From: Paracoccaceae bacterium
GTDB lineage: Bacteria; Pseudomonadota; Alphaproteobacteria; Rhodobacterales; Rhodobacteraceae
Length of the DNA: 64,000 nucleotides
Direction of reading: 5' to 3'
NCBI GenBank assembly: GCA_041633555.1
Contig: JBFKFZ010000001.1
Span: forward strand, 20,259 to 84,258
Notes under the pieces: generated by a model
What the model saw: the letters and a program-made list of their open reading frames with translations, nothing else
What the model was told of the DNA's origin: nothing
Database searches by the model: none
Part shown: in pieces, positions 1-64,000 of the stretch
Numbering within the stretch: the first letter of the stretch is position 1
Layout: each line of letters begins with the position of its first letter
Program-made: the position numbers and the translations under genes

Positions 1-1943
1 AGGACATCCGAGATGTCCGGCACGACGCGATCGTGCGCTATTATGACAATCAGCGGATGCCAGACGGGCAGGTCTATCTGGTGATGGACTATGTCGACGG
101 GCCGGGCCTGGACAAGAAGCTGCTGGCTGGCGGCATGCCTGCCGACGACCTGTTGGTGATAGGCGCCCGCGTTGCCGAGGGGCTGATCGCTGCGCACAAG
201 CGCAACATCGTGCACCGCGACCTTTCGCCCGACAACATCATCTTGCGCAACGACGATCCTGCCGATCCGGTGATCATCGATTTCGGCATTGCCAAGGATA
301 CCAATCCCGGCGCCGAAACAATCGTGGGCAACGAGTTTGCCGGAAAATACGCCTATGCCGCGCCGGAACAGCTGAGCGGCAATACCGATGCCCGCTCGGA
401 CATCTATTCGCTCGGCGCACTGCTGCTGGCGGCGTTTCGCGGCACAAAGCCGGAGATCGGCACGAACCCGATGGAAGTGGTGCGGAAGAAATCTGAACCC
501 GTCGATACCGAGGGCGTCCCGGAGCCGCTGAAATCGCTGATCGCGCGCATGTGCGAACCCGACCCCGCCAAGCGCTTTCAGACGGCAGATGCGGTTCTTG
601 CGGCGATGAAGTCGACCGGTCGGGTGGCCGTCAGCGAAACCGAAGACGCGACCGTCGTGGTCAATCCGAAGGCCGGCGCCAAAGGAGGAGCGCAGCCCAC
701 CGCCAAGGAGGCGAAGGCATCTGACAAGAAGAAATCCGGACTATTCGTGCCGCTGCTTGCTGTCGTACTTCTCGCGGCAATTGGCGCGGGGGGGTATTTC
801 GGCGGGTTCTTCGATGCCGTTCTGGGGCCGAAATTGCCGGTTGCAGACCCCTATGCGCTGGTCGTGGTGAAAACGGCCGACCAGCCTCCGCGCGCCGCCG
901 GGAATGTTCCGTCCGCCGACACCCTTGCCGCGCTGACCGGATTGATTGAGGCCGAGGGCGGCGCGGCGGAACTTGTCCTGGCAAGCGGCGAAATCAGCGA
1001 AAGCTGGGGTGAGTCGATGCTGGAGCTGGCTCGCATGGTCACCGAACTTGACGAATACCGCATGGTGATCGAGGGCGATCAGGTGCTGGTAACAGGCACG
1101 ACGACGAATAAGGTTCTTCAATCAACGATGACAGAGACGCTCGACGTCGCATTCCCCGGCGATCTGGTCGGGGCGGTCGATATCACCCTCGGGCCGCTGG
1201 TGCTGCCGCCGGGCCAGATCACGCCGCTGCTGGACAGGTTTGCGAATTGCGGCCCGCTGGAACTGGTGGCGCCGCCGCGAATTGGCTACGCGATCTCGGA
1301 TGCCATTGTGGTCAGCGGCAAGCTCGCCGATGCCAAGTCGCGGCTCGATCTTGCCAATGCGATCATCGACATTGCCGGCGATCGGCAAGTCGCTGTCGAG
1401 GCCGAGATCCTGAGCCCTGACCTCTGCCAGATCGAGGCGGCACTTCCCAAGGCACCTCTCGGCGGGTTCGAGGTGCGGTTCGGCTTTGGCGACCGGCCCG
1501 ACCGAAACACGACGGGCCGCTACTTCGTCGGCGAGAACCCGGTGATAGACGTGGTCGTGCCGGGCCGGGTCACCGACGGGTTCATCTGGGTATCCGTGCT
1601 GGACGTGTCGGGCAATGTCTTCCACCTGCTTCCCAATCTCAGTCGTCAGGACAACAGCATCACCTCGCTCCGCAATGGCCAGACCGGAGATTTCCGGCTG
1701 CGCGTCGCCTTCAGCCAGGCCGAAGCGACGGACAGCTCAAAGATCGCCTTTCTGGTCGATGACACGACGCTTGGCAAAAGCAAGATCATCGTGCTGCATT
1801 CCGACCGCGACATGTTCAACGGCGTGCGCCCGACGACAGAATCCGCCGCAAGTTACGCACAGGCACTACGGGACGCACTCGCAACAGGTGGCTTCAATGT
1901 CCGCTCGCTCGACACCGCCATCCTGACGACGGCGGAGAAATAG
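1..1943 (+). CDS. ppkA: Ser/Thr protein kinase, PpkA-like T6SS kinase, 5' end cut by the window edge; one TM segment then a ~370-aa periplasmic region
   Basis: Frame is open from nt 3. Hanks kinase motifs HRDLSPDNIIL, DFGIAKD, YAAPE. TM segment LFVPLLAVVLLAAIGAGGYFGGFF. Convergent with pppA (stops 2 nt apart), next to tagF/tssM. Confidence 0.85.
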   Translation, partial: DIRDVRHDAIVRYYDNQRMPDGQVYLVMDYVDGPGLDKKLLAGGMPADDLLVIGARVAEGLIAAHKRNIVHRDLSPDNIILRNDDPADPVIIDFGIAKDTNPGAETIVGNEFAGKYAYAAPEQLSGNTDARSDIYSLGALLLAAFRGTKPEIGTNPMEVVRKKSEPVDTEGVPEPLKSLIARMCEPDPAKRFQTADAVLAAMKSTGRVAVSETEDATVVVNPKAGAKGGAQPTAKEAKASDKKKSGLFVPLLAVVLLAAIGAGGYFGGFFDAVLGPKLPVADPYALVVVKTADQPPRAAGNVPSADTLAALTGLIEAEGGAAELVLASGEISESWGESMLELARMVTELDEYRMVIEGDQVLVTGTTTNKVLQSTMTETLDVAFPGDLVGAVDITLGPLVLPPGQITPLLDRFANCGPLELVAPPRIGYAISDAIVVSGKLADAKSRLDLANAIIDIAGDRQVAVEAEILSPDLCQIEAALPKAPLGGFEVRFGFGDRPDRNTTGRYFVGENPVIDVVVPGRVTDGFIWVSVLDVSGNVFHLLPNLSRQDNSITSLRNGQTGDFRLRVAFSQAEATDSSKIAFLVDDTTLGKSKIIVLHSDRDMFNGVRPTTESAASYAQALRDALATGGFNVRSLDTAILTTAEK

Positions 1944-1945
1944 GA

Positions 1946-2668
1946 TCAGATCACGTCGACAACGATGATCGAGATGTTGTCGGCGCCGCCGCCATCCAGC
2001 GCGATCTGCAAGAGCTTATCCACGACCGTCTCGATCGCCGACTCGGCCATCGCCCGACGCAGCACGTCGAAAGTGGCGTATTTCGTAAGCCCGTCGGAAC
2101 AGAGCAGAAAGCGATCTCCGGGCATCGCATCGCCTCTGATCTTTTCGAGTTCCAGGTCCGTTCCCACGCCGACCGCGCGGGTGATGGCGTTGGATTGCGG
2201 GTGAAGCTCTGCCTCGTCCCAGCTCATCTGGCCGGCCACCACCAGTTCGGCGACCACCGAGTGATCGGTCGTCAGCATCTCGATCGCGCCGTTGCGCAGC
2301 CGGTAAAGGCGGCTGTCGCCGGCCCAGAAAGCTGCGAAATGCCCGTCGGTTAGGATCAGCGTCACGACCGTCGCCCCGATCGTCCCGCCGCCGCGTTCCG
2401 CGGCCTCATCGACGATCACCTCATGGGCGCGCTGGATCGCGGCGCGCAATGCCCGCATCATTTCCCGAGGTTCAAGGTCCGGTTCGATCATCGCGATCGC
2501 ATCGACCACGGCGCGGGAGGCAAAGTCGCCCGCCTCGTGACCGCCCATTCCGTCAGACACGACCCAGACCGCATGTTCCGGCATGGTCAGAATGCTGTCC
2601 TCGTTGACCTTGCGGACCTTGCCGACATGGGTAGTTGCCGAGAACCTGAATTGCTGCAAGACGCTCAT
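1946..2668 (-). CDS. pppA: PP2C-family Ser/Thr phosphatase (PppA-like)
   Basis: MSVLQQFRFSATTHVGKVRKVNEDS and DGMGGHEAGDFAS are PP2C motifs. The ATG at 2668 overlaps the tagF stop (ATGA). The longer track ORF to 2923 is an Arg-rich extension. Confidence 0.9.
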   Translation of the reverse strand: MSVLQQFRFSATTHVGKVRKVNEDSILTMPEHAVWVVSDGMGGHEAGDFASRAVVDAIAMIEPDLEPREMMRALRAAIQRAHEVIVDEAAERGGGTIGATVVTLILTDGHFAAFWAGDSRLYRLRNGAIEMLTTDHSVVAELVVAGQMSWDEAELHPQSNAITRAVGVGTDLELEKIRGDAMPGDRFLLCSDGLTKYATFDVLRRAMAESAIETVVDKLLQIALDGGGADNISIIVVDVI

Positions 2669-3342
2669 CTTGAGACCTCGGCGGCGAGCAGCGTCCAGAT
2701 AGCCGCGTCGAGATCGAATAGACCGGCCATCTGGCCCGCGTTCGGCAGTCCGTGGCAGAGCATCAGACGGTGATCGGACTCCACCGAGGTGCTCCAGAAG
2801 CCGCAGGCATGGGCCTGTTCGGCGATCTTCTGCGCCGCGAGGGTCGGACCGATCGGCGCGTCGGACTGCCAAGTTGTTCCGCCGGGGTGAAACGAGGTCG
2901 CAACCGGGCTGGCCGGAGTCCATGCGACTTCGTCGAGTCGCGCCCGAAGACCCTCGCGGGTCATGCCATCGTCGAGCGCCTCCAACGCGATCAGTTCCAG
3001 CGCCTCGAAGACGGACACATTACGGAAATGCGCGGCGGCCAGATCTTCCGCACCGTGGGTCGCCGCCAGCGTCAGGGGATATTGCCGCCCGACTCGATCA
3101 ACCGACGCCATCAACACACCGGAAATCGCCTGCGGACCGGCCTGCCCTGCCGGCAGCGAGAAGCGCCAGATCGGTGCCGACATGTAGCGCCCGTTCCATG
3201 CCTCGCCCAAACTCTCCCGCGCCCGCAATAACGCAGCTTGCAGCCAAGCGTCCCAGGGTTCGACAAAGCCGCGCGGCAGGTCGAGCCGAAAGAAATCTCC
3301 CAGAGACGGTATCTTGCCGAATGCCCCGAACGCCTCTGCCAT
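2665..3342 (-). CDS. tagF: T6SS-associated protein TagF (ImpM family)
   Basis: N-terminus MAEAFGAFGKIPSLGDFFRLDLP is typical of TagF. ATGA overlap with the tssM stop at 3342 and with the pppA start at 2665-2668. Confidence 0.85.
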   Translation of the reverse strand: MAEAFGAFGKIPSLGDFFRLDLPRGFVEPWDAWLQAALLRARESLGEAWNGRYMSAPIWRFSLPAGQAGPQAISGVLMASVDRVGRQYPLTLAATHGAEDLAAAHFRNVSVFEALELIALEALDDGMTREGLRARLDEVAWTPASPVATSFHPGGTTWQSDAPIGPTLAAQKIAEQAHACGFWSTSVESDHRLMLCHGLPNAGQMAGLFDLDAAIWTLLAAEVSR

Positions 3343-6300
3343 CAGAAAGACGTCGGGCAGCTGAATTTCGACAGGGCAGGCAGATTGAACGGGTTCAACA
3401 CCGAGCCCGATTGCAGCTGGAAGATTGCGATACGACCGCCGATATTGAAGATCACCCGGCTGCGGTCCGAGACATTGGTGCGCCTGATTTCGGCGGCGTC
3501 GAGCAGTCGGTACCAGCCCCACGGTCCGTCCCGGGTCAGCGCATTGCCGATATTGTCGACCGGCGGCTGGAACACGACGCGCGCCATCCCGACCGACCCC
3601 GGCCACTTTATCGCCACTGGCTTCGGTGCGCCCTGGCTGTGCTGGAACTGCACGGCCTGACCGTCAATTTCGAGCGTAACCTGCTGTGCCTTTGGATCCA
3701 GCGCCTCAGGCGTCAGCTGGAAGCTGACATTGGGAACCGCATTGCCGTTGAAGAACGCGTCGCGGATCTCGGCGGCGTTCTGCAATTGCGCCAGCACGGC
3801 CGTAGAAATCCCTAGGTCGGTATCGTTGATCCGCTTCCAGGCCCAGGGACGCGCCCGAGTATCGACATGTTTCAGCAGCGTTTCGTTAAAGAAACTGTCG
3901 ATCAGCCCGCCCGGCGCAAAAAGCTTGGTGAAGTCCTGGATGGCGACATCGGCCTTCGAGGTCTTGCTGAACGGATAGCGGTTCGCCAGCGCCTGCTCGC
4001 AGAACGGCAGGACCTGGCTTTGCCAGCGCGCATTGATCGAGGCCCTTGTGCCATCCGCTGTGATCCCCGAGGAGCCGGTCGTGATCTGTGCCGCCCAACG
4101 CGGCATCGGCCCGTCGATCCGCTTGGCGGCCTCCTGGAACCGCAGGATCGCACTCGCCTCACCGTCGGCCGAACCGAGCCCGCCGGAGAACGAGAGCTTG
4201 TTCAACTCCTGGTAGACGGCCGTGAGCGACCCCATCAGCTGATCAAGCTGCGACGGCTGACCCTCGTCGCGCCGCACCAGGCTGTGAAGCCAGGCGAACC
4301 GCTCCTCGACATATTCCCCCGGCGCTTTCGGCACTTCCTGAGAGGCATTGGCTGTGGCCGAAGAGCGCAGCGCCTCGAGGAAGAGTTGCGAGCGCGAGGA
4401 CAGCGTTGATTGCAGTTCCAGTTCGGCGATAGCGCCCGCCCCCTCGGCAAGCCCCTCGACCGGGATCACCGAGCGGTCCTCGGTCAGCTTGGTTTCCTGC
4501 GCCACGGCATTCAGGATATTGACGAGTGGCGATGTCGGACCCGACAGAACATTGGTAACCTCGACCGCATGGCTGAGGCTCTCCATCGGGATGATGTCGA
4601 TATCGCCGAGCATCTGATCGTACCGGGCGATGAAGTCGTTGTAGTAAAGATCCAGAACGTCGCGGCTCATGCTGACAAGCGCCAGTTCGCTCTGTTCGCT
4701 TTCGCCGCGTGGCCCAAGGACCCAGCTCTCGCTCTGGATCCGCTTCGCCACCCCCAGAGCCTCGCTCAGGAAGACCTTGTTGAAGCCGTCATAGGTGAAG
4801 ATGCCGTCGATCCCGTCGGTCAGCGCCTTGCCCGAAGACCGCACCAGAACGCGGCTGACGGCGGGGCCTCCGACATCGGTGATCCGCCAGTCCGGCAGAG
4901 CCGTGGAGGCCGGCGAATTGATGATACCGTTATAGACCCGCTGCGCCAGCGGCATTTCCGACAATAGCCCCTGGATCTGCTCGACCAGTGGACCGTTCAA
5001 GGCGATTTTCTCCATCGGCTGAGACAGCATCGCGTCGAGATGCGCCGCCAGATCGGCGCGCAAATCGTCGCGGCCGGGTCCAGGGAATGCGATGCCCCAG
5101 TCAAGGTTCATCCACTCCTTGACGATGTCCTTGCTCATCGGCCCCTGCAGGCCCAGCATCAGGTAGATCTTCAAGGCCTCGTAAAGCAGGTCGGCATTGT
5201 TCATGTTGGCCTGCATCTGCTCTTCCAGACGCAGCAGCAGGCGCGGCAGGAAATGCTGGTTCAGCGCGGCGCGATAGGTCTGCTGGGCCTGCGTGCCGAT
5301 TACGTCGCCCTGATAGAGCCCGTAGGTCAGCGCCGGGTCATGTTCCAGATCGCCAAGCGCCGGATTTCCGGGCATCGAACGCAGGATGTTCAATGCCGGA
5401 ACCACCGACGGAAGATCGCTGTCGCCAACCGGGCTGCCCGGGATATGCGCCGAGGCCGTCCGGTATTCGGCAACCTTCTCTGCGGCCCGTGCCAGCAAGT
5501 CCTTGTTGCCCAGATAGCTCCGTACCCAGAGCGCCGAGACACCGACCGCAACCAGGATCGCGGCGGCGATTGCGATACGCTTGGTCCAACGGTAGCGGCG
5601 CTCGACCTTGTCGTCGGCGCTGACCAGCCCCGCCTCTCCGAAGATGACGTTCTCAAACAGCCGGGTCAGGAAATAGGACCGCCCGAGGCCGCGCCCGGTG
5701 CCGATTGCCTGACGTCCAATACCGAAAGTCCGCGCCATGCCCATCATCAGCCGGTCAATCGGCGTGCCTTCCTGCGTTCCGGAAGTGAAATAGACACCGC
5801 GCAGAAGGTGGCGATGCTCGTAGCGATTGTCCTGAAACACCTCATTCAGGAAATCGCGTGCCACCTGCCTGACGGCGGCAAGCTGCATCGGGAAGCTGCC
5901 AATGAGCGAGCGGCGCTGATGGTCGGTCTCGGACTGCAGCCGGTCAAGGGACTGCGCATTGACCTGCTCCAGCAGCAGCGCGAATTCTTCGTCGAATCCG
6001 GCGATTGGCGACAGCTCGGACTTGGTCGCCTTGGGCAGCGGGAAAGTGAAGCCCCAGACCTGCTCGCGATCCTCCTTGCCCAGATGGTCGTAGAACTCGG
6101 TAAAGCCGGCGATCAGGTCGGCCTTGGTGAAAAGCACATAGACCGGGAAGCGCACGCCCAGCCTTTCGCGCAATTCGTGGAGTCGGCGCCGGATCGCGGC
6201 AGCGTGGCTCTTCTGCGTCAGCTCATCCTGGTTCGACAGGTCCGAGAGCGAGATGGCGATGATCGCGCCGTTGATCGGCTGCCGCTTCCGATGCTTCTTC

Positions 6301-6926
6301 AGAAGCGCCAGAAAGCCCAGCCAGGCCGCGTTGTCGGCCTCGGCATCGCTTTCCTGCGTAGTGTAGCGCCCGGCGGTGTCGATCAGCACCGCGTTGTTTG
6401 TGAACCACCAGTCGCAGTTCCGCGTGCCCCCGACGCCGCCGATTGCGGCCTTGCCCAGCTCGTCGGCAAGCGGGAACTGCAGCCCGGAATTGACAATCGC
6501 CGTGGTCTTGCCCGCCCCGGGCGGCCCGATCATCACGTACCACGGCAGTTCGTAGAGGTGCCGCCGCCCCATCTTCGACTTGCGCAGCTTGACCATCGCG
6601 CCTTTCAGCTTGTCGCGCATGTCACCGAGTTCGGCCTTGACCACCTCGTCGCCGGGATCAGCCTCGAGGGCTGCGGTCTCAACAATCTCTTCGGCCATGT
6701 CCTGATCGCGTTTGCTGCGGCGGATCAGGATGATCAGGATGATCGTCAGCGCCAGAAGCCAGGTCACGACAATCGCGAGAATCCGGGCCAGCGCTCCGTC
6801 GAGCGGGCGGAATGCGCCGAAGCCCATGAAAGGCCCGAAGAACCAGATCAAGAGACTCAGACCCAGCGCCAGGAATATGGCGACAGCGATGCCGGACCGA
6901 AGCTTGCGCAGGAACCGAATGATCAT
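3342..6926 (-). CDS. tssM: T6SS membrane complex protein TssM (IcmF)
   Basis: 1194 aa with N-terminal TM helices, Walker A GPPGAGKTT, IcmF-like length and position after tssL. 4-nt overlap with the tssL stop. Confidence 0.95.
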   Translation of the reverse strand: MIIRFLRKLRSGIAVAIFLALGLSLLIWFFGPFMGFGAFRPLDGALARILAIVVTWLLALTIILIILIRRSKRDQDMAEEIVETAALEADPGDEVVKAELGDMRDKLKGAMVKLRKSKMGRRHLYELPWYVMIGPPGAGKTTAIVNSGLQFPLADELGKAAIGGVGGTRNCDWWFTNNAVLIDTAGRYTTQESDAEADNAAWLGFLALLKKHRKRQPINGAIIAISLSDLSNQDELTQKSHAAAIRRRLHELRERLGVRFPVYVLFTKADLIAGFTEFYDHLGKEDREQVWGFTFPLPKATKSELSPIAGFDEEFALLLEQVNAQSLDRLQSETDHQRRSLIGSFPMQLAAVRQVARDFLNEVFQDNRYEHRHLLRGVYFTSGTQEGTPIDRLMMGMARTFGIGRQAIGTGRGLGRSYFLTRLFENVIFGEAGLVSADDKVERRYRWTKRIAIAAAILVAVGVSALWVRSYLGNKDLLARAAEKVAEYRTASAHIPGSPVGDSDLPSVVPALNILRSMPGNPALGDLEHDPALTYGLYQGDVIGTQAQQTYRAALNQHFLPRLLLRLEEQMQANMNNADLLYEALKIYLMLGLQGPMSKDIVKEWMNLDWGIAFPGPGRDDLRADLAAHLDAMLSQPMEKIALNGPLVEQIQGLLSEMPLAQRVYNGIINSPASTALPDWRITDVGGPAVSRVLVRSSGKALTDGIDGIFTYDGFNKVFLSEALGVAKRIQSESWVLGPRGESEQSELALVSMSRDVLDLYYNDFIARYDQMLGDIDIIPMESLSHAVEVTNVLSGPTSPLVNILNAVAQETKLTEDRSVIPVEGLAEGAGAIAELELQSTLSSRSQLFLEALRSSATANASQEVPKAPGEYVEERFAWLHSLVRRDEGQPSQLDQLMGSLTAVYQELNKLSFSGGLGSADGEASAILRFQEAAKRIDGPMPRWAAQITTGSSGITADGTRASINARWQSQVLPFCEQALANRYPFSKTSKADVAIQDFTKLFAPGGLIDSFFNETLLKHVDTRARPWAWKRINDTDLGISTAVLAQLQNAAEIRDAFFNGNAVPNVSFQLTPEALDPKAQQVTLEIDGQAVQFQHSQGAPKPVAIKWPGSVGMARVVFQPPVDNIGNALTRDGPWGWYRLLDAAEIRRTNVSDRSRVIFNIGGRIAIFQLQSGSVLNPFNLPALSKFSCPTSF

Positions 6927-8314
6927 CCCGCATCCTCCCGTACCAGCACGATTTCGATCCGGCGGTTGAGCGCCCGGCCTTCGGCCGTGGTGTTGGGCGC
7001 GATCGGGTTCTTGTCGGCCCGACCCTCGGCCGACATCCGGCTGGGATCGTCGATCTCGCTCGCGAGCGATTTCATGACGGAAGTTGCCCGCGCCAGTGAC
7101 AGGTGCATGTTGGAGGGAAAGCGCGACGAACGGATCGGCACATTATCGGAATGTCCGACGATGATCACCGGACCTTTTTCCCCGTTCAGCGCCGAGGCGA
7201 CGCGCGACAGCGGAGTCGAAAAGGCAGTCTGCAACTGATCTGATCCCGAGGCGAACATGCCGGTGCCGACAATCCGCATGGTGATCGTATTGGCGTCCTG
7301 AAAGACCGAGACGATGCCCTCCTCAATCTCGTCCTTGAGGAACCCCTTGACCTGTTCCAGCTGCGTATCGGTCCGGACCGGTGGCTGCGGCGGTGGCGGC
7401 GCGCGGCGCAACAGCTCGGCGACCTTGCCGGTATCGAGAACCGAGAGCTGGCCCAGAACCCTCTCGGTCGCGCCCGACAGCAGATAGGACAGGGTCAGGA
7501 AACTGGCGGTTAGAAAGATCGCCACCGTCGCGGTCGTGATCCAGACCGGCTTCCACGCCGAGAGAGGCTGCAATGGCTTGTCGACGCCTTCCCAATGCGG
7601 TGACAGATCGCGTTCGACCACACTTCGTTGGGCGGCAATGATCCGGGCGAGGCCGGCACGGATCTGCATATGCTTGTCGCCGCCGCCCTGCTCTACCCTC
7701 AAGCGGCCCTGAAATCCTAGTGACAGGCACATGTAGAGAAATTCCAACAGGTCGATATTCCTGCCCGGTTCGGTTTCGAGCCGCGCCAGAAGATCGTAGA
7801 AGCGGTCGCCGCCAACGGTCTCGCGGTGGAAGGTGCCGACCATGGATTGCTGGGTCCAGACCGACTGTCCGCCCCACGGCGTGTTCAGAACGACGTCATC
7901 AAGCGTGGCGCAGATCGCGTAGCGGGCGACCTTGACATCCTGCGCGTCGATCCCGGCCTGCAGCGCGCGGTTCTCGAACCCGCGGACCTCTGCAACGACC
8001 GAGCGGCGCAACTTCTCGGGATCCATGTGCTGGGCACGGTTGCGGATGCGGCTGACGAGGGAAAACAGCGTAGCAGCGCAGGCATTGAGCCGGTTCATCC
8101 CCGTCATCGCCTGCTCGACATCGGGCGCAGCGGCGGTGTCCCGCGTGCGACCGCCGGACGGAACTCCTACTGCGTCATCCCTGGGGGCGATATCGGGCTC
8201 TGGCTCGGGCTTCGGCGTGGCGACTGGCGCGGGCGTGCGACGACCGCCGGGATTCGGCCTGATCACAGTCCGTTCGGAATCGTCCGGTTCCGCGAATGGA
8301 TCCTCGTCAGCCAT
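6923..8314 (-). CDS. tssL: T6SS TssL (DotU) with C-terminal OmpA/MotB peptidoglycan-binding domain
   Basis: DotU core ARYAICATLDDVVLNTPWGG...LEFLYMCLSLGFQGRLR, a TM helix, then an OmpA-like end HSDNVP...NRRIEIVLV. Confidence 0.9.
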   Translation of the reverse strand: MADEDPFAEPDDSERTVIRPNPGGRRTPAPVATPKPEPEPDIAPRDDAVGVPSGGRTRDTAAAPDVEQAMTGMNRLNACAATLFSLVSRIRNRAQHMDPEKLRRSVVAEVRGFENRALQAGIDAQDVKVARYAICATLDDVVLNTPWGGQSVWTQQSMVGTFHRETVGGDRFYDLLARLETEPGRNIDLLEFLYMCLSLGFQGRLRVEQGGGDKHMQIRAGLARIIAAQRSVVERDLSPHWEGVDKPLQPLSAWKPVWITTATVAIFLTASFLTLSYLLSGATERVLGQLSVLDTGKVAELLRRAPPPPQPPVRTDTQLEQVKGFLKDEIEEGIVSVFQDANTITMRIVGTGMFASGSDQLQTAFSTPLSRVASALNGEKGPVIIVGHSDNVPIRSSRFPSNMHLSLARATSVMKSLASEIDDPSRMSAEGRADKNPIAPNTTAEGRALNRRIEIVLVREDAG

Positions 8315-8350
8315 CGTCCAAAGTCCTTGCCAGTCCGTTCTCCGTGATCC

Positions 8351-9691
8351 TCAACCCTGCCGGATCGCCCACAACTCCATCTTCAGTCCCGGATAGTCGC
8401 CCGAAACATGCACCGCGATGCCGCCCGAAGTCGTCAGTTTGCCCCAGTACTTGCTGTCTCCATCCAGCTCAAAATAGACGACGCCCGCATGATAGGGGAT
8501 CTGCCTCGGCGCCACCGGCAATGGCCGCAGAGTTATCCCCGGCAGGGCCGAATTGACCAGTTGCCGGATTTCCTCAACCGGGCCGATCTTGGCCTGACCG
8601 GCGAAGTGCCGGCGCACGTTCTCTGCAGGGACATCGGCCGAGACCGCCAGCACGAAGCCCGCGGTCGAGATCAGCTTGCGATCCGCGATCACGCCGACGC
8701 TGATGCCGTATTTGCGTGGATCGAGCGGGATCGAGATCGCGGTCTGTTCCAGTACCGACGACAGATATTGCCGCAAGAGCTTGATCACCGGGTTGAAGGT
8801 CGCGGTCAGATCGTCGTGCTTGTAGGGTGGGAAATCGGGCGGATGTTTCTCATTCGTCATGAAACTGGCAAGCTCGCCCGCCAGCGCCAGGCACTCGGTG
8901 AAAAGCTGCACCGGGTGCAAGTTCTCGATCTGGTTGTAGTGATGGATCTTCGGCATCATGCGATTGACGCACATTAGAAGCAGGAAATCCGAGATCTCGG
9001 CCACGCCCTTGGTCGATCCGCCTTCCGACAGCCGCCCGGCAAGGGCTGTCATGCGGTGGCCGAGCAAACCGTCAAGCTCACGCAGAAAACCCTTGAGCGG
9101 CGGCGCGGCACTGACATCGAGGCAGGAGGGCATGAAGGATTTGTCGAGGATGATCTCCTGATCCGGGCGCATCTCGATGATCCGGGCGATCGGAATGACA
9201 AGCCGGTCCGACAGGTCATCGACCGCCAGCGCGAACTGCAGGCGCAACTTGCCGACGCCGACAGTGACCGCCTTCTTGCCGGTGCTCGTGACATCGGTGA
9301 TCTCAAGCTCCGCCGGCCGGAGCCGGGCGGCGGAAAGCTCCGCGCCCGTCATGTCGACCTCGAGTGCACCCTGCCGGCGCTGCGGCACCGACAGGTAGAC
9401 AACGCAGTCCTTGATCCCCTCGGGAACATCGAGCGCCGGGGGATGATCCTCTGCGGCCGGAACGCGGAATACCGTCCCGTCCTGCATCAGGCCCGAGCAG
9501 GATTTCAGGGCGAACTGCCCGACTTTCAGCACATCCTCGTCGATCTCGAGTGAACTGACGCCCCAGCCATAGGGCGAAATCCGTCGCGCCAGTCCCGAAA
9601 CGAGGCTTTCGGTGTAGCGGTCAGCCTGCTGAAAATGATGCGGCTGCAGAAACAACCCTTCCCGCCACAGCACCTTGCTGTCCCACGACAT
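8351..9691 (-). CDS. tssK: T6SS baseplate protein TssK (ImpJ)
   Basis: N-terminus MSWDSKVLWREGLFLQPHHFQQADRY is the characteristic TssK start; 446 aa. Confidence 0.95.
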   Translation of the reverse strand: MSWDSKVLWREGLFLQPHHFQQADRYTESLVSGLARRISPYGWGVSSLEIDEDVLKVGQFALKSCSGLMQDGTVFRVPAAEDHPPALDVPEGIKDCVVYLSVPQRRQGALEVDMTGAELSAARLRPAELEITDVTSTGKKAVTVGVGKLRLQFALAVDDLSDRLVIPIARIIEMRPDQEIILDKSFMPSCLDVSAAPPLKGFLRELDGLLGHRMTALAGRLSEGGSTKGVAEISDFLLLMCVNRMMPKIHHYNQIENLHPVQLFTECLALAGELASFMTNEKHPPDFPPYKHDDLTATFNPVIKLLRQYLSSVLEQTAISIPLDPRKYGISVGVIADRKLISTAGFVLAVSADVPAENVRRHFAGQAKIGPVEEIRQLVNSALPGITLRPLPVAPRQIPYHAGVVYFELDGDSKYWGKLTTSGGIAVHVSGDYPGLKMELWAIRQG

Positions 9692-9716
9692 CAGCGCTTT
9701 CCTTCCATCGTAGAAC

Positions 9717-11201
9717 TCATTTTAGCCTGTCCAGTTGTTCTTTGTAAGCACGCGCAAATTCCCGGGAAAACAGCTCTTGAAAGTCATTCTCGGCCTGATC
9801 GGAAATCTGCGCAAACATTTCTTTGTAAATATCCCAGTAGCGGGCCTTTTTCGACTTCAGCAGGTTGGCCAGACTGCTGTCGGAAGAAATTCTCTCTTCG
9901 AGAATTTCGGGATCGAGCCGGGCCAGCACGCCGCGCAGCGCTGCCTCCATCCCGGTCACCATTGCAACCTCATGCGCCTTGATGTCGGAAAGCGCCTGTT
10001 CGGCCGCATCGGTCGGATCGAGATAGCCCTTCGACCTCGGCCGGACCAGCGCCTCGACGGCCTGTTCCGGGCTGATCGAGAATTTCAGCGGGTTGTTGGC
10101 GCCCGAACTGATCTGGGTCTGTTCGATCCGGAATTCCGACTTGATCGAAGTGCGCGTCATCAGGATCTCTCGCAGGCCGTGGATCATGACGCGCAGGACA
10201 TGGCCCATGCGCTCCATTGTCGGCACGAGCGCCTCGTTCTCGAGCCGAAGGTCCTCCATTCCCAACGACTTGAGAAAGGCGCGCACCGCTGCATCATCTG
10301 CTCCGGTGGGTTCCCTTTGCTGCGGGACGGTGGGCTTCGGCGTTGGCGGCGCTGGTTTGGCAGGAGGCACTTCCGGTGTTGGGCCCAGTCCGGGGTCACC
10401 CAGTTCCTCGTCCTCCGGGATGAAGGCCGCGCCACCGGCGCCGGTCTGGGGGGTCGCCAGTCCTGGTTTGGCAAAGGGATCGTCGGATCGGGCCTCATTG
10501 CCTCCGACTTCCAGATCCCAGTCATCGGGAATCAGATTTGCGCCCCCGCCCCTGCCACGGGTGGCAAAATGGTCCTGCGACGCCGGCGAATGCGCCGACT
10601 GCGACGCGCCCTGCCGGGTCTCGGGATCATCCTCGAGCGGTGGCAGCAGATCGTCAGACTCACCCAGCGGCGGCAGTAGGCCGTCATCGCCAAGTTCCTC
10701 GCGCTTGACGCCCTTGGGACCGGCGGGAAGGTCGGAACCGCCCAGAAGCTCGTCAAGGAAGTCACCCTTTTCGGAGCCGCTGTCCAGCAGGTCCAATGCA
10801 TCGGGCGAAGTGCTGGCGTCGCCCGGCGAAACCCGGTCCTCAGCCAAAGGATCGGCGATATCGGCCATCGGATCGCGCGACTTGTCCGTCGTGATCTCGA
10901 CCAGAAGCTCGTAGGGTCCGAGGCTCAGGATATCGCCGTCGTTCAGCGGCGTCGGCGTGCTGCCGAGTGCGACCTTGCCATAATTCAGAAATGTGCCGTT
11001 CGTCGAGATGTCGACCACGACGACGTTGCCATTGTGGTCCTCGACGACGCAGTGCCGCTTTGAGAGCATGCGGTCCGGGTCCGGCAGGACCAGATCGTTT
11101 TCGTCACCCCGCCCGATCGTCAGGCTCGGCCCCCGCATCGGCACCGGCTCGCCTTTGCCGGGAATGGCGCCTGTGGATTGGAATCGCAATATGACGGCCA
11201 T
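9717..11201 (-). CDS. tagH: FHA-domain protein TagH/Fha (ImpI), target of the PpkA/PppA pathway
   Basis: N-terminal FHA domain (LTIGRGDENDLVLPDPDRMLSKRHCVV...STNGTFLN), a long Pro/Asp-rich linker and a conserved C-terminal TagH-type domain. Confidence 0.9.
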   Translation of the reverse strand: MAVILRFQSTGAIPGKGEPVPMRGPSLTIGRGDENDLVLPDPDRMLSKRHCVVEDHNGNVVVVDISTNGTFLNYGKVALGSTPTPLNDGDILSLGPYELLVEITTDKSRDPMADIADPLAEDRVSPGDASTSPDALDLLDSGSEKGDFLDELLGGSDLPAGPKGVKREELGDDGLLPPLGESDDLLPPLEDDPETRQGASQSAHSPASQDHFATRGRGGGANLIPDDWDLEVGGNEARSDDPFAKPGLATPQTGAGGAAFIPEDEELGDPGLGPTPEVPPAKPAPPTPKPTVPQQREPTGADDAAVRAFLKSLGMEDLRLENEALVPTMERMGHVLRVMIHGLREILMTRTSIKSEFRIEQTQISSGANNPLKFSISPEQAVEALVRPRSKGYLDPTDAAEQALSDIKAHEVAMVTGMEAALRGVLARLDPEILEERISSDSSLANLLKSKKARYWDIYKEMFAQISDQAENDFQELFSREFARAYKEQLDRLK

Positions 11202-11210
11202 ACGTCTCCT

Positions 11211-11513
11211 CTATCCGCCCGTCAGCACCGTGAACTCGCCCTTTACGATCGGGCCACCCAGCATGCACATGTCCTTCATCCGCAGCGCCGGCATCTTGTT
11301 GATCAGGACGGTGAACGAGCCGACCGGGAACATGTGCGGCGCGGGCGGAACCGGCGGTGAGCCGGTCAGCGCCATATCCATCAGCGCGCGGGCCGCAGGC
11401 AGCTTGCCGACCAGCACGGTTATCGCGCAAGGCGGCAGAATCGGCGAAGGGAACGGCGGTATCGGCACCGTGCAGGTGTGAATGTCCGTCATGCGGGCTT
11501 GTGGAAATCCCAT
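11211..11513 (-). CDS. PAAR-domain spike-tip protein (100 aa, no toxin extension)
   Basis: PAAR-like repeats (VLVGKLPAARALMD, VLINKMPALRMKDM). ATGA overlap with the upstream ORF. Located downstream of vgrG. Confidence 0.85.
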   Translation of the reverse strand: MGFPQARMTDIHTCTVPIPPFPSPILPPCAITVLVGKLPAARALMDMALTGSPPVPPAPHMFPVGSFTVLINKMPALRMKDMCMLGGPIVKGEFTVLTGG

Positions 11514-12124
11514 CAGACCTTTCCCTTGTCGCCGGCTGCTATCGCAGCCGCAAGCTGACCGTTCCCACCACGCGCGATATCGATGGCACGGTCAATAAGT
11601 AATTGCAAATGTGCATCAAAATCAGCGGCGGCAGACAAGGATATCATGTTCATGCCGAAAGCGCAGGAAGACACCGCGCCCACAGGAGCCGGATATTCCG
11701 CAAGATCGCCGGACCCCATATTGCCGGGGGCATACATCGCTGCGGTCGCGCAAAGCTCGGTATCGTCGTCGATATAGACATTGTCGAGCGACACCCGCGC
11801 GGCCTCGCGGTTCTTTTCGGTCGGATCGAACACCCAGGCCTCGCTGGCCTTGAGGCAGGGCGTGGCGTCCTTCTTGTCCGGACCGACCACGTCGCGGGCG
11901 GCGATGCAGGCCCACCAAACCGCCTCTCGCGCCGGCAGCGCGATGGCCAGCAGCCTCAGGATATCGACCCAGGCCGCCTTCTCGGCCAGTTCCCCAAGCA
12001 CCACTTCAACCGGTGCGCTGACAGGAGCTGAGACCGGCACCGACAGTTTCGTATGTACCCGCGCCAGCATCCGGGCGGCGGGCTCCTTGGGGATCTTCTT
12101 GAGGTCTACAAAGCGTTCCGACAT
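11513..12124 (-). CDS. Hypothetical 203-aa protein between vgrG and PAAR (possible adaptor or accessory protein)
   Basis: ATG at 12124 preceded by GAGG. Its stop overlaps the PAAR start (ATGA). No TM segment or signal peptide, and no family I can name with confidence. Confidence 0.6.
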   Translation of the reverse strand: MSERFVDLKKIPKEPAARMLARVHTKLSVPVSAPVSAPVEVVLGELAEKAAWVDILRLLAIALPAREAVWWACIAARDVVGPDKKDATPCLKASEAWVFDPTEKNREAARVSLDNVYIDDDTELCATAAMYAPGNMGSGDLAEYPAPVGAVSSCAFGMNMISLSAAADFDAHLQLLIDRAIDIARGGNGQLAAAIAAGDKGKV

Positions 12125-12132
12125 GTCCAGCC

Positions 12133-14274
12133 TCAATTGATCAGGGTCAGGCCGCCCTTGAGGGTCAGTATCGCGTCCCCCTTGACGGTGCTCATCGGCG
12201 CTTTGGCGGTCAGCATGGCGGAGCCTTCGACATTGATCATCGGCCCCTTGATCGTCACGCCCTGATTGTTGATCAGGATCGAGGACGGCCCGACCTTGAG
12301 TTCGATCGACTGCGCGGCAGTAACCTCGACCTTGCCCGCCGACGTGTCCAGAGTGAAATTGCCGAGGCTGATGGTGACCGCCTCATTGCCCCGCGAGACG
12401 TTCCGCGTGACGTTGCCCTCCTTGACGGTCTGGGCGTAGTTGCCGGTGATCTCCACCGTCGACGTGCCTTCGACAGTCTCGGCATGGTCGGTCTTGACGA
12501 AGACCGTCTGGTTGCCCTCCTCGACGGTGAAGATGTGATCACCGGTTTTGATCGTCTCGGTCTTGGTGTGATATATCGTCTGGGTCAGGTCGCCCGGATC
12601 CATCTTTTCCATGCCGATGGTGATCTCGGCATTGTTCTTGATGGTTTCCTTGTAATCCTTCTCGGACTGCAGGCGCACAAACTCCTCGTCGATCTTATCC
12701 TCGAATATGAGCTCGTTGAACGTGTCGGCGCTTCCGCCTTTCGTACTTCGCGTGACGATCCCGGTCTGGGTCATGTTGTCGGGCAGCTTGTAGGGAGGCA
12801 TCGTGTCGGCATTATAGACCATGCCGGTACAGACCGGCCGGTCGGGGTTGCCTTCCTCAAAGAGAATGACCACTTCCTGGCCGATGCGCGGGATCCAGAT
12901 CATGCCCCAGTTCTTGCCGGTCCAGGGCATCACGCAACGCACCCAGCAGGTCGTGTTTTCGTTGTTCTCGCCGTCCCTGTCCCAGTGGAACTGAACCTTT
13001 ATGCGACCGTATTCGTCGGTGTAGATCTCTTCCCCCGAGGGTCCCGTCACGATCGCGGTGTGGATGCCCGGGATTTCTGGCCAATGGGTGGTGAAGGGCG
13101 CCCGGAAAGGTTCGTTCTTCGGAATGACCTCGAAGAGGCAGCGATAGGCGTCCTTGTTCGACTCGTCGGCTTCCAGCCGCTCGTCGAGCATCTGGTTCGT
13201 CGTCTCTTCATCTTCATAGTCGGATTCGACCTGCAGCTGGTGCGTTGCTGCGATGATCAGAAACTCGGTCTCATCCCGGATTCTCGGATGATCCTTCAGC
13301 TTGAAGGTCTGGCCGTTGGCCATGTTGCGCACGTTGCCCGCTCCACGCCAGCGCTGGTGCTGGACCGCCTGGGCCTCCATCCGGACCCGCGTCTTGCGTT
13401 CCGCCGCCTCGTCGATCTTGGACATGTCGTGATCCTGCGGACTGTCCATGCCGTTTTGCCGAAGATGGCCGGGATAGTCGTAGATCTCATGACTCCTATG
13501 CGAATGAGTGCCCCTCTCGATCGACTTGGACTGTTTCAGATCCGCGTTCGGCCGGGAGAAATCGAAGTCGTCGATCGTGACCTTGCCGGGCGTCTGCCCC
13601 TCGACGGCATTCCAGTCGAAGATGTGATCGTCGGCACGCCGATAACCCCCGGTTTCGCGGAACTTGAAGGGAAAAACCGGGCCGCCCGGGGTCTGTTTGT
13701 GCGCGCCGATGCCATCGGCCAGCACCAACTTCTCTTTCTTGTCGACCTCGATGAAAAAGAAATAGATGCCCTCCTCCTGCATCAGGCGGCATAGAAAGTC
13801 GTAATCGCTTTCGCGATACTGCACGCAGTAGGTACGTGCGGGGTAGGTCTCGGTCAGCTTGTCCTCGAGGTCCGATCCGAAACCGTAAACTCCGAGTATC
13901 TCCTTGATGATCTCGGGCGTCGACTTCTCTTGAAATATCCGGCTGTTCTGACCGCGAGTCAGAAACCAGAAGAATGGCCGGACCTGCGCGATGAAATGCC
14001 CCATCCCCTGGGATAGGCCGATATATTCCGCCGAGACACAACGCCCGGTAAAGGTGCGCTCTTCATCATCAGGCGTGTCGAGACAGAGCGTTATCCGCGC
14101 CCCCACGACCTTCTTCAGCTCCAGCGTCTTGTCCTTGCAGACGAACTCGATCTTCGTCTCGGTCAGCTTGCTGAGCCCCTCCACGACCTCGGCACTTTTG
14201 ACAAAGAGGTTCTCTGCCGAGTAATCACCTTCCATCCGGAGATTTCGGTTCTCAAGCTCCAAGTCCGCAACCAC
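12133..14274 (-). CDS. vgrG: T6SS spike protein VgrG (TssI); start uncertain (GTG 14274 or 14283, or ATG 14235)
   Basis: gp27/gp5-like sequence (FFWFLTRGQNSRIFQEKS, WVRCVMPWTGKNWGMIWIPRIGQEVVILFEEGNPDRP) and C-terminal beta-helix repeats. GGAAAGG lies 9 nt upstream of the GTG at 14274. Confidence 0.9.
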   Translation of the reverse strand: MVADLELENRNLRMEGDYSAENLFVKSAEVVEGLSKLTETKIEFVCKDKTLELKKVVGARITLCLDTPDDEERTFTGRCVSAEYIGLSQGMGHFIAQVRPFFWFLTRGQNSRIFQEKSTPEIIKEILGVYGFGSDLEDKLTETYPARTYCVQYRESDYDFLCRLMQEEGIYFFFIEVDKKEKLVLADGIGAHKQTPGGPVFPFKFRETGGYRRADDHIFDWNAVEGQTPGKVTIDDFDFSRPNADLKQSKSIERGTHSHRSHEIYDYPGHLRQNGMDSPQDHDMSKIDEAAERKTRVRMEAQAVQHQRWRGAGNVRNMANGQTFKLKDHPRIRDETEFLIIAATHQLQVESDYEDEETTNQMLDERLEADESNKDAYRCLFEVIPKNEPFRAPFTTHWPEIPGIHTAIVTGPSGEEIYTDEYGRIKVQFHWDRDGENNENTTCWVRCVMPWTGKNWGMIWIPRIGQEVVILFEEGNPDRPVCTGMVYNADTMPPYKLPDNMTQTGIVTRSTKGGSADTFNELIFEDKIDEEFVRLQSEKDYKETIKNNAEITIGMEKMDPGDLTQTIYHTKTETIKTGDHIFTVEEGNQTVFVKTDHAETVEGTSTVEITGNYAQTVKEGNVTRNVSRGNEAVTISLGNFTLDTSAGKVEVTAAQSIELKVGPSSILINNQGVTIKGPMINVEGSAMLTAKAPMSTVKGDAILTLKGGLTLIN

Positions 14275-14305
14275 GATGACCACCCTTTCCGACGCTTCGC
14301 TCCAA

Positions 14306-14602
14306 TCAGTTGAGCGGTGCGTCAAATTCCAACAAATGATCGTCCCGGCGCAGCCGCTCGACGATCTCGGGATTGATGCCCCATAACGCAGCGAGATTGA
14401 CATCCTCGCCAAGGAACTGCTTCTGCTCGACTACCGTTGCGAAGTGCACGCAACGCACCGGCCGCGGAAAATTCCCGTCGCTCAGTAAGAGTTCATTGAG
14501 AAAGGCCTCTCCTTCGTACAGGTAGTAATGCGTCCGTTCCACAGAGATAAGCGTAATACGGTGGCCACCGCCGCCGCCGGGAAGGCCTTCAAAAGCATTC
14601 AT
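14306..14602 (-). CDS. Hypothetical 98-aa protein, translationally coupled to the sheath-like gene
   Basis: The ATG shares one nt with the upstream TGA (TGATG). Compositionally normal, no TM segment. Ends 22-31 nt before the probable vgrG start. Confidence 0.55.
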   Translation of the reverse strand: MNAFEGLPGGGGGHRITLISVERTHYYLYEGEAFLNELLLSDGNFPRPVRCVHFATVVEQKQFLGEDVNLAALWGINPEIVERLRRDDHLLEFDAPLN

Positions 14603-16383
14603 CACAGATCCTCTAGCAAAGCCGCCAACTCGGCATCCATGATATCATCATCATCGTCGTCGCCATTGGCGTCGTCCTCGTCGTCATCCTCGCCGAAGCT
14701 CGCCAGAAGTTCATCAAGCGAGCTGTCGGTCTCGTCATCCGCCTGGGATTCATCTTCTTCTGGCTCCGGTTCCGGCTCGGGCTCTCGCGGGGCGGGAATT
14801 TCTTCTTCAATCGTGATCACCGGCTGCAGCGGCTTGTGACGCTTGGGCTCGGGCGTCGCCCGCACCGCCTCGAGCGCGTCGGGAAGGACCGGCCTGCCCC
14901 AGGGCCCGGCAATCGGCACGCCGCTCAGCGCGTAGAAAGATCCGAGGCGGATCTCGTCGCGACCCTTGATCGACAGGACAGGCATTACGCCGCGCCGGGC
15001 GACAACCTCGATCTTGGAGGTGGTCAGGTTACGCTCGGTGCAAGGCAGCGCCACCTGATCGCCGTACCGGTCATTTATGTAGTGAAACGGAATGTCCCCC
15101 AGCGACATCACGCTGCCAGGCGACATCTCCGCGCCATCGTTGGTGTAAGTCCGCGCCAGAAGGATCGCGATCAGGACCACCGGGTTTGCCCAGAGCATGC
15201 CTGACAAGCCTTCCTGGTTGCTGAACTCCTCGAACTTGAAGGCGTAGATCGGGTCGGACTTCGCGCCATAGGGCCGGCGCAACATGAAGCGCGGCGTCGC
15301 AACCCCGAGATAGGCCGCCTCTGGCAGGGCCTGCAGCCGCTCCCATGCCCGCGAAACCAGCGGATGGCGCTTGCCCTCGGCAAGGTCCAGAAACCCCGGC
15401 GAGATCGCGGTGAAGAACGGCGAATCGACGTGAGCGGCCACCTTGGCGACCCGGCCGAGCAGTTCGGCATGCGGTGGCGTCTCCTCGAAGGTATAAAGCC
15501 CGAAGAGGGCAGAGAACCCGCCGGTGCCGGAGCCCGATCCTTCGCCGGTCGCGACCGCGTCGCGCAAGAGCGCGAAGAGCCCGCTCTCCGACAGATCGTC
15601 GCTCGCCGCCAGATCAATTGCGATTTCTTCGGCAGAGACATCGAACAGCACGACCTCCAGCGTCTCGTCGGTCTCGATGCTGCGGGCCAGCAGGTCGAGC
15701 GAGCGCCATTGCGACTCGACGGCCTGAAATTCCGGATGGTGCAGGATCAGCCGCATCGCCGAACCGAGCGCCTCATCGACCGCCGCCTTCATCGCCTCGG
15801 CGCCGGGATCGGGGGCAGCCACGATATGCGGCCCCACGACGCGCGCGATCAGATCGTCCGCGGGGCTCGCCTGCCGCAGCCGGGCCTTCGTGTCGCCGAT
15901 CAGCGCCTGAAAGTCGCTTAGCCTGCGATCGGCCGGCACTGCGGTGGCACCGGAGCGTTTCGGCAGCTTCAAGGTTCGGCCGAATGTCTCGCCCCAGCGC
16001 CGCAGTTCCTCTGACGCCTTTTCGACCATCGAGCCCGTGCCAAGCCGCTGCCGGAGCGCTGATAGCGCCTGGAACATCTCGACATTGTCGTAAATCTCAT
16101 CCGGGTGCAGATCGTCGAGACCGCCAAGCTTCACCTCGATCCCGGACCCGTCCTTGCCGGTCGGCAGGATCAGCGTGGTCGCGAAATCCTCGATGACAGC
16201 CTCGATCGTATCGACGTCCAACTGGACCGGCCGGCGATTGGCCAGCGCCTCACCAGTCTCGATCACGCCATTTGCCGACCGGCCGGTGAAATCGCCGAAG
16301 ACCCCGATGCGAAACCGCGTGCGAACCGGCGGATCGGGCCGCGCGAATGGTATCCTGCCGAAAGCGGGGATCCGGTCGCTCAT
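14602..16383 (-). CDS. Fused TssB-like/TssC-like sheath paralog lacking the TssC C-terminal domain, with a Pro-rich then poly-acidic tail
   Basis: N-terminus (VRTRFRIGVFGDFTGRS...VQLDVDTIEAVIEDF) parallels TssB (RVQIEYDVELYG...FMEIDVDNFDERM). The middle (LILHHPEFQAVESQWRSLDLL; LYTFEETPPHAELLGRVAKVAAHV; ATPRFMLRRPYGAKSDP) parallels TssC of this same locus. Tail is EPEPEPEPEEDE...DDDDDD. Confidence 0.8.
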   Translation of the reverse strand: MSDRIPAFGRIPFARPDPPVRTRFRIGVFGDFTGRSANGVIETGEALANRRPVQLDVDTIEAVIEDFATTLILPTGKDGSGIEVKLGGLDDLHPDEIYDNVEMFQALSALRQRLGTGSMVEKASEELRRWGETFGRTLKLPKRSGATAVPADRRLSDFQALIGDTKARLRQASPADDLIARVVGPHIVAAPDPGAEAMKAAVDEALGSAMRLILHHPEFQAVESQWRSLDLLARSIETDETLEVVLFDVSAEEIAIDLAASDDLSESGLFALLRDAVATGEGSGSGTGGFSALFGLYTFEETPPHAELLGRVAKVAAHVDSPFFTAISPGFLDLAEGKRHPLVSRAWERLQALPEAAYLGVATPRFMLRRPYGAKSDPIYAFKFEEFSNQEGLSGMLWANPVVLIAILLARTYTNDGAEMSPGSVMSLGDIPFHYINDRYGDQVALPCTERNLTTSKIEVVARRGVMPVLSIKGRDEIRLGSFYALSGVPIAGPWGRPVLPDALEAVRATPEPKRHKPLQPVITIEEEIPAPREPEPEPEPEEDESQADDETDSSLDELLASFGEDDDEDDANGDDDDDDIMDAELAALLEDL

Positions 16384-17249
16384 GCCTTGTCACCGCGCAT
16401 TTCGGCCAGTTCAGCGCGCAGGGCGCGTATCTCGTCGTGCAATTCCATCACATGGGCATCGACCTGATCGGTCTCCGACTTGACCAACTCCCGCAGTTTC
16501 CCGAACTCCTGTTCGGCCTCTTCCTCGACCGCCGCCTGCATCGTGTTAACAAGGAGGCCGATGAAGAGGTTCAGCACCGAGAATGCGGTGACAATGATGA
16601 AGGGTACGAAGAACGCCCAGGCATTCGGAAACTCCTGCATCACCGGCCGCACGATCCCCATCGACCAGCTTTCGAGCGTCATGATCTGGAACAGCGAATA
16701 GAGCGACCGGCCGAGCGTGCCGAACCAGGCGTCGAACGCATTGCCGTACATGATCGTCGCCATCACGCCAAAGACGTAATAGACGATCGAGAGCATCACG
16801 ATGACAGCACCCATGCCGGGCAGCGCGTCGAGAAGGGCCTGCACCACGGCACGCATCTGCGGCACGACCGAAAGCAGGCGCATGGCCCGGATGACGCGCA
16901 GACCGCGTAGTGCCGAAAGGCTGTCGGTTTGCGGCAAGAGGCCAACGCTGACCACGAACAGATCGAAGATGTTCCATGCGTTGCGGAAGAAGCCAAGCCC
17001 ATAGGCATAGAACTTGAGCAAGAGCTCGATCACAAAGATCGTCAAAACGGTCTTGTCGATGACGTAGAGCGCCCCGCCAAAATTTGCCTGAATTCGGTCT
17101 GATGTGCCCAGACCCAGCGTGATTGCGTTGAATATGATCACGCCGAGAATGCCGGTCTGCACCGCATTTGTTTCCAGCCAGGCGCGCAGCCGCGCCCTGT
17201 GATGGGTTTCTGGCGCTTGCTCCATTTCTTGTTCCATCGATCTGTCCAT
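16380..17249 (-). CDS. Bacterial voltage-gated sodium channel (BacNaV, NaChBac/NavAb family)
   Basis: S4 with Arg at every third residue (LRGLRVIRAMRLLSVVPQMR), selectivity filter FQIMTLESWSMGIVRPV, S6 and a C-terminal coiled coil. ATGA overlap with the next gene; start 21 nt after the clpV stop. Confidence 0.9.
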   Translation of the reverse strand: MDRSMEQEMEQAPETHHRARLRAWLETNAVQTGILGVIIFNAITLGLGTSDRIQANFGGALYVIDKTVLTIFVIELLLKFYAYGLGFFRNAWNIFDLFVVSVGLLPQTDSLSALRGLRVIRAMRLLSVVPQMRAVVQALLDALPGMGAVIVMLSIVYYVFGVMATIMYGNAFDAWFGTLGRSLYSLFQIMTLESWSMGIVRPVMQEFPNAWAFFVPFIIVTAFSVLNLFIGLLVNTMQAAVEEEAEQEFGKLRELVKSETDQVDAHVMELHDEIRALRAELAEMRGDKA

Positions 17250-17270
17250 GCCTTTCTCAGGCCCCTCTAA

Positions 17271-19982
17271 TTACTCGAAACTATAGGAAAACTCATTATC
17301 AGTCACATCTATCGCCACTTTCGTGACCTCGCCTCCCTCCAGCATCCGTTTCAGGAATTCCGCCGAGATTTCAGGCAGCATCGTGTTGGTGACGATCGCG
17401 TCGATCATCCGGCCGCCGCTTTCCAGCTCTTGGCAGCGGTCGACGATCGTCTGCACCACCGCGTCGCTATATTCGAACGGCACCTTGTGGCTTTGCATCA
17501 CGCGCTTGCGGATCCGCTCAAGCTGCAACACCGTAATCTTGCCGATCATCTCGGGGCTAAGCGGGTAATAGGGGATCGTCACCAGCCGCCCCAGCAGGGC
17601 CGCCGGGAAAATTTTCAGCAGCGGCTCGCGCAGCGCCTTGGCGATGCCCTCAGGCTCGGGCAGAAGGTCGGGATCGGCGCAGAGATCCATGATCAGGTCG
17701 CTGCCCGCGTTCGAGGTCAACAGGATCAGCGTGTTCTTGAAGTCGATCGTTCGGCCTTCGCCATCCTCCATCACGCCCTTGTCGAAGACCTGAAAAAAGA
17801 TCTCGTGCACATCGGGATGCGCCTTCTCGACCTCGTCGAGCAGCACCACCGAATAGGGCTTGCGCCGCACTGCCTCGGTCAGCACGCCGCCCTCGCCATA
17901 GCCGACATAACCCGGCGGCGCGCCCTTCAGGCTGCTGACGGTATGGGCTTCCTGATACTCGCTCATGTTGATGGTGATGACATTCTGTTCGCCGCCGTAA
18001 AGTACCTCCGCCAACGCCAGCGCCGTCTCGGTCTTGCCGACACCGGACGTGCCCGCCAAGAGGAAGACGCCAATCGGCTTCGAGGGGTTGTCGAGCCCGG
18101 CGCGGCTGGTCTGGATCCGCTTGGCGATCATCTTCATCGCGTGATCCTGACCGATGACGCGCTGGGCGAGACGATCTTCCAGTTTCAGAATCGTCTCGAT
18201 CTCGTCCTTCACGATGCGCCCGACGGGGATTCCGGTCCAGTCGCCGACGACGCTTGCAATTGCTTGCGCATCGACGATCGGCAGGATCAGCGGGTCCTCG
18301 CCCTGCAGTCTTTCCAGTTCGGCATTCTTGGCTTTCAACTCATCCAACAGCCTGGCGCGCGCCTTGGCATCCATCGGGCTGGCCTCTGCAGCGGCTTCGC
18401 TGTCCGCCTCGGGCGCATCGACCGGCGCGCCTCCGGCACGCAGTTGCGCGCGCAGATCGAGGATCGCCTCGACAACGGCTTTCTCGGCCTCCCAGCGACT
18501 GTTCAGCCCTTCCAGCCGCTTTTCCTCGGCCTCTTTCAGACTGGTGATCGTGCTCCGCCGCTCCTCGACCTCATAGCCCGCGGTTTCGTCACGCTCTATG
18601 ATCTCCAGTTCGGTCGTCAGGGCGTCGATCCGCTTGCGGGCATCGTCGACTTCCGCTGGCACGGCGTGCTGTGAAACCGCTACCCGCGCACAGGCGGTAT
18701 CGAGGACAGAAACCGATTTGTCGGGCAATTGCCGCGCCGGGATATAGCGCGCCGAGAGAGTGACCGCCGCTTCGATTCCCTCATCGAGAACCTGCACCTT
18801 GTGGTGCTTCTCCAGCATCGTCGCGATGCCGCGCATCATTAGCTTGGCCTTCGGAATGTCGGGTTCATCGACCGCGATCACCTGGAACCGGCGGGTCAGG
18901 GCCGGGTCCTTCTCGATATGCTTCTTGTATTCGGCCCACGTCGTCGCGCCGACGGTGCGCAGGGTCCCGCGCGCCAGCGCGGGTTTCAGCAAGTTCGCGG
19001 CATCGCCGGTGCCCGCTGCACCGCCGGCGCCCACCAAAGTATGGGTCTCGTCGATGAACATGATGATCGGTGTGGGCGAGGCCTGAACCTCGTCGATGAC
19101 GGCGCGCAGGCGCTTCTCGAACTCTCCCTTCATCGACGCGCCGGCCTGCAGCAGACCGACATCGAGCGCCAAAAGACGCGCATCATGCAAAGCGGGTGGG
19201 ACATCGCCGCGGGCGATCCGCAGCGCAAACCCCTCGACCACGGCGGTCTTGCCGACCCCCGCCTCTCCGGTCAGGATCGGGTTGTTCTGGCGCCGCCGCA
19301 TCAGCACATCTACGATCTGGCGGATCTCTTCGTCGCGTCCGACGATCGGGTCGATCTCGCCCTTCCGCGCCTGTTCGGTCAGGTCGGTACAGAACTGCGA
19401 CAGCGCCTCTTCCTTGCCCATCACCGCGGGTGCGGGCTCGCCTCCATCCGCGCGCGCCTTCGCAGCACTCCCGGTGGCTGACTTGTCCTGCGGCGTCATC
19501 CGGTCTTCGGGTGAGCCATCCGTGATCTTGTGAAAGTCGTCGGCCAGATCGTCGGCCTTGATCCGGGCGAGTTCGGGCGACATCGAGGACAGGATGTTGC
19601 GCAGGTTCGGGGTCTTCAGCATGCCGAGGATCAGATGGCCGGTGCGCACCTGGTTTGAAGAATAGAGCAGCGACCCCCAGACCCAGGCCCGCTCCATCGC
19701 ATCCTCGAGATGGCCCGACAGATCGCTGACCGCCGTCGCCCCGCGTGGCAGCGCGTCCAGAGCGGCGGTCATCTGCGTTGCGATCTTCGATGGGTCCAGA
19801 TCATATTGCCGAATGATCCGATGGATGTCGCTGTCCTGGCCGTTCAGGATCTGGTGGATCCAGTGCACGATCTCGACATAGGGATTGCCGCGCATCTTGC
19901 AGAATACGGTCGCGCTCTCAATCGCCTGATACCCCAGCGAATTCAGCTTCCCGAATAGCGCGACACGGCTGATCTCTGTCAT
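17271..19982 (-). CDS. clpV: T6SS AAA+ ATPase ClpV (TssH)
   Basis: 903 aa with two AAA+ modules ([18 protein letters not shown]) and the ClpV-type N-domain start [24 protein letters not shown]. Confidence 0.95.
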
Positions 19983-19998
19983 CTTCGTCGTCCTTCCT

Positions 19999-21060
19999 TC
20001 ATCCCTGTCCCGCAGCGGCGCGCGGGACCTCGACCGGTGCGAGTTCCATCATGCCCGCTTCAAGATACAATTCGTCCGCATCACCGGTGCGCTCGCCGCG
20101 ATCCATCCAGCTGACATGACCCAGCTGCGTGTTTTCGCCGACAACCGATGGCGGCACCTCGTCTGCCTTCAGGATCAGGTTAACATCCCAGTCAAGCGCC
20201 GGGCCGACATAGGAACGCACGATCGCCGCCAGCCGGCGCTGCGATGGCGTGCCCGGCAGCAGGCGCTTGTATTCCTCGAGACTGAGCGGCCCGATCCGCA
20301 GGCGGAACTTGACATTGCGGCTCCAGACCTGATTGCCGATCGAGGTCTCCTGCCCCAGCCCGCTCTGGCTGCCAAGCTCCCAGCGGTCTTCGGGCTCTAG
20401 CTCCAGCCATGTTCCGACGAACTCCACGACTTCCACCCTGGCATCGAAGAAAGCCGAAAGGATCGAGACGAGGCCTTCCGCATTCTTCGGCCCCTGCGCC
20501 AGAAGGCCCGCGAAATGCCGCTTGGCGACATCCGGAAACTCGTCGCGCTGGCGCAGGTTGCTGCCATGATAGCCGGCGATAGCGGCAACCTTCCGTTCAA
20601 AGAGGTCATTGTCGCCTCGATCAAAGCTCGGCGCGGGCTGGCCCGACGACCAGGCCCTGTAGAATAGCGACATCAGCCGGTGCGTCAGCATGTTGGCAAA
20701 AGCCACGAACGTGTTGTCGCGGTGGTTGCGTTGTCGGTCTCGCGCATATTCGGTCAGATGCAGCGGCAGCGGGCCGTGCGGGCCGAAAAGGCCAAAGAAG
20801 CGGTTGATCAGCCGCGAGGGTGCGCCGTTCCTGCCTTCTTCAAAGCTACGAATCGTCGAGGGCGGAAAGGACAGCTCCGCCTCCTGCCCCAGCCGCACCT
20901 TGTCCTGTCGCGGCCGGCGGCTTTCACCAAGTCGCGGCGTGTCCTTGTATGTTGCCTCGATGATGCGAAGCGCGTGAAAGATGTGATGCTTCTCGGGAGT
21001 GCGGGCAAGCTGCGCGAAATGCGTCAGATGACCCGGCCGAGACCGACTTTCGGACGCCAT
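19999..21060 (-). CDS. tssG: T6SS baseplate protein TssG (ImpH)
   Basis: FHALRIIEATYKDTPRLGESRRPRQDKVRLGQEAELSFPPSTI is typical of TssG. Overlaps the tssF 3' end by 37 nt. Confidence 0.9.
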   Translation of the reverse strand: MASESRSRPGHLTHFAQLARTPEKHHIFHALRIIEATYKDTPRLGESRRPRQDKVRLGQEAELSFPPSTIRSFEEGRNGAPSRLINRFFGLFGPHGPLPLHLTEYARDRQRNHRDNTFVAFANMLTHRLMSLFYRAWSSGQPAPSFDRGDNDLFERKVAAIAGYHGSNLRQRDEFPDVAKRHFAGLLAQGPKNAEGLVSILSAFFDARVEVVEFVGTWLELEPEDRWELGSQSGLGQETSIGNQVWSRNVKFRLRIGPLSLEEYKRLLPGTPSQRRLAAIVRSYVGPALDWDVNLILKADEVPPSVVGENTQLGHVSWMDRGERTGDADELYLEAGMMELAPVEVPRAAAGQG

Positions 21061-22898
21061 CTTGCGATTTCTCCGCGCTGTTGGGTGACAAGCACCGTTT
21101 CGGTGAAACTGTTGATCGACACGTATTTGCGGAAGAACTGCTCCAGCACGGATCCCAGCAGGTAGACGCTGGTGCCTTCGAAGAAGCTCTCGTCGAATGT
21201 CAGCTTGATCTCGAGCCCACGCACCGCCGTCGACAGGACCTCGTCTGCCATGCGCCGGACGATCGGGCGGCTCGAGACACCGACCATCCCTTCCATCTGC
21301 TTTTCGATCACCCGGTCGCCCGCCGGGGCGTAGATGCCGATCAGTTCTCGCAGCGCCTCCGCACCTCCTTTTTCGGTTTGCACGACCGACAGGTAGTTGA
21401 GGCTCAAATGGCTGATAAGGCGCCAGGCCGTGTCGCCCTGCGACAGCGTCGGGCGCGGTCGCGTCGGACTGATCGGGGTGCTAATATGTGCTACCGGACC
21501 GCCATCGGGCAGGTGAAACACATCCTTGGCCCCGGTCGCCAGCAGAAGCGGCAGATCGCGGTTGGTAACCATTGCCGAGATCGCCAACTGCCCCAGATCG
21601 GTGCCGTAAGGGGCCTGCATCGGATCGACCAGTGACACGTAAAGTTCGGAGCCGAGATATGAGGTCCGCACACCCTTCAGCCGCTCTTTCTCGGTACGTT
21701 GCCGCATCGTGCGATGCTGCGTGTAATAAGCGGGATGGCGTTCGCCGGCTGCCGTGAAATCGGTCGCGGAATAGAATGCCCTGAAGGGCACGTCATCCTC
21801 GCCCTCGGCGCTGATCCCGGTCACGGATTCGATCGAGTATATCTCGAAATCGAGTGGCGCCGTGCGGTCGGCCACGACATGCTGCTCGATATCGCTGGTC
21901 GAGATATGCACCCGGTCACAGCGCTTCGGGAAGAGGTTCACGGCCGGCGTCGCGTTCAGCGTGAAGGCATCGGGCGTGATGCCCTGCGCGATATCGGACC
22001 GCCCGTCCCTCAGGAGGATGTAGATATCGACATCCGCCCCCTTCGCGCGCCCCAACGCCAGCGACAGGCCGCGCAGATCGACGAAGTGGAACCGTTCCGG
22101 CATCGCGAAATATTCCTGCAGCAGCCGATAGCCGTCGAAGGACCGGCGCGGCGTCGGCAGCAACGCCTCCTCGCGTGAGAAACCGCGTGGAACGACGGCG
22201 CCTTTCGGCAGATGCACTGACCAGTCGGCCCGGCGATCCGTCGACCGTCCGACGAGCCCCGTCACCTCGGTGCAGAGCATTTCGTGCAGCGCCCAGTTCT
22301 GGCCCTCCTGGGCATCGAGAAACAGCGTCAGATCGTCGAGCGCCAGATCCGCGATGGGCTGCCCGCCATGCCGCTGCAACCGCAGACGGATCCCGGCCCG
22401 CGCCTCGACATCGCGGCTGATACCAGCAGCGGTCAGCGCGCCGCGGCCGTCGATATATTCGGCTTCAGTGATCTTGATCGGCCACATCGTCACCGTATGG
22501 GCGGTGCGAAACGTGCAAGGGGTCTTGTCGTCATCGGCCAGCTTGCTGCGCAGCACGGTGTTGCGCGGCACCACATATCCGTCGACCAGCGCGGCATTCT
22601 GCATGTCGGGCTCGAACTCCGCGACCATCATCGACGGGGTCGGTGCGAGGTAATGCGGATAGACGATTTCCAGAAGGTGGCTGGTCAGAGCAGGGAACTG
22701 CATTTCCAGTTCCAGCTGGACGCGGGCCGAGAGAAAGGCGACACCCTCAAGAAGGCGCTCTATATAGGGATCGTGAACCTCGACCCCATCCATCCCGAGG
22801 CGAGATGCGATCTTGGGATAGGCTTCGGCGAATTCGCTCCCCATGTCGCGCAGGAATGCCAGTTCGCCCTCGTAATGTTTCAGCAGCCTGGTATCCAT
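21024..22898 (-). CDS. tssF: T6SS baseplate protein TssF (ImpG)
   Basis: MDTRLLKHYEGELAFLRDMGSEFAEAYPKIASRLG is the canonical TssF N-terminus; 624 aa. Confidence 0.95.
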   Translation of the reverse strand: MDTRLLKHYEGELAFLRDMGSEFAEAYPKIASRLGMDGVEVHDPYIERLLEGVAFLSARVQLELEMQFPALTSHLLEIVYPHYLAPTPSMMVAEFEPDMQNAALVDGYVVPRNTVLRSKLADDDKTPCTFRTAHTVTMWPIKITEAEYIDGRGALTAAGISRDVEARAGIRLRLQRHGGQPIADLALDDLTLFLDAQEGQNWALHEMLCTEVTGLVGRSTDRRADWSVHLPKGAVVPRGFSREEALLPTPRRSFDGYRLLQEYFAMPERFHFVDLRGLSLALGRAKGADVDIYILLRDGRSDIAQGITPDAFTLNATPAVNLFPKRCDRVHISTSDIEQHVVADRTAPLDFEIYSIESVTGISAEGEDDVPFRAFYSATDFTAAGERHPAYYTQHRTMRQRTEKERLKGVRTSYLGSELYVSLVDPMQAPYGTDLGQLAISAMVTNRDLPLLLATGAKDVFHLPDGGPVAHISTPISPTRPRPTLSQGDTAWRLISHLSLNYLSVVQTEKGGAEALRELIGIYAPAGDRVIEKQMEGMVGVSSRPIVRRMADEVLSTAVRGLEIKLTFDESFFEGTSVYLLGSVLEQFFRKYVSINSFTETVLVTQQRGEIARWRPKVGLGRVI

Positions 22899-22904
22899 GA
22901 TGCC

Positions 22905-23405
22905 TCAGAGCACCCTTTCCAGTTTCAACTCGCCGGTGGTGATATCCACCTCGGAGCGCAGATAAAGCTCGAGCGGCAGGGGCTGCGCCCACATGTCGGC
23001 GCGAATGTCGAACGTGATGATTGTTTCGCGGTTGTTATCCATACCCGCGCGCAACTCGACATCTATCGAGCCCTTGCGAATCCGCGGCTCAAACCTGTCG
23101 ATCGCGCGGTGGATCGATTTACGGATCAGTTCGGCCCGCTCCAGCGTCGAATAGTCGCCGGCAACCTCGCGCACGCCGAAATTCAGCACCGATTCATGCA
23201 CATGTGGGTACCGGTCCGCGTCGATCAGCGTGGCATTGTTGCTGGTGTTCAATAGCCACGAGAGATCCCGCTCGATGATCTGGCGCAGTTCGCGCAAGTC
23301 GATGACCCGCGCCTCCCGCGCCTCGGACTTGGTCTGCGGATCGGTATCGGTGAGCCGATCCAGCAACGACGGCTGCAACCGTTCAGAGACTGCAACGTCA
23401 GACAT
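22905..23405 (-). CDS. tssE: T6SS baseplate protein TssE (gp25-like)
   Basis: LQPSLLDRLTD motif, 166 aa. 8-nt overlap with the tagJ 3' end. Confidence 0.9.
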   Translation of the reverse strand: MSDVAVSERLQPSLLDRLTDTDPQTKSEAREARVIDLRELRQIIERDLSWLLNTSNNATLIDADRYPHVHESVLNFGVREVAGDYSTLERAELIRKSIHRAIDRFEPRIRKGSIDVELRAGMDNNRETIITFDIRADMWAQPLPLELYLRSEVDITTGELKLERVL

Positions 23406-24195
23406 TTTGCGGACCCAACCTCAGCGAGCGAACGTCCATCAATGCCGTGTCGCCCTGGTCGGTAGTGAACAGCCGCTGCCCCGAACCGACAAAGGTTTCA
23501 TATCCCACATCGGACCAGGTTGTAGATCGGGCGAGCAGTTCTGTCGCGACGCCGCCCGCTGTCGTGCCGGCATAGCGCGTCGGGATCAGCACCACGACCT
23601 CGCCGCCATTTGCAAGCTTCAGAGTCCCCGGGGTCCAGACGAGATCGCGCAGGTCAGACGGATCTTCGAATGTAAGTGAGGAGATGGCATCGAACGGCAT
23701 CCAGAAATATCGACCGTTCACCACCACTTCCAGCAGCGGGCCGAGCCGCATGTCGGCATCGGCGATCCACTCGAACGGTTCGCCGTTCAGCGTTCCCGAG
23801 ACACCCGGCGCGGTATCGAAAGCACGTGCGCGCAGGTCTGCCGCCTTATCGGCCTTGCCCGCCGCCAGGGCCTTCATGGCCTCGATCATCAGCGCGATCC
23901 ATTCCTTCGGCTCCCCGAAGATCAGCGGTTCCTTTTCTCCCGCGAAAACCCTTTCGCGATAGACCTCGCAGACGATGCCTTCCCGATAGGTCTGGGCCAT
24001 CGGAACCGCTTGCGGATCCATTTCGCCGCAGAGCTTCAGCTGCGTGATCGCGCGTTTCCAGTCGCCCTTCACGCAGAGCAGCTGGAACAGGAAGATCCGC
24101 AGCTTTGGATTGGCTGCATCGGCGCGCACCGCGTCCTGCAGGGACGACAGAACACCATCCAGATCGCCGGATTGAAGGAGTTCTTCCGCCTGCAT
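23398..24195 (-). CDS. tagJ: T6SS accessory protein TagJ (ImpE)
   Basis: TPR-like N-terminus (AEELLQSGDLDGVLSSLQDAVRADAANPKLRIFLFQLLCVKGDWKRA) and ImpE C-terminal motifs (RYFWMPF...LRDLVWTP...PTRYAGT). Confidence 0.85.
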   Translation of the reverse strand: MQAEELLQSGDLDGVLSSLQDAVRADAANPKLRIFLFQLLCVKGDWKRAITQLKLCGEMDPQAVPMAQTYREGIVCEVYRERVFAGEKEPLIFGEPKEWIALMIEAMKALAAGKADKAADLRARAFDTAPGVSGTLNGEPFEWIADADMRLGPLLEVVVNGRYFWMPFDAISSLTFEDPSDLRDLVWTPGTLKLANGGEVVVLIPTRYAGTTAGGVATELLARSTTWSDVGYETFVGSGQRLFTTDQGDTALMDVRSLRLGPQNV

Positions 24196-24221
24196 CTAAC
24201 GCCTCCGCACAATTGCAGGAG

Positions 24222-24252
24222 CCTGTGCTGGGGTTTCAAAACCCACCACAGG
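24222..24252 (-). promoter_or_regulatory. Stem-loop in the hcp-tagJ intergenic spacer (possible partial terminator or mRNA stabiliser)
   Basis: CCTGTGGTGGGTT-TTGA-AACCCCAGCACAGG on the coding strand, 27 nt after the hcp stop. No U-tract. Confidence 0.4.
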
Positions 24253-24278
24253 CGATCTTTGAGAAAGCAACAGGCTGT

Positions 24279-24797
24279 TCAGACGGCCAGGTTCGCCTGG
24301 TTCTTGACGCGGCTCCATTCTGCGGTCTTGGGCTGCTCCATCGAACCGTCCTGCTTTTGCTTGCGGTAGCTGACCTTCATCGCCCCGTACTGGATCACGA
24401 TGGTCTCTTCGCAAACATCGTCACCGTCCGCGCCGGACCAGCTGATGTCCTGCAGCATCACCAGTTTGAACTCCCATTTCAGGAACCCATCCCCGGACTT
24501 GCCGGCCATGCCGCCAGAGCGCCGCAGCTCGATGACCATGTCATCGAAATGCTTGCCCTCGCAGAGCTTGGCGAAAAGCTCGGCCGACGAAGTGTCGGTC
24601 TTCTTGGTGATCGTCAGTTCCTTGAAGGTCGCCTTACCGGCACCACCACCACCGGAGATGGATCCGATATTGATGTTGTTCTCTGCGCCGATCTCGAAGC
24701 TGAGGATCTCGAGGGCCTTCTCGGCCTTCATTATCTCGTCCTGCGTTTCCCCTTCAATCTTTGATCCGGGAAAGTACATGAATGCGTCAAATGCCAT
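24279..24797 (-). CDS. hcp: T6SS tube protein Hcp (TssD)
   Basis: 172 aa starting MAFDAFMYFPGSKIEGETQDE, a typical Hcp1-family size and start. Lies between tssC and tagJ. Confidence 0.95.
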   Translation of the reverse strand: MAFDAFMYFPGSKIEGETQDEIMKAEKALEILSFEIGAENNINIGSISGGGGAGKATFKELTITKKTDTSSAELFAKLCEGKHFDDMVIELRRSGGMAGKSGDGFLKWEFKLVMLQDISWSGADGDDVCEETIVIQYGAMKVSYRKQKQDGSMEQPKTAEWSRVKNQANLAV

Positions 24798-24859
24798 TTG
24801 GGTCGCTCCTTTTCATAATTCTCGCTGTTGGTGCGTGTCAGATCAATTTCACACGCGGT

Positions 24860-26353
24860 TCAGCCCTTCTCTGCGGGCAGTTTTGATACCAGCCTCAAGG
24901 ACACTGATAGCCCTTCAAGCTGATAATGAGGTCGAAGGAAAAACTTCGACGAGTAGTATCCTGGATTTCCTTCCACATCCTCCACGACAACTTCGGCAGC
25001 AGCCAGCGGCTGACGCGCCTTTACCGCTTCGGGCGATGTTTCGGAGTTGAAATCGACGTAGTTGTTAATCCATTCCTGCAGCCAAATCTGCATTTCTTCG
25101 CGGCTCTTGTAAGACCCCACTTTATCACGAACGATGCATTTCAGGTAGTGGGCGAAACGGCAGGTCGCGAATAGGTATGGCAGCCGCGCCGCCAGATTGG
25201 CGTTGGAGGTCGCGTCCGGATCGGAATATTCAGCCGGCTTGTGCAGGGACTGCGCGCCGATAAAGGCCGCGAGGTCCGAGTTCTTGCGATGAATGAGAGG
25301 CATCATGCCGTTCTTTGCCAATTCGGCCTCGCGCCGGTCCGAGATCGCGATCTCGGTCGGGCATTTCTGGTCGATGCCGCCATCGTCGGTCGGGAAGGTA
25401 TGCGATGGCAGGTTTTCCAGCGCTCCGCCAGACTCGACCCCACGAATGCGCGAACACCAGCCGTATTCCTTGAACGAACGGTTGATGTTGACGGCCATGC
25501 CATAGGCCGCGTTCACCCAACTGTACTTGTTAGCGTCCGATCCGTCGGTATCCTCCTCGAAGGCGAAGGCCTCAACCGGGTCGGTTTTCGATCCGTAAGG
25601 CAGACGCCCCAGAAAGCGCGGCATCGCAAGGCCGACATACTTGCTGTCTTCGCTGTCGCGCAGCGAGCGCCAGCTTGCATATTCCGGCGTCTGGAATATC
25701 TTGGTCAGATCGCGCGGGTTTGCCAGTTCCGACCAACTGTCCATCTGAAAGAGCGCCGGGTCGGCACCGGCAATCAGCGGCGCATGGGCCGCGGCGGCGA
25801 TCTTGGCCATTTCGCCGAGAAGTTCCACGTCGGGCGGCGAATGGTCGAAATGATAATCCGCCACTAGCGTGCCATAGGGCTCGCCGCCGAACTGGCCGAA
25901 TTCCTCTTCATAGATCTTTTTGAAGATCGGCGACTGGTCCCAGGCGGTGCCTTTGAACTTGCGCAGGGTCTTATGCATATCCTTTTTCGAGATATTCATG
26001 ACCCGGACCTTCAGCATCTCGTCCGATTCAGTGTTGTTCACCAGATAATGCAGCCCGCGCCAGGCGCTTTCCATCTGCTGGAAATCGGCGTGGTGCAGGA
26101 TCAGGTTAACCTGTTCGGTCAGCTTCTTGTCGATTTCGGCGATGATCCCCTCGATCGAGCGAAGCGCGTCGTCCGAAATAAGCCCCGTATTTTCCAGCGC
26201 CTGCTGCGCCAGCGTCTTGACCGCCTGTTCGACGGCTGTTCGGGCCTGTTCGGATTTCGGTCGGAACTCTTTCTGCAGCAGCGCCTCGAAATCAGAGGCC
26301 TCTGCTACGGTTTCGCCAGCCTCGCCTGCGGCTTGTTTTTCTGTCTCGGCCAT
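24860..26353 (-). CDS. tssC: T6SS contractile sheath large subunit TssC (VipB/ImpC)
   Basis: 497 aa with conserved blocks HHADFQQMESAWRGLHYLV, AMPRFLGRLPYG, LPYLFATCRFAHYLK. Confidence 0.95.
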   Translation of the reverse strand: MAETEKQAAGEAGETVAEASDFEALLQKEFRPKSEQARTAVEQAVKTLAQQALENTGLISDDALRSIEGIIAEIDKKLTEQVNLILHHADFQQMESAWRGLHYLVNNTESDEMLKVRVMNISKKDMHKTLRKFKGTAWDQSPIFKKIYEEEFGQFGGEPYGTLVADYHFDHSPPDVELLGEMAKIAAAAHAPLIAGADPALFQMDSWSELANPRDLTKIFQTPEYASWRSLRDSEDSKYVGLAMPRFLGRLPYGSKTDPVEAFAFEEDTDGSDANKYSWVNAAYGMAVNINRSFKEYGWCSRIRGVESGGALENLPSHTFPTDDGGIDQKCPTEIAISDRREAELAKNGMMPLIHRKNSDLAAFIGAQSLHKPAEYSDPDATSNANLAARLPYLFATCRFAHYLKCIVRDKVGSYKSREEMQIWLQEWINNYVDFNSETSPEAVKARQPLAAAEVVVEDVEGNPGYYSSKFFLRPHYQLEGLSVSLRLVSKLPAEKG

Positions 26354-26356
26354 GCC

Positions 26357-26884
26357 TTACTCCGTCTCTTTTTGTTCTGACTTCTCGTCGGCCGTTTCCG
26401 CGGGCTTCTCGGCCAGGGTCGCAAGCAAAGCCGGATCCTGGATCACCTTGCGGATCAGTTCCTCTGCGCCGGTCTTGCCATCCATGTAGGTCATCAAGTT
26501 CGACAACTGGGTGCGCGCATCCAGCAGTTTCTTCAGCGGCTCCACCTTCGCGGCAATGGCTGCGGGACTGAAATCATCCATCGACTCGAAGGTGATATCG
26601 ACCGCCATGTTGCCTTCACCGGTCAGCGTGTTGGGCACAGAAAACGCAGCCCGGGGCTTCATCGACTTCATCCGCTCGTCGAAATTGTCGACGTCGATCT
26701 CCATGAACTTGCGGTCGGCAACCGAAGGCTGCGGCGCTTCCGACTTGCCCGCCAGGTCGGACATGACACCCATCACGAAGGGCAACTGGATCTTCTTTTC
26801 GGCCCCGTACAATTCCACATCATATTCGATCTGGACCCGTGGCGCACGGTTTCGCGCGATGAACTTCTGCGAACTTCTTGCCAT
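26357..26884 (-). CDS. tssB: T6SS contractile sheath small subunit TssB (VipA/ImpB)
   Basis: RVQIEYDVELYGAEKKIQLPFVMGVMSDLAG is the TssB signature. 3 nt upstream of tssC. Confidence 0.95.
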   Translation of the reverse strand: MARSSQKFIARNRAPRVQIEYDVELYGAEKKIQLPFVMGVMSDLAGKSEAPQPSVADRKFMEIDVDNFDERMKSMKPRAAFSVPNTLTGEGNMAVDITFESMDDFSPAAIAAKVEPLKKLLDARTQLSNLMTYMDGKTGAEELIRKVIQDPALLATLAEKPAETADEKSEQKETE

Positions 26885-26945
26885 CTCTTGCTACTCCTCA
26901 GCGATTGTCTTCAGGGCATTGCGGTCACGCGATGCAGGAATTCTC

Positions 26946-27974
26946 TTACTCATCGACCAGGCCTCCGATCAAATTGACATTCTCGATGCCGTTCGGGGCC
27001 ATATCCTTGACGATCGTCAGAAAATCAGCGCTGACCAGCCGTTTCGCCCGCGTCAAAAGGATCGGCACCGGGCTGGAGGGTTCTGCCCGCTTGTAATAGG
27101 CGATGATCCTGTCGAGCGCATTCTGCACATCATTGGGAGAGTTGATGGCCCCGACGCCACCGCCGGCCGCCTTCGCGCCGGCAGGGGCGGCTGCCGGTTC
27201 ACCGGCTTCGGCCCCGGCCTCGACCCCTTCGACTTCAACGGCATCACCGGCCACCGGCTCCAGCCGGGCGATGACCTGTCCCAGCAGCTTCATCAACGGG
27301 TCCAGTTCCGGCCCGCGCCCGGGAAGCATTTCGTCGAATTTGGCGTTGATCGCGCGTACGTTCTCGAGCGATTGACGGGCTCCGGTCAGTGCGGACTGCA
27401 GAAACTCCTGGGCCGTGTCCTGAAAGGCCGCCGCGATCGAGGAGGAGTCCGGAACTTCCTCGTCATCCTCTCCTGCGGTCGCCTCGCCCTCGGCGATGGC
27501 GATGTCGCGCAGGCTCATCCGCCCGAAGGTGCGGCTGTCGGTCAGCGGCGTGATCCTGATGCCGCGCAATATCGTATCGGGTGCGGCGAGCGACAGAATC
27601 ACGTTGATCCGCTGTGTCGGATCATCGTCATCATCGGCATCGAGCTGCGGGTGGCAGGTGTCCCAGTAGCGCTCCAGGCAGCCCCTGACATAGGCGGTTC
27701 CGTCGGCAAAGCCGGGAAAGCCCCGAAGACGCAATTCCGACATCGACAGAAACACGCCGGCCCGCAGGTCGTGGCTCTGTTCCAGCACCGCCAGAGCGGC
27801 CCCTGTCACTTCCTTGAAATCGGGATCTTCCGCGGCGATGATCTTGTCCCCGGCCTGACGCTCTTCGCCCGGCTGCGCCGCCAGTTCCAGGGTCATGAAG
27901 GCAAGATCGTAGACCATGTCCTCGCCACTTGGGTTTTCGTCGCCGTGGCTCTGAAGAAGTGCCTCTAGATCCAT
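26946..27974 (-). CDS. tssA: T6SS protein TssA (ImpA N-terminal domain family)
   Basis: ImpA_N-type start MDLEALLQSHGDENPSGEDMVYDLAFMTLELAAQ. First gene of the operon. Confidence 0.9.
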   Translation of the reverse strand: MDLEALLQSHGDENPSGEDMVYDLAFMTLELAAQPGEERQAGDKIIAAEDPDFKEVTGAALAVLEQSHDLRAGVFLSMSELRLRGFPGFADGTAYVRGCLERYWDTCHPQLDADDDDDPTQRINVILSLAAPDTILRGIRITPLTDSRTFGRMSLRDIAIAEGEATAGEDDEEVPDSSSIAAAFQDTAQEFLQSALTGARQSLENVRAINAKFDEMLPGRGPELDPLMKLLGQVIARLEPVAGDAVEVEGVEAGAEAGEPAAAPAGAKAAGGGVGAINSPNDVQNALDRIIAYYKRAEPSSPVPILLTRAKRLVSADFLTIVKDMAPNGIENVNLIGGLVDE

Positions 27975-28171
27975 TCACCCCCCATCGGGAATTAATCCAC
28001 CAGTTTCCGGTGCTTGACATTACTCAGCGGCAGCCTAGCACAAAAAAACGCGATGGCCAGTATGACAATCCAGACCTTCACCAAATCGCCCGAACCTGAA
28101 ACAAGTCTTGACCGATCCAGTGCCTTGACATTTCATTGCAGCCTGTGAGGAACGATCGTGGGGGGCGACAG

Positions 28172-28588
28172 ATGGGGTTCTCAAGGGCGGTATTGTGTGC
28201 CGCTGCGATCTGTGCCGGCCCGGCGTTCGCGCAGGACGGAAACCTGACGATCGAGCTCAACAAGTTCGAAGATACCGATGGCGGCAACTGCCAGGCGTTC
28301 TTTCTTTACCGCAATGGCACGGGCAAATCCTTCGAGGAATTCGAGATGTCGCTGGCGATCCTCGACACCTCCGGCGTGATCGACAGGCTCTTGACCGTCG
28401 ATGCGGCCCCCCTGCCCGTGGCCCGGACGACGTTGAAACTGTTCGAGATCCCGTCCATCGAATGTGCCGCGATATCGGAGCTTCTGCTGCATGCCATAGA
28501 TGCCTGTCGCCCGCAGAACGAGGATCGGATGGATTGCTTTCCCATCATCGATCTGGTCAGCCGCACCCCGGCTGCCTTGGTCAAATAG
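28172..28588 (+). CDS. Secreted hypothetical protein (138 aa, 4 Cys in the mature part)
   Basis: Signal peptide MGFSRAVLCAAAICAGPAFA/QDG. Stop lies 3 nt before the exbB start. The track start at 28136 is TTG; ATG 28172 is preferred. Confidence 0.6.
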   Translation: MGFSRAVLCAAAICAGPAFAQDGNLTIELNKFEDTDGGNCQAFFLYRNGTGKSFEEFEMSLAILDTSGVIDRLLTVDAAPLPVARTTLKLFEIPSIECAAISELLLHAIDACRPQNEDRMDCFPIIDLVSRTPAALVK

Positions 28589-28591
28589 GTC

Positions 28592-29215
28592 ATGCTCGAA
28601 GGCCTGTTTGACTCGCTCGGCACCGGCGGGCCGATCATCATCATACTGCTGTGCATTTCCTTGCTGTCGGTGGTCCTGATCATCGCCAAGACCCTGCAAC
28701 TGCTGCCCGTGCGTGGCGGCGCCAAGCTGCGCGATGCCGCATTTGCCAAATGGAGAGAGGGCGAGCGCGACGCCGCCCGATCCCTGCTTGCCGGTGGCAG
28801 ATCCCCGGCGGACCGGGTCACGACCTTCGCGATGGACGGAACTCTCCGCGGCCTGCCCCGCGCCCCGCTGGAGGCGGAGGTCGAGCGCCAGGGCAATGCC
28901 GAGGTCGAGGCAATGTCGCGGCATATCCGGCTGCTCGAACTTGTCGCGATGATCTCGCCGCTGCTGGGGCTTCTGGGAACCGTCTTGGGCATGATCCAGT
29001 CGTTTCAGGAACTGGAACTGGCGCAAGGCGCGGCCAACGCCTCGGTCTTGGCAGGCGGTATTTGGCAAGCGCTTCTGACCACCGCCGCTGGCCTGATCGT
29101 CGCGATCCCGGCGGCGATTGCGGCCAGTCTGCTGAGCGCAAGGATCGACGCCGCCGCGCATCTCATCGAGGGCGCTGTCGGCCGGTTCTTCCTGGAGCTG
29201 GACACCAAGAGCTGA
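28592..29215 (+). CDS. MotA/TolQ/ExbB-family proton channel protein
   Basis: Three TM helices; conserved LELVAMISPLLGLLGTVLGMIQSF and GIWQALLTTAAGLIVAIPA. Confidence 0.9.
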   Translation: MLEGLFDSLGTGGPIIIILLCISLLSVVLIIAKTLQLLPVRGGAKLRDAAFAKWREGERDAARSLLAGGRSPADRVTTFAMDGTLRGLPRAPLEAEVERQGNAEVEAMSRHIRLLELVAMISPLLGLLGTVLGMIQSFQELELAQGAANASVLAGGIWQALLTTAAGLIVAIPAAIAASLLSARIDAAAHLIEGAVGRFFLELDTKS

Positions 29216-29228
29216 AGTCCGAAAGGGA

Positions 29229-29648
29229 ATGGCCATGGAGCTACGCCGAGCAAGACCCGCCAAGACCCTGATCTCGCTCGTGCCGATGATCGACGTCATG
29301 CTGATCCTGCTGGTTTTCTTCATGGTCACGTCGAGCTATCTGAACCTCGACATGATGCCGATGGTCGAAAGCGCCGAAGATGCGCCGGCGGCCGGGGCAA
29401 GGGACTCTGCCGCGCCGCTGCTGATCCGCATCGCTGCCGATGGCCGCCCGCACATCCGGGGCCAGCCGCTCGACGCCAGCCAACTGACGTCGTTGATCCG
29501 TTCGCGGCTGACCGAGAGCCCGCTGTCCAGCGTGATTGTCCTTCCATCTGGTGCGGCCACAACGCAGCACCTGGTTTCATTGATGGACACGGCCACACAG
29601 GCGGGGGCGACCCGATTGCGCCTGATCCGGCTGGAGCCGCGGCCATGA
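29229..29648 (+). CDS. ExbD/TolR-family protein (copy 1)
   Basis: N-terminal TM helix with ISLVPMIDVMLILLVFFMV. 139 aa. Confidence 0.85.
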   Translation: MAMELRRARPAKTLISLVPMIDVMLILLVFFMVTSSYLNLDMMPMVESAEDAPAAGARDSAAPLLIRIAADGRPHIRGQPLDASQLTSLIRSRLTESPLSSVIVLPSGAATTQHLVSLMDTATQAGATRLRLIRLEPRP

Positions 29649-30049
29649 AGCTGTGCCGGGTCCGATCGCAACAAAGATCCGAGACGATCATTGCGCTGAT
29701 CGACGTGGTTTTCTTTCTTCTCGTGTTCTTCATGCTGATCGGGCGGATGGACGCCACCGCTCCGTTCGAAGTACACCCCGCTACCGCGGTGACAGGCGCC
29801 GACCTGCCCGCAGGGGGCGCCACGCTCTCGATCAGTGCGGCGGGGGCGCTTGCGCTTGACGGCACGGCCATCGCCGCGCCCGACCTGATGCCAACGCTAG
29901 CAGTCATGCTTGCCGAAAGCCCCGACTTATTGATCCGGGTCAATGCCCACAGGGATGCGCAGCTGCACGGGATCCTGCCGCTGATCGCCGAGATCGAGCG
30001 CGCGGGCGCGCGCGACGTGGTGCTTGTCGTGACGCCGGAGAGATCCTGA
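29645..30049 (+). CDS. ExbD/TolR-family protein (copy 2)
   Basis: IIALIDVVFFLLVFFML. 134 aa. ATGA overlap with copy 1. Confidence 0.85.
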   Translation: MKLCRVRSQQRSETIIALIDVVFFLLVFFMLIGRMDATAPFEVHPATAVTGADLPAGGATLSISAAGALALDGTAIAAPDLMPTLAVMLAESPDLLIRVNAHRDAQLHGILPLIAEIERAGARDVVLVVTPERS

Positions 30050-31503
30050 TGCGCGGCGCGGCGATCTGGGCAATGGCGGGGCTCGGTTCTCTCCTGGCCC
30101 ATCTTGCCTTCTTCGCATTCCTGGACCTTGCGGTATCCCCCGACCCCCTGACCCCGCAGCAGCCGCCTGAAACCCGCATGTCGCTGGATGCCTATCAGGT
30201 CGACAAGCAGGATGCGGTAGCACAATCGACGGCGGGCGAGACGGCGGCCGAGCAGGACAATGCGGGCACAGCGCTAAGTCCCAGCGCCGTCCTACAGTCA
30301 AGGGCGAGGGGCCAGCCGGTCTTTGGCGAGACGATCACCGATGCCGCGCCTCAGGTCGCCGCCATCGCCCCGTCCCGTCCGACGGGCCAGATCGTTTCGG
30401 CTGCCCGCCCGTCCGAGCCCGTCATCCCGGCCGCAAGCCCCGTCGCAACCGCCCTCGCGTCAAGCCCGCCACCTGCGGCCCCGATCCAGGCCGCCGCCCT
30501 GCCCGCGCCGTCAACCAAGGCCGCCACCCAGCCGCTGCCGGCGGTCGCAGTCGATGCGGCGCAGGCCCTTGCCTCGGCGGTCGCTGGACTCCCGCTACCC
30601 GCGATCGCCGCCGAAACCCCACCGCCCGAGGCGCAGGCGATTGTCGGTGTGCCACCGCCCTCGGAAGCGACCACCGCTACATTGGCCTGGAATTTCGGCG
30701 AACGCATCGTCACCGACCCGGCTTCGCTGGCGGTGATCCAGGCCTTCATGGCGCCGGTTGACCTGGCGAGTTCCAACACCAATGCCGGCGATGTCAGGGA
30801 TGGGCTGGCGGCGATCCTCACCGGCGTCGACTGCGCCCGGTTGACCGCCACATTCGTTCCCGAGACCGGCGAACTGGAGCTGCGCGGCCATGTGCCGGAC
30901 CCGGCCATGCAGGCGCCGATCCTGAAGGCGCTGCGCGAGCAGATCGGTGACGGCATCCCGGTGACGGGCAATCTGCTGCACCTGCCGCACCCGCAATGCG
31001 GCGCGCTGAGCGGCATCGCTGAGGCCGGACTGCCGCAATCGACCGACCAGCTGACCAACGCCCTGCTGATCGGCAACAATGCGCAAGCCCGCGAATATGG
31101 CTTCACCGAGGGTCAGCGTCTGGCCTTCGACCTGACCGCGCCTGACTACGATGCGGTGGTCTACGTCGACTATTTTGATGCGGGTGGTCAGGTGATCCAC
31201 CTGATCCCGAACGAGACCGTGCCACTGACGCGGCATCCGGCGAAATCGGGTTTCGGAGTCGGCACCGACAGTGCCGGCGGCCCGAGCCTGAACATCACCA
31301 TCGGGCCGCCCTTCGGGCAGGAAATCGCGGTGGCCTTCGCGGCGTCAACGCCACTTTTCGAGGACCTGCGGCCACTAATCGAACCTGCCGAAACATACCT
31401 GGCGGAACTGAAGCAACGCGTGGCCGAAGCCCGCGCCGCCGATCCCGGCTTCAAGGGCGAATGGGTCTATTTCTTCATCACGACGTCGCCCGCGACCCAG
31501 TAG
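30049..31503 (+). CDS. TonB/TolA-like anchored protein: His-containing N-terminal TM helix, Ala/Pro-rich linker, non-TonB C-terminal periplasmic module
   Basis: TM helix GLGSLLAHLAFFAFL (TonB-like His), ~190 aa of Ala/Pro-rich spacer, C-terminal ~235 aa resembling the periplasmic end of the ppkA product. Start overlaps the exbD2 stop. Confidence 0.7.
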   Translation: MRGAAIWAMAGLGSLLAHLAFFAFLDLAVSPDPLTPQQPPETRMSLDAYQVDKQDAVAQSTAGETAAEQDNAGTALSPSAVLQSRARGQPVFGETITDAAPQVAAIAPSRPTGQIVSAARPSEPVIPAASPVATALASSPPPAAPIQAAALPAPSTKAATQPLPAVAVDAAQALASAVAGLPLPAIAAETPPPEAQAIVGVPPPSEATTATLAWNFGERIVTDPASLAVIQAFMAPVDLASSNTNAGDVRDGLAAILTGVDCARLTATFVPETGELELRGHVPDPAMQAPILKALREQIGDGIPVTGNLLHLPHPQCGALSGIAEAGLPQSTDQLTNALLIGNNAQAREYGFTEGQRLAFDLTAPDYDAVVYVDYFDAGGQVIHLIPNETVPLTRHPAKSGFGVGTDSAGGPSLNITIGPPFGQEIAVAFAASTPLFEDLRPLIEPAETYLAELKQRVAEARAADPGFKGEWVYFFITTSPATQ

Positions 31504-31505
31504 GA

Positions 31506-33056
31506 TTATTCGCAGCCGCCCTCAGCCCAACGCATGAGGCTATGCTTGAAACTGGCGCCATAGGGATGCGGCTTTTCCAAAGAACGGCTGGCCGAGGCTG
31601 ACAGATAAGTCGTGGCCTGCGTGCAGAGATCCTCGCGGGTCCATTCGTGGCAGTTCGCGCAGGTCTGGCCCTTCCAGAGTTCGTCCGGAATGCCCTCGAT
31701 CGGCGGGAAGATCGGCGATCCGGCGACCAGTTCCTCGATGCTCTTGCCGACAATCTCGGACGTGCCAGACTGAAGTGGTTGGGAAAACAGCACCGGTACG
31801 CCGTGCGGAGGGATCGCAACGGGTTCAATCTCTGGCTCCGGCGTGACGGGCGGTGCCGCAGCTTTGGTGGCCGCCGCTTCGGCCTGAGCCTGCAGGGTAC
31901 GGATCTCGAACCTTGCAAGTTCCGAAAAGACGCCTTCGGGGAATTCTGCCAGATAGTCCTCGTAATCGGCCAGTTGTCCCGTGCGGCGCGCCTGTTCGAT
32001 CAAGTCGGCCTCGCGGTCCGCAGGTGCGGTCGCCTCGGGCGAAGGCTCGGGTGCTGCCGCCACATCCGGCTCGGCAACCGGTTCCTGACCGGACTTCAGT
32101 TCTTCCTTCAGGACGTCGCTGAGCAGTGCTTGGGCGTCTTCTCTGTGCAGCCCATCGGGATAGGATCGCAGGAACAGGAGGATCTGAACCGGATCCCGCG
32201 ATAGCTCGACCGAACGCCAAAGCTGCTGCTCGGCGACTTCCTCCGGGGTCATTTGCCGGCCAGCCTTGAAGACGAAGTCGCTGGTCAACGACGATGTATC
32301 CCACGGCGTCTGCGCGCCGCCGGTTTCCGCGATCACCTTGACCCGCACGTTCTTGAACAGCTGCTCGATGGACAGGTCTTCGCTCATCATCTCGGCGGCC
32401 AATGCACTGGTGAAGGGGCTGTTGCCCTGCACACCGTCCAGCGCGACCGAGCCGGGCGCGGTGGCATAAGCAAGGTAGGTGCCGGTCGGGGCCTTCATCT
32501 CGGCCAGACCATTGTCGTTGAGCGACGGGATCGCTTCGAACGGATTGTTGCGGCAGGCATCGAGGATCACGATGTTGGTGCGGTTCCGCGCCGAGGCCAT
32601 CTGGCGCAGCACGGCCGAGGCTTCCAATGCTACAAGGTCCAGATCGGCGGCGTTGGTCAGGCGCGTGTCGACCGGCAAGAGGTAGTTCGCTCCAAACGAC
32701 TGCACCCCGTGGCCGGCATAATAGAAAAGCCCCACCGTATCGGATCCGCCTGCGCGAAGTTCACTGCCGAAGCCAGAGATCGCCCGCTTCAGTTCAACCT
32801 GCGGCGCATCCGTCAGCAACATGACCCGGAAACCCACATTTTCTAGGCTTTCAGCCATCAGCCTTGCATCATTCACCGGGTTGTCGAGCGGCTCAACCGC
32901 AGTATAGCCGCCATTGCCGATGACAAGTGCAATCCGCTCTTCTGCAACCGCCGGAAGCGTGAGCCACAGCAGTGCTGCAAGCCCGGTGGTTATGCGAAAG
33001 AACAAACTCACGCAGCCACTCTCGCCCGGCATGATGTCAGGATCGGGGCCGTCCAC
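31506..33056 (-). CDS. Exported caspase-family (peptidase C14) protein with a C-terminal CxxCH motif
   Basis: Signal/anchor LAALLWLTLPAVA. Caspase His/Cys dyad contexts FYYAGHG and VILDACRNNPF. Two ...FLRSYPDG.../...YLAEFPEG... helical motifs. CANCH encoded at 31647-31661. Confidence 0.85.
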   Translation of the reverse strand: MDGPDPDIMPGESGCVSLFFRITTGLAALLWLTLPAVAEERIALVIGNGGYTAVEPLDNPVNDARLMAESLENVGFRVMLLTDAPQVELKRAISGFGSELRAGGSDTVGLFYYAGHGVQSFGANYLLPVDTRLTNAADLDLVALEASAVLRQMASARNRTNIVILDACRNNPFEAIPSLNDNGLAEMKAPTGTYLAYATAPGSVALDGVQGNSPFTSALAAEMMSEDLSIEQLFKNVRVKVIAETGGAQTPWDTSSLTSDFVFKAGRQMTPEEVAEQQLWRSVELSRDPVQILLFLRSYPDGLHREDAQALLSDVLKEELKSGQEPVAEPDVAAAPEPSPEATAPADREADLIEQARRTGQLADYEDYLAEFPEGVFSELARFEIRTLQAQAEAAATKAAAPPVTPEPEIEPVAIPPHGVPVLFSQPLQSGTSEIVGKSIEELVAGSPIFPPIEGIPDELWKGQTCANCHEWTREDLCTQATTYLSASASRSLEKPHPYGASFKHSLMRWAEGGCE

Positions 33057-33149
33057 AGCAATTGCATGTCATTCCTCGCGCGCGACCGGCGACCCGGCCC
33101 TGTTGCATGTGATCATTGCTATTGACCTCCTTGGGCGCAATAGTTCCTC

Positions 33150-34232
33150 ATGTCTTTTTTTGGCCTTGGGAAGTTCATGATGCATTTCGTTCGCCTGTTC
33201 GCGTGTTTGTTCATCTGGTCGCTCGCGACCATGGCACCGGCTCAGGACAATCCGTTCGCCCCCGGCTGGGTGCTGCAGCCAGAGGCCTCATCGCTTCGCT
33301 TTCAGTCGGTGAAGAACCAGTCGAAGATCGAATCTTCCTCTTTCGCCACGATCTCTGGGGAGATCAATCCTTCGGGCAAGGCTGGCGTGAAGATCCTGCT
33401 GGATAGCGTCGACACGAAGATCGATCTGCGCAACGTCCGGATGCGCTTCCTGTTCTTCGAGACGTTCAAGTTCCCCGAAGCCACCATCAGCGTTCAACTC
33501 GATGCAGCCGATATCGCGGATCTGGCGCAAGTCAGGCGCAAGACGATGGTTCTGCCTTACACGATCACCCTGCACGGCATCACCAAGGCGCTGGAAGCCA
33601 ATCTTGCCCTGACCCTGATCGACGATGATCTGGTGGCGGTCTCGACCAACGAACCGATCACACTTGCGGTTGCCGACTTTGCCCTGACCGATGGTCTAGA
33701 GAAGCTCGAAGATGCCGCCAGCGTCGAGATCGTACCCTCGACTACTGTCACATTCGACTTCATTTTCAATCGTTTGCCTGGCGAAGCTGATGCAACTATT
33801 ACGGCGGCCACGACTCCTGAAAAGCCCGCCAGCGTCGCGCTTGAAGCCCAGGGTGATTTCTCGCTGGAAGCCTGCGTCGGTCGGTTCGAGATCCTGTCAC
33901 GTACCGGAAACATCTATTTCGGGCCCGGCTCTGCCCGGCTCACCGCCGATAGCTGGCCACTTCTTGATACGGTCGCCGACATCGTGCAGCGGTGCCCCGG
34001 CCTTGTCATTCAAGTGGGCGGCCATACCGACAGCCTTGGGCCTGACGATGCGAACCAGACCCTGTCCGAACGGCGTGCCGGCTCGGTCGTCACTTATCTC
34101 GCCGGGAAGGGCATCGCCGCTGACCGCGTGATTCCGGTCGGGTTCGGAGAGAAGTACCCTGTCGCCACGAATGATACTCCGAAGGGTCGCGGCCAGAACC
34201 GGCGGATCGAGTTTTCCGTCGGCAACAACTGA
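33150..34232 (+). CDS. Exported YceI-like domain fused to an OmpA/MotB peptidoglycan-binding domain
   Basis: Signal peptide (M)MHFVRLFACLFIWSLATMAPAQ. YceI-like LRFQSVKN...FATISGEI...LDSVDT. OmpA-like IYFGPGSARL...VGGHTDSLG...NRRIEFSV. The start could also be 33177/33180. Confidence 0.8.
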   Translation: MSFFGLGKFMMHFVRLFACLFIWSLATMAPAQDNPFAPGWVLQPEASSLRFQSVKNQSKIESSSFATISGEINPSGKAGVKILLDSVDTKIDLRNVRMRFLFFETFKFPEATISVQLDAADIADLAQVRRKTMVLPYTITLHGITKALEANLALTLIDDDLVAVSTNEPITLAVADFALTDGLEKLEDAASVEIVPSTTVTFDFIFNRLPGEADATITAATTPEKPASVALEAQGDFSLEACVGRFEILSRTGNIYFGPGSARLTADSWPLLDTVADIVQRCPGLVIQVGGHTDSLGPDDANQTLSERRAGSVVTYLAGKGIAADRVIPVGFGEKYPVATNDTPKGRGQNRRIEFSVGNN

Positions 34233-34300
34233 CGGCGATGATCGGATTGGCTCTCTGCAGTTACTCCGCCGCGTGGACCCGAAGGGGTTCGTGACCGGCA

Positions 34301-37186
34301 ATGAATAGGAGCGAGGAAGAAACCGACGAGCTGAAAAGCATGCTGGCCGTGGCGCGCAAGCGGGTGATCAATTTCGCGGTCTGCCTTGGTCAGAACCACG
34401 AAACCACGGTCTTTGCGATGCATCGGCGCAAATCGCCGGACGTTCTTGGCCGTCAGGTCAAACGCGAGGGCGAGACCACCAAGATCACGACGGGGCAGGT
34501 CCGGCTGAAGGCAAAAACACTGGCCCTGACCTGCATCGAACCGCCTCCGCCCGGCGCGGCGCGCCAGCTGCGGTTGTATTTTCGCGACTTCGGGCTGCCC
34601 TTGAAGATTGACCTCCTCGAGGCCGACGGCGCGGCACTGGAAAGCGACGGCGATGACGATGGCGTCGATGCCAAGGAGATGTTACGGCCCTCGGCCCCGA
34701 AGCCCGGCAAGAGGGCGGCGAAATGGAATGCCTTGCTGCCGGCCTTCGAGCAGGCCGTCGGCAGGGTCGTGGCCGCAAACGGCCCCAAGGCCGGGGCAAT
34801 CCAGTCGGCTTGGGAGGGTGCCAAAGCCGCAGCCGATAAGGGCAAGTACAAATCCGCTCTCGCGGCGGTCAAGAAGATCAAGCCACTGCTTAATGCAAGA
34901 CCCAAGCCAGAGAATGACGGTGCCGACGCAGATGATGGTGGATGGGCCCGAATCGAAGCCCGTCTGCAACAACGGCTGCAAACGGCGCTCGCCGCCTTCC
35001 CCGAGAAGGCGGACAAATGGTCGACCGCACTTGATATGGCCCGGCAGAAGGCCGCGGATGGCGACCTGAAGACCGCCGCGCTGATTGCCAGGAAGCTCTC
35101 TGACGCACTCGAAAAGGCGGGTCGGAACGGCGCAGACACTGCTCCTGCAGATACGCCTGACCTGTCCGCGTGGCATGTCGCGCACGATGCGCTGACAGAG
35201 CGGCTGCGCGGCATCGGTCGGGCCTTCGACACGACACGGCTTGCCAAGCTGCTGATCGCGGCGCGAATCGATCTCGAACGCTCGCCGGAAGAGCTGCCCA
35301 AGGCGCTCGCGATCGCCCAGGAGCTCGACACTGCACTGACCGCCGAGGGCATGGCCTATCTCAGATCTGCCAAGGCCGAGGCCACGTCCGCCCTCGCCAC
35401 CATCCAGACTTACCGGGGGGTTGACGATCATGCCAGTCGCCTCAAGGGCCGACTTTCGACGATGGACAAGGCTGCCAGCCGCACGCCGCCGGATTTCGAG
35501 GATATTCACGCAACTCATGCCGCGATCATGGCCGCCCGTGCCGACCTTCGACCGCTGTCGGACCGGTTCGAGGCCGACTACAACGAATGGATGACAAGGA
35601 AGGCCAACTGGTGCGACAAGCCACTGGCAAAGCTGAAGGATACGGTCGTCAGTGAGAGGAAAGGCAAGATCCAGGGCAACCTCGTCGAAGCTGAACGGTC
35701 GTTGGACCGGGGCGACCTGACCAGGGCGAAGCGGCTGATCACGGATGCGTACTGGGATATCAAAGCGGCGGAGGACATTGTCGAGTCGAAGACCAAGCTT
35801 GTCACAATGAAAAGCCAAGCCGAAGCCGCAATCGGCCAGATCACGGCGGCCTTGTTGGCAGACTACCCTTCCGAATGCGCGGCCCTGAAGGCTGATATCG
35901 ACCTGGCAGCGGCCAAGGAGGTCGCGGGCGATTACTATACCGCATCCCTCATTCTGGCGCCGCTGCCGGCCGCCATCGCGGAGCTATTGGCCCGCCCTCG
36001 CCGCGGAACGTTCTCCGAGCGGCTTGAGACCCTGCAGACTAAGGTCGGCGATGATGCCGAGTTGCAGGCCTTGATGGATCGGGCAAGGTCGGATGACCCG
36101 GTCAGGGCGCCCATGGCCCTTGATGAAGCCGAAGCCCATATTGCAGCTGCCGAGATCCGTGCCGCAATCGCGACAGGCAAAGCGCCGCCGCACGACCAAC
36201 TGAAAGATCTGGCAAGAAGCCTAGAAGGGCGGCGCCTTCTCGACGCGCTGATCTCCGAAGCTTCCGACGAAGCCGTGCCCGGGATCGCCGCTGCCCGGTT
36301 CGGCTTCGACACAAGCCCGGTCGAGCCGGACGGATCAGCACCGCCTGCCCGGGCCGCGGACATGCGAAAGCTCTGCCGGTTGCTTGCCGACGCGCCCGGC
36401 GAAACTGCGGTCCAGACCCGCGACATGCTGACGTTCAAACCAATCGATACGTCGCGAGATAAGGACGAAGGCCATTCGACGAGCCCCGGCCCGGTATTCC
36501 ATTCCGGTATCAGCGGTGCGGTCTACACGTCCGCCTACAATCCGCTGGACAAAGATCTGACCGCCTTTGGCGAAGCGGGCGGAACTGGCCATCTCGACCC
36601 CGATGATCTCGGCACGACGACGAGCAGCGGCGACAACCCGTCCTACGGGCGGTGGGCGGCGATGCACCAGCTTGGGCAGGCGATCAACCGCCGCAAGAAG
36701 TTCATGCAAACCAATGGCCACAAACAAGAATTCTCCGGCTGGCAGGATCATGGCAGGGATCTGTCCGACCTCGCCCGAACTGTCGCAGCGCATTTCGGGA
36801 TCGAGCGGGCCTTCGTCGAACGCGCCATGACAGGGATCAAGACCGAACTGCCCACGAAAGCCAGCCAGTACGATGCCGTGGAACAGACCGCCGAGCAATT
36901 ACAGGCTGGTCATGCCGACTTCCTCGACTGGCTCGGAATGGTGGGTCATGCCGGGCGGATCTGGACTTCTTCCAGCCGGACGGCCACTGCCAGAATCGGC
37001 GCGCGCGTGATCCAGGAAACGTCTCCGGGCCATTGGGTTTCATATGATCATGCGGCACGTGCTAAGGTCGTTTCGGCGGTACAGTTCCGGTCGCCCGGCG
37101 ATTGGTTCGCCGAGCTATACGCGGCCTATTTCACCAATGTCCTGCACCCGTCGCATCCGGCCCGGGACTGGTTGAGCAAGCTGTGA
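34301..37186 (+). CDS. Large hypothetical cytoplasmic protein (961 aa): N-terminal ~100-aa domain shared with the 42088 ORF, Ala-rich ~73-aa helical repeats, C-terminal globular region
   Basis: Long uninterrupted ORF with no TM segment or signal peptide. Recurring xGD(Y/L)xxAxxL motifs. C-terminus contains MHQLGQ and DWFAELYAAYF. Confidence 0.7.
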   Translation: MNRSEEETDELKSMLAVARKRVINFAVCLGQNHETTVFAMHRRKSPDVLGRQVKREGETTKITTGQVRLKAKTLALTCIEPPPPGAARQLRLYFRDFGLPLKIDLLEADGAALESDGDDDGVDAKEMLRPSAPKPGKRAAKWNALLPAFEQAVGRVVAANGPKAGAIQSAWEGAKAAADKGKYKSALAAVKKIKPLLNARPKPENDGADADDGGWARIEARLQQRLQTALAAFPEKADKWSTALDMARQKAADGDLKTAALIARKLSDALEKAGRNGADTAPADTPDLSAWHVAHDALTERLRGIGRAFDTTRLAKLLIAARIDLERSPEELPKALAIAQELDTALTAEGMAYLRSAKAEATSALATIQTYRGVDDHASRLKGRLSTMDKAASRTPPDFEDIHATHAAIMAARADLRPLSDRFEADYNEWMTRKANWCDKPLAKLKDTVVSERKGKIQGNLVEAERSLDRGDLTRAKRLITDAYWDIKAAEDIVESKTKLVTMKSQAEAAIGQITAALLADYPSECAALKADIDLAAAKEVAGDYYTASLILAPLPAAIAELLARPRRGTFSERLETLQTKVGDDAELQALMDRARSDDPVRAPMALDEAEAHIAAAEIRAAIATGKAPPHDQLKDLARSLEGRRLLDALISEASDEAVPGIAAARFGFDTSPVEPDGSAPPARAADMRKLCRLLADAPGETAVQTRDMLTFKPIDTSRDKDEGHSTSPGPVFHSGISGAVYTSAYNPLDKDLTAFGEAGGTGHLDPDDLGTTTSSGDNPSYGRWAAMHQLGQAINRRKKFMQTNGHKQEFSGWQDHGRDLSDLARTVAAHFGIERAFVERAMTGIKTELPTKASQYDAVEQTAEQLQAGHADFLDWLGMVGHAGRIWTSSSRTATARIGARVIQETSPGHWVSYDHAARAKVVSAVQFRSPGDWFAELYAAYFTNVLHPSHPARDWLSKL

Positions 37187-37207
37187 CCCCGACAAAAGGC
37201 GTTGCCG

Positions 37208-37888
37208 ATGTCCCTTTCTGACGCGCAGGATTGTCCCTGCCCTGCTTGCGGAGCCAGTGTACCGGTGGCGTACTATGCCAGCCTGGGTCCCGAGGCGCAG
37301 GAAGAGATTCTCATCGACCGGCTGCAATGCACGACCTGCCCGGATTGCGGGCAGGACTTTCGCACCGAACCTGCATTCACCTATCTCGACCCCGAGGCCG
37401 GCCTCTGGATTGCCGCCCGCCCCGCCGAGGCGCTGGCCGACTGGCAACAGGAAGAAGCCGGCGCACTCGCCGCCTTCGAAGAAATCTACGGCGCCGGCGC
37501 GCCCAAGGACGTGCAAGAAATTGGCGCAGACCTTGCCTCCCGGCTGACCTTCGGCTGGCCAGCATTACGTGAGAAGCTGATGATCGCGGAGCATAGCCTG
37601 AGCGACGTGGCGATTGAGTTGACCAAGCTCGCTATCCTGCGCAACCGGCCCGGCAATCCCATCGCAGAAGGCGTCGAGCTTCGGCTGCTTGATGTTCGTG
37701 GACCCAATCTGGAATTCGGGTGGCTCACCCGCCGTGGGGGGAAACAGCTCGATGTTTTCGAAGCACAGAGAAGGCTTTACGAGTCGATCTTGAAAGATCC
37801 GGCCTGGCAGGAAGCGGCAACCCGGTTGCCCGAGAGAGGGCTGGTCGATCTGCAGCGGCTGTTCATTGCACCTGCAGGACCAACCTGA
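37208..37888 (+). CDS. CpXC-domain (zinc-ribbon) protein
   Basis: Two Cys pairs, CPCPACG and CTTCPDCG, spaced as in CpXC domains. ATG at 37208 (the track start at 37202 is TTG). Confidence 0.7.
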   Translation: MSLSDAQDCPCPACGASVPVAYYASLGPEAQEEILIDRLQCTTCPDCGQDFRTEPAFTYLDPEAGLWIAARPAEALADWQQEEAGALAAFEEIYGAGAPKDVQEIGADLASRLTFGWPALREKLMIAEHSLSDVAIELTKLAILRNRPGNPIAEGVELRLLDVRGPNLEFGWLTRRGGKQLDVFEAQRRLYESILKDPAWQEAATRLPERGLVDLQRLFIAPAGPT

Positions 37889-37930
37889 CGATCGGCCCAG
37901 CCGGACGATCTCTTGCAAGACCAGCTGGCG

Positions 37931-40900
37931 TCAGTCGTCGTCGCCCAGGATCGCGTCTGCCGCATCAAGCGCTTCGTCAGCCAGATCGATCGCCTCCTCG
38001 ACGGCATCGGTCAACGGATGCGATTTCGCGACACCTTTCGCCAGTTCAACGGCCGCATCCAGCGGATCGCCGTCAAGCAACTCCTCACCGACATTGATCG
38101 CCGTTTCGACGGCGTTGCCCGCCTTCTTGGCGACATAATCCTTGGCCTTCTCGTAGGCCTTGTCCTTGACGAAATCGATGACCTTGTCACTCAGGTCGTC
38201 AGCCTTATCGCCGGTCCGCTCCAGAATGCCATCATCGGTTTCGTCGGCCTTCTCGTCCTCGATCTTCTCTTCCTCAGCCAGAATCGCTTCGACATCGGTG
38301 CGCAGCTTCGCCAGGCCGTCCAACGCCTTCTCGTAGTTCTTGGCGTCCGCGGCTTCCTGTGCGTCGGCCAGCATTTCGGGCAGCTTCTTGACCCGCTCAT
38401 CGAGTGACTTCTCCTTCACCTCGCAGGCCTGCTTGTACTGGGTCTCCAGCCCGTTCCAGCGCTCGTCATAGCGGACCTTCGCCTGTTCCAGCTTGTCCTC
38501 GGCCCGGTCGAATTCGGTCAGCGCCTTCTCGACCTTCTCAGCCTTGTGGACAGCGCCCTCGTAATCCTCGTTCCCAGCCGTGTCCCTCATCGCGCCATAA
38601 GCATCGATCACCTCCTCCAACTCGTCCGTCAGGACCGAGGCGAATTCGGAATCGTTGGCCTTTTCGACCCGCGGTGTCAGCGACCCGACAAGACCTTCAT
38701 ATTCGGCCTTGTGCTCGCCGGTCGTCATCAGCGCGTCTTCGAGGTCTTCGAGCGCATCGAGAAGATCCTGCACCGTCTCTTCGATCTCGTCGATATCGTT
38801 GCCCTTGATCGCATCCTCGACCTTGTCCTTGGCGGACTTCGCGTCGTCATACTCATCCTCAGCACGATCCTCGGCGTCGCCGGGCTGGCTGTTGAACCGG
38901 TCGATGGCGGCCTTGGCTGCGGCTTTGGCCGAGGACTCGCGCTTGGTCAGCTCGACCCACTTGCCGTCGAACTTCTTGATCTCGGCCAGAAGCGCCTTCG
39001 CCTTGACCGAAGCATCGCCATACCTTTCTTCCCCGGCGAGCGACTCCATGGCGTCCTTGAGCTTGGTCAGATCCTCGAACGGATCCTCCAGATCCTCATA
39101 CTCGGTCGACTTCTGCCGCGCCGCGCCATAGGCCTCAAGCGCCATGTCGCGCTGGATCTCGTAAGCCTCTTTCTGGTCGCCGAATTCATCGACCTTCTTC
39201 ATGTAAGTGTCGATCAGTTCCTTGACCCCGTCGGCAGCTTTCACGGCCTTGACGAATTCATGCTCGTCGCCAAGATTGACCATCGCGTCATATGCGGTGA
39301 TCACCTTGTCCGCGGCAGCCTGAGCCTCTTCGATGTCATTCTTCTTGATGATCTCGATCTTGCCCAGCATGTCCTTGTGGAGCTTCTCGTAGACGGGCTC
39401 GTTCTTGGCCAGCTCGGCGTTCAGGGCAATTGCATCCGTGACCATCTTCTCAAGCTTGGTCATCTTGGCGAGCGCCTCTTTAAGCCACGCCTTGTTCGCC
39501 TCTTCGGTCATCTTGCCGTAGAGCTCCTCGATCGCTTCTCGATCGTCCTTCAACGACAGGTAGGTAAAGGCCCGCACCTGTTCGAGCCGCGGTTTGATTA
39601 CGTCGTGGCGCCGGGTGTAGTCCTTGAGCATCGCCTCGAGCTGCGCGAACTCATCGAGCGGTCCGACGAGTGCTGTCGCCTTCTGCAACGCGGTGGCGAA
39701 GTCGGTCTCGTTGGCGGCGGAAAGCATCTCGTCGCGCAACTCTATGATTGGCGTCTTTTTCGACTCGAGTTCCGCATGGCTGCAGCTCTCAACATCCGCG
39801 ATCTTGTCCTTGATCTTCTCGTAAAGCGCTTCGTACTGGTTCTGCAGGTTGATCAGATTACCAAGCTGTGCGTCGAGATCGTTGAGCATCCGCTCGATCG
39901 CGTTTATGTGGGTCAACGCAAGACGGAAGTCGGTGGCCGTCGCGGCGGCCTCCATCTCGTCGCGAAGCCCTGTCAGGGCCGCCCGTTCATCCTCCAGTTC
40001 CGCGTAATCGCTTTGCATCGAGCCATCGAACCGCGAGATAACGGCAGGCAGTCGCGTTTCGTACTCAGTCCGCGCGGCATCCAGTTCCGTCAGCGTGGTC
40101 TCGATGATCGTGATCTTTTTCTCGATCTCTTCCAGAAGCGTTAGCGCGGCGGGGTAGTCGCCGTTCCCGGCCGCTGTCTCCATCTCAGTACGCATCGCGA
40201 TGATGGCTTCGTGCTCGGCGTCGAGTTCCGCATATTCGCACTGTGCCACAGCGTCGAATCGGACCAGCACGCCTGCCAGCATCGCGTCGTAATCCAGCTT
40301 CGCCTGCTCGATTTCCGCAAACCGCGCCTCGTATTCATCGAGTTTGCCCGCAGCCCGGTTCAGCATGTCGATGGCCGCGGCATAGTCGCCCGCCGCGCCA
40401 GCATCGGCAGCCGCCTGCTGATCACCGGCAATCTCCAGCGAAAGGGCTTCGACCGGCAGGTAGTTGCAGACTGCGGCATCGCCGAAGCGCGGTTCCATTT
40501 CGGCAGAAAGACGTTCGAATTCCTGCCCCAGACGGGCCGTTTCGTAGGCTATCTTGTAGGCATCCAGAAGTGGCACCAGCTTGTCCATCTCTGTCAGGGC
40601 AGCCTCGAAGTCCGCGCCGGCAGCGGCCGCCTCCATTGCGGTCTTGACGCTGTCGAGCTCGGCTTGCTGAGGCTCCAGCGCCGGGAACTCGCTGACCAAC
40701 GCCTCGGCCAGTTCGGACTGGATGGCGGGCAGCCGCGACTCGTAGAGGGCGCGCGCGTCGGCGGACTTGGCGAACTCGGCCAGAAAGATGTCGATCTTGC
40801 CCGAGATATCCGCGATCAGCGGAATCGCCGTTTCGTAGTCGAAGGCAGCGGCAGCAGCTTCGGCCTGGTCCTGCAACGCCAGGATCTCTTCCTGCATCGG

Positions 40901-41638
40901 TGTGAGATCGGGGAACTCGCATTGCGCGCATTGCTGCAGCCGCGGGGCGAGCGCCGCCCACTGCGCATCGAAGTCCGCTTTCTGCTGTTCGACCGTGGCG
41001 ATCATCTGTTCGGCGCTGTCAAGTTCGCCGACGGCCACGCGCAGAGTGGCAAGAGCGGTCACATAGTCGAGCGCCGTGACAGAGGCGTCGATCGCGTCGA
41101 TATTAGTGGTGATCTGGTTCAACTGTCCGGCGATGGCCTCGGTCTGAGTGGGGGCTGCTCTGGCCGTCTGCAGCCGCGTCTCGAATGTCGCCCGAAGCAG
41201 ATCATACTCGACCTTGGCCGCAACCTGGGTCAAATAGACGGCATAGACCGGCTCCATGCTGACCTGCGCCTGGTCCAGCAGCGCCGTGGCGTCGGGCCAA
41301 CGCTGGTCGGCCACCGCATCGTCGATCTGAACCACCTCTCCTTCAAGGATCGCCGCATCGGCATGGCCCCAGGCGCGCAGGTCATCGAGCTGGAACTTCA
41401 GCGTCGCGAAGTCGCGCCCGCGCCCTTGCCAGATCCGCTTGTTCTCCTCGATTTCCTTGCGCAGCTTCGCAATGACGTCTTTCAGCTGGGTTATCTTGCT
41501 GCCAATCTGGTCCAGCTGCTTCTGCTCGCTCGCGTCAATCCCATCCGCCGCAAACTCGCGACGCATGGATTTTTCCTTTGCGACCAGTTTCAGGTTCTCT
41601 TTCTCGGCTGTTTCGATTTTCTCAAGTTTGACGTTCAC
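37931..41638 (-). CDS. Giant acidic helical-repeat protein (1235 aa, about 14 repeats of ~76 aa)
   Basis: GTG start with a GGGAGG Shine-Dalgarno 7 nt upstream. Periodic anchor motif every ~76 residues. No TM segment or signal peptide. Confidence 0.8.
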   Translation of the reverse strand: MNVKLEKIETAEKENLKLVAKEKSMRREFAADGIDASEQKQLDQIGSKITQLKDVIAKLRKEIEENKRIWQGRGRDFATLKFQLDDLRAWGHADAAILEGEVVQIDDAVADQRWPDATALLDQAQVSMEPVYAVYLTQVAAKVEYDLLRATFETRLQTARAAPTQTEAIAGQLNQITTNIDAIDASVTALDYVTALATLRVAVGELDSAEQMIATVEQQKADFDAQWAALAPRLQQCAQCEFPDLTPMQEEILALQDQAEAAAAAFDYETAIPLIADISGKIDIFLAEFAKSADARALYESRLPAIQSELAEALVSEFPALEPQQAELDSVKTAMEAAAAGADFEAALTEMDKLVPLLDAYKIAYETARLGQEFERLSAEMEPRFGDAAVCNYLPVEALSLEIAGDQQAAADAGAAGDYAAAIDMLNRAAGKLDEYEARFAEIEQAKLDYDAMLAGVLVRFDAVAQCEYAELDAEHEAIIAMRTEMETAAGNGDYPAALTLLEEIEKKITIIETTLTELDAARTEYETRLPAVISRFDGSMQSDYAELEDERAALTGLRDEMEAAATATDFRLALTHINAIERMLNDLDAQLGNLINLQNQYEALYEKIKDKIADVESCSHAELESKKTPIIELRDEMLSAANETDFATALQKATALVGPLDEFAQLEAMLKDYTRRHDVIKPRLEQVRAFTYLSLKDDREAIEELYGKMTEEANKAWLKEALAKMTKLEKMVTDAIALNAELAKNEPVYEKLHKDMLGKIEIIKKNDIEEAQAAADKVITAYDAMVNLGDEHEFVKAVKAADGVKELIDTYMKKVDEFGDQKEAYEIQRDMALEAYGAARQKSTEYEDLEDPFEDLTKLKDAMESLAGEERYGDASVKAKALLAEIKKFDGKWVELTKRESSAKAAAKAAIDRFNSQPGDAEDRAEDEYDDAKSAKDKVEDAIKGNDIDEIEETVQDLLDALEDLEDALMTTGEHKAEYEGLVGSLTPRVEKANDSEFASVLTDELEEVIDAYGAMRDTAGNEDYEGAVHKAEKVEKALTEFDRAEDKLEQAKVRYDERWNGLETQYKQACEVKEKSLDERVKKLPEMLADAQEAADAKNYEKALDGLAKLRTDVEAILAEEEKIEDEKADETDDGILERTGDKADDLSDKVIDFVKDKAYEKAKDYVAKKAGNAVETAINVGEELLDGDPLDAAVELAKGVAKSHPLTDAVEEAIDLADEALDAADAILGDDD
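38266..41341 (-). repeat. Protein-level tandem repeat array (~228-nt period, degenerate at DNA level) inside the 1235-aa ORF
   Basis: Anchors at residues ~115,191,267,343,418,494,570,646,718,795,873,949,1026,1102 (e.g. AFDYETAI, GADFEAAL, AGDYAAAI, NGDYPAAL, ATDFRLAL, ETDFATAL, NEDYEGAV, AKNYEKAL). Confidence 0.65.
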
Positions 41639-42087
41639 AATTGGTCCTCCCGTCGGGTTCTTCAGGCCGGCGCCGAACTCCTGATTGGCAAAGCGCCGAT
41701 GCTAATGGCTGTTGGCTCCGCGCAAGGCGGGATTCTCTATTTCCTCAGGTCTGTCATCTTCGCCGCGCCCGGAAATTGGGCCTGATCAGCAGCGTGCAAC
41801 ATCGGCATTCGGCGCCAGGGAAATTGGTCTTCGCGCCCGCTGTGAGCGGTGCCACCCGAACTTTTCAATCCGGTCAATATGCCTCAAAACCGCTGTTCAT
41901 TCAATGCAGGGATACCCGACCTTGGTCGAAACCGGGTTTGAGAATAGGCTGGTTTCGGCTATAAAGGCTGCATTGGATATTTCAGGCGCCGGGCTTTCGG
42001 CGCTTCAATCATTGAGCACTCGAAACGGCATCCGACAATCGTATCTAAGTGACATTTCGGATGTTTTTCGTCAACGAGGAGGCTGGC

Positions 42088-43029
42088 ATGGCCAAGAAGA
42101 AATCCCCGGCAGAACTGAAAGAGGAAGGCGTCGCACTGGGCGAGAAGATCGCGCAGGCGCGCAAGAAACCCTATAAGTTCGCTCTTTCGATCGGCAAGGA
42201 AGGCCTGGTTCTAGAAACCGACCTGAAGAAATCGCCCGACATTCTTTGGCGTAACGCCAAGAAGGCCGGCGGCGGCCCGAAAGGCGCGATGGGCATGATG
42301 AGCGTCAAGGGCAAGATCATCGAACTGGACTGCACGGATGACAGCGCGCCACAGAACCTGCCGAAACTCGCCAAGAAATTTTTTGCCGAGCGTGGCCAGC
42401 CCTACAAATTCGTGATCAAGACCCCGGCCGGCGAACTGTCGGATGACGACAACGAGGAGGAAGAAGAACTGCAGATGGCATCGCCGCCGGAGGAGGAAGA
42501 AGAAGAACTCCAGATGGCCGTGCCTCCACGTGGAGACGCACCGCCACCGGAAGAAACCGCCCCGCCCTCTGCCAGCGATGAGGACGCGGTCGACGAGGAA
42601 ACCCGTGAAGCCGTCGAGGAAGTCACCGGGGAAAGCCCTCAGGAGCAGACAGAGGCGTCCGAAGATAGCGGCGAAGATGCAGACGACGATACCGAGGATG
42701 CACTGCGCGAGGTGTTGCAGAAGGAATTCGAGGGTCTCTCCGGCGATATCGAGGCAGCGAGGCAGGGCACCAATCCCGGAATGGTCAAGAAAACCGACGC
42801 TTTGGTCGAGATGTTTGGCAAGCAGATCGGTGGCGATCTGAAGAAGTCGGCCTCGGTCCTGTCGCTATTGAAAGCGACCCTGAAAGAGGCTGGAGGCGGA
42901 GCTGAAGCGACCCCGGCAGCCGGCCAGGCCGAGGGCGGCGCCCCGGATCCCGCAGCTGCAGAGGCCCGCAAATCCCAGCTTGAAGAGCTGGAAAAAGGCG
43001 TTGATGCCTTGCTGGCTGAGTTCGCCTGA
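42088..43029 (+). CDS. Hypothetical acidic protein (313 aa) with an N-terminal domain paralogous to that of the 961-aa protein
   Basis: GAGGAGG Shine-Dalgarno before the ATG at 42088. ARKKPYKFALSIGKEG...KKSPDIL...GKIIELDC...FFAERGQPYKFVI aligns to ARKRVINFAVCLGQNH...RKSPDVL...AKTLALTC...YFRDFGLPLKIDL. Confidence 0.7.
   Translation: MAKKKSPAELKEEGVALGEKIAQARKKPYKFALSIGKEGLVLETDLKKSPDILWRNAKKAGGGPKGAMGMMSVKGKIIELDCTDDSAPQNLPKLAKKFFAERGQPYKFVIKTPAGELSDDDNEEEEELQMASPPEEEEEELQMAVPPRGDAPPPEETAPPSASDEDAVDEETREAVEEVTGESPQEQTEASEDSGEDADDDTEDALREVLQKEFEGLSGDIEAARQGTNPGMVKKTDALVEMFGKQIGGDLKKSASVLSLLKATLKEAGGGAEATPAAGQAEGGAPDPAAAEARKSQLEELEKGVDALLAEFA
42454..42528 (+). repeat. In-frame tandem duplication (36 + 39 nt) encoding EEEEELQMASPP / EEEEEELQMAVPP
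   Basis: Direct reading of nt 42454-42489 against 42490-42528. Confidence 0.8.
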
Positions 43030-43097
43030 TGACAGGAACTGGCAGCGGGCAATGCTCGCTGCCCCGCGTAGTATGACTTGAACTTTCGGAGGATATC

Positions 43098-43544
43098 ATG
43101 CCGGAACCGGATGCAAAGGAAGAGGGCAAAAAGATAGAGGCGGCCAAGAAGGGGATTCAGAGCGAGGTGAAGAAGCTCGCCCAGAAGACCAAGAAGAAGG
43201 CCGATGAAGCCCGCGAACTGCTCGAGGAGAAGAAGGAAAAGAAGAAGCCCAGCACGCCCGACGAGAAGAAGCGCGCCAAGGAAGTCGACAAGAAACTGAA
43301 GGATATCCAGAAGATCTATGCGAAAGAGGCAGACGCGACCTCGCAGCGGATCAGCAAGATGCTGCAGGAATATGCGCCCGACAACAAGGATGCCCTGCCC
43401 GCCTGGCAGAAGGGCATGGATCGCTGGTACATTGATATCCTGAACAAGGAACCCGGCTTCGATATCGGCGGTGGCGTCAGGGCGAACGGCGACATCTCGA
43501 TCAAGGACAAGAAGGCGAAGATCGACTTCTCCTGGAAGTTTTAG
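43098..43544 (+). CDS. Hypothetical Lys/Glu-rich protein (148 aa)
   Basis: GGAGGA Shine-Dalgarno before the ATG. Charged helical N-terminal two thirds, small C-terminal beta-like region (GFDIGGGVRANGDISIKDKKAKIDFSWKF). Confidence 0.6.
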   Translation: MPEPDAKEEGKKIEAAKKGIQSEVKKLAQKTKKKADEARELLEEKKEKKKPSTPDEKKRAKEVDKKLKDIQKIYAKEADATSQRISKMLQEYAPDNKDALPAWQKGMDRWYIDILNKEPGFDIGGGVRANGDISIKDKKAKIDFSWKF

Positions 43545-43980
43545 CCGCGGTGCTTTCCGGTCTGCAGGACGCATGGCGCACAGCCGGGCTGCGCGCGCCG
43601 CATTCGTGTGAGTTGGCTTCTATCTGGTGACGGCAGAACAACCGGCCCCGCAAGATCCGGTCGTCAACTCAGGGCATCGTCCGAGACACCCTGCGCGGCT
43701 TTAGGACACATGCCGCCTCGCGCCAGATTCTGGTGTTTCGTCACCTGCCGGGTTCGCACGATCCGGCTACCGGTCAAGGCGGGTTCTCACCTGCTCCCCC
43801 AAGCCGACCATGCTCACCACCCAACCTCTCGGGATGGCATTCGTTTCCGCTCAACCGGTTTGTTGGCATGAATTTGCCGACCACGATCTTGACTCAATGG
43901 CGAACGCAACCGGACGGCATCGGAGGCGCTTCCAAGGCATGAACGCGCTGCAATCCGGCGCCTCAGCAAAGGAGACGAAG

Positions 43981-44466
43981 ATGCATATAAGAACCATCCT
44001 GAGCACCACCGCAATCGCCGACCTGTTTTCCGGTTCGGCATTGGCCGACAACCATTCCGCGGTGACCGCCGATTCGTCGACAACCGCAACAACCGAGGGT
44101 GCGGCGGCGGAGACCGCAGCCAGCACCGGCTCGGCAGCCGATACTCCAACCCCCGAACCCACGGGCATGACCGATGCCATGATCGACGTCGATATCTGGG
44201 AAATCGCGGTCGAAACCCTGACCGGCGCCCGGGTCTGTGACCAGAACGACAAACGGATCGGCGAGATTTCCTCGATCTTCGTCGATACAGATGGCGGGAC
44301 CGGTAAGGCCGTCGTGGATGTCGCGGGCTTTCTTGGCATCGGTGAAAAACCGGTCGCCTTGCCCTTCGACGATCTGGCGATCAAGACGGGCACCGATGGC
44401 GTCTATTCCGTCCATGTCGCTATGACCGAAGCAGAGCTGGAAACCATGTCCACTCAAGAGGGCTGA
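43981..44466 (+). CDS. Exported PRC-barrel domain protein
   Basis: AAGGAG Shine-Dalgarno, signal peptide MHIRTILSTTAIADLFSGSALA, PRC-barrel-like LTGARVCDQNDKRIGEISSIFVD...VVDVAGFLGIGEKPVALPF. Confidence 0.8.
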   Translation: MHIRTILSTTAIADLFSGSALADNHSAVTADSSTTATTEGAAAETAASTGSAADTPTPEPTGMTDAMIDVDIWEIAVETLTGARVCDQNDKRIGEISSIFVDTDGGTGKAVVDVAGFLGIGEKPVALPFDDLAIKTGTDGVYSVHVAMTEAELETMSTQEG

Positions 44467-44500
44467 CGCCTGACGCACCCACCGGCAGCCGGCCCGAACG

Positions 44501-44546
44501 GGCGGGCTGTCATATTTGCGGGAACCGGGACAGCCCGCCAAGCGTT
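44501..44546 (+). promoter_or_regulatory. 11-bp perfect inverted repeat (44501-44511 / 44529-44539) overlapping a GGAAC-N17-CGTT EcfG-like motif (44521-44546)
   Basis: GGCGGGCTGTC...GACAGCCCGCC. GGAAC at 44521-25, CGTT at 44543-46, 24 nt upstream of the AI-2E transporter ATG. Confidence 0.4.
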
Positions 44547-44569
44547 GGAACTGGGCGGAGGACCTGAAC

Positions 44570-45679
44570 ATGACAACCGAATCTCAGACCAGATGGGCGC
44601 TGATCATCCTAGCGACGATCGCTGTCCTCGCAGTGCTTTGGCTGGCCAAGGCGGTCTTTGCACCGCTGACGCTGGCCTTCACGGTTGCAGTGGTCTTTGC
44701 GCCGCTGTCCGACTTCTGGCAGCGCCTCGGCATTCCCGTCATCGTCGGCAGCCTGATCAGCCTCGGCCTCGGTCTGGCCATCTGCCTGCTGCTGGTGATC
44801 GCGCTCGAACCCGTCGCAGCGAGCCTCTACCAGAAAGCACCCCTGATCAAATGGGAGCTACGGCAAGCTGTCTCGGGCCTGCAGAGCATGCTGCGGGGGC
44901 TCGATCAGGTGTCGCAGGAAGTTTCAGAGGCGATCTCGCCCGATGCCCCGGCAAACGGCAAGGAAAACAGCGAGCCTGCAATGGTCGCAGTGCCGCCATT
45001 GTCGCGCGCCCTCTTGCTGGCGCCCGCGATCATCGGGCAGCTGATGGTTTTTGCGGGCGGACTCTATTTCCTTCTTCTCTGCCGCCAGGATGTCTATCGC
45101 TGGCTAGCGCGGTTCGCCAAGGGAACGGACGCGGCGGCCATTGAGGTCTTTCGCGCGGCCGACCTTGTCGTCGCACGCTATTCCCTGGCGATCACCGTGA
45201 TCAACGCGGCCTTTGGCGCATCGGTCGGGATCGGCCTTCAGCTGGCCGGCATGCCCAATCCCATCCTTTGGGCGGTCGTCGCAGCGCTCTTCAATTTCGT
45301 GATGTATCTCGGCCCCGCCATCGTCGCGGTATCACTGTTCGTCGCGGGTGCCGTCGTCTTTGACGGGCTCTATTCGGTTGTTCCGGCACTGGTATTCATC
45401 GCCCTCAACATCATCGAGGGGCAGTTCGTAACGCCCCTGCTCATCGGCAGGCACATGCGAGTGAACCCGCTCCTCGTGTTTCTCTCGCTTTGCCTGTGGC
45501 TGTGGCTCTGGGGGCCGGTCGGAGGAATCATCGCCATTCCGGTGTTGGTCTGGCTTTTGGCTGTGGCGGAGGGGCTACGGACCCAGAATTCCCGTGGGAT
45601 GGCCGAAGATATGGCGTCCGGGGCCGCGTTGCTCACCGGTGAAGGGCGGCCCCTGACCGGGGCGGCCTCAGCAGATTGA
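44570..45679 (+). CDS. AI-2E family transporter (PerM/YhhT-like membrane protein)
   Basis: Multi-TM protein with the typical C-terminal block IEGQFVTPLLIGRHMRVNPLLVFLSL..WLWGPVGGIIAIP. Confidence 0.85.
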   Translation: MTTESQTRWALIILATIAVLAVLWLAKAVFAPLTLAFTVAVVFAPLSDFWQRLGIPVIVGSLISLGLGLAICLLLVIALEPVAASLYQKAPLIKWELRQAVSGLQSMLRGLDQVSQEVSEAISPDAPANGKENSEPAMVAVPPLSRALLLAPAIIGQLMVFAGGLYFLLLCRQDVYRWLARFAKGTDAAAIEVFRAADLVVARYSLAITVINAAFGASVGIGLQLAGMPNPILWAVVAALFNFVMYLGPAIVAVSLFVAGAVVFDGLYSVVPALVFIALNIIEGQFVTPLLIGRHMRVNPLLVFLSLCLWLWLWGPVGGIIAIPVLVWLLAVAEGLRTQNSRGMAEDMASGAALLTGEGRPLTGAASAD

Positions 45680-45735
45680 AAGCAGGCTCAAGCGCTTCCG
45701 CAGCAATTGAGAGGGCCGTCCCCCTTTCCCGCAAA

Positions 45736-47493
45736 TCAGGTCGCCGGAACGGCAGGCGACAGCGCCGGATCGGGCGTCTTGCGGTCTTTCGCGGGCAGCG
45801 GGAACTCGATCCACATCCGGTAAGCGCCATCCTCGGCCCCGAACCCCGCCTCGCCATTCAGCTGATGGGCGAATGCGTTGATCAGTTGACCACCCAAACC
45901 GCTGCCCTTCAGTTCGTCCTCGACCGCCTCTCGCTTTCCGGTCGAGTTTGCGACCTCGATCCGGGCCCTCGTCGCGTCCTCCTTGGTCAGCCGAACGGAG
46001 ATCCAGACCCTGCCATCGTCCGGCCTACCGGCATATTTCAGGGCATTGGTCACCGCCTCTGTCATTGCCAGCGTCAGCGGCACCGCCTGGTCGGGATCGA
46101 GCGTCGCCTCCTCGAACTTCAGTTCGACATCAATGTCGTCGCCGGGCGGCGATCCCGCATCGACGATCCGCCGAACAATCGTGCGCAACATCAAGTCGGC
46201 CCGCACTTCGCCAAGAACGGAGGCCTCGTAAAGGCTCTGATGCACGAGAGCGAGGCTCATCAGGCGGGCCTGAAGATCGCCAAGCACCGCCTTGGTCCCG
46301 CTGTCGGGGGTCTTCCTGATCGTCATGTTCAGGATCGAGGCGATCAGCTGCAGGTTATTCTTGACCCGGTGATGGACTTCTTTCAGCAAGACGTTCTTGT
46401 CGTGGATGACATCCTCAAGCTCGGCCTCTTCCTTGAGAACGCTGATTGCCAGCCGCTCCCAGGTCTGGTCGATCTCGCGCAGCTCGATCGGAACCGCCGC
46501 TCCGCCCTTTGGCGGGCTGATCTGCCGCGAACGCATGAATAGCAGCATTCGCGCGCGCAGGTTTCGTGTGGGCCGGATCACCATTCGCTCGACGGCTAGG
46601 AACGCGACGACGAGACAGGCCAGCCACATCAAAACGGGAAACAAGATCGACATGGCAAGGTTGAGGGCGCCCGGCGCGAAAGCCAGCCGCCTATCCTCCC
46701 AGATGCCCATCGCATAAACCAGATTTGAAACCACGGGCACCACGGCAAAGACCCGCTGCTCGCCCGCGACCGTCCTGCCGGTGAAGGCCAACTGCGGCTT
46801 TCCCACGAAGGAGCTTAGCGGCTGACCTTCCGGCAAGCGCGCTTCCGCATCCTCCATGCCGCTTTCCGAAGTCAGAACTTCGCCATCCTTATTGAAGGTG
46901 ATCAGATCAACCGGGCGTTCATCATGCAGATACTCAAGCGCGCGGCGCAGGCGGGGATGCGGCAGCGACACTGCGACATAGCCGTCAAAGACCGAGCCCC
47001 TGACGACAGGGATTCCCATGATGATCACCGAGGTGCCGCTGATCGGCGCCTCCGGGTTGACCGTGGCGAACGGCGCCGGCTGGGCCTTCATTTTCCGGTA
47101 GAGATCGCTGGAAGAGAAATCCAAACCGATGCCTCCGGACGCACAGTTCACGATACCATCGGCATCGACATACCCAGCAAAGGAATAGGCATCCGACGCC
47201 TTGAGGTAGCGCTGCAGGACTTCTTCACAGGTGGCAGGATCGTCGCGGATCAGCGGGACAAAGGCGGCAATCGCCTGCACCGCGCCAAAGGCGGCCCGGA
47301 TCAGACCCTCCTCGCCGCCCGCCGCCTTGGAGGTGAGCGCAAGCAGGTTGGCTTCGGCGCGGCGATTGGATTCCTTGATGAGCTGAAGCGTCTGGGCCAG
47401 TGCTATGATCCCGATCGGCAGCAGCGCCAATGCGAGTAGTATCGCGATCCTGAAGGCAAGGCCCCTGCTTGCCCCGCGCATGCGCGTTATCAA
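45736..47493 (-). CDS. Membrane sensor histidine kinase, HisKA_2/HWE type (PhyK-like general stress response kinase)
   Basis: Two TM helices flanking a periplasmic domain. H-box EVHHRVKNNLQLIASILNM, then an ATPase domain. Start overlaps the ecfG stop (ATGA). Confidence 0.85.
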   Translation of the reverse strand: MITRMRGASRGLAFRIAILLALALLPIGIIALAQTLQLIKESNRRAEANLLALTSKAAGGEEGLIRAAFGAVQAIAAFVPLIRDDPATCEEVLQRYLKASDAYSFAGYVDADGIVNCASGGIGLDFSSSDLYRKMKAQPAPFATVNPEAPISGTSVIIMGIPVVRGSVFDGYVAVSLPHPRLRRALEYLHDERPVDLITFNKDGEVLTSESGMEDAEARLPEGQPLSSFVGKPQLAFTGRTVAGEQRVFAVVPVVSNLVYAMGIWEDRRLAFAPGALNLAMSILFPVLMWLACLVVAFLAVERMVIRPTRNLRARMLLFMRSRQISPPKGGAAVPIELREIDQTWERLAISVLKEEAELEDVIHDKNVLLKEVHHRVKNNLQLIASILNMTIRKTPDSGTKAVLGDLQARLMSLALVHQSLYEASVLGEVRADLMLRTIVRRIVDAGSPPGDDIDVELKFEEATLDPDQAVPLTLAMTEAVTNALKYAGRPDDGRVWISVRLTKEDATRARIEVANSTGKREAVEDELKGSGLGGQLINAFAHQLNGEAGFGAEDGAYRMWIEFPLPAKDRKTPDPALSPAVPAT

Positions 47494-48074
47494 GCGATAT
47501 GCCTTTTCACGGGGAACGAGCCGTTGACCACGGCCATCGTAGACTTGTCGGTCAGTTCAAGTTCCTCATCCTCGCTGAGCCCGAGCAATTCGATCAGCCG
47601 CAAGCGCCCGCGATTGACCCGGCTCTTGATCGTCCCCACCGCGACCTCGCAAGTCTCGGCCGCCTCCTCGTAGGAAAACCCCATCGCGCCGACCAGCATC
47701 AGTGCTTCGCGCTGCTCCGACGTCAGCTTGGAGAACCCGACCTCGAAATCGCTCAGCGCCATGCGGCCGTCATGGTCCGGCTTTTGCGATAGTGTTGCGG
47801 CCATCTGGCCGTCTACATCGGCGACCTCCCGTTTGGCCTTTCGCCGATTGGAATAGAAAGTGTTGCGCAGGATCGTGAAAAGCCAGGCCCGCATGTTCGT
47901 GCCGGCATTGAACTTTTCGATGTTTTTCCAAGCCTTTACGATCGCGTCCTGAACCAGATCGTCCGCGACGCTGCCGTCACGACACAAGCTCAGCGCAAAA
48001 GCCCGCATCGCAGGAAGATGCGAAACGATCTCGTCTCGCGGATCGGCGATCTTACTGTCATCGGACGGACTCAT
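47490..48074 (-). CDS. ecfG: ECF sigma factor, EcfG (general stress response) type
   Basis: Sigma-70 region 2/4 motifs (DLVQDAIVKAWKN, EALMLVGAMGFSYEEAAETCEVAVGTIKSRVNR). Operon with nepR, divergent from phyR. Confidence 0.9.
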   Translation of the reverse strand: MSPSDDSKIADPRDEIVSHLPAMRAFALSLCRDGSVADDLVQDAIVKAWKNIEKFNAGTNMRAWLFTILRNTFYSNRRKAKREVADVDGQMAATLSQKPDHDGRMALSDFEVGFSKLTSEQREALMLVGAMGFSYEEAAETCEVAVGTIKSRVNRGRLRLIELLGLSEDEELELTDKSTMAVVNGSFPVKRHIA

Positions 48075-48217
48075 TTTGCGCCATCCTGCTCTTTGAGCTT
48101 GCGCAGCAGGTCGGCGAACCGGTCCGGCACCTCTTCTTCGACGGTCTTCTGGTAGACTTTTCTCAGGTTTTCTTCAATCTGCCGCTCAAGGCTCGATCTG
48201 GGCTGGTCCCGCTGCAT
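48071..48217 (-). CDS. nepR: NepR anti-sigma factor (start 48217 or 48229)
   Basis: Small protein with IEENLRKVYQKTVEEEVPDRFADLLRKL, the conserved NepR core. ATGA overlap with ecfG. Confidence 0.8.
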   Translation of the reverse strand: MQRDQPRSSLERQIEENLRKVYQKTVEEEVPDRFADLLRKLKEQDGAK

Positions 48218-48257
48218 CTTGCATCCCATAAGATTATTCAAAGAATTCGGATCACTT

Positions 48258-48282
48258 GGAACCAAACCACGAAACGGGAGTT
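48258..48282 (+). promoter_or_regulatory. EcfG-type promoter for phyR (GGAAC-N17-GTT)
   Basis: GGAAC at 48258-62, GTT at 48280-82, 33 nt upstream of the phyR ATG. Confidence 0.6.
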
Positions 48283-48289
48283 TTGTTCC
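48265..48289 (-). promoter_or_regulatory. EcfG-type promoter for nepR-ecfG-phyK (GGAAC-N17-GTT), interleaved with the phyR promoter
   Basis: Minus-strand GGAAC at 48289-48285 and GTT at 48267-48265. Favours the downstream nepR starts. Confidence 0.6.
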
Positions 48290-48314
48290 GGGAAAAATAA
48301 AAAAAGGGGCAAGA

Positions 48315-49127
48315 ATGACTGACCAAGCCGATGAAATGCCGATCAGCGAAATCGTTGGGACCCTGTTGCCCTACCTTCGCAGATATGCGCGCGCCTTGAC
48401 CGGAAGCCAGAAAACCGGCGACGCTTACGCCGCCGCAACGCTGGAATCGATTATCAGTGATCGCTCGGTCTTTGATGGACAGAGCTCGCCCAAGGTGGCG
48501 CTTTTCCGGGTGTTTCATGCAATCTGGAAAAGCGCCGGCGCCCCGGTCGAGGGCAAAGAGTCCGGGATAGCGGCGCGCGCACAGGCGCATCTTGAAAGGC
48601 TGACGCCGAACACGCGGGAAGCGCTGCTCTTGTCGAGTATCGAGGAATTCACTGCAACCGAGATTGGCGAGATCATGGAAGCGGGCCGGGACGAGGTTCT
48701 GCATTTCCTGGCCGTCGCCCGGCGGGAGATAGAGGAAAGTCTCAGCGGAAGGATCCTGGTCATAGAAGACGAGGCGATCATCGCGCTCGACCTGCAAAGC
48801 ATCGTCGCCGACATGGGCCATGCGATCACCGGCGTCGCCCGCACTCATGACGGGGCCGTCGCACTCGCCAAGAAGGAGCGGCCCGATCTGATCCTCTCCG
48901 ACATTCAGCTGGCCGACGGTTCCTCGGGTATCGAAGCCGTCAACGAAATCCTGAAGGCCGCCGGCGACATACCGGTAGTGTTCATCACCGCTTTCCCCGA
49001 AAGGCTGCTGACGGGCGACAGGCCGGAACCCGCCTTCGTGATCACCAAGCCCTATTCCGAGAAACAGATCCAGGTGGCTGTGAGCCAGGCGATGTTTTTC
49101 GCCAGCACAGAGACGCTGCAGGCCTGA
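48315..49127 (+). CDS. phyR: PhyR anti-anti-sigma factor (sigma-like N-domain plus receiver domain)
   Basis: N-terminus LLPYLRRYARALTGSQKTGDAY (sigma-like). C-terminal receiver RILVIEDEAIIALDL...LILSDIQLADGSSG. Divergent from nepR. Confidence 0.9.
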   Translation: MTDQADEMPISEIVGTLLPYLRRYARALTGSQKTGDAYAAATLESIISDRSVFDGQSSPKVALFRVFHAIWKSAGAPVEGKESGIAARAQAHLERLTPNTREALLLSSIEEFTATEIGEIMEAGRDEVLHFLAVARREIEESLSGRILVIEDEAIIALDLQSIVADMGHAITGVARTHDGAVALAKKERPDLILSDIQLADGSSGIEAVNEILKAAGDIPVVFITAFPERLLTGDRPEPAFVITKPYSEKQIQVAVSQAMFFASTETLQA

Positions 49128-49145
49128 TCCCGCCACATCCCAAGG

Positions 49146-49185
49146 GAACCGCATCGGCCGATTCAGCCGGTGGGGTTCTTTGATT
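49146..49185 (+). terminator. Probable intrinsic terminator after phyR
   Basis: GAACCGCATCGGC-loop-GCCGGTGGGGTTC hairpin followed by TTTGATT, 19 nt after the phyR stop. Confidence 0.55.
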
Positions 49186-49309
49186 AAGGCCGATTTCAAT
49201 GCCGCTTTTTCGAGGTGTTTTCTCTCGGATTGGGGATCGGGATGAGAGTATTCGGAATGCGTGAATGGCGGCCCAGGGACAGCCATTCGCGCAAAACCTG
49301 AAGGTCGTG

Positions 49310-49483
49310 TCAGACCGGCGGTTTACCCTTCACCGCGCGCGCGATCATCGCGATCACGAAAAGCGCGACAAAGATGAAGAACAGGAATTGCGCGATGCCT
49401 GCAGAGGCGCTGGCAATGCCGCCAAACCCGAAAATTGCGGCGATCAACGCGATCACCAGAAATGTCAGAGCCCAACCAAGCAT
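49310..49483 (-). CDS. DUF1328/UPF0391 small membrane protein (57 aa)
   Basis: [24 protein letters not shown] is the family signature start. An EcfG promoter lies upstream. Confidence 0.8.
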
Positions 49484-49551
49484 GTCTATCTCCTTTATAT
49501 TGTTTCGACCATTGTCGCGGCGAAGCGACCTTTCTTGCTCGCTGAGAACCA

Positions 49552-49576
49552 AACGCGCGTCACTCCAACTGGTTCC
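49552..49576 (-). promoter_or_regulatory. Consensus EcfG promoter (GGAAC-N16-CGTT) for the DUF1328 gene
   Basis: Minus-strand GGAAC at 49576-49572, CGTT at 49555-49552. Confidence 0.7.
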
Positions 49577-49599
49577 GCGGCTTTTTTTCGCGCCATTGC

Positions 49600-49624
49600 G
49601 GAACAAGTCGGCGTTGCCTGCGTT
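49600..49624 (+). promoter_or_regulatory. Consensus EcfG promoter (GGAAC-N16-CGTT) for the DUF883/YqjE-like pair
   Basis: GGAAC at 49600-04, CGTT at 49621-24, 42 nt before the ATG at 49666 (AAAGGAG Shine-Dalgarno). Confidence 0.7.
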
Positions 49625-49665
49625 GTTTGGCGAATGACGCATAACTCTACGAAAGGAGTTCAGAC

Positions 49666-49995
49666 ATGGCACGCGCCGCAAAGAACGGAAGCAAGTCGGA
49701 CCCGACGACCGCCGACCTTCAGGCCCAGATGGAGGCGTTGAAGTCCGACATCGCGGATCTTGGCGAGATCCTCGGAGCCTATGGGCGGTCCAAGGGCGAG
49801 GAACTGAAGGAGGCCGCCAGAAACGGCACCCGAAATCTGCGCGCTCGTGGCGAGGAAAGCATGGGTCGGGCACAAGAAAGCGCGACGACGGCTTATCATC
49901 AGGCCGAGAATTCTGTGCGTCAGAACCCGGCCGCCGCCGTTGGCTTTGCCGCGGCCGCAGGTTTCGTGGTCGGCATGCTGGCCAGCCGCCGTTAG
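49666..49995 (+). CDS. DUF883 (ElaB/YqjD-like) stress protein with a C-terminal membrane anchor
   Basis: Charged helical body and the typical tail [23 protein letters not shown]. Confidence 0.8.
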
Positions 49996-50004
49996 GCCGG
50001 ACAC

Positions 50005-50376
50005 ATGCTGGAGACGCTTCGCACCTCTGCGGCCAGAACAGCCCGGCGCTCCGCGCTCGGGCTGATCGGCATCCTGACCCTGACGGTCGGTCTCGGCTTT
50101 CTGACCGCCGCGCTGTGGATATTTCTGGTCACAATCGCAGATAGCTTAACGGCGGCGGTGGTCGTCGGATCGGCCTATGTCGGCATAGGTTTGATATTGT
50201 TGGCACTCGCAACGGCTCGAAATGCCGAGCCTCGGATGCATGTCAGACCCGAAAGACCCATGACAACCAGAATGGATGTCCTGGTTGGGATTGCCGTGGC
50301 CTTCCTCGAGGGCCTCGGGGCCGGCCTCGGTTCGCGTCCGCGACACTCCGGTAGAAAGCGGCCAGACGAGGTCTAG
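50005..50376 (+). CDS. YqjE-like (holin-X type) membrane protein
   Basis: Two TM helices. Immediately follows the DUF883 gene (9-nt gap), as in elaB/yqjD-yqjE arrangements. Confidence 0.65.
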
Positions 50377-50496
50377 ATTGCTGGTCTGGTCGAGTCGCAT
50401 ATCTTAACCTATCACCTCAGAATTCGCTGTTAGGTCACTGTGTTTTCTTGACTCGAATGGATCAACACCAGCATTAGCGGTATCGCCCTCAACGAT

Positions 50497-51246
50497 TCAG
50501 GAACTTCGGGCGAAGAGACGCCCCGGTGCCGTAGCGGATGGCGACAGACCAACCTCCTGCATCATGTGCCAGGCCAAAACCAGATTGCTGGTCAAGACCG
50601 GCCTGGCCAGCCGCCGCTCCAATTCATCGACAACATCGAGCGTTCGCAGATTGGTACAGGACAGGAACAGGGCGTCGACAGCTGCCCCGGCCATCAGCAT
50701 CTCGGCGGCGGCGATTATGGATGGCCCGTCGATACGCGCCACTGCAGCCTCTTCCGCGACATCGAAACTGCCGAAGACGGGGCTGTCAATCCCCTGATCC
50801 GCCAGCACCTCGCGAAGCTTTTCCGAAACCTCCGCAACATAAGGCGACAGGACTGCGAGCCGCCCGATCCGCATTGCTTTGCAAGCCGCGACGAGGGCCG
50901 AGACTGGCTCGGTCACAGCCCCGGTTCGCGCCGCACGCCGGATCAGCTCGCACACCTTCAAGGCGCCGATCTGCGCCGTTCCAGAGGTGCAGCCGTAGCC
51001 GATCACGCCAAAGCGCACACCGAGCGGGAAGAGCCCGGCCGCACCAGTCAGGTGGCCTTCCATTCTCGCCAAGGTTTCCGAGGTCACTTCGGGCGCGGCG
51101 GGAACGCGGGTGGTCAACCATTCCGCCGATGCCGGCATCAAGCGCCGGAAATCGGCCTCGATGGTTTCATCCGATTGCAGCACGATCAGCCCTAGCGTCG
51201 GGCTCTGCCGACCTGCAAGTCGGTGTTCGAACCTCTTCTCGGTCAT
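50497..51246 (-). CDS. Asp/Glu racemase superfamily protein (maleate isomerase / arylmalonate decarboxylase-like)
   Basis: Two catalytic-Cys contexts, IGYGCTSGT and FLSCTNLRT. ATGA overlap with the upstream M24 gene. Confidence 0.75.
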   Translation of the reverse strand: MTEKRFEHRLAGRQSPTLGLIVLQSDETIEADFRRLMPASAEWLTTRVPAAPEVTSETLARMEGHLTGAAGLFPLGVRFGVIGYGCTSGTAQIGALKVCELIRRAARTGAVTEPVSALVAACKAMRIGRLAVLSPYVAEVSEKLREVLADQGIDSPVFGSFDVAEEAAVARIDGPSIIAAAEMLMAGAAVDALFLSCTNLRTLDVVDELERRLARPVLTSNLVLAWHMMQEVGLSPSATAPGRLFARSS

Positions 51247-52406
51247 CCTTCCAGCACCTCGATCTCGGGCCCTGATGGGCTCGACAGCCATTCGGCGCCA
51301 CTTTCACGGATCACGATATCTTCTTCATGCACAAGGATTTTTCCTTCTTTCAGCTCAATCCCAGGTTCCAGTGTCAGAACCATGCCGGGAACAAGAACCG
51401 TATCATCCGCCGGGATCAGCGACGGCGGCTCAGTCAGTTGCATGCCCAATCCGTGCCCCAGCCGACCGGCATCCGACCCGCCTGCCCCGCCCGTGACGAT
51501 CCGGTCCATCGCGTGAAAGAGATCCGCGGCCGTGGCGCCGGGCCGGGCGATGTCGAACGCCGCCCCTGTCGCTTCGACCAACCGGGCATGGGCGTCGCGC
51601 ACGGCGGGAGCCGGGCTTCCGAGCGCAAAATTCCGGTCGAAGTCGCAGAAATACCCGTCATGGATCAGTCCGGTATCGAGCATCAGGACATCGCCCATTT
51701 GCAGCGGCCTGTCGGTCGCCGGAGAGATCACGTCGCCATAACCGCCAGCCGCCGCGCCGCCGGCGAGATAGGGCACCCAGTCGGCGCCTTCTTCGAGGCA
51801 GAGCATCTGGAACCGGCGGAAAACTTCGCTGAGCGGAACCCCGGCCCGGGCGACCTCGGGCACACGGGGGAAGGCGCGGCCGGCGATGGCGCAGGCAGCG
51901 GCAATCTTGGCGACCTCCGCTTCGGATTTGACCATTCTCAGGCGGCGCATGATCCGGGCATCGTCCCGAACGCATCGACCCCCGATCCGGCGCTGAAAAT
52001 GGTTCCAGTCGTTCAGCGGCATTCGAAGGAAGGACTCGGCCCCGCTCGGCACCCCGATCACCCCGCCGTCGGGCACGAGGTCGGCGATGGTCTGGGCCAG
52101 CAGCGTGACGCCGTCATCCTCATAATCGGGCGAACGCCAGCAGCGCATCTCTCGGATCCAGCTTTGACCCATGAGCGCCCTGCCGATGCTCGGGATGACC
52201 GCCACAGGTTCGCCGCTCAACGGCAGGACGAGAAACCATGGTCGTGTCGGGCTTTCCCAGAAACGCGTCAGGAACCCGGTGAAATAACGTAACTCGGGTT
52301 CGGTTGTCAGCAGGAGCGCCGAAAGCCCCGCATCGCCCATCATCACCTGCGCCCGCGTCGTTCGCTCGCGGAACTCTGCTTCGGGGAAGCCTCGCGCGGC
52401 AGTCAT
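51243..52406 (-). CDS. M24-family metallohydrolase (Xaa-Pro peptidase/creatinase/ectoine-hydrolase-like)
   Basis: Creatinase-like N-domain plus M24 motifs (DFDRNF, GHGLGMQLTEPP, VLTLEPGI, HEEDIVI). Confidence 0.85.
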   Translation of the reverse strand: MTAARGFPEAEFRERTTRAQVMMGDAGLSALLLTTEPELRYFTGFLTRFWESPTRPWFLVLPLSGEPVAVIPSIGRALMGQSWIREMRCWRSPDYEDDGVTLLAQTIADLVPDGGVIGVPSGAESFLRMPLNDWNHFQRRIGGRCVRDDARIMRRLRMVKSEAEVAKIAAACAIAGRAFPRVPEVARAGVPLSEVFRRFQMLCLEEGADWVPYLAGGAAAGGYGDVISPATDRPLQMGDVLMLDTGLIHDGYFCDFDRNFALGSPAPAVRDAHARLVEATGAAFDIARPGATAADLFHAMDRIVTGGAGGSDAGRLGHGLGMQLTEPPSLIPADDTVLVPGMVLTLEPGIELKEGKILVHEEDIVIRESGAEWLSSPSGPEIEVLEG

Positions 52407-52560
52407 TGCTGGGGGGCTACCGCTTGGGCCGCGAGCGCCCGCGGCAATGGTCCAAAGCCGAGCGCACGGATTCGCAGGCCTCTGGTCAGGACCGGTCCTT
52501 GTCTGGCACCCAAGGCCTGGTGGTTCTGACTCGGGTTGCGAAAGGGGCTCTCAGGGATCT

Positions 52561-52788
52561 TCATCGGCCCATTGCACAGCGCGCCGGTGCGCAGGTCAAC
52601 AGGAATGGTCGAAAGAGCAGAACGATCTGGCCAATGGCCCCCTGGCAACCGGCGACCTTGCGCGCTGGAGTAGTCGCCGACCCGGCCAACAGGCCACTGT
52701 CGATCGTCAATTCCGCACCGGTCATGCAGGTCGCCTCGTCCGAGGCGCGCATGACGACCACCGCCGCGACCTCTTCAGTCCAGGCCAG
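52561..52788 (-). pseudogene. Remnant of the 3' end of a short-chain dehydrogenase/reductase gene
   Basis: WTEEVAAVVVMRASDEATCMTGAELTIDSGLLAG matches only the last ~35 residues of SDRs. An in-frame stop lies immediately upstream at 52789-91, with no N-terminal Rossmann part. Confidence 0.5.
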
Positions 52789-52929
52789 CTAGCGTCGGGC
52801 TCTGCTGATAAGGCAAGCCGCATCCGGCACAGCCATCGCCAATGCGAAGAAAAGATGGCGTACAGATTGCTCTGCACGCCATTCCTTCAGTCGGTTCCTG
52901 CCGCGAACGTGGTCGCGGAAAGGTTTGCC

Positions 52930-53196
52930 TCAGTTGTTCGAGCCCTGGTTCGACCCGTCGCCGAAGACGAAAGTCGGACCCGCAGCGATACGCGAGACAG
53001 CCGGAGCACCGGCGCCTGCAAGAAGCTTCTTCAGGCGTTCGGCTTCAGTTTCGTCTTCCGCCAGAACGATCTGGGAGATCTCGTTGTGAGTATACTCGCC
53101 GGCTTCGACACCAGCCGACATCTCGAGCTGAGAGGCGGCGAAGGCGGGGGAAGCAATGACGAAGGCCAGTGTTGCCAGTGTAGTCTTGGTGATCAT
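52930..53196 (-). CDS. Small secreted hypothetical protein (88 aa)
   Basis: AAAGGA Shine-Dalgarno, signal peptide MITKTTLATLAFVIASPAFA, Glu-rich mature part. Confidence 0.5.
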   Translation of the reverse strand: MITKTTLATLAFVIASPAFAASQLEMSAGVEAGEYTHNEISQIVLAEDETEAERLKKLLAGAGAPAVSRIAAGPTFVFGDGSNQGSNN

Positions 53197-53540
53197 GTTC
53201 AAGTCCTTTGTTTGGTGCGGACGAGGCCGCAGATGATTTTGGCCCGGGAGAAAGGCCAGTTATTCGGGCGTCGCTCCGGCGGCTTTGCCTGCCGATCTCG
53301 GCACCGACCCAAAGAAAGTTAGCGATTGCCATTTCTGTATAAAACTATCAGGATTGGCTATGTATCGTTCGTAATCGCACATAAGTATTTCGACGGAAGC
53401 CGCCGCCCATGCTTTCCCGCAGGAGTGGGGGATGTGCATCATGGATCACTGGCAATCGGGGACGGACCGCAAAAGGCCTACACCTGCGGCAAGGTTCGAA
53501 GTCTTGCGCGGGGTTTGCTGTCGTAAATCGTGGTCGCGCT

Positions 53541-54965
53541 TTAGTGTTTCACCATGACATGACGCACCGCCGTGTAATCCTCCAACGCGTAGAGCGACAT
53601 GTCCTTACCGTAGCCGGATCGTTTCAAGCCGCCATGCGGCATCTCGTTGACCAGCATGAAATGCGTATTGATCCAGGTGCAGCCATAGCGCAGTCGCGCC
53701 GCCGTGGACATCGCACGCCCGACATCCTTGGTCCAGATCGACGAGGCGAGGCCGTAATCACTGTCATTCGCCCAGGCGACCGCCTGATCGACTTCGCGGA
53801 AAGGCGTGACCGAAACGACCGGGCCAAAGACCTCGCGTTGCACGATCTCGTCTTCCTGCCGGGCACCGGCGATCACCGTCGGTGTGTAGTAGAACCCGTT
53901 ATCGCCGTGGGTTTTGCCGCCGGTCGTGATCTCGATATGGCTGAGGTCTCGGGCCCGTTCGACAAAGCTCGCCACCCGGTCGCGCTGACGCGCCGAGATC
54001 AGCGGGCCGATCTCGTTTTCGGTATCGTCTTCACGGGCGAAAGCAATCTGGTCCACTGCCGAAGTCAGTTCCGCGACCAGCGTCTCATAGCGTTTTTCCG
54101 ACGCATAGATCCGGCAGGCGGCAGTGCAGTCCTGACCGGCATTGTAATAGCCGAAAGCCCGCAGTCCCTCCACGACGTCGGAAATGTCGGCATCGTCGAA
54201 GATAATCACGGGCGCCTTGCCACCCAGTTCAAGATGCGTGCGCTTGACCGATTTCGATGCGGCCTGCAGCATCTTCTTGCCGGTGGCGACGTCGCCGGTC
54301 AGCGAGATCATGTCGATGCCCGGGTGATTGACCAGCAAGTCGCCAACGGTCTCTCCGCGACCGGTGACGATATTGACAACGCCTTTCGGCAGTTCTTCGG
54401 CAAGGATCCTTGCGAATTTTAACGCGGTCAACGGGGTCTGTTCCGAGGGTTTGAAGATGACGGTATTGCCGGCCGCCAGCGCCGGCGCCAGTTTCCAGGC
54501 CATCATCATCAGCGGATAGTTCCAAGGCGCGACCGAGGCGATGACGCCAACCGGATCGCGCCGGATCATCGAGGTATGACCCTCCAGATATTCCCCTGCC
54601 AGCGGCCCCGTCATGTTGCGCACGGCGCCCGCGAAATAGCGATAGGTATCGACGATTGCCGGAATCTCGTCATTGATCGCGGCGTTCACGGGCTTGCCGC
54701 AATTCAGTGCCTCGAGCCTGCCGAAGTCATCCCCTTGCGCCTCTATCCGTTCGGCGAGGCGCAGCAGGGCGGCGGAACGCTCCGACGGCGTGGTGCGCGA
54801 CCAGCCCTCAAAGGCGTCCGACGCCGCCGCGACCGCCGCCGCGACCTGCTCGACCGAGGCCTCGGGCAATTCCAGGATCGTCTCGCCGGTGCGTGGATTG
54901 AGGATCGGTTCCGCACGTTCGGTCCCGTCGGTGAACTCGCCGTTGATCAGCTGCTTGGTGTCCAT
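53541..54965 (-). CDS. NAD-dependent aldehyde dehydrogenase (gamma-aminobutyraldehyde/betaine-aldehyde dehydrogenase-like)
   Basis: [11 protein letters not shown]..., LELGGKAP and GQDCTAACR catalytic motifs. GGGAGA Shine-Dalgarno before the ATG at 54965. The 709-aa track ORF is an upstream read-through. Confidence 0.9.
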
Positions 54966-54985
54966 TGCATTTCTCCCTGAGAGTG

Positions 54986-55792
54986 TCATTTGACGCCGCC
55001 CGCGGTCTCGGAACCGCCGCGGGTGAGATAATAGGCTGCGAGGATCGGCAGGAAGGTGACGATCACCACGACCATGGCGACCACGTTCGTCACCGGGCGC
55101 TGGCGCGGGCGCACCAGTTCTTCCAGCATCCAGATCGGCAGAGTCTGCTGCTGGCCGGCGGTGAAAGTCGTCACGATCACTTCGTCGAAGCTCAGCGCGA
55201 AGGCCAGCATGCCGCCCGCCAGCAGCGCCGTGGCGATGTTCGGCAGAACGATGTAGCGAAAGGTCTGAAAGCCGTTCGCGCCGAGGTCGGCGGAAGCTTC
55301 GAGCATCGACCCCGACAGTCTGCGGAACCGCGCCACAGCGTTGTTGTAGACCACGACGATGCAGAAGGTCGCATGGCCCAAGACGATCGTGATCGTTGAG
55401 AACGGGACCTCCCCGAGATTGAAGGCAGAGCGCAGGGCGATGCCGGTGATGATCCCCGGCAAGGCGATCGGCAGGATCACCAGAAGCGACACGGCCTCTC
55501 GCCCGAAGAACTGTGCGCGGCTTACCGCGGCGGCGCAGAGCGAACCCAGCACCAGCGCGACCAGCGTCGAGACCGTCGCGACGCGGACTGAAAGCCCCAG
55601 CGCCTGCCAGACGTCGGGCCGCTTCCAGGTGACACCGAACCACTCGAGCGTCAGGCCGGGGGGCGGCCACTGATAGGTGCGATCCTCGGTCGTGAACGCG
55701 TAGACGAAGATCAGCAGGATCGGCAGGTGCAGGAATGCCAGCCCGGCAAAGGCGGCGATCTTCAGTCCCAGGGGCGCACGATCAGAGCGCAT
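54986..55792 (-). CDS. ABC transporter permease (PotC/PotI-like)
   Basis: Six-TM permease with an EAA-type loop ([22 protein letters not shown]). Confidence 0.85.
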
Positions 55793-56705
55793 CGAAGGCC
55801 CCCTGCCGCTTGGCGGCCCAAAGGTACAGACCCATGATCGCGATCGGCACCACGGCAAAGGCCGCCGCCAGCGGGATGTTGCCCGCCGTGCCCTGATGCG
55901 CGAAAACCGCCTGCCCGATGAACAGCCGCGACGAGCCGATAATCTGCGGAATGATGTAATCGCCGAGCGTCAGCGAAAAGGTGAAGATCGACCCCGCTAT
56001 GATACCGGGCAGCGCTAAAGGCAGGATAACATGGCGCAATGTCTGGCCCGGTCGTCCGCCAAGATCGCTAGAGGCTTCAAGCAGGTTCTCCGGCACACGC
56101 TCAAGCGCGGCCTGCATCGGCAGGATCATGAACGGCAGCCAGACGTAGAGGAAGACGAGGAAGGTACCAATGTAGCTGACCGACAGTGAATTGCCGCCAA
56201 TCACCGGCAGCGAAAGGACGGCGGTCAACATGGCGGAAGCCCCAAGTCCATCGACGACCCAGTTCAGAATGCCTTCCTTGGCTAGAATGAGTTTCCAGGC
56301 ATAGACCTTGACCAGATAGCTGGACCAGAGGGGCAGCATGACACCGAGGTAGAAGAACGCCTTCATCCGGCCCCTGGCATAACGCGCGGCATAATAGGCA
56401 AGCGGAAAGGCGATGATCGCAGCGGCGACCGTAACGCAGGCTGCCATCAGCGTCGTGCGCAGGATGATGTCGAAATTCGAGGGGCGCAGCAATTCGGCAT
56501 AGGTCTTCAGCGTGAATTCATAGCTGATCAGGCCCGAGAACTCGTCGATCGAGAAAAAGCTCTGCACCAGAAGCGCAAGCAGCGAGCCGATATAGATCAG
56601 CCCCAGCCAGATCAGTGGAGGCGTCAGCAGCACCGCCAGCAGCAGGCGCGGTCTGCGCCAGAACGCATCGGACATCCGCGCGGTCAGGAAGGCACGACCG
56701 GTCAT
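55782..56705 (-). CDS. ABC transporter permease (PotB/PotH-like)
   Basis: EAA loop [26 protein letters not shown] overlap with the ATPase gene. Confidence 0.85.
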
Positions 56706-57694
56706 CCCTCCTCCATCGCGTGGAGCGCGCCGTCGGGCCATGTCAGGCCGACCTTTGCGCCGTTCTCCGGCACCGGCTGAGCGGCTGGCAAGGCGGCAGT
56801 CAGAAGCGTGCCGCCCACGTCCACCGCAAGCCGGTTGACCGCGCCAAGATAGCGGGTTCCGGTCAAGGTGCCGGTCAGCCGCGCCGCGTCGGTCGCGGTC
56901 AGCGTGATCGCTTCCGGCCGCAGGCTGGCCCAATGCCGGGGGCCGCCCGCGCGCACTGCAAGATCCGGCGATAACACGTTGGCGGAACCGACAAAATCGG
57001 CGACGAACCGGCTGCCGGGCCGCTCGTAGATATCCTGTGGGCTGCCAACCTGAACAATCCGCCCCTCGTTGAACACCGCGACACGGTCGGCCATCGACAG
57101 CGCCTCGCCCTGATCGTGGGTGACGAAGATGAAGGTGATGCCGAGCGCCCGCTGCAGCGACTTCAGTTCTTCCTGCATCGCCTCGCGCAGTTTGAGGTCG
57201 AGCGCGCCCAGAGGCTCGTCGAGCAACAGCACGCGGGGCTTGTTGACAAGTGCCCGGGCAAGCGCGACGCGCTGGCGCTGACCGCCCGACAGTTCCGCGG
57301 GTTTGCGCGCGCCGTAGCCATCAAGCTTGACAAGCCCCAGCATATCGTCGGCAGCAGCGTGCCTGTTGCGCCGGTTGGCGCCCTTGACCATCAGCCCGTA
57401 GGCGACATTGTCGCGCACGTTCAGATGCGGGAAGAGGGCATAATCCTGAAACACCGTGTTCACCGGACGCCGGTTTGGCGGCACGTTCTCCGAATTCTCC
57501 CCGAAGATGCGGACGTGGCCCATGCTGGGCCGCTCAAATCCCGAAATCAGCCGCAGGCAGGTGGTCTTGCCCGATCCGGACGGGCCGAGCATGGCGAAAA
57601 AGCCGCCCTCCTCAATGGCGACCGACACGTCGTTAACGGCCCGGACAGCCCCGAAATGACGCGAGACATGATCGAATTCAACTGCTGTGGACAT
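56702..57694 (-). CDS. ABC transporter ATP-binding protein (PotA/PotG-like)
   Basis: Walker A GPSGSGKTT, signature LSGGQRQRVALARA, Walker B LLLDEP. Confidence 0.9.
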   Translation of the reverse strand: MSTAVEFDHVSRHFGAVRAVNDVSVAIEEGGFFAMLGPSGSGKTTCLRLISGFERPSMGHVRIFGENSENVPPNRRPVNTVFQDYALFPHLNVRDNVAYGLMVKGANRRNRHAAADDMLGLVKLDGYGARKPAELSGGQRQRVALARALVNKPRVLLLDEPLGALDLKLREAMQEELKSLQRALGITFIFVTHDQGEALSMADRVAVFNEGRIVQVGSPQDIYERPGSRFVADFVGSANVLSPDLAVRAGGPRHWASLRPEAITLTATDAARLTGTLTGTRYLGAVNRLAVDVGGTLLTAALPAAQPVPENGAKVGLTWPDGALHAMEEG

Positions 57695-57758
57695 GTAGCT
57701 TCCGCATCGTTGGCCCGGCGGTCAGCGCTGCCGGGCCGGATTTCGGGTCGGGGACTGA

Positions 57759-58916
57759 TCAGCGGCCGCCGATCACGCCGATATAGTCGGATACCCAGCG
57801 ATAATAAGGCACGCATTCGCCCTGGCTTTGGCATTTGCTGACCGGGGTGGTCCAGAACTTGATCTTCTCGAAATCGTCGAGACCGTTCTTGGTGCAGCCA
57901 TCTGCGGTCTGCATTCCGCGCCCGTCGGTGCAGGCGGCCGGCACCGCCGGGTTGGCGCCGAACCAGACCGACAGGTCGGACTGCAGGTTCGAGGCCAGCG
58001 AATGTTCCATCCACATGTAGGCGCAGTTGGGATGTGCCGCATCGACATGCATCATCGTGGTATCCGCCCAGCCCGTCGCCCCCTCTACCGGGATGACCGA
58101 GCCGATCGGCTCGCTTTCGCTCTGAAGGATGTTCACCTGGAAGGGCCAAGACCCCGAGGCCACGACGCCTTCGTTCTTGAAATCATCCATCTGGATGAAG
58201 GCATCGTGCCAGTAGCGGTTGACCAGGGTGCGCTGCGTCCGCAGTAGATCGAGAGCTGCGGCATATTGATCCGCGTTCAACTCGTAAGGCGAGGTGATGC
58301 CAAGCTCGGGCTTGTGATGCATCAGGTAATTGGCGGCGTCCGCGACGTGGATCGGCCCGTCATAGGCTTGCACCCTCCCCTCGTTCGATTGGCCGTCCGG
58401 CAATGTCGTCGGCTCGAACACCACGCTCCACGAAGTCGGCGGCGCGTCGCCGAAAACCTCGCTATTGTACATCAGTACGTTCGGACCCCACATGTAGGGT
58501 GTCCCGTAATGGATGCCGTCGACGGTGTGCCAAGGCGCGTCCTTCAGCCGGTCATCGACCGTCGGCCAGGACGGGATGAGGTCGACGTTGATCGGCTGAA
58601 CCCGCTTGCCGGCGATCAGCCGAAGCGAGGCATCGCCGGAAGCAGTCACCAGATCGAAGCCGCCCTCGTTCATCAAGGCCACCATTTCATCCGACGTGTT
58701 GGCGGTCTTGACGTTGACCCTGCAGCCCGAGGCCTCTTCGAACTTCGTGACCCAGTCGAAATCGGCCGAGGTTTCGCCGCGCTCGATGTAGCCGGGCCAG
58801 GCCACGATATCGACCTGACCTTCGCCGGGGCCGACCTCGGTCTTCATCTCTGCCAGAACCGGCTGTGCGGCCGCGAGCGCTGCGACGGCGGCGGATATCA
58901 GAAAGCGTGCAGTCAT
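57759..58916 (-). CDS. Periplasmic substrate-binding protein (spermidine/putrescine PotD/PotF-like)
   Basis: Signal peptide MTARFLISAAVAALAAAQPVLA. First gene of the ABC operon. Confidence 0.8.
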   Translation of the reverse strand: MTARFLISAAVAALAAAQPVLAEMKTEVGPGEGQVDIVAWPGYIERGETSADFDWVTKFEEASGCRVNVKTANTSDEMVALMNEGGFDLVTASGDASLRLIAGKRVQPINVDLIPSWPTVDDRLKDAPWHTVDGIHYGTPYMWGPNVLMYNSEVFGDAPPTSWSVVFEPTTLPDGQSNEGRVQAYDGPIHVADAANYLMHHKPELGITSPYELNADQYAAALDLLRTQRTLVNRYWHDAFIQMDDFKNEGVVASGSWPFQVNILQSESEPIGSVIPVEGATGWADTTMMHVDAAHPNCAYMWMEHSLASNLQSDLSVWFGANPAVPAACTDGRGMQTADGCTKNGLDDFEKIKFWTTPVSKCQSQGECVPYYRWVSDYIGVIGGR

Positions 58917-59054
58917 TTCGAATTCTCCCTTGTTTTTGCAAACCGCAAACCCGGCGGGTCCTGTGCCCGCACCTATGCCGGTGTCAAGTCTGCCGCCAAT
59001 CCTGAAATTCGCAAATACAAAATTCAGAACGGCTTTATCGGTTTTTCCGATATC

Positions 59055-59960
59055 TCAGGGATGCATCCGAAACGAGTTCTGCGCCAGCCGAACGAAATCG
59101 CGGGCCAGATCCGGCAATGGCGCGCCGCGCCGCCAGGCCATGCCGACCTGTACGGTCGGCAGATCACCCGAGACATCGCGGATCTCGATCCGGTCGCCCT
59201 CGAGCGACCAGGGACGGTAGATCAGATCCGGCAGGATCGCGACGCCCATGCCGGTTGCGACAAGGCTGCGTACGGCTTCGACCGACCTTGTGCGGAAGGC
59301 GACATGGGGCCGCGCCCCTAACGATGCGAGCAGGCGGGACGTGCTTTCCTCGATCTCCTCGACCGACAGCATGATCATCGGTTCCTGCGCAACTTCGTCG
59401 AGGCCGATTGCCTCCTTGGCGGCCAGCGGATGTCCCAGTGGCAACCACAGCCTCATGGCAGAAGCGGCAATGCTCTCGACCTGAAAGGCGTTGCGGTTAT
59501 GCAGGTTCGAGACCATCAGGAAGGCGACATCGATCTCGCCCCCGACCAGCAGATGTTCCAAATATTCGCCGGTATCCTCGATGGCCGAGACCCGCACGGC
59601 TGGAAAGGCACGCCGGAACCGCGATAGCGCCTCGGCAAGGCCGTAGCCCGCGACCAGCGAGGTCACGCCCAGCCGTATTTCACCCTCGCGCTGATCCGCG
59701 CCGACCATGAAGGATCGGCGCGCGTCCGAGACATCGTCGCGGATCTTTCGGGCATGCCGCAGGAACTGCTGGCCGGCATTCGTGATCTCGATCCCCCGCG
59801 CCCTGCGTTCGCACAGTGCAATGCCGAGATCCGCCTCGAGCGCCTTGATCGCTTCTGTGACGGACGATTGCGAGATCGAAAGCGACTTCGCAGCACCCGA
59901 CACGCTGCCCTGTTCTGCCGCCGCGACGAAAAGCTGAAGCTGTCTGAGGGTGAAGGCCAT
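59055..59960 (-). CDS. LysR-family transcriptional regulator
   Basis: HTH region LRQLQLFVAAAEQGSVSGAAKSLSISQSSVTEAIKALE. Confidence 0.9.
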   Translation of the reverse strand: MAFTLRQLQLFVAAAEQGSVSGAAKSLSISQSSVTEAIKALEADLGIALCERRARGIEITNAGQQFLRHARKIRDDVSDARRSFMVGADQREGEIRLGVTSLVAGYGLAEALSRFRRAFPAVRVSAIEDTGEYLEHLLVGGEIDVAFLMVSNLHNRNAFQVESIAASAMRLWLPLGHPLAAKEAIGLDEVAQEPMIMLSVEEIEESTSRLLASLGARPHVAFRTRSVEAVRSLVATGMGVAILPDLIYRPWSLEGDRIEIRDVSGDLPTVQVGMAWRRGAPLPDLARDFVRLAQNSFRMHP

Positions 59961-60153
59961 GGCCGAAAGAGATCCGCGCGAATACGTCAGTCGCATTAAT
60001 GCGCCAAACGCGTGCCATTACCAGTCGGCATCTCGGCGGGGATGAGCCGAGACGGGTTGCAGGCAATCGCGATGGCAGGGCGGCTCGGACCGCCAACCTT
60101 CATGGACGCCTCGACCAACCGCCATTGCCAAAGGCGCTCCCGGGCCTGCTCGA

Positions 60154-61065
60154 CTAGGCCACGCAACCGGCGACCGCCTTGAGGTGAACCTCGAATTCCG
60201 GTGAGGCCATCAGCGCCCGGCACCGCGCGAAACGCCCGTCGGAATAGGCCCGGAAGTCGTCGGCGGGGTTTTCATTGGCCAGCTGTATCAGCCCCCAAAG
60301 GGTCCAGAGCAGGTCGCACATCGCCTTGTAGATCACCATCCTGCCGTGATCCTGCAGCGAGGGCGGGCCATCGAAATAGGCCAACAACATCTCTTCGTCC
60401 TGCGCCGGCTCGAACCCGGCCTCGACCGACAGGTCACCCAAATCCCACATCGGGTCATTCATGCCCGAATATTCCCAGTCGACAATCCACATAAGGTCGC
60501 CGGTGTCGAGGAAGTTCTCGCAGAGCGGATCACAATGGCACGGGGCGAGAGGCACCGGGTGTCTGGCGAGCGCGGCACGGACGGTTTCCGCTTCCGCCAG
60601 AATCCCGTGGTAGCCGTCGGGCAGCGCCACGTCCTTGCCGGAAAGAATACTCAGATAGTCGTCGATCATCGCGAAAAGCTCGAACCGAAACGGGAAGACC
60701 GCGTCCGAGGAATGCAGCTTGCGAAAGGCCCACGCGGCCCGTGAAGGGGCGCCCTTGCGGGACCGAAATGACGAAGGCGTCATGGTCACCGCCCCTTCGA
60801 CATAGCGCGTGACCATCAGTCCGGTCGCGGCATCGGCATGGATTAGGGCCGGACTCACCCCCGCCTTCGCGGCAGCTTCGGCAGCAACGGCCTCGTTCTT
60901 GCGGTCGATATAGTCGTCGGTGCCCGCGCCGGGCAGTCGCAGCACGTGATCGCCGGCCCGATAGACCCGGTTGGTCAGCCCGCCCATCCGTTCCAGCGGA
61001 CCGTCATAGGCCGCCAGGGCGGGGATCGTCGCCAAGGCGCTGCGGGCGTCGGTGTCGTCGGACAT
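60154..61065 (-). CDS. Choline/ethanolamine kinase-like phosphotransferase (APH family)
   Basis: Brenner and kinase motifs PCHCDPLCENFL and IVDWEYSGMNDPMWDLG. Confidence 0.8.
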   Translation of the reverse strand: MSDDTDARSALATIPALAAYDGPLERMGGLTNRVYRAGDHVLRLPGAGTDDYIDRKNEAVAAEAAAKAGVSPALIHADAATGLMVTRYVEGAVTMTPSSFRSRKGAPSRAAWAFRKLHSSDAVFPFRFELFAMIDDYLSILSGKDVALPDGYHGILAEAETVRAALARHPVPLAPCHCDPLCENFLDTGDLMWIVDWEYSGMNDPMWDLGDLSVEAGFEPAQDEEMLLAYFDGPPSLQDHGRMVIYKAMCDLLWTLWGLIQLANENPADDFRAYSDGRFARCRALMASPEFEVHLKAVAGCVA

Positions 61066-61147
61066 GGGATGGCCTTCTCGAAATGGTTTCGTGGTTGTCG
61101 ATGCCACGCTACTGTGGTGCATCTTTTTGGGCAAACCGAGATCCCGC

Positions 61148-61783
61148 ATGACAACCGAACCTGGCCACAAGGGACATCTGGGGGCCGTCTATGAGGCCGC
61201 GGAGCCCCTGGACGTGGCGCGTATTTATGATGATTGGGCGACCACCTATGACGCCGAGATGGCCGAGGCGGGCTACCGGCATCCGTCGATCTGCCTCGCG
61301 CTCCTGGCCCGGCATTTGCCGCGAGGGGCTGCCCCCCTGCTCGATGCCGGTGCCGGAACCGGACTCGTCGGGGCGTGGCTCGGCATCATCGGCTATCCGC
61401 AGGTGGAGGCGCTGGACATCTCGCCGGGGATGCTTGCGGTCGCCGCGCGGAAAGGCAATTACCAGGCATTTCACAACCTCGCATTGGGCGGCGCGCTCCC
61501 CTTCGCAGATGTCGAGTTCGCGGGCATCGTCTCTGCAGGGGTCTTCACCACCGGTCATGTCGGGGCCGAGGCGCTGGAAGAGCTGATCCGCATCTGCCGT
61601 CCCGGAGGTGTGCTGGTCCTGACGGTCAAGACGACGCTTTGGGATGGCGGATTTGCCAGCCGCGTCGAGGAGCTTGTGGCGGCGGGCAGCATTACCCTCG
61701 CCGAACAGACCGACCCCTATCTCTCCATGCCGAACGAGCCCGGCACGGTTCCGAGCCTCGCCGTCGTGCTGGCTGTGCGCTGA
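61148..61783 (+). CDS. Class I SAM-dependent methyltransferase
   Basis: Motif I LLDAGAGTGLVG. 211 aa. Confidence 0.8.
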   Translation: MTTEPGHKGHLGAVYEAAEPLDVARIYDDWATTYDAEMAEAGYRHPSICLALLARHLPRGAAPLLDAGAGTGLVGAWLGIIGYPQVEALDISPGMLAVAARKGNYQAFHNLALGGALPFADVEFAGIVSAGVFTTGHVGAEALEELIRICRPGGVLVLTVKTTLWDGGFASRVEELVAAGSITLAEQTDPYLSMPNEPGTVPSLAVVLAVR

Positions 61784-61789
61784 TCAGGA

Positions 61790-64000
61790 TCAGGCTTTGA
61801 CGCGGGAATTCGCCGGGTCGTAGAAGGGCTTCAGCCCGATCTCGGCGGGATAGACCTCACTAGCCACGACCAGTTCATACTTACCGGACCTGAAGAAATC
61901 GTCGGTCACACCGTCGGGATGTCGCACATAGCCGTATCCGATGCTTTTCCCGATCGTGTAGCCGTACCCCCCCGAGGTCAGATACCCAACCGGCTCGCCA
62001 TTCCGCAAGATGGTCTCGCGCCCGACCAGAACGGCGTCGGAATCCGCCAGAGTGAAACCTGCAAAACGCTTGGTCAGCGGTTTCGCCCGCGCCGCCGTCA
62101 AGGCATCGCGACCGATGAACGGTTCGTTGCACCCCATCTTGATTGCCCAGCCGAGCCCCGCCTCGAACGGCGTGTCGTTCGGCGTGATATCCGACGACCA
62201 TGCACGATAGCCCTTCTCGAGCCGCAGCGATTCGAGTGCCCGGTAGCCGACCGGGCGGATGCTTTCGGCGTTGCCTGCCTCCATCAAGGCATCGAAGACC
62301 GCCCCGATGCGGTCGAGCGGGACGTGCAGCTCCCACCCCAACTCGCCGACATAAGTGATGCGTAGGGCGCGACACTGCGTATCCGCGAGCGTCAAGTCGC
62401 GAACATGGCCAAAGGGGAAGCCCGAGTTCGACACATCCGCTGACTGGGCCTTCGTGAGTACTTCCCGCGCCTTCGGGCCCATCAGCGAGAGGGTTCCCCA
62501 TTCCTCGGTCACATCGCTCAGGACCGCGTCGCCCTTCAGATGTTCGGCGATCCACGCGCGGTCATGAGTGCGAAACCCGGTGCCGGTGACGATGTAGAAC
62601 CGATCGTCGGCCAGACGCGCTACGGTCAGGTCGGCCTCTATCCCGCCGCGGCTGTTGAGCAGTTGCGTATAGGTCAAGCGCCCTACCGGCCCGGTCACAT
62701 CACCCGCGCAGATCCAGTCGAGCGCCGAGGCCGCATCGGTGCCGGAAAGCTCGAACTTGGCGAAAGAGGACTGATCGAAGATACCAGCGTGCGCGCGGAC
62801 ATGTGCATGTTCCTCGCCGACACTGGCAAACCAGTTCTGCCGCCCCATCGAATAGCGGTCCTGCGGCTCGACCCCGGCCGGCGCGAACCAGTTGGGCCGC
62901 TCCCACCCCAGTTTCGAGCCGAAGACTGCGCCATGGCCCTTCAGCCGGTCGTAGAGCGGCGAGGTGATGCGGGGGCGGCCCGACAGGTATTCCTCGTGCG
63001 GATAACCGATCGTGTAATGTTTGCCATAGGCCTCGCAGGTCCGGTTGCAGACCCATTGCCGGTCACGGTGCAGGTCCGAGAAGCGGCGGATATCCACGGC
63101 CCAAAGGTCCAGCGGCGCTTCGCCCCGCATGGCCCATTCGGCCAGGGCCCAGCCCGCGCCGCCGCCACTGGCGATGCCGAAGGCGTTGAATCCGGCCCCG
63201 ATATACATGTTGGCGCATTCCAGCGCCGCACCCAGGATGAAGTTTCCGTCCGGCGTGAAACTCTCGGACCCGTTGATCATCCGCTTGACCCCGACCGTTT
63301 CGAGCGCCGGGACACGGGCGATGGCCTGTTCCATATGCTGCTCGAAATGGTTGTAGTCGTCGGGAAACAGGCCGAACTGCCAATCGTTCGGCACGTCATC
63401 CATGGTCCAGGGCTGCGGGTTCGGCTCGTAGCCGCCCATGACCAGCCCGCCGACCTCTTCCTTGAAGTAAGTACGGCGGTCGGGGTCGCGCAGAGTCGGT
63501 GCGTCCCGCGCCAGCCCCTTGATTCGCTCGGTGATTATATATTGGTGCTTGACCGGCTGCAGCGGCACGTTGATCCCGGCCATGCGGCCGACCTGCCGCG
63601 CCCATTGCCCGGCGCTGTTTACGACTGTATCGCAAATAATCCGGCCCTTGTCCGTCAAGATACCGGTGATCCGGTTCCCCTCCATCTCGAACCCCGTTAC
63701 CCGGACCCCCTCGACGATCTTCGCGCCGTGCATCCGCGCGCCCTTGGCCAGGCTCTGCGTGATATCCGAAGGGCTGGCCTGCCCGTCGGTCGGCAGCCAG
63801 CTGGCCCCGACCAGATCACCGACATCCATCAGCGGCCACATCCGCTTCACCTCGGCAGGCGAGATCAGCTGCATTTCCATCCCGAAGCTGCGGGCCGTGG
63901 TGGCGAGGCGCTTATACTCTGTCCAGCGGTCTTCATTGGTCGCCAGCCGCAGGCAGCCGGTCATCTTCCAGCCGGTCTCAAGCCCCGTCTCTGCCGCCAG
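61790..64000 (-). CDS. Dimethylglycine/sarcosine dehydrogenase-family protein (FAD oxidoreductase plus GcvT-like folate domain), 5' end beyond the window
   Basis: Frame is open to nt 64000. C-terminal aminomethyltransferase-like region (LRLEKGYRAWSSDITP...). The size fits the DMGDH family. Confidence 0.9.
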   Translation of the reverse strand: MAAETGLETGWKMTGCLRLATNEDRWTEYKRLATTARSFGMEMQLISPAEVKRMWPLMDVGDLVGASWLPTDGQASPSDITQSLAKGARMHGAKIVEGVRVTGFEMEGNRITGILTDKGRIICDTVVNSAGQWARQVGRMAGINVPLQPVKHQYIITERIKGLARDAPTLRDPDRRTYFKEEVGGLVMGGYEPNPQPWTMDDVPNDWQFGLFPDDYNHFEQHMEQAIARVPALETVGVKRMINGSESFTPDGNFILGAALECANMYIGAGFNAFGIASGGGAGWALAEWAMRGEAPLDLWAVDIRRFSDLHRDRQWVCNRTCEAYGKHYTIGYPHEEYLSGRPRITSPLYDRLKGHGAVFGSKLGWERPNWFAPAGVEPQDRYSMGRQNWFASVGEEHAHVRAHAGIFDQSSFAKFELSGTDAASALDWICAGDVTGPVGRLTYTQLLNSRGGIEADLTVARLADDRFYIVTGTGFRTHDRAWIAEHLKGDAVLSDVTEEWGTLSLMGPKAREVLTKAQSADVSNSGFPFGHVRDLTLADTQCRALRITYVGELGWELHVPLDRIGAVFDALMEAGNAESIRPVGYRALESLRLEKGYRAWSSDITPNDTPFEAGLGWAIKMGCNEPFIGRDALTAARAKPLTKRFAGFTLADSDAVLVGRETILRNGEPVGYLTSGGYGYTIGKSIGYGYVRHPDGVTDDFFRSGKYELVVASEVYPAEIGLKPFYDPANSRVKA

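What the first reader, a model, noticed from the sequence alone, without database searches (positions are those of the whole stretch)
30790..31500. The TonB-like protein and the T6SS kinase PpkA share the same ~235-aa periplasmic module
Residues ~248-484 of the TonB-like protein align by eye with residues ~395-636 (track numbering, nt ~1215-1940) of the kinase. VRDGLAAILTGVDCARLTATFVPETGELELRGHVPDPAMQAPILKALREQIGDGIPVTGNLLHLPHPQC aligns with ITPLLDRFANCGPLELVAPPRIGYAISDAIVVSGKLADAKSRLDLANAIIDIAGDRQVAVEAEILSPDLC, a BON-like pattern. EYGFTEGQRLAFDLTAPDYDAVVYVDYFDAGGQVIHLIPNE aligns with RYFVGENPVIDVVVPGRVTDGFIWVSVLDVSGNVFHLLPNL, which is DUF4384-like from memory. The kinase lacks the vWA domain of the Pseudomonas PpkA paradigm. 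Two different transducers, a PMF motor output and a Hanks kinase, would then present the same sensor or interaction module in the periplasm. That hints at heterodimerisation or competition for one ligand controlling T6SS firing.
Basis: seen in the sequence. Interest (0 to 1): 0.65.

Follow-up and report, generated by a model that had tools for sequence, protein, structure and literature searches.

The report
TonB-like protein carrying T6SS kinase's periplasmic module
A membrane protein built like the energy-transmitting protein TonB, encoded beside a bacterial type VI secretion weapon in hundreds of marine Rhodobacterales genomes, ends in the same periplasmic domain as the kinase that switches that weapon on, so membrane energy and kinase signalling may be read through one kind of envelope contact, though that link is not yet shown.

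Summary
Residues about 247-484 of the 484-aa protein "A" (30049..31503) are homologous to residues about 393-636 of the T6SS Hanks kinase "K" (33..1943). Direct BLASTP is weak (E 2e-4, 105 aa). Family profiles align over 191 columns (hhalign E 4e-10). Each sub-part matches only its counterpart. A K-module HMM retrieves 77 A orthologs and no unrelated ORF out of 6,265. An Azospirillum T6SS kinase bridges the two (33% identity to A over 239 aa, E 5e-19).

The module is a BON/ring-building-like unit, a DUF4384 Ig-like sandwich, a helix-strand tail and an invariant Cys pair.

A has TonB's conserved SxxxH membrane helix and an Ala/Pro-rich spacer, and is translationally coupled to exbB-exbD-exbD. 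It lacks the TonB C-terminal domain.

The orf150-exbB-exbD-exbD-A operon sits divergent from tssA. ExbB and both ExbD genes are present in 72/72 related loci, and T6SS genes lie next to it in 64/69.

Heterodimerisation or ligand competition is untested. A's module is closer to other lineages' kinases than to its own K. K-type kinases work without A in Rhizobium. A-like modules recur with caspase and OmpA genes outside T6SS. I found no published description of ExbBD/TonB-like genes as T6SS accessories.

The parts
33..1943 (+). T6SS Hanks-type Ser/Thr kinase K (PpkA position). The N-terminus is cut by the window edge.
   Evidence: Pkinase E 2e-25, starting at profile position 70. The frame is open from base 3. 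It lies convergent with the PP2C phosphatase gene, next to TagF, TssM and Fha.
738..806 (+). Predicted membrane helix of K (residues 236-258, GLFVPLLAVVLLAAIGAGGYFGGFF)
   Evidence: Hydrophobic stretch read from the sequence. No TM predictor was run.
816..1208 (+). Two BON/ring-building-motif-like repeats of K's periplasmic region (residues 262-392)
   Evidence: AF2 pLDDT 94, repeated beta-beta-alpha-beta units. Foldseek hits YscD 4alz and PrgH 3gr0 at E 3e-4, and Rv0899 BON 2kgs/2ksm at probability 0.99-1.0. A's BON-like unit matches these repeats at E 1e-5 and 2.5e-3.
1209..1940 (+). Shared module in K (residues 393-636): helix, third BON-like unit with C406/C465, Ig-like sandwich with the FHLLPN motif, RPxxES helix, final strand
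1946..2923 (-). PP2C phosphatase (PppA position)
   Evidence: PP2C_2 E 3e-12
9717..11201 (-). T6SS FHA protein (Fha/TagH), the expected kinase substrate
   Evidence: FHA E 3e-15 and T6SS_FHA_C E 4e-57
26946..27974 (-). tssA, first gene of the minus-strand T6SS operon. It is divergent from the exb operon.
   Evidence: NCBIfam TIGR03363 at 215.6 bits, above the 160.85 cut-off. The '+' ORF 26511..27968 is its antisense artefact.
27975..28135 (.). 161-bp divergent intergenic region between tssA and orf150
   Evidence: Coordinates. The same arrangement is seen in 64 of 69 related loci. No sigma-70 consensus match.
28136..28588 (+). orf150: small secreted protein of unknown family, first gene of the exb operon
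   Evidence: Signal-peptide-like N-terminus. No Pfam, NCBIfam or PDB hit. Present in 71 of 72 loci.
28592..29215 (+). ExbB/TolQ/MotA-family proton-channel subunit
   Evidence: MotA_ExbB E 1e-28. Below the NCBIfam TolQ and ExbB equivalog cut-offs. Present in 72 of 72 loci.
29229..29648 (+). ExbD/TolR-family subunit 1, with an Asp in the membrane helix (PMIDVML)
   Evidence: ExbD E 1e-18. Sequence. Present in 72 of 72 loci.
29645..30049 (+). ExbD/TolR-family subunit 2, with an Asp in the membrane helix (LIDVVFF). It overlaps both neighbouring genes.
   Evidence: ExbD E 1e-14. Sequence. Present in 72 of 72 loci.
30049..31503 (+). Protein A: TonB/TolA-like anchor and spacer with the PpkA-type module at the C-terminus
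30061..30129 (+). Membrane helix of A (residues 5-27) with S14xxxH18
   Evidence: S14 conserved in 103 of 105 and H18 in 104 of 105 orthologs
30136..30663 (+). Ala/Pro-rich spacer of A (residues 30-205), variable in length among orthologs
   Evidence: 24% Ala and 17% Pro. Family lengths run from 230 to 763 aa with the module always C-terminal.
30787..31500 (+). Shared module in A (residues 247-484): helix, BON-like unit with C262/C317, DUF4384 sandwich with the IHLIPN motif, RPxxEP helix, final strand
31506..33056 (-). Secreted caspase-family (Peptidase_C14) protein with an invariant His116/Cys168 dyad and a C-terminal invariant CxxCH. It is convergent with A, with a 2-bp gap.
   Evidence: Peptidase_C14 E 8e-38. 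Conservation in 45 orthologs. Within 4 kb of A in 46 of 67 loci.
33150..34232 (+). Secreted YceI-OmpA protein (lipid-binding-like domain plus peptidoglycan-binding domain); candidate envelope partner
   Evidence: OmpA E 9e-22 and YceI E 2e-11. Present in 43 of 67 loci.

Best explanation
Protein A is a TonB/TolA-class transducer that spans the periplasm. Its membrane helix with the SxxxH signature should dock into a divergent ExbB-ExbD1-ExbD2 proton channel. An Ala/Pro-rich spacer of variable length carries its C-terminal domain towards the outer envelope.

That C-terminal domain is not the TonB-box-binding domain. It is the module that alphaproteobacterial T6SS PpkA-type kinases carry at the far end of their periplasmic region: one BON/ring-building-like unit, a DUF4384 Ig-like sandwich and a helix-strand tail, probably locked by a disulfide.

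Shown here:
- the homology of the modules;
- the TonB-like anchor;
- the operon structure;
- the very strong synteny with T6SS in Rhodobacterales.

Inferred:
- The orf150-exbBDD-A operon is a lineage-specific accessory of this T6SS.
- The module is a docking domain for an envelope partner. An OmpA-family peptidoglycan-bound protein is the best candidate, and the secreted caspase-like protease is the second.
- The kinase and the PMF-driven arm therefore touch the same kind of envelope site. One reports it by phosphorylating Fha. The other pulls on it or remodels it with proton-motive force, much as TolQRA acts on Pal.

Whether the two arms act on one partner, or on each other, is not established.
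For: Homology of the modules: with matching AF2 topologies and overlapping Foldseek neighbours (YscD 4alz, AA11 9exj, PPAD Ig domain, C3 MG domains).

Invariant Cys pair at aligned positions: A C262/C317 and K C406/C465.

TonB-like features:
- SxxxH conserved in 103-104 of 105 orthologs.
- Spacer composition.
- Gene overlaps with exbD2.
- MotA_ExbB and two ExbD hits, each ExbD with the membrane Asp.

Accessory status:
- 283 species-level genomes encode A relatives. All named ones among the 80 retrieved loci are Rhodobacterales.
- ExbB, ExbD1 and ExbD2 are present in 72 of 72 loci. TssC lies upstream in 64 of 69.
- In plasmid pSC52_2 the whole exb-A-caspase-OmpA block has moved to the ppkA end of the T6SS cluster and is still contiguous with it.
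- 23 of 24 A-bearing plasmids also carry a K-type kinase.

Partner inference:
- An OmpA-family gene lies within one to three genes of the module gene in every context inspected: this window, SC52, Qingshengfaniella, Rhizobium Kim5, Ralstonia RRA.1 and Azospirillum TSA2s.
- Caspase genes accompany the A-like clade in the Rhodobacterales loci, the Azospirillum lipoferum T6SS, Ralstonia and Azospirillum TSA2s.

Precedent: in Acidovorax, PpkA acts as a structural partner of an outer-membrane protein, TssW (PMC12607579).
Against: No functional data exist for any member.

A and K modules share only about 19% identity and belong to different sub-clades, so they may bind different partners.

K-type kinases occur in Rhizobium and Sinorhizobium T6SS loci with no A homologue detected on those plasmids. 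The Rhizobium Kim5 locus has no exb genes or caspase within 20 kb.

Five of 69 loci, and Qingshengfaniella, have the exb-A operon away from any T6SS genes.

A-like modules with caspase and OmpA neighbours exist in loci without T6SS.

Synteny in Rhodobacterales may partly reflect inheritance of one mobile, often plasmid-borne island rather than selection.

ExbB and ExbD score far below the curated TolQ, ExbB and TolR cut-offs, so their partner specificity is unknown.

The caspase (46 of 67 loci) and YceI-OmpA (43 of 67) are not always present.
Confidence: 0.55

Rival explanations
1. Independent use of a promiscuous periplasmic domain. DUF4384-type modules are fused to many outputs: kinases, caspases, papain-like proteases, or nothing. 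On this reading the exb-A-caspase-OmpA genes form a separate Tol-Pal-like or envelope-proteolysis system that merely travels with the T6SS island and does not regulate T6SS.
For: - A-like modules with caspase and OmpA neighbours occur without T6SS in Ralstonia RRA.1 and Azospirillum TSA2s.
- In Qingshengfaniella the exb-A operon is on a different replicon from the T6SS. Five of 69 loci have no adjacent T6SS genes.
- A is closer to foreign modules than to its own K.
- The literature already notes DUF4384 fused to kinases and to proteases.
Against: - 64 of 69 loci across many genera keep the operon head-to-head with tssA.
- In SC52 the block was rearranged and still stayed attached to the T6SS cluster.
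- The closest non-orthologous relative of A's module is itself a T6SS kinase, sitting next to a T6SS-embedded caspase gene.
- Every A-bearing plasmid genome also has a K-type T6SS kinase.
Confidence: 0.3
2. The A and K modules bind each other (hetero-oligomerise), or compete for a single ligand, so that the PMF motor directly gates kinase activation.
For: - The fold is shared, and its BON/ring-building-like unit resembles the oligomerising periplasmic domains of PrgH and YscD.
- A and K co-occur in the same genomes.
- In Pseudomonas, PpkA activation is known to require dimerisation driven through its periplasmic side (review PMC13584744).
Against:
- Identity between the modules is low and their sub-clades differ.
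- K-type kinases function in lineages where no A was detected.
- The A-like and K-like clades have partly different conserved neighbours: caspase for A-like, M15 peptidase for K-like.
Confidence: 0.12
3. The similarity is chance or compositional, for example generic beta-sandwich features.
For: Pairwise BLASTP covers only 105 aa at E 2e-4. K itself has no Pfam hit in this region.
Against: - hhalign E 4e-10 over 191 columns.
- Sub-parts are significant only on the diagonal.
- The K-module HMM gives 77 true hits and no false ones among 6,265 ORFs.
- A bridging sequence matches A at E 5e-19.
- Cys pairs and motifs align, and the AF2 topologies match.
Confidence: 0.01

Closest known systems
ExbB-ExbD-TonB energy-transduction system (E. 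coli TonB)
   Same: A single N-terminal membrane helix with the conserved Ser-x-x-x-His signature. A proline-rich periplasmic spacer of variable length. The gene is translationally coupled to exbB and exbD. Both ExbD genes keep the membrane Asp.
   Different: There is no TonB C-terminal domain (PF03544), and no TonB-dependent receptor is encoded nearby. The output domain is a BON-like plus DUF4384 module. There are two ExbD paralogues. ExbB and ExbD score far below the curated ExbB/ExbD equivalog cut-offs. The operon is embedded in a T6SS locus.
TolQ-TolR-TolA / Pal (Tol-Pal system)
   Same: A 5:2-type stator together with an SxxxH-anchored periplasm-spanning protein. An OmpA-family peptidoglycan-binding protein is encoded close by. 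ExbB scores best against TolQ, though below the cut-off.
   Different: No TolA domain III, no TolB, and no Pal lipoprotein equivalog. The neighbour is a YceI-OmpA fusion, present in only 43 of 67 loci. The spacer is Ala/Pro-rich rather than the long TolA helix.
PpkA/TagE-PppA-Fha threonine phosphorylation pathway of T6SS (P. aeruginosa H1-T6SS, A. tumefaciens, S. marcescens, A. citrulli)
   Same: K is a membrane Hanks kinase encoded in a T6SS cluster with a PP2C phosphatase, TagF and an FHA protein. Its sensor or anchor domain is periplasmic.
   Different: The periplasmic region is three BON/RBM-like units plus a DUF4384 sandwich, not a vWA domain. Here a second, non-kinase protein of the locus carries the same terminal module. 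TagQRST was not looked for.
Pfam DUF4384 (PF14326) and BON_like (PF21923) domains
   Same: A and most of its orthologs hit PF14326, and some hit PF21923. Fusion of DUF4384 to bacterial Ser/Thr kinases ('Proteo1') and to proteases is already noted (bioRxiv 10.1101/2025.01.12.632604 and 10.1101/2022.08.17.504292).
   Different: The conserved unit here is larger than the 81-residue Pfam model. It also includes the BON-like unit with a Cys pair and a helix-strand tail. The K-type version mostly escapes the Pfam model. No function or structure is known, and fusion to a TonB-like anchor has not been described in what I could search.
Periplasmic ring-building motifs of T3SS PrgH/YscD and BON domains (Rv0899, DolP/OsmY)
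   Same: The predicted alpha-beta-beta-alpha-beta units of K (three) and A (one) are the best Foldseek matches to YscD 4alz, PrgH 3gr0 and Rv0899 2kgs/2ksm.
   Different: TM-scores are low over the whole chains (0.17-0.57), and sequence E-values against the PDB are only 0.13-0.15. There is no evidence of ring formation or lipid binding here.

Membership tests
TonB (ExbB-ExbD-TonB) | N-terminal single membrane helix with the conserved Ser-x-x-x-His motif | tested here: met
   S14 conserved in 103 of 105 and H18 in 104 of 105 aligned orthologs. S...H found within the first 70 aa in 109 of 142 50%-identity representatives, some of which are N-terminally truncated.
TonB (ExbB-ExbD-TonB) | Encoded with ExbB and ExbD | tested here: met
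   MotA_ExbB E 1e-28, ExbD E 1e-18 and 1e-14. Present in 72 of 72 loci with enough flank. Gene overlaps seen.
TonB (ExbB-ExbD-TonB) | Proline-rich periplasmic spacer | tested here: met
   Residues 30-205 are 17% Pro and 24% Ala. Spacer length varies across the family, 230-763 aa in total.
TonB (ExbB-ExbD-TonB) | C-terminal TonB_C domain (PF03544) that binds the TonB box | tested here: not met
   No TonB_C hit at E <= 0.1. The C-terminus is DUF4384/BON-like. No NCBIfam hit.
TonB (ExbB-ExbD-TonB) | PMF-dependent conformational energisation | not testable with these tools
   Needs genetics or biochemistry.
TolA / Tol-Pal | TolA C-terminal domain III and TolQ/TolR equivalogs | tested here: not met
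   No TolA_C hit. TolQ 72.8 bits against a cut-off of 221. TolR 50.2 and 23.4 bits against a cut-off of 127.3.
TolA / Tol-Pal | OmpA-family (Pal-like) partner encoded in the locus | tested here: inconclusive
   YceI-OmpA lies two genes downstream and is present in 43 of 67 loci. It is not a Pal equivalog: 59.6 bits against a cut-off of 125.
Pfam DUF4384 (PF14326) | Score at or above the gathering threshold (27 bits): protein A | tested here: inconclusive
   The window protein scores 26.1 bits, E 9.5e-6, over the full-length model 2-81 of 81. Most of the 120 listed orthologs carry a precomputed PF14326 hit.
Pfam DUF4384 (PF14326) | Score at or above the gathering threshold: kinase K | tested here: not met
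   No hit for the window K at E <= 0.1. 13 of 39 orthologs hit at E <= 0.05, best 6e-5. Homology to A's DUF4384 segment shows only by profile-profile comparison, E 1.5e-6.
BON / BON_like (PF04972, PF21923) | Pfam score above threshold; alpha-beta-beta-alpha-beta fold | tested here: inconclusive
   A: BON_like 14.3 bits against a cut-off of 24.1. A few orthologs carry a precomputed PF21923 hit. AF2 shows the fold in both proteins. Foldseek hits Rv0899 BON and YscD/PrgH.
T6SS threonine-phosphorylation kinase (PpkA/TagE) | Hanks-type kinase domain | tested here: met
   Pkinase E 2e-25. The N-terminal ~70 profile positions lie outside the window.
T6SS threonine-phosphorylation kinase (PpkA/TagE) | Encoded in a T6SS cluster with a PP2C phosphatase and an FHA protein | tested here: met
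   PP2C at 1946..2923, TagF, TssM, TssL, TssK, and Fha at 9717..11201.
T6SS threonine-phosphorylation kinase (PpkA/TagE) | Periplasmic vWA domain, as in P. aeruginosa PpkA | tested here: not met
   No VWA family among Pfam hits at E <= 0.1. AF2 shows BON-like repeats and a sandwich instead.
T6SS threonine-phosphorylation kinase (PpkA/TagE) | Phosphorylates Fha or TssL and activates secretion | not testable with these tools
   Needs experiment. Known for homologues in Pseudomonas, Agrobacterium and Acidovorax.

The most novel reading that the evidence does not exclude
The orf150-ExbB-ExbD-ExbD-A operon would be the first proton-motive-force motor dedicated to a type VI secretion system. Its TonB-like arm ends in the sensor module of the PpkA kinase. 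It would pull on, or co-assemble with, the same OmpA-family or caspase envelope partner, or PpkA itself. T6SS assembly or firing in Rhodobacterales would then be gated by envelope energisation or integrity. This T6SS cluster has no tssJ gene in the usual place, so the arm might also supply the missing link to the outer envelope.
Probability: 0.25. Interest if true: 0.8.

Novelty: new variant of a known kind. Interest (0 to 1): 0.6.

Why it matters
The signal that switches on the threonine-phosphorylation pathway is unknown outside Pseudomonas and Serratia. The periplasmic domain of alphaproteobacterial PpkA kinases has not been characterised.

This work defines that domain: BON/RBM-like repeats followed by a DUF4384 sandwich module. 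It also shows that the terminal module was grafted onto a TonB/TolA-type, ExbBD-coupled anchor, and that the resulting gene is conserved beside the T6SS. Relatives of A are found in 283 species-level genomes, and T6SS genes lie next to the operon in 64 of 69 inspected loci.

This gives a concrete hypothesis that can be tested genetically in cultivable Ruegeria, Leisingera and Phaeobacter strains: does a PMF-driven arm take part in T6SS control or anchoring? It also adds to the growing list of 5:2 stator motors with non-canonical outputs.

The recurring association of the module with secreted caspase-like proteases and OmpA-family proteins points to candidate partners for a large domain family of unknown function.

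Tried and rejected
1. I first treated the 485-aa '+' ORF 26511..27968 as a conserved gene (66 of 80 loci by tblastn). It is the antisense shadow of tssB (26357..26884) and tssA (26946..27974).
2. The exhaustive HMMER search with the A module found 1,269 cluster representatives at E <= 0.001. The 150 shown are all TonB-like orthologs, so the distant tail (kinases and others) could not be inspected.
3. The third word-indexed search, with the Azospirillum kinase module, returned only 14 proteins, mostly short stand-alone Azospirillum DUF4384 proteins. It gave little on architectures.
4. The word-indexed searches returned only short or partial K-family proteins, so full-length architectures came from plasmid annotations instead.
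5. PDB sequence searches with both family profiles and with orf150 found nothing below E 0.13.
6. Foldseek gave only generic Ig-like, RBM and BON neighbours with low TM-scores. No specific functional analogue emerged.
7. Model coordinates are not exposed to scripts, so A and K could not be superposed. I compared secondary-structure order under the hhalign register instead.
8. The promoter/terminator scan of 27900-33300 gave nothing above the shuffled background.
9. Literature searches for ExbB, ExbD, TonB or TolQ in T6SS clusters found nothing relevant. This included a 2026 review of T6SS accessory factors and a survey that covers Leisingera T6SS clusters.
10. Chance similarity was considered and rejected.
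Full report
**What is at the coordinates**

The finding spans 30790-31500, which encodes residues 248-484 of a 484-aa ORF, here called A (30049..31503, + strand). The other protein, here called K, is the ORF listed as 33..1943(+). Its frame is open from the first bases of the window, so the kinase is cut at its N-terminus. Pfam finds the kinase domain only from profile position 70 onward.

**Context**

From 1946 to 27974 the minus strand carries a T6SS cluster. In order it encodes:
- a PP2C phosphatase, TagF, TssM, TssL-OmpA, TssK and an FHA protein;
- a DUF6931 protein and VgrG;
- a VipA/VipB-like fusion and an Ion_trans channel;
- ClpV, TssG, TssF, TssE, an ImpE-family protein, Hcp, TssC, TssB and TssA.

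K is convergent with the phosphatase gene at one end of the cluster.

At the other end, 161 bp upstream of tssA and divergent from it, begins a tightly packed plus-strand operon. It consists of orf150 (28136..28588, a secreted protein of no known family), an ExbB/TolQ/MotA-family gene (28592..29215), two ExbD-family genes (29229..29648 and 29645..30049) and A.

Downstream of A are three more genes:
- a convergent secreted caspase-family gene (31506..33056);
- a YceI-OmpA gene (33150..34232);
- a 961-aa ORF with no family hit.

**Is the similarity real?**

Pairwise BLASTP aligns only A368-459 with K515-617 (E 2e-4, 23% identity). I therefore collected both families: 344 relatives of the A C-terminus and 66 of the K C-terminus.

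- hhalign of the two family profiles gives 96.7% probability, E 4.3e-10, over 191 columns, A259-460 against K403-618.
- When the module is split into parts, each part matches only its counterpart. The BON-like unit gives E 3e-4, the sandwich E 1.5e-6, the helix-strand tail E 2e-8, and sandwich plus tail E 1.7e-11. Every comparison of non-equivalent parts gives E >= 0.012. A's BON-like unit also matches K's two other BON-like repeats (E 1e-5 and 2.5e-3).
- An HMM of the K module was searched against all 6,265 six-frame ORFs (>= 100 aa) of 80 related loci. It returns 79 hits: 2 K orthologs and 77 A orthologs (E 3e-9 to 0.03). No unrelated ORF is hit.
- A bridging sequence makes the homology visible to plain BLASTP. 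The T6SS kinase of Azospirillum lipoferum 4B matches A's module at E 5e-19 (33% identity over 239 aa, end to end, both Cys aligned) and K's module at E 2e-7.
- Two Cys are invariant in both families at aligned positions: A C262/C317 and K C406/C465. This suggests a disulfide and a periplasmic location.

**What the module is**

AF2 models built from independent alignments are confident: the A module has pLDDT 87.3, and the 375-aa periplasmic region of K has pLDDT 94.0.

- K consists of three alpha-beta-beta-alpha-beta units, then a beta-sandwich, then a strand-helix-strand tail.
- A has one such unit, then the sandwich and the same tail.
- Under the hhalign register the helices and strands coincide one for one (my comparison).

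Foldseek against the PDB finds only remote neighbours:
- T3SS ring-building domains (YscD 4alz in both lists, PrgH 3gr0 at E 3e-4 for K);
- the BON domain of Rv0899 (probability 0.99-1.0) for the alpha/beta units;
- Ig-like sandwiches (C3 MG domains, PPAD Ig domain, AA11 9exj in both lists; Wzt CBD and RhoGDI for K).

No solved structure is related by sequence; the best E-value is 0.13.

Pfam labels are as follows:
- A scores 26.1 bits for DUF4384 against a cut-off of 27, and most of its orthologs are flagged PF14326.
- BON_like is weak in A (E 0.038).
- K has no hit. 13 of 39 K orthologs reach DUF4384 at E <= 0.05.
- K has no vWA domain.

**Is A TonB-like?**

Partly. Its N-terminal hydrophobic helix carries S14-x-x-x-H18, conserved in 103 and 104 of 105 orthologs. 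From established knowledge of the family, this is the signature by which TonB and TolA couple to ExbBD and TolQR. Residues 30-205 are 24% Ala and 17% Pro. Family members range from 230 to 763 aa with the module always at the C-terminus. The gene overlaps the exbD2 stop codon. Both ExbD paralogues keep the membrane Asp.

There is no TonB_C or TolA_C domain. ExbB and ExbD score well below NCBI's curated cut-offs for TolQ, ExbB, TolR and ExbD. A therefore works like a TonB/TolA-class transducer, but it is not a member of either family by the C-terminal criterion.

The identical protein held in NCBI-derived collections is 441 aa (P0001). That length would fit a start at Met44 and would drop the conserved helix. 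The 484-aa start is supported by the family alignment.

**Link to T6SS**

A scan of one genome per species found 283 genomes with an A relative. All named organisms among the 80 retrieved loci are Rhodobacterales. In those 80 loci:

| Feature near A | Loci with it / loci with enough flank |
|---|---|
| ExbB, ExbD1 and ExbD2 | 72 / 72 |
| orf150 | 71 / 72 |
| TssC (T6SS) upstream | 64 / 69 |
| Caspase within 4 kb downstream | 46 / 67 |
| YceI-OmpA within 5.5 kb downstream | 43 / 67 |

Other observations bear on the link:
- In plasmid pSC52_2 the exb-A-caspase-OmpA block has moved to the ppkA end of the T6SS cluster but remains attached to it.
- Of 24 Rhodobacterales plasmids with A, 23 carry a K-type kinase on the same plasmid. 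The 24th organism, Qingshengfaniella, carries the kinase and the T6SS on another replicon. There the exb-A operon sits alone.
- K-type kinases also occur on 28 Rhizobium, 4 Sinorhizobium and 3 Paracoccus plasmids where tblastn detected no A homologue. The Rhizobium sp. Kim5 T6SS locus shows no exb genes and no caspase within 20 kb.

**Relatives of A's module elsewhere**

After its own orthologs, the Azospirillum kinase module finds the Rhodobacterales A proteins and some Burkholderiales proteins. It does not find the K-type kinases present in the same database. There are therefore at least two sub-clades of the module.

The A-like clade occurs in three further forms:
- fused to a T6SS kinase in A. 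lipoferum, whose cluster also holds a caspase gene;
- fused to a papain-family protease in Ralstonia RRA.1, flanked by a caspase gene and an OmpA gene;
- as a stand-alone protein in Azospirillum TSA2s, next to an OmpA gene and two caspase genes.

K-type kinases sit next to OmpA-family and M15-peptidase genes in SC52, Qingshengfaniella and Rhizobium. An OmpA-family gene is thus the one neighbour common to every context inspected. Caspases accompany the A-like clade.

**Most likely mechanism (inference)**

A is anchored in a divergent ExbB-ExbD1-ExbD2 stator. It uses proton-motive force to move a long spacer whose tip is the docking module of the PpkA type. The kinase presents a homologous tip on a stalk of two further BON/RBM-like units.

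The simplest reading is that the module docks onto an envelope partner. A peptidoglycan-bound OmpA-family protein is the best candidate, and the secreted caspase is the second. On this reading the T6SS locus couples two outputs, phosphorylation of Fha and a Tol-Pal-like mechanical action, to the same kind of envelope site.

The divergence of the two modules, and the existence of K-type loci where no A was detected, make it less likely.

The main rival is that exb-A-caspase-OmpA is an independent envelope system co-inherited with the T6SS island.

**Comparison with the literature**

Fusion of DUF4384 to bacterial Ser/Thr kinases and to proteases has been noted in passing. A 2026 review of T6SS accessory factors does not mention ExbB, TonB, TolQ or caspases. 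A survey that covers Leisingera T6SS clusters also has no mention of ExbB, ExbD or TonB. Other searches found nothing relevant. In Acidovorax, PpkA is a structural partner of the outer-membrane protein TssW, which is a precedent for an anchoring role of the periplasmic domain.

**Verdict**

The domain family itself is known but uncharacterised. The new points are:
- the full extent of the shared module;
- its presence on a TonB-like, ExbBD-coupled protein;
- the conservation of that operon as part of the Rhodobacterales T6SS locus.

I rate this a new variant of a known kind, with interest 0.6.

Noticed in passing
window 14602..16383 (-) and 16380..17249 (-): Inside the T6SS cluster there is a 593-aa protein with both VipA- and VipB-like segments (a second, fused sheath-like paralogue). 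Immediately next to it is a 289-aa Ion_trans (voltage-gated-type cation channel) gene. Qingshengfaniella's T6SS cluster has the same pair, annotated as 'ion transporter' and a 1063-aa 'sheath large subunit'. An ion channel conserved within a T6SS cluster is unusual.
   Followed up: partly
window 31506..33056 (-): The secreted caspase-family protein keeps the catalytic His116/Cys168 dyad. It also has a C-terminal domain with invariant C466-x-x-C469-H470 plus W472, C478, H497 and C515 in 45 orthologs. CxxCH is the haem-c attachment motif, so this may be a haem- or redox-linked periplasmic protease. No Pfam family matches that C-terminal domain.
   Followed up: partly
window 26511..27968 (+): A 485-aa ORF with tblastn matches in 66 of 80 loci is an artefact. 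It is the antisense of tssB (26357..26884) and tssA (26946..27974). Long antisense ORFs in this 62%-GC DNA can look conserved.
   Followed up: yes
window 8351..11201 (-): The FHA gene is followed directly by tssK. No gap in the cluster (1946..27974) could hold a tssJ lipoprotein gene, whereas Rhizobium sp. Kim5 has tssJ between tagH and tssK. This T6SS may lack TssJ, as reported for Agrobacterium (from memory). The rest of the genome could not be checked.
   Followed up: partly
window 30049..30177: The identical protein held in NCBI-derived collections (P0001) is 441 aa, against 484 aa for this ORF. That length would fit a start at Met44 and would remove the membrane helix with the conserved SxxxH. 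The upstream ATG overlaps the exbD2 stop, and the N-terminus is conserved in about 105 orthologs.
   Followed up: yes
L083 9326..13181 (Ralstonia sp. RRA.1 NZ_CP146092.1), L087 (Azospirillum sp. TSA2s), L082 (A. lipoferum 4B): A recurring gene trio was seen in four unrelated contexts, with or without T6SS: a caspase-family protein, a protein ending in the A-like BON/DUF4384 module, and an OmpA-family protein. The module-bearing protein is variously fused to a papain protease, fused to a kinase, or stand-alone. This may define an uncharacterised periplasmic caspase system.
   Followed up: partly
window 34301..37186 (+) and 28136..28588 (+): The 961-aa ORF has no Pfam or NCBIfam hit, but tblastn detects it in 21 of the related loci. 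orf150 is a small secreted Cys-containing protein and the first gene of the exb operon in 71 of 72 loci. It has no family or PDB relative.
   Followed up: no
L081 (CP049030.1), L086 (NZ_CP042263.1), L084 (NZ_CP021127.1): K-type T6SS kinases are consistently flanked by a small OmpA-family gene and an M15-family metallopeptidase gene (a peptidoglycan peptidase family). This holds in both Rhodobacterales and Rhizobium. The corresponding region lies just outside the left edge of this window.
   Followed up: no
window 816..1208 (+): The membrane-proximal part of the kinase's periplasmic region is predicted (pLDDT > 94) as tandem ring-building-motif/BON-like units. The best PDB matches are the T3SS inner-ring proteins YscD and PrgH. 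This raises the possibility that this PpkA oligomerises around the T6SS membrane complex.
   Followed up: no

Follow-up and report, generated by a model that had tools for sequence, protein, structure and literature searches.

The five genes encoding proteins P1 to P5, located beside a complete T6SS cluster in a 64,000-nucleotide stretch of Paracoccaceae DNA (the window), are, on the sequence evidence, two separable modules sharing domains. Module A (34301-37888) consists of P1 and the CpXC zinc-ribbon protein P2 and is one copy of a widespread, unstudied and obligate two-gene cassette. Module B consists of P3, P4 and P5. A preliminary description had treated the five genes as one island. This was not borne out, as a close relative (L001/L006) carries an insertion of about 13 kb between CpXC and P3, and the P1-CpXC pair is self-contained across phyla.

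An ORF check confirmed the coordinates and strands given for the five genes, including the 449-nt gap (Table 1). TssB and TssA of the window T6SS were named by BLASTP against Qingshengfaniella alkalisoli.

Table 1. Features of the five-gene region and its flanks in the window
Feature	Position	Strand	Evidence
T6SS cluster, complete, up to TssA	33-27974	- (except PpkA 33-1943, +)	Pfam, BLASTP
PAAR of neighbouring T6SS	11211-11513	-	Pfam
DUF6931 of neighbouring T6SS	11513-12136	-	Pfam
VgrG of neighbouring T6SS	12133-14412	-	Pfam
DUF4384 protein	30049-31503	+	Pfam
Caspase-family protein	31506-33056	-	Pfam
YceI-OmpA protein, directly upstream of P1	33150-34232	+	Pfam
P1, 961 aa	34301-37186	+	ORF and translation
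N-terminal domain (NTD) of P1, residues 1-115, alpha/beta	34301-34645	+	BLASTP to P4, jackhmmer, AF2
Helical-repeat region of P1, ~residues 130-640	34688-36220	+	P3-repeat HMM
Pseudo-zincin domain of P1, C-terminal, residues 660-961	36278-37183	+	Alignment to HExxH homologues, AF2
HQLGQ of P1, residues 789-793, at HExxH position	36665-36679	+	Family alignment
WFAELY helix of P1, residues 935-940	37103-37120	+	Columns invariant in family alignments
P2, CpXC zinc-ribbon protein, 226 aa	37208-37888	+	Pfam PF14353, E=3.5e-16
P3, 1235 aa, convergent with CpXC	37931-41638	-	ORF
~12 tandem 76-aa helical repeats, P3 residues 142-1130	38249-41215	-	Anchor spacing, HMM self-search
Divergent intergenic region P3/P4, 449 nt	41639-42087	.	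Cross-locus alignment
P4, 313 aa: NTD (residues ~11-115), acidic linker, short C-terminal helical region	42088-43029	+	
P5, 148 aa: helical N-terminus rich in Lys, small C-terminal domain	43098-43544	+	

No transmembrane helix or signal peptide was found in the five proteins (highest Kyte-Doolittle 19-residue mean 1.54) and, CpXC apart, nothing significant was matched in Pfam, NCBIfam, PADLOC or PDB sequences. Both results agree with the preliminary description. Its suggestion of A/T-richer codon usage was contradicted. GC3 was 0.69-0.82 in the five genes compared to 0.60-0.83 in the flanks, GAA/(GAA+GAG) was 0.43 compared to 0.44 and AAA/(AAA+AAG) was 0.23 in both. The lower total GC of P3 to P5 stems from GC2 and is due to their D/E/K-rich protein composition. 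Neither GC3 nor the codon ratios of the five genes relative to the flanks gave a compositional sign of foreign origin. All five genes are under purifying selection (dN/dS 0.05-0.35 against orthologues).

The zincin-CpXC family and its degenerate copy

The C-terminal 300 amino acids of P1 form a degenerate zinc-metalloprotease domain, overlooked in the preliminary description. A word index returned 8 homologues of P1; a C-terminal profile search returned at least 1,193 clusters (50% identity) at E<=1e-3 and 402 at E<=1e-30. The zincin domain was C-terminal in nearly every match among those listed. Family proteins are long and soluble and end in a zincin domain of about 300 amino acids with the pattern HExxH...EWFAELY. 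A WFAELY-type Glu helix was present in all 155 members examined and HExxH in 151 of these. Scoring 81 zincins from a second, independent sample of metagenomes gave HExxH in 80. The family was assigned to the zincins on motifs only. No signal-peptide-like N-terminus was seen among 107 full-length members, and neither the zincin domain nor the NTD had a match in Pfam, NCBIfam, PADLOC or PDB.

The CpXC gene was directly 3' of the zincin gene in 81 of 81 loci having downstream DNA, starting 13-147 nt downstream (median 28 nt). When contigs were chosen by the CpXC motif alone, a zincin gene was directly upstream in 75 of 75 and none of the 75 held an orphan CpXC gene. Paralogue pairs within genomes co-diverge (r=0.77, n=19). 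No further gene family recurred in more than 9 of 87 cassette neighbourhoods. The cassette is distributed over several phyla, with about 200 loci lacking P3 or P5. Several deep paralogues of the pair occur per genome. It was found on plasmids and near transposases and was absent from viral contigs.

Alignment to zincin homologues showed that HExxH is replaced by HQLGQ in P1, and HQ(L/I)G(Q/R/K) at this site was confined to the window clade. The catalytic Glu and the second His are gone. The family's presumed third zinc ligand, Glu938 in the WFAELY helix, is retained. The AF2 model of the pseudo-zincin domain had a pLDDT of 79.5 and a pTM of 0.78, and a Foldseek search with it against the PDB gave no match. 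The dN/dS of P1 against orthologues was 0.10-0.35 overall, 0.10-0.20 in the NTD, which is its most constrained part, 0.23-0.35 in the helical-repeat region and 0.16-0.34 in the pseudo-zincin domain. With those two residues missing, P1 is a conserved pseudo-protease. It cannot be an active enzyme toxin because the catalytic motif is destroyed.

The CpXC partner is also altered. The window copy scored 59.7 bits against Pfam CpXC compared to 69-89 bits for canonical partners, and the segment NADRRPDLR, otherwise near-invariant in partner CpXC proteins, is deleted in the window clade only. This is exactly the clade that lost the zincin motif. The dN/dS of CpXC was 0.13-0.25. The joint loss of catalytic site and CpXC segment is a single evolutionary event. 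A destroyed motif and a deleted segment could also mark P1 and CpXC as decaying remnants of a once-active cassette with no present function. This is very improbable, as five genomes carry the ORFs at full length and the low dN/dS of P1 was obtained at dS 0.5-1.3, with the strongest constraint on the NTD.

Shared domains and the second module

The common N-terminal domain proposed earlier was recovered for P1 and P4, whose N-terminal ~100 amino acids aligned by BLASTP (E=3e-10, 32% over 99 aa). A jackhmmer search gave 61 domains, some within zincin proteins and others in proteins distinct from these. The AF2 model of the NTD had a pLDDT of 87.5 and its fold search against the PDB gave no confident match (best E=0.03, TM <=0.42). 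Elsewhere the NTD is fused to varied C-terminal regions, including an unknown region of ~940 aa in L090. In the window and in L064, L084 and L158, NTD proteins cluster close to T6SS genes. The idea of a new delivery domain stood in part: the NTD behaves like a modular N-terminal tag, but the Planctomycetota copies beside VgrG-PAAR are without it. The NTD therefore cannot be a universal loading signal.

The repeat architecture described for P3 was also recovered. The xGD(Y/F)xxAL anchor is spaced 75-76 residues apart, and a repeat HMM self-search found 12 units, 5 of them outside the seed. Sharing of this repeat by P1 was weakly supported. The P3-repeat HMM matched P1 at residues 141-199 (15.3 bits) and 215-273 (11.8 bits), above the maximum of 9.0 in 200 shuffles, but direct BLASTP of P1 against P3 found nothing. 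P3 did align to a P1 paralogue (BLASTP 1e-7).

Module B is not part of the universal cassette. It was seen only in Rhodobacterales/Paracoccaceae-type genomes and also occurs without module A or a T6SS, often beside caspase-Sel1 genes. P3 had only 8 homologues, all Paracoccaceae-like. P4 had 40 homologue clusters; all those source-named were Rhodobacterales or unclassified Pseudomonadota, except one labelled Candidatus Krumholzibacteriia. P5 is the most conserved of the five genes, its orthologues in L006, L008 and L009 being 85-95% identical. The dN/dS was 0.13-0.19 for P3, 0.09-0.18 for P4 and 0.05-0.07 for P5. The P3/P4 intergenic region had a mean identity of 65% across the window, L006, L007, L008 and L009, with conserved blocks. 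No Rfam match or sigma-70-like promoter was found in this region. Locus L007 contains P3 and P4 without P1, CpXC or P5, and L088 contains a P4 homologue without P3 and without P1/CpXC.

Conserved adjacency and order of the genes in the window, L008, L009 and probably L005 could suggest that all five form one independent scaffold-type system, with the repeats of P1 and P3 and the small partners CpXC, P4 and P5. The NTD common to P1 and P4, the repeat type common to P1 and P3, the purifying selection on all five and the charges of P3 (extremely acidic, net charge -134) and P5 (basic) are in keeping with this. Such a system is nevertheless improbable. The genes are separable, as seen from the L001/L006 insert, L007 and L088, the P1-CpXC pair occurs across phyla without P3 or P5, and beyond the window clade P4-like NTD proteins adjoin the pair at only a few loci (L004, L084).

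A conflict island of Paracoccaceae centred on caspases is likewise doubtful. In that reading the effectors would be the caspase-family, Sel1/TPR and DUF4384 proteins, with the NTD proteins as their adaptors or substrates and the T6SS as a mere neighbour. The DUF4384, caspase and YceI-OmpA block is directly upstream of P1 in every window-clade genome (syntenic in L001, L005, L008 and L009), P3/P4 of L006 and P4 of L088 have flanking caspase-Sel1 genes, and a caspase-family gene adjoins tssA in Q. alkalisoli. However, no caspase gene was present at any cassette locus outside the window clade or in L007, and no domain-level caspase-NTD link was found.

Linkage to T6SS clusters

As in the window clade, where it lies among T6SS genes, the pair was inside or adjoining T6SS clusters in at least 8 loci beyond that clade (L028, L042, L064, L084, L158, L175, L190 and L207). 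In L042 and L028 VgrG-DUF6931-PAAR is followed by zincin-CpXC on one strand. In L084 the pair is part of a full cluster, flanked by ClpV and a VipA/VipB-fusion-like gene, and in L190 it is between T6SS core genes. The zincins of L028, L042, L064, L084 and the window clade have a mutual identity of only 24-54%. All five of the five Roseobacter strains with a plasmid-borne pair had a window-type T6SS on another plasmid. A Leisingera copy is on a 44-kb plasmid that has no T6SS. Within the available sequence (82 loci of >=10 kb) a T6SS gene was seen in only 10 of 206 cassette loci. No PAAR, VgrG or Rhs fusion was found among cassette proteins and none of the known adaptor genes (DUF4123, DUF1795, DUF2169) was noted at cassette loci. 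The earlier proposal that the five proteins are T6SS substrates is favored by P1-CpXC relatives embedded in divergent T6SS loci and opposed by the 196 loci where no T6SS gene was seen. Constant linkage of homologues to T6SS genes did not hold for P3/P4, homologues of which were beside suf or caspase-Sel1 genes without a T6SS.

Our tentative reading is that zincin-CpXC may be a T6SS-linked cargo protein with a dedicated partner, here in a non-catalytic form. The strict 1:1 linkage, the joint divergence of the two genes and their repeated occurrence within T6SS clusters speak for this. The protein of the first gene carries ~76-aa helical repeats in varying number and a gluzincin-type C-terminal domain, with an NTD in some copies, and the second gene encodes a cognate CpXC zinc ribbon that co-diverges with the first. 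The helical array may bind a target which the zincin would cleave, and CpXC may inhibit or chaperone the zincin by binding it inside the producing cell. Since the catalytic residues and NADRRPDLR are lost and both genes are under purifying selection, non-proteolytic action is suggested in the window lineage, where the pair would work as a binding-only protein complex. Module B would probably act with or alongside module A in the window clade, via the shared NTD. Further observations go against the cargo reading. Immunity genes do not usually lack orphans as CpXC does, and a two-subunit complex accounts better for this. CpXC is also kept despite the dead enzyme, which a pure toxin-antidote view does not predict.

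A less likely alternative, though one with real weight, is a T6SS-independent cytoplasmic module of a regulated protease and a zinc-ribbon regulator or substrate, whose role could, for instance, be in stress signalling or in a conflict or abortive-infection system not yet described. Occasional co-location with T6SS genes would then occur since both are mobile accessory DNA. About 95% of loci had no T6SS gene in the available flanks, the two-way 1:1 linkage without orphans resembles two subunits of one machine, and the plasmid carriage, nearby transposases and deep paralogues are compatible with such a module. Against it are the lack of a PADLOC match and of viral copies. In addition, about 8 independent T6SS-embedded cases in about 80 long loci far exceed the <1% expected, by rough estimate, for a random gene, and the positions in L084 and L190 (between core genes) and in L042 and L028 (after VgrG-DUF6931-PAAR) are typical of cargo.

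Comparison with known systems

The family consensus HE(V/I)GHAVDD and the later helix GEWFAELY resemble the motif style of the gluzincins anthrax lethal factor (LF, M34) and MtfA (M90). LF has the motifs HEFGHAVDD ... EFFAEAF. One family member weakly matched Pfam ATLF (E=0.019, below the Pfam cut-off). The family had no significant sequence or fold match, its HExxH-to-Glu-helix spacing of ~145 residues is much longer than in LF or MtfA and P1 is without HExxH.

As in ImmA/IrrE-ImmR and CapP-CapH, a zinc protease is encoded beside a small partner that it may bind or cleave. CapP (PDB) was the only zincin-like entry among sub-threshold profile matches (E=1.7) and there was no statistical similarity of the cassette to either system. 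The cassette partner is a CpXC zinc ribbon and not an HTH repressor, and the protease is the tip of a helical-repeat protein of 1,000-2,000 aa.

Known N-terminal T6SS delivery or marker domains include MIX, FIX, RIX (PMC10435454), PIX (10.1101/2023.07.16.549128) and WHIX (PMC12135965). The candidate NTD is similarly at or near the N-terminus, with C-terminal regions that vary (repeats plus zincin, the short P4 tail, L090). RIX, an arginine-rich motif of 55 residues, is confined to Vibrionaceae and Moritellaceae (PMC10435454) and WHIX is a cavity domain of several hundred residues (PMC12135965), whereas the NTD is an alpha/beta domain of ~110 aa. P1 and P4 match no Pfam family and the NTD is missing from T6SS-adjacent Planctomycetota copies.

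Metallopeptidase T6SS effectors include the VgrG2b C-terminal domain (PMC6899460) and Rhs-M91 (PMC13556075). The cassette zincin differs from these in having no VgrG, PAAR or Rhs fusion and in falling outside the described peptidase families. It is the C-terminal domain of the cassette protein that is conserved, in place of a variable toxin tip. The partner is a zinc ribbon with strong conservation, and no orphan copy of it was found. T6SS genes are distant from most copies of the cassette, and the window copy is catalytically dead. The cassette does resemble a T6SS cargo effector with its immunity gene in having a large protein without a signal peptide and with a C-terminal HExxH, a small gene immediately 3' in the same orientation, placement of some copies behind VgrG and PAAR within T6SS clusters, and several divergent paralogues per genome.

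Five genes beside the T6SS cluster

Reading the ORFs from the window gave five genes exactly where, and on the strands on which, the preliminary description had placed them (see table). It had called them cytoplasmic orphans. No transmembrane or signal-like hydrophobic segment was present in any of the five proteins, and when all five were searched against Pfam, NCBIfam and PADLOC a curated family was matched by CpXC alone. The window CpXC protein (PF14353) has two knuckles, CPCPAC ... CTTCPDC, and scored 59.7 bits against a Pfam cut-off of 25.4. Searching PDB sequences, whether with a single protein or a profile as query, returned nothing meaningful for CpXC, P3, P5, the ~300-aa C-terminal domain of P1 (the zincin) or the N-terminal alpha/beta domain of P1 and P4 (NTD). 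No component of the PADLOC defence-system models was matched; P3 and P5 gave coiled-coil noise alone, and the caspase neighbouring the five genes matched the generic caspase model. Rfam had no match within 33-45 kb of the window.

Compared with their orthologues from four or five related genomes, all five genes had dN/dS values of 0.05-0.35 at dS 0.5-1.5, indicating that they are real, constrained genes. The GC content of the window is ~62%. The A/T-richer codon usage suspected in the island was not borne out: GC3 of the five genes was 0.69-0.82, equal to the flanks, the GAA fraction was 0.43 compared to 0.44 in the flanks, and the AAA fraction was 0.23 in both. A GC dip over P3-P5 is due to GC2, reflecting D/E/K-rich proteins. 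The deviating GC3 or codon usage of a recently acquired genomic island was absent, with synonymous codon ratios equal to those of the flanks.

Coordinates of features in the window and in homologue loci (L numbers)
Feature	Position	Strand	Remark
T6SS cluster	window 33-27974		complete
DUF6931 protein	window 11513-12136	-	between VgrG and PAAR
DUF6931 protein	L042 4520-5155; L028 2150-2887		between VgrG and PAAR
VipA/VipB-fusion-like protein	window 14602-16383	-	593 aa; VipA-like and VipB-like parts
VipA/VipB-fusion-like homologues	L084 12794-14599; L064 ~11795-12850; L175 9136-10581		45-50% identical
Weaker VipA/VipB-fusion-like homologue	L042 11895-12344		29% identical
Ion_trans channel gene	window 16380-17249	-	adjoins 593-aa gene
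tssB	window 26357-26884	-	85% identical to Q. alkalisoli TssB
tssA	window 26946-27974	-	51% identical to Q. alkalisoli counterpart
Caspase-family regions	window 30049-33056; L092 16109-18130
Caspase-family regions	L006 4946-7996, 13817-16747; L088 3240-6149, 11416-13848
P1	window 34301-37186	+	961 aa
CpXC (P2)	window 37208-37888	+	Pfam CpXC match
P3	window 37931-41638	-	1235 aa
P3-P4 intergenic gap	window 41639-42087		449 nt
P4	window 42088-43029	+	313 aa
P5	window 43098-43544	+	148 aa
Second cassette, catalytically intact	L006 1-4924		1,664-aa zincin with HEVGH, and CpXC
Plasmid zincin and CpXC genes	L091 395-6681		zincin 1,848 aa; WP_129373484.1
~940-aa region fused to NTD and acidic linker	L090 15880-19443	-	1187-aa protein
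~940-aa region as separate gene	L088 6652-9702	-	divergent from P4-like gene
P4-like NTD protein	L088 10001-10858	+

The zincin-CpXC cassette

A word-index homologue search with P1 returned eight relatives, four of them distant and aligning over the last ~300 P1 residues, with HExxH and an invariant EWFAELY helix. The near-orphan status implied by eight matches was ruled out by a full HMMER profile search with the C-terminal domain, which gave 1,193 clusters at 50% identity (402 at E<=1e-30). Nearly all matches listed have the domain at the C-terminus, the proteins being 250-2,000 aa long. The motif HE(V/I/L/A)(G/A)H was present in 151 of the 155 family members examined; HQ(L/I)G(Q/R/K) replaced it only in the window protein and proteins closely related to it. 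HExxH was also found in 80/81 zincins of a separate metagenome sample. Window P1 reads H789-Q-L-G-Q793 where the family has HExxH and so does not carry the intact catalytic motif. The window clade (the window, L001, L005, L008 and L009) has lost the catalytic Glu as well as the second His ligand and has kept the downstream Glu helix. WFAELY with Glu938 is invariant across the family and sits on helix 293-305 of the model, matching the Glu ligand that gluzincin metallopeptidases carry on a helix of its own downstream of HExxH. An apparent second degenerate zincin, L074, was an HSP/alignment artefact; its ORF carries HELGH.

By its motifs the P1 C-terminal domain is thus classed as a metalloprotease predicted to be dead in the window lineage. 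The domain had no match in Pfam or NCBIfam, PDB profile searches gave no zincin, and one of eight zincin members had a sub-threshold Pfam match to ATLF (E=0.019). The AF2 model was reasonably confident (pLDDT 79.5, pTM 0.78), and Foldseek against the PDB found no confident relative for it (best E=2.5). The consensus HEVGHAVDD ... GEWFAELY resembles anthrax lethal factor and MtfA in its motifs, a likeness taken as a lead only. Constraint persists on the dead domain (dN/dS 0.16-0.34), making P1 a maintained pseudo-enzyme. A second cassette with an intact zincin lies ~25 kb from the dead P1-CpXC copy on the contig shared by L006 and L001, the closest MAG, so live and dead versions coexist in one genome.

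In every context read, the CpXC gene was directly downstream of the zincin gene on the same strand. Downstream DNA extended for 700 nt or more in 81 of 86 zincin loci from genomes, and each of these 81 had the CpXC gene there, with a median gap of 28 nt. The reverse sample consisted of 120 metagenome contigs selected only for matching the CpXC motif VNADRRPDLR, written as a degenerate DNA pattern. This zincin-partner CpXC subfamily was encoded by 119 of the 120, and a zincin domain was directly upstream in 75/75 contigs with at least 700 nt upstream. No other recurring gene family was found in more than 9 of 87 cassette neighbourhoods. The two genes form an obligate cassette. Genomes commonly carry 2-5 deep paralogous cassettes, among which zincin and CpXC identities co-vary (r=0.77, n=19). 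Hosts include Rhodobacterales, Burkholderiales (Piscinibacter, Caldimonas), Planctomycetota, Myxococcota and Verrucomicrobiota, and the cassette is also found on plasmids. The viral contigs searched had no relative of it. A signal-peptide-like N-terminus was seen in 0/107 full-length members.

Canonical CpXC partners carry an almost invariant S(V/I)NADRRPDLR between the two CPxC knuckles. A 4-residue deletion with substitutions in the NADRRPDLR stretch was found in exactly the five dead-zincin loci (window, L001, L005, L008 and L009). Pfam CpXC scores were about 60 bits in these five loci compared to 69-89 in canonical partners; the window protein falls 10-30 bits lower because of the deleted segment. 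CpXC is still constrained in the window clade (dN/dS 0.13-0.25). The two proteins co-diverge and co-degenerate. Their joint loss may tie the conserved core of CpXC to zincin catalytic function, and as a single evolutionary event it is suggestive only. Literature searches on CpXC/PF14353 gave nothing relevant, and this domain of unknown function here gains its first firm functional context.

Placement of the cassette beside T6SS genes

The T6SS cluster of the window is complete and of the threonine-phosphorylation-regulated type. Its order is PpkA, PppA, TssM, TssL, TssK, Fha, PAAR, DUF6931, VgrG, the VipA/VipB-fusion-like protein, the Ion_trans channel, ClpV, TssG, TssF, TssE, TagJ, Hcp, TssC, TssB and TssA. 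Between TssA and the five ORFs lie, in order, an unknown gene, ExbD, a DUF4384 protein, a caspase-family protein and a YceI-OmpA protein. A 485-aa plus-strand ORF at 26511-27968 was rejected as a spurious antisense ORF over tssB and tssA. The VipA/VipB-fusion-like protein scored far under the curated TssC cut-off. Its closer homologues lie directly beside zincin-CpXC in L064, L084 and L175, and the weaker one adjoins the pair in L042. Q. alkalisoli has a 1,063-aa version with an ion transporter at the same position. The DUF6931 protein occupies its place between VgrG and PAAR in one alphaproteobacterium and two Planctomycetota, making it a candidate conserved spike adaptor or chaperone. Literature searches on DUF6931 gave nothing relevant.

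T6SS genes were present in 10 of 206 cassette loci, 82 of the 206 being at least 10 kb long, and none were found in the available flanks of the other 196. Of the ten, eight are independent cases, and L008 and L009 are relatives that share synteny with the window. In the Planctomycetota loci L042 and L028, VgrG-DUF6931-PAAR is followed by zincin-CpXC on one strand; the same trio is found in the window T6SS. L084 has the order TssF-TssG-ClpV-zincin-CpXC, a convergent NTD protein, the VipA/VipB-fusion-like gene and TssK-L-M. L064 encodes ClpV, NTD proteins, zincin-CpXC, the VipAB-like gene and VgrG. In L190, ClpV begins 37 nt past CpXC, and in L158 an intact HEVGH cassette with an NTD protein adjoins TssA-B-C, with a TssC 84-85% identical to that of the window. 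L207 and L175 are further linked loci. Identity among the zincins compared (L028, L042, L064, L084 and the window clade) is only 24-54%. By our own estimate, well under 1% of random genes would be found no more than 10 kb from a T6SS cluster. Measured against this, the association looks real, yet it is a minority pattern: placement inside T6SS clusters is recurrent and most copies lie elsewhere. The idea that the five genes are secreted cargo is partly supported for P1-CpXC by the T6SS-linked loci, but unsupported for a five-gene unit.

It is possible, if rather unlikely, that the cassette works independently of the T6SS. The many T6SS-distant copies, the lack of orphan CpXC genes and the retention of CpXC beside a dead enzyme would all suit such a role; the recurrent T6SS-linked loci are what favour cargo. 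In 5/5 Roseobacter strains with a plasmid-borne cassette, a window-type T6SS was carried on another plasmid; this adds little because most Leisingera have that T6SS anyway. On the 44-kb plasmid NZ_CP035424.1 of Leisingera sp. NJS204 (L091), the zincin gene is accompanied by a gene annotated as 'CpXC domain-containing protein', and the T6SS is on NZ_CP035419.1. Cultured carriers (Leisingera spp., Phaeobacter sp. G2, Cribrihabitans marinus, Seohaeicola spp. and Piscinibacter spp.) make the question directly testable, with Leisingera sp. NJS204 a convenient experimental system.

The NTD, module B and comparison with known systems

A common N-terminal domain, as described for part of the island, was recovered in P1 and P4 (~110 aa, BLASTP 3e-10). 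P3 consists of about 12 tandem 76-aa helical repeats. The proposed repeat link from P3 to P1 was modest but reproducible: the P3-repeat HMM gave 15.3 and 11.8 bits in P1, with shuffles reaching 9.0 at most. This HMM matched the same positions in P1 orthologues and scored 18-25 bits in P1 paralogues. By BLASTP, P3 aligned to a P1 paralogue at 1e-7.

A jackhmmer survey over the collected sequences found the NTD on many zincin proteins, at residues 1-110 in Rhodobacterales and around 110-230 elsewhere, sometimes duplicated. It also occurs in the P4 family and in a gene convergent to CpXC in L004; the T6SS-embedded loci L064 and L084 contain ORFs that carry it, and in L090 it is fused to a ~940-aa unknown region. 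That region and a P4-like NTD protein are separate, divergent genes in L088, a fusion/fission pattern that links the two. VgrG-adjacent Planctomycetota copies are without the NTD. P1 and P4 had no Pfam family match for it. The AF2 model (pLDDT 87.5) is an alpha/beta domain; Foldseek against the PDB gave no confident relative, and its gelsolin/ADF-like matches were rejected (TM <=0.42). The NTD is the most constrained region of P1 (dN/dS 0.10-0.20). It is modular, and purifying selection acts on all parts of both modules.

Module B (P3, P4 and P5) is separable from module A (P1 and CpXC). P3 has 8 homologues, all Paracoccaceae-like. P4 has 40 clusters; all source-named matches are Rhodobacterales or unclassified Pseudomonadota except one labelled Candidatus Krumholzibacteriia. 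P5 was found in the window clade alone, and there together with P4. L006, L007, L008 and L009 keep P3 and P4(-P5) in divergent orientation. In L007, P3 and P4 adjoin suf genes, and the neighbours of P4 in L088 include caspase-Sel1 and glycosyltransferase genes; neither locus has module A or T6SS within 10 kb. In the L001/L006 MAG a ~13-kb insert separates CpXC from P3. The supposed five-gene island is thus two modules that are neighbours in one clade. The P3-P4 intergenic region is about 65% conserved across five aligned sequences, with conserved blocks including CAATATGCCTCAAAA, GAAATTGGGC and TATAAAG. A hairpin and T-run just before the P4 ribosome-binding site did not outscore shuffles (z = -0.65). 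In Paracoccaceae, proteins of the caspase family (Peptidase_C14) recur beside the window-type T6SS subtype and beside P3/P4 homologues, and they often have Sel1/TPR repeats or an adjoining DUF4384 protein. In Q. alkalisoli such a gene immediately adjoins tssA.

The cassette is undescribed and widespread: the unannotated metalloprotease domain, always with CpXC, is common to at least 1,193 protein clusters from Rhodobacterales, Burkholderiales, Planctomycetota, Myxococcota and Verrucomicrobiota. The window copy is an unusual catalytically dead variant. Its lineage is a natural 'catalytic-dead' experiment in which enzyme and partner lost key features together and both stayed under selection, pointing to a second, non-proteolytic role. 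The cassette may be T6SS cargo with a dedicated binding partner, and the helical array would bind the target. The window version would then act via binding, not cleavage, and module B could cooperate with module A through the common NTD. A broader reading is put forward tentatively and may well prove wrong. The cassette and NTD would be a new multi-phylum T6SS substrate class tied to the subtype with the extra VipA/VipB-fusion sheath-like gene, and the NTD a new Rhodobacterales delivery domain. The window clade would have turned protease and partner into a non-catalytic, binding-only secreted complex or a spike-associated adaptor, acting together with P4, which has the NTD, and P3, which has the repeats. 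If the T6SS link is true, environmental and marine bacteria, for which few T6SS substrates are known, would gain a new family of effectors and perhaps also a new delivery domain.

Like the delivery domains MIX, RIX, PIX and WHIX, the NTD sits at the N-terminus of proteins whose C-terminal parts vary. Its size, composition and taxonomic range set it apart from MIX, FIX, RIX, PIX and WHIX, PIX being compared by description only. RIX is 55 aa, Arg-rich and from Vibrionaceae (PMC10435454) and WHIX spans residues 148-699 of Awe1 (PMC12135965); the NTD differs from both in size and composition. The cassette shares with T6SS effector/immunity pairs a small cognate gene directly downstream on the same strand (81/81). 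It differs in that window P1 is without the intact catalytic residues that the family at large has. A two-subunit complex or chaperone fits several facts better than a classical toxin-immunity pair, because CpXC genes are never orphans, are kept beside the dead enzyme and are often distant from any T6SS.
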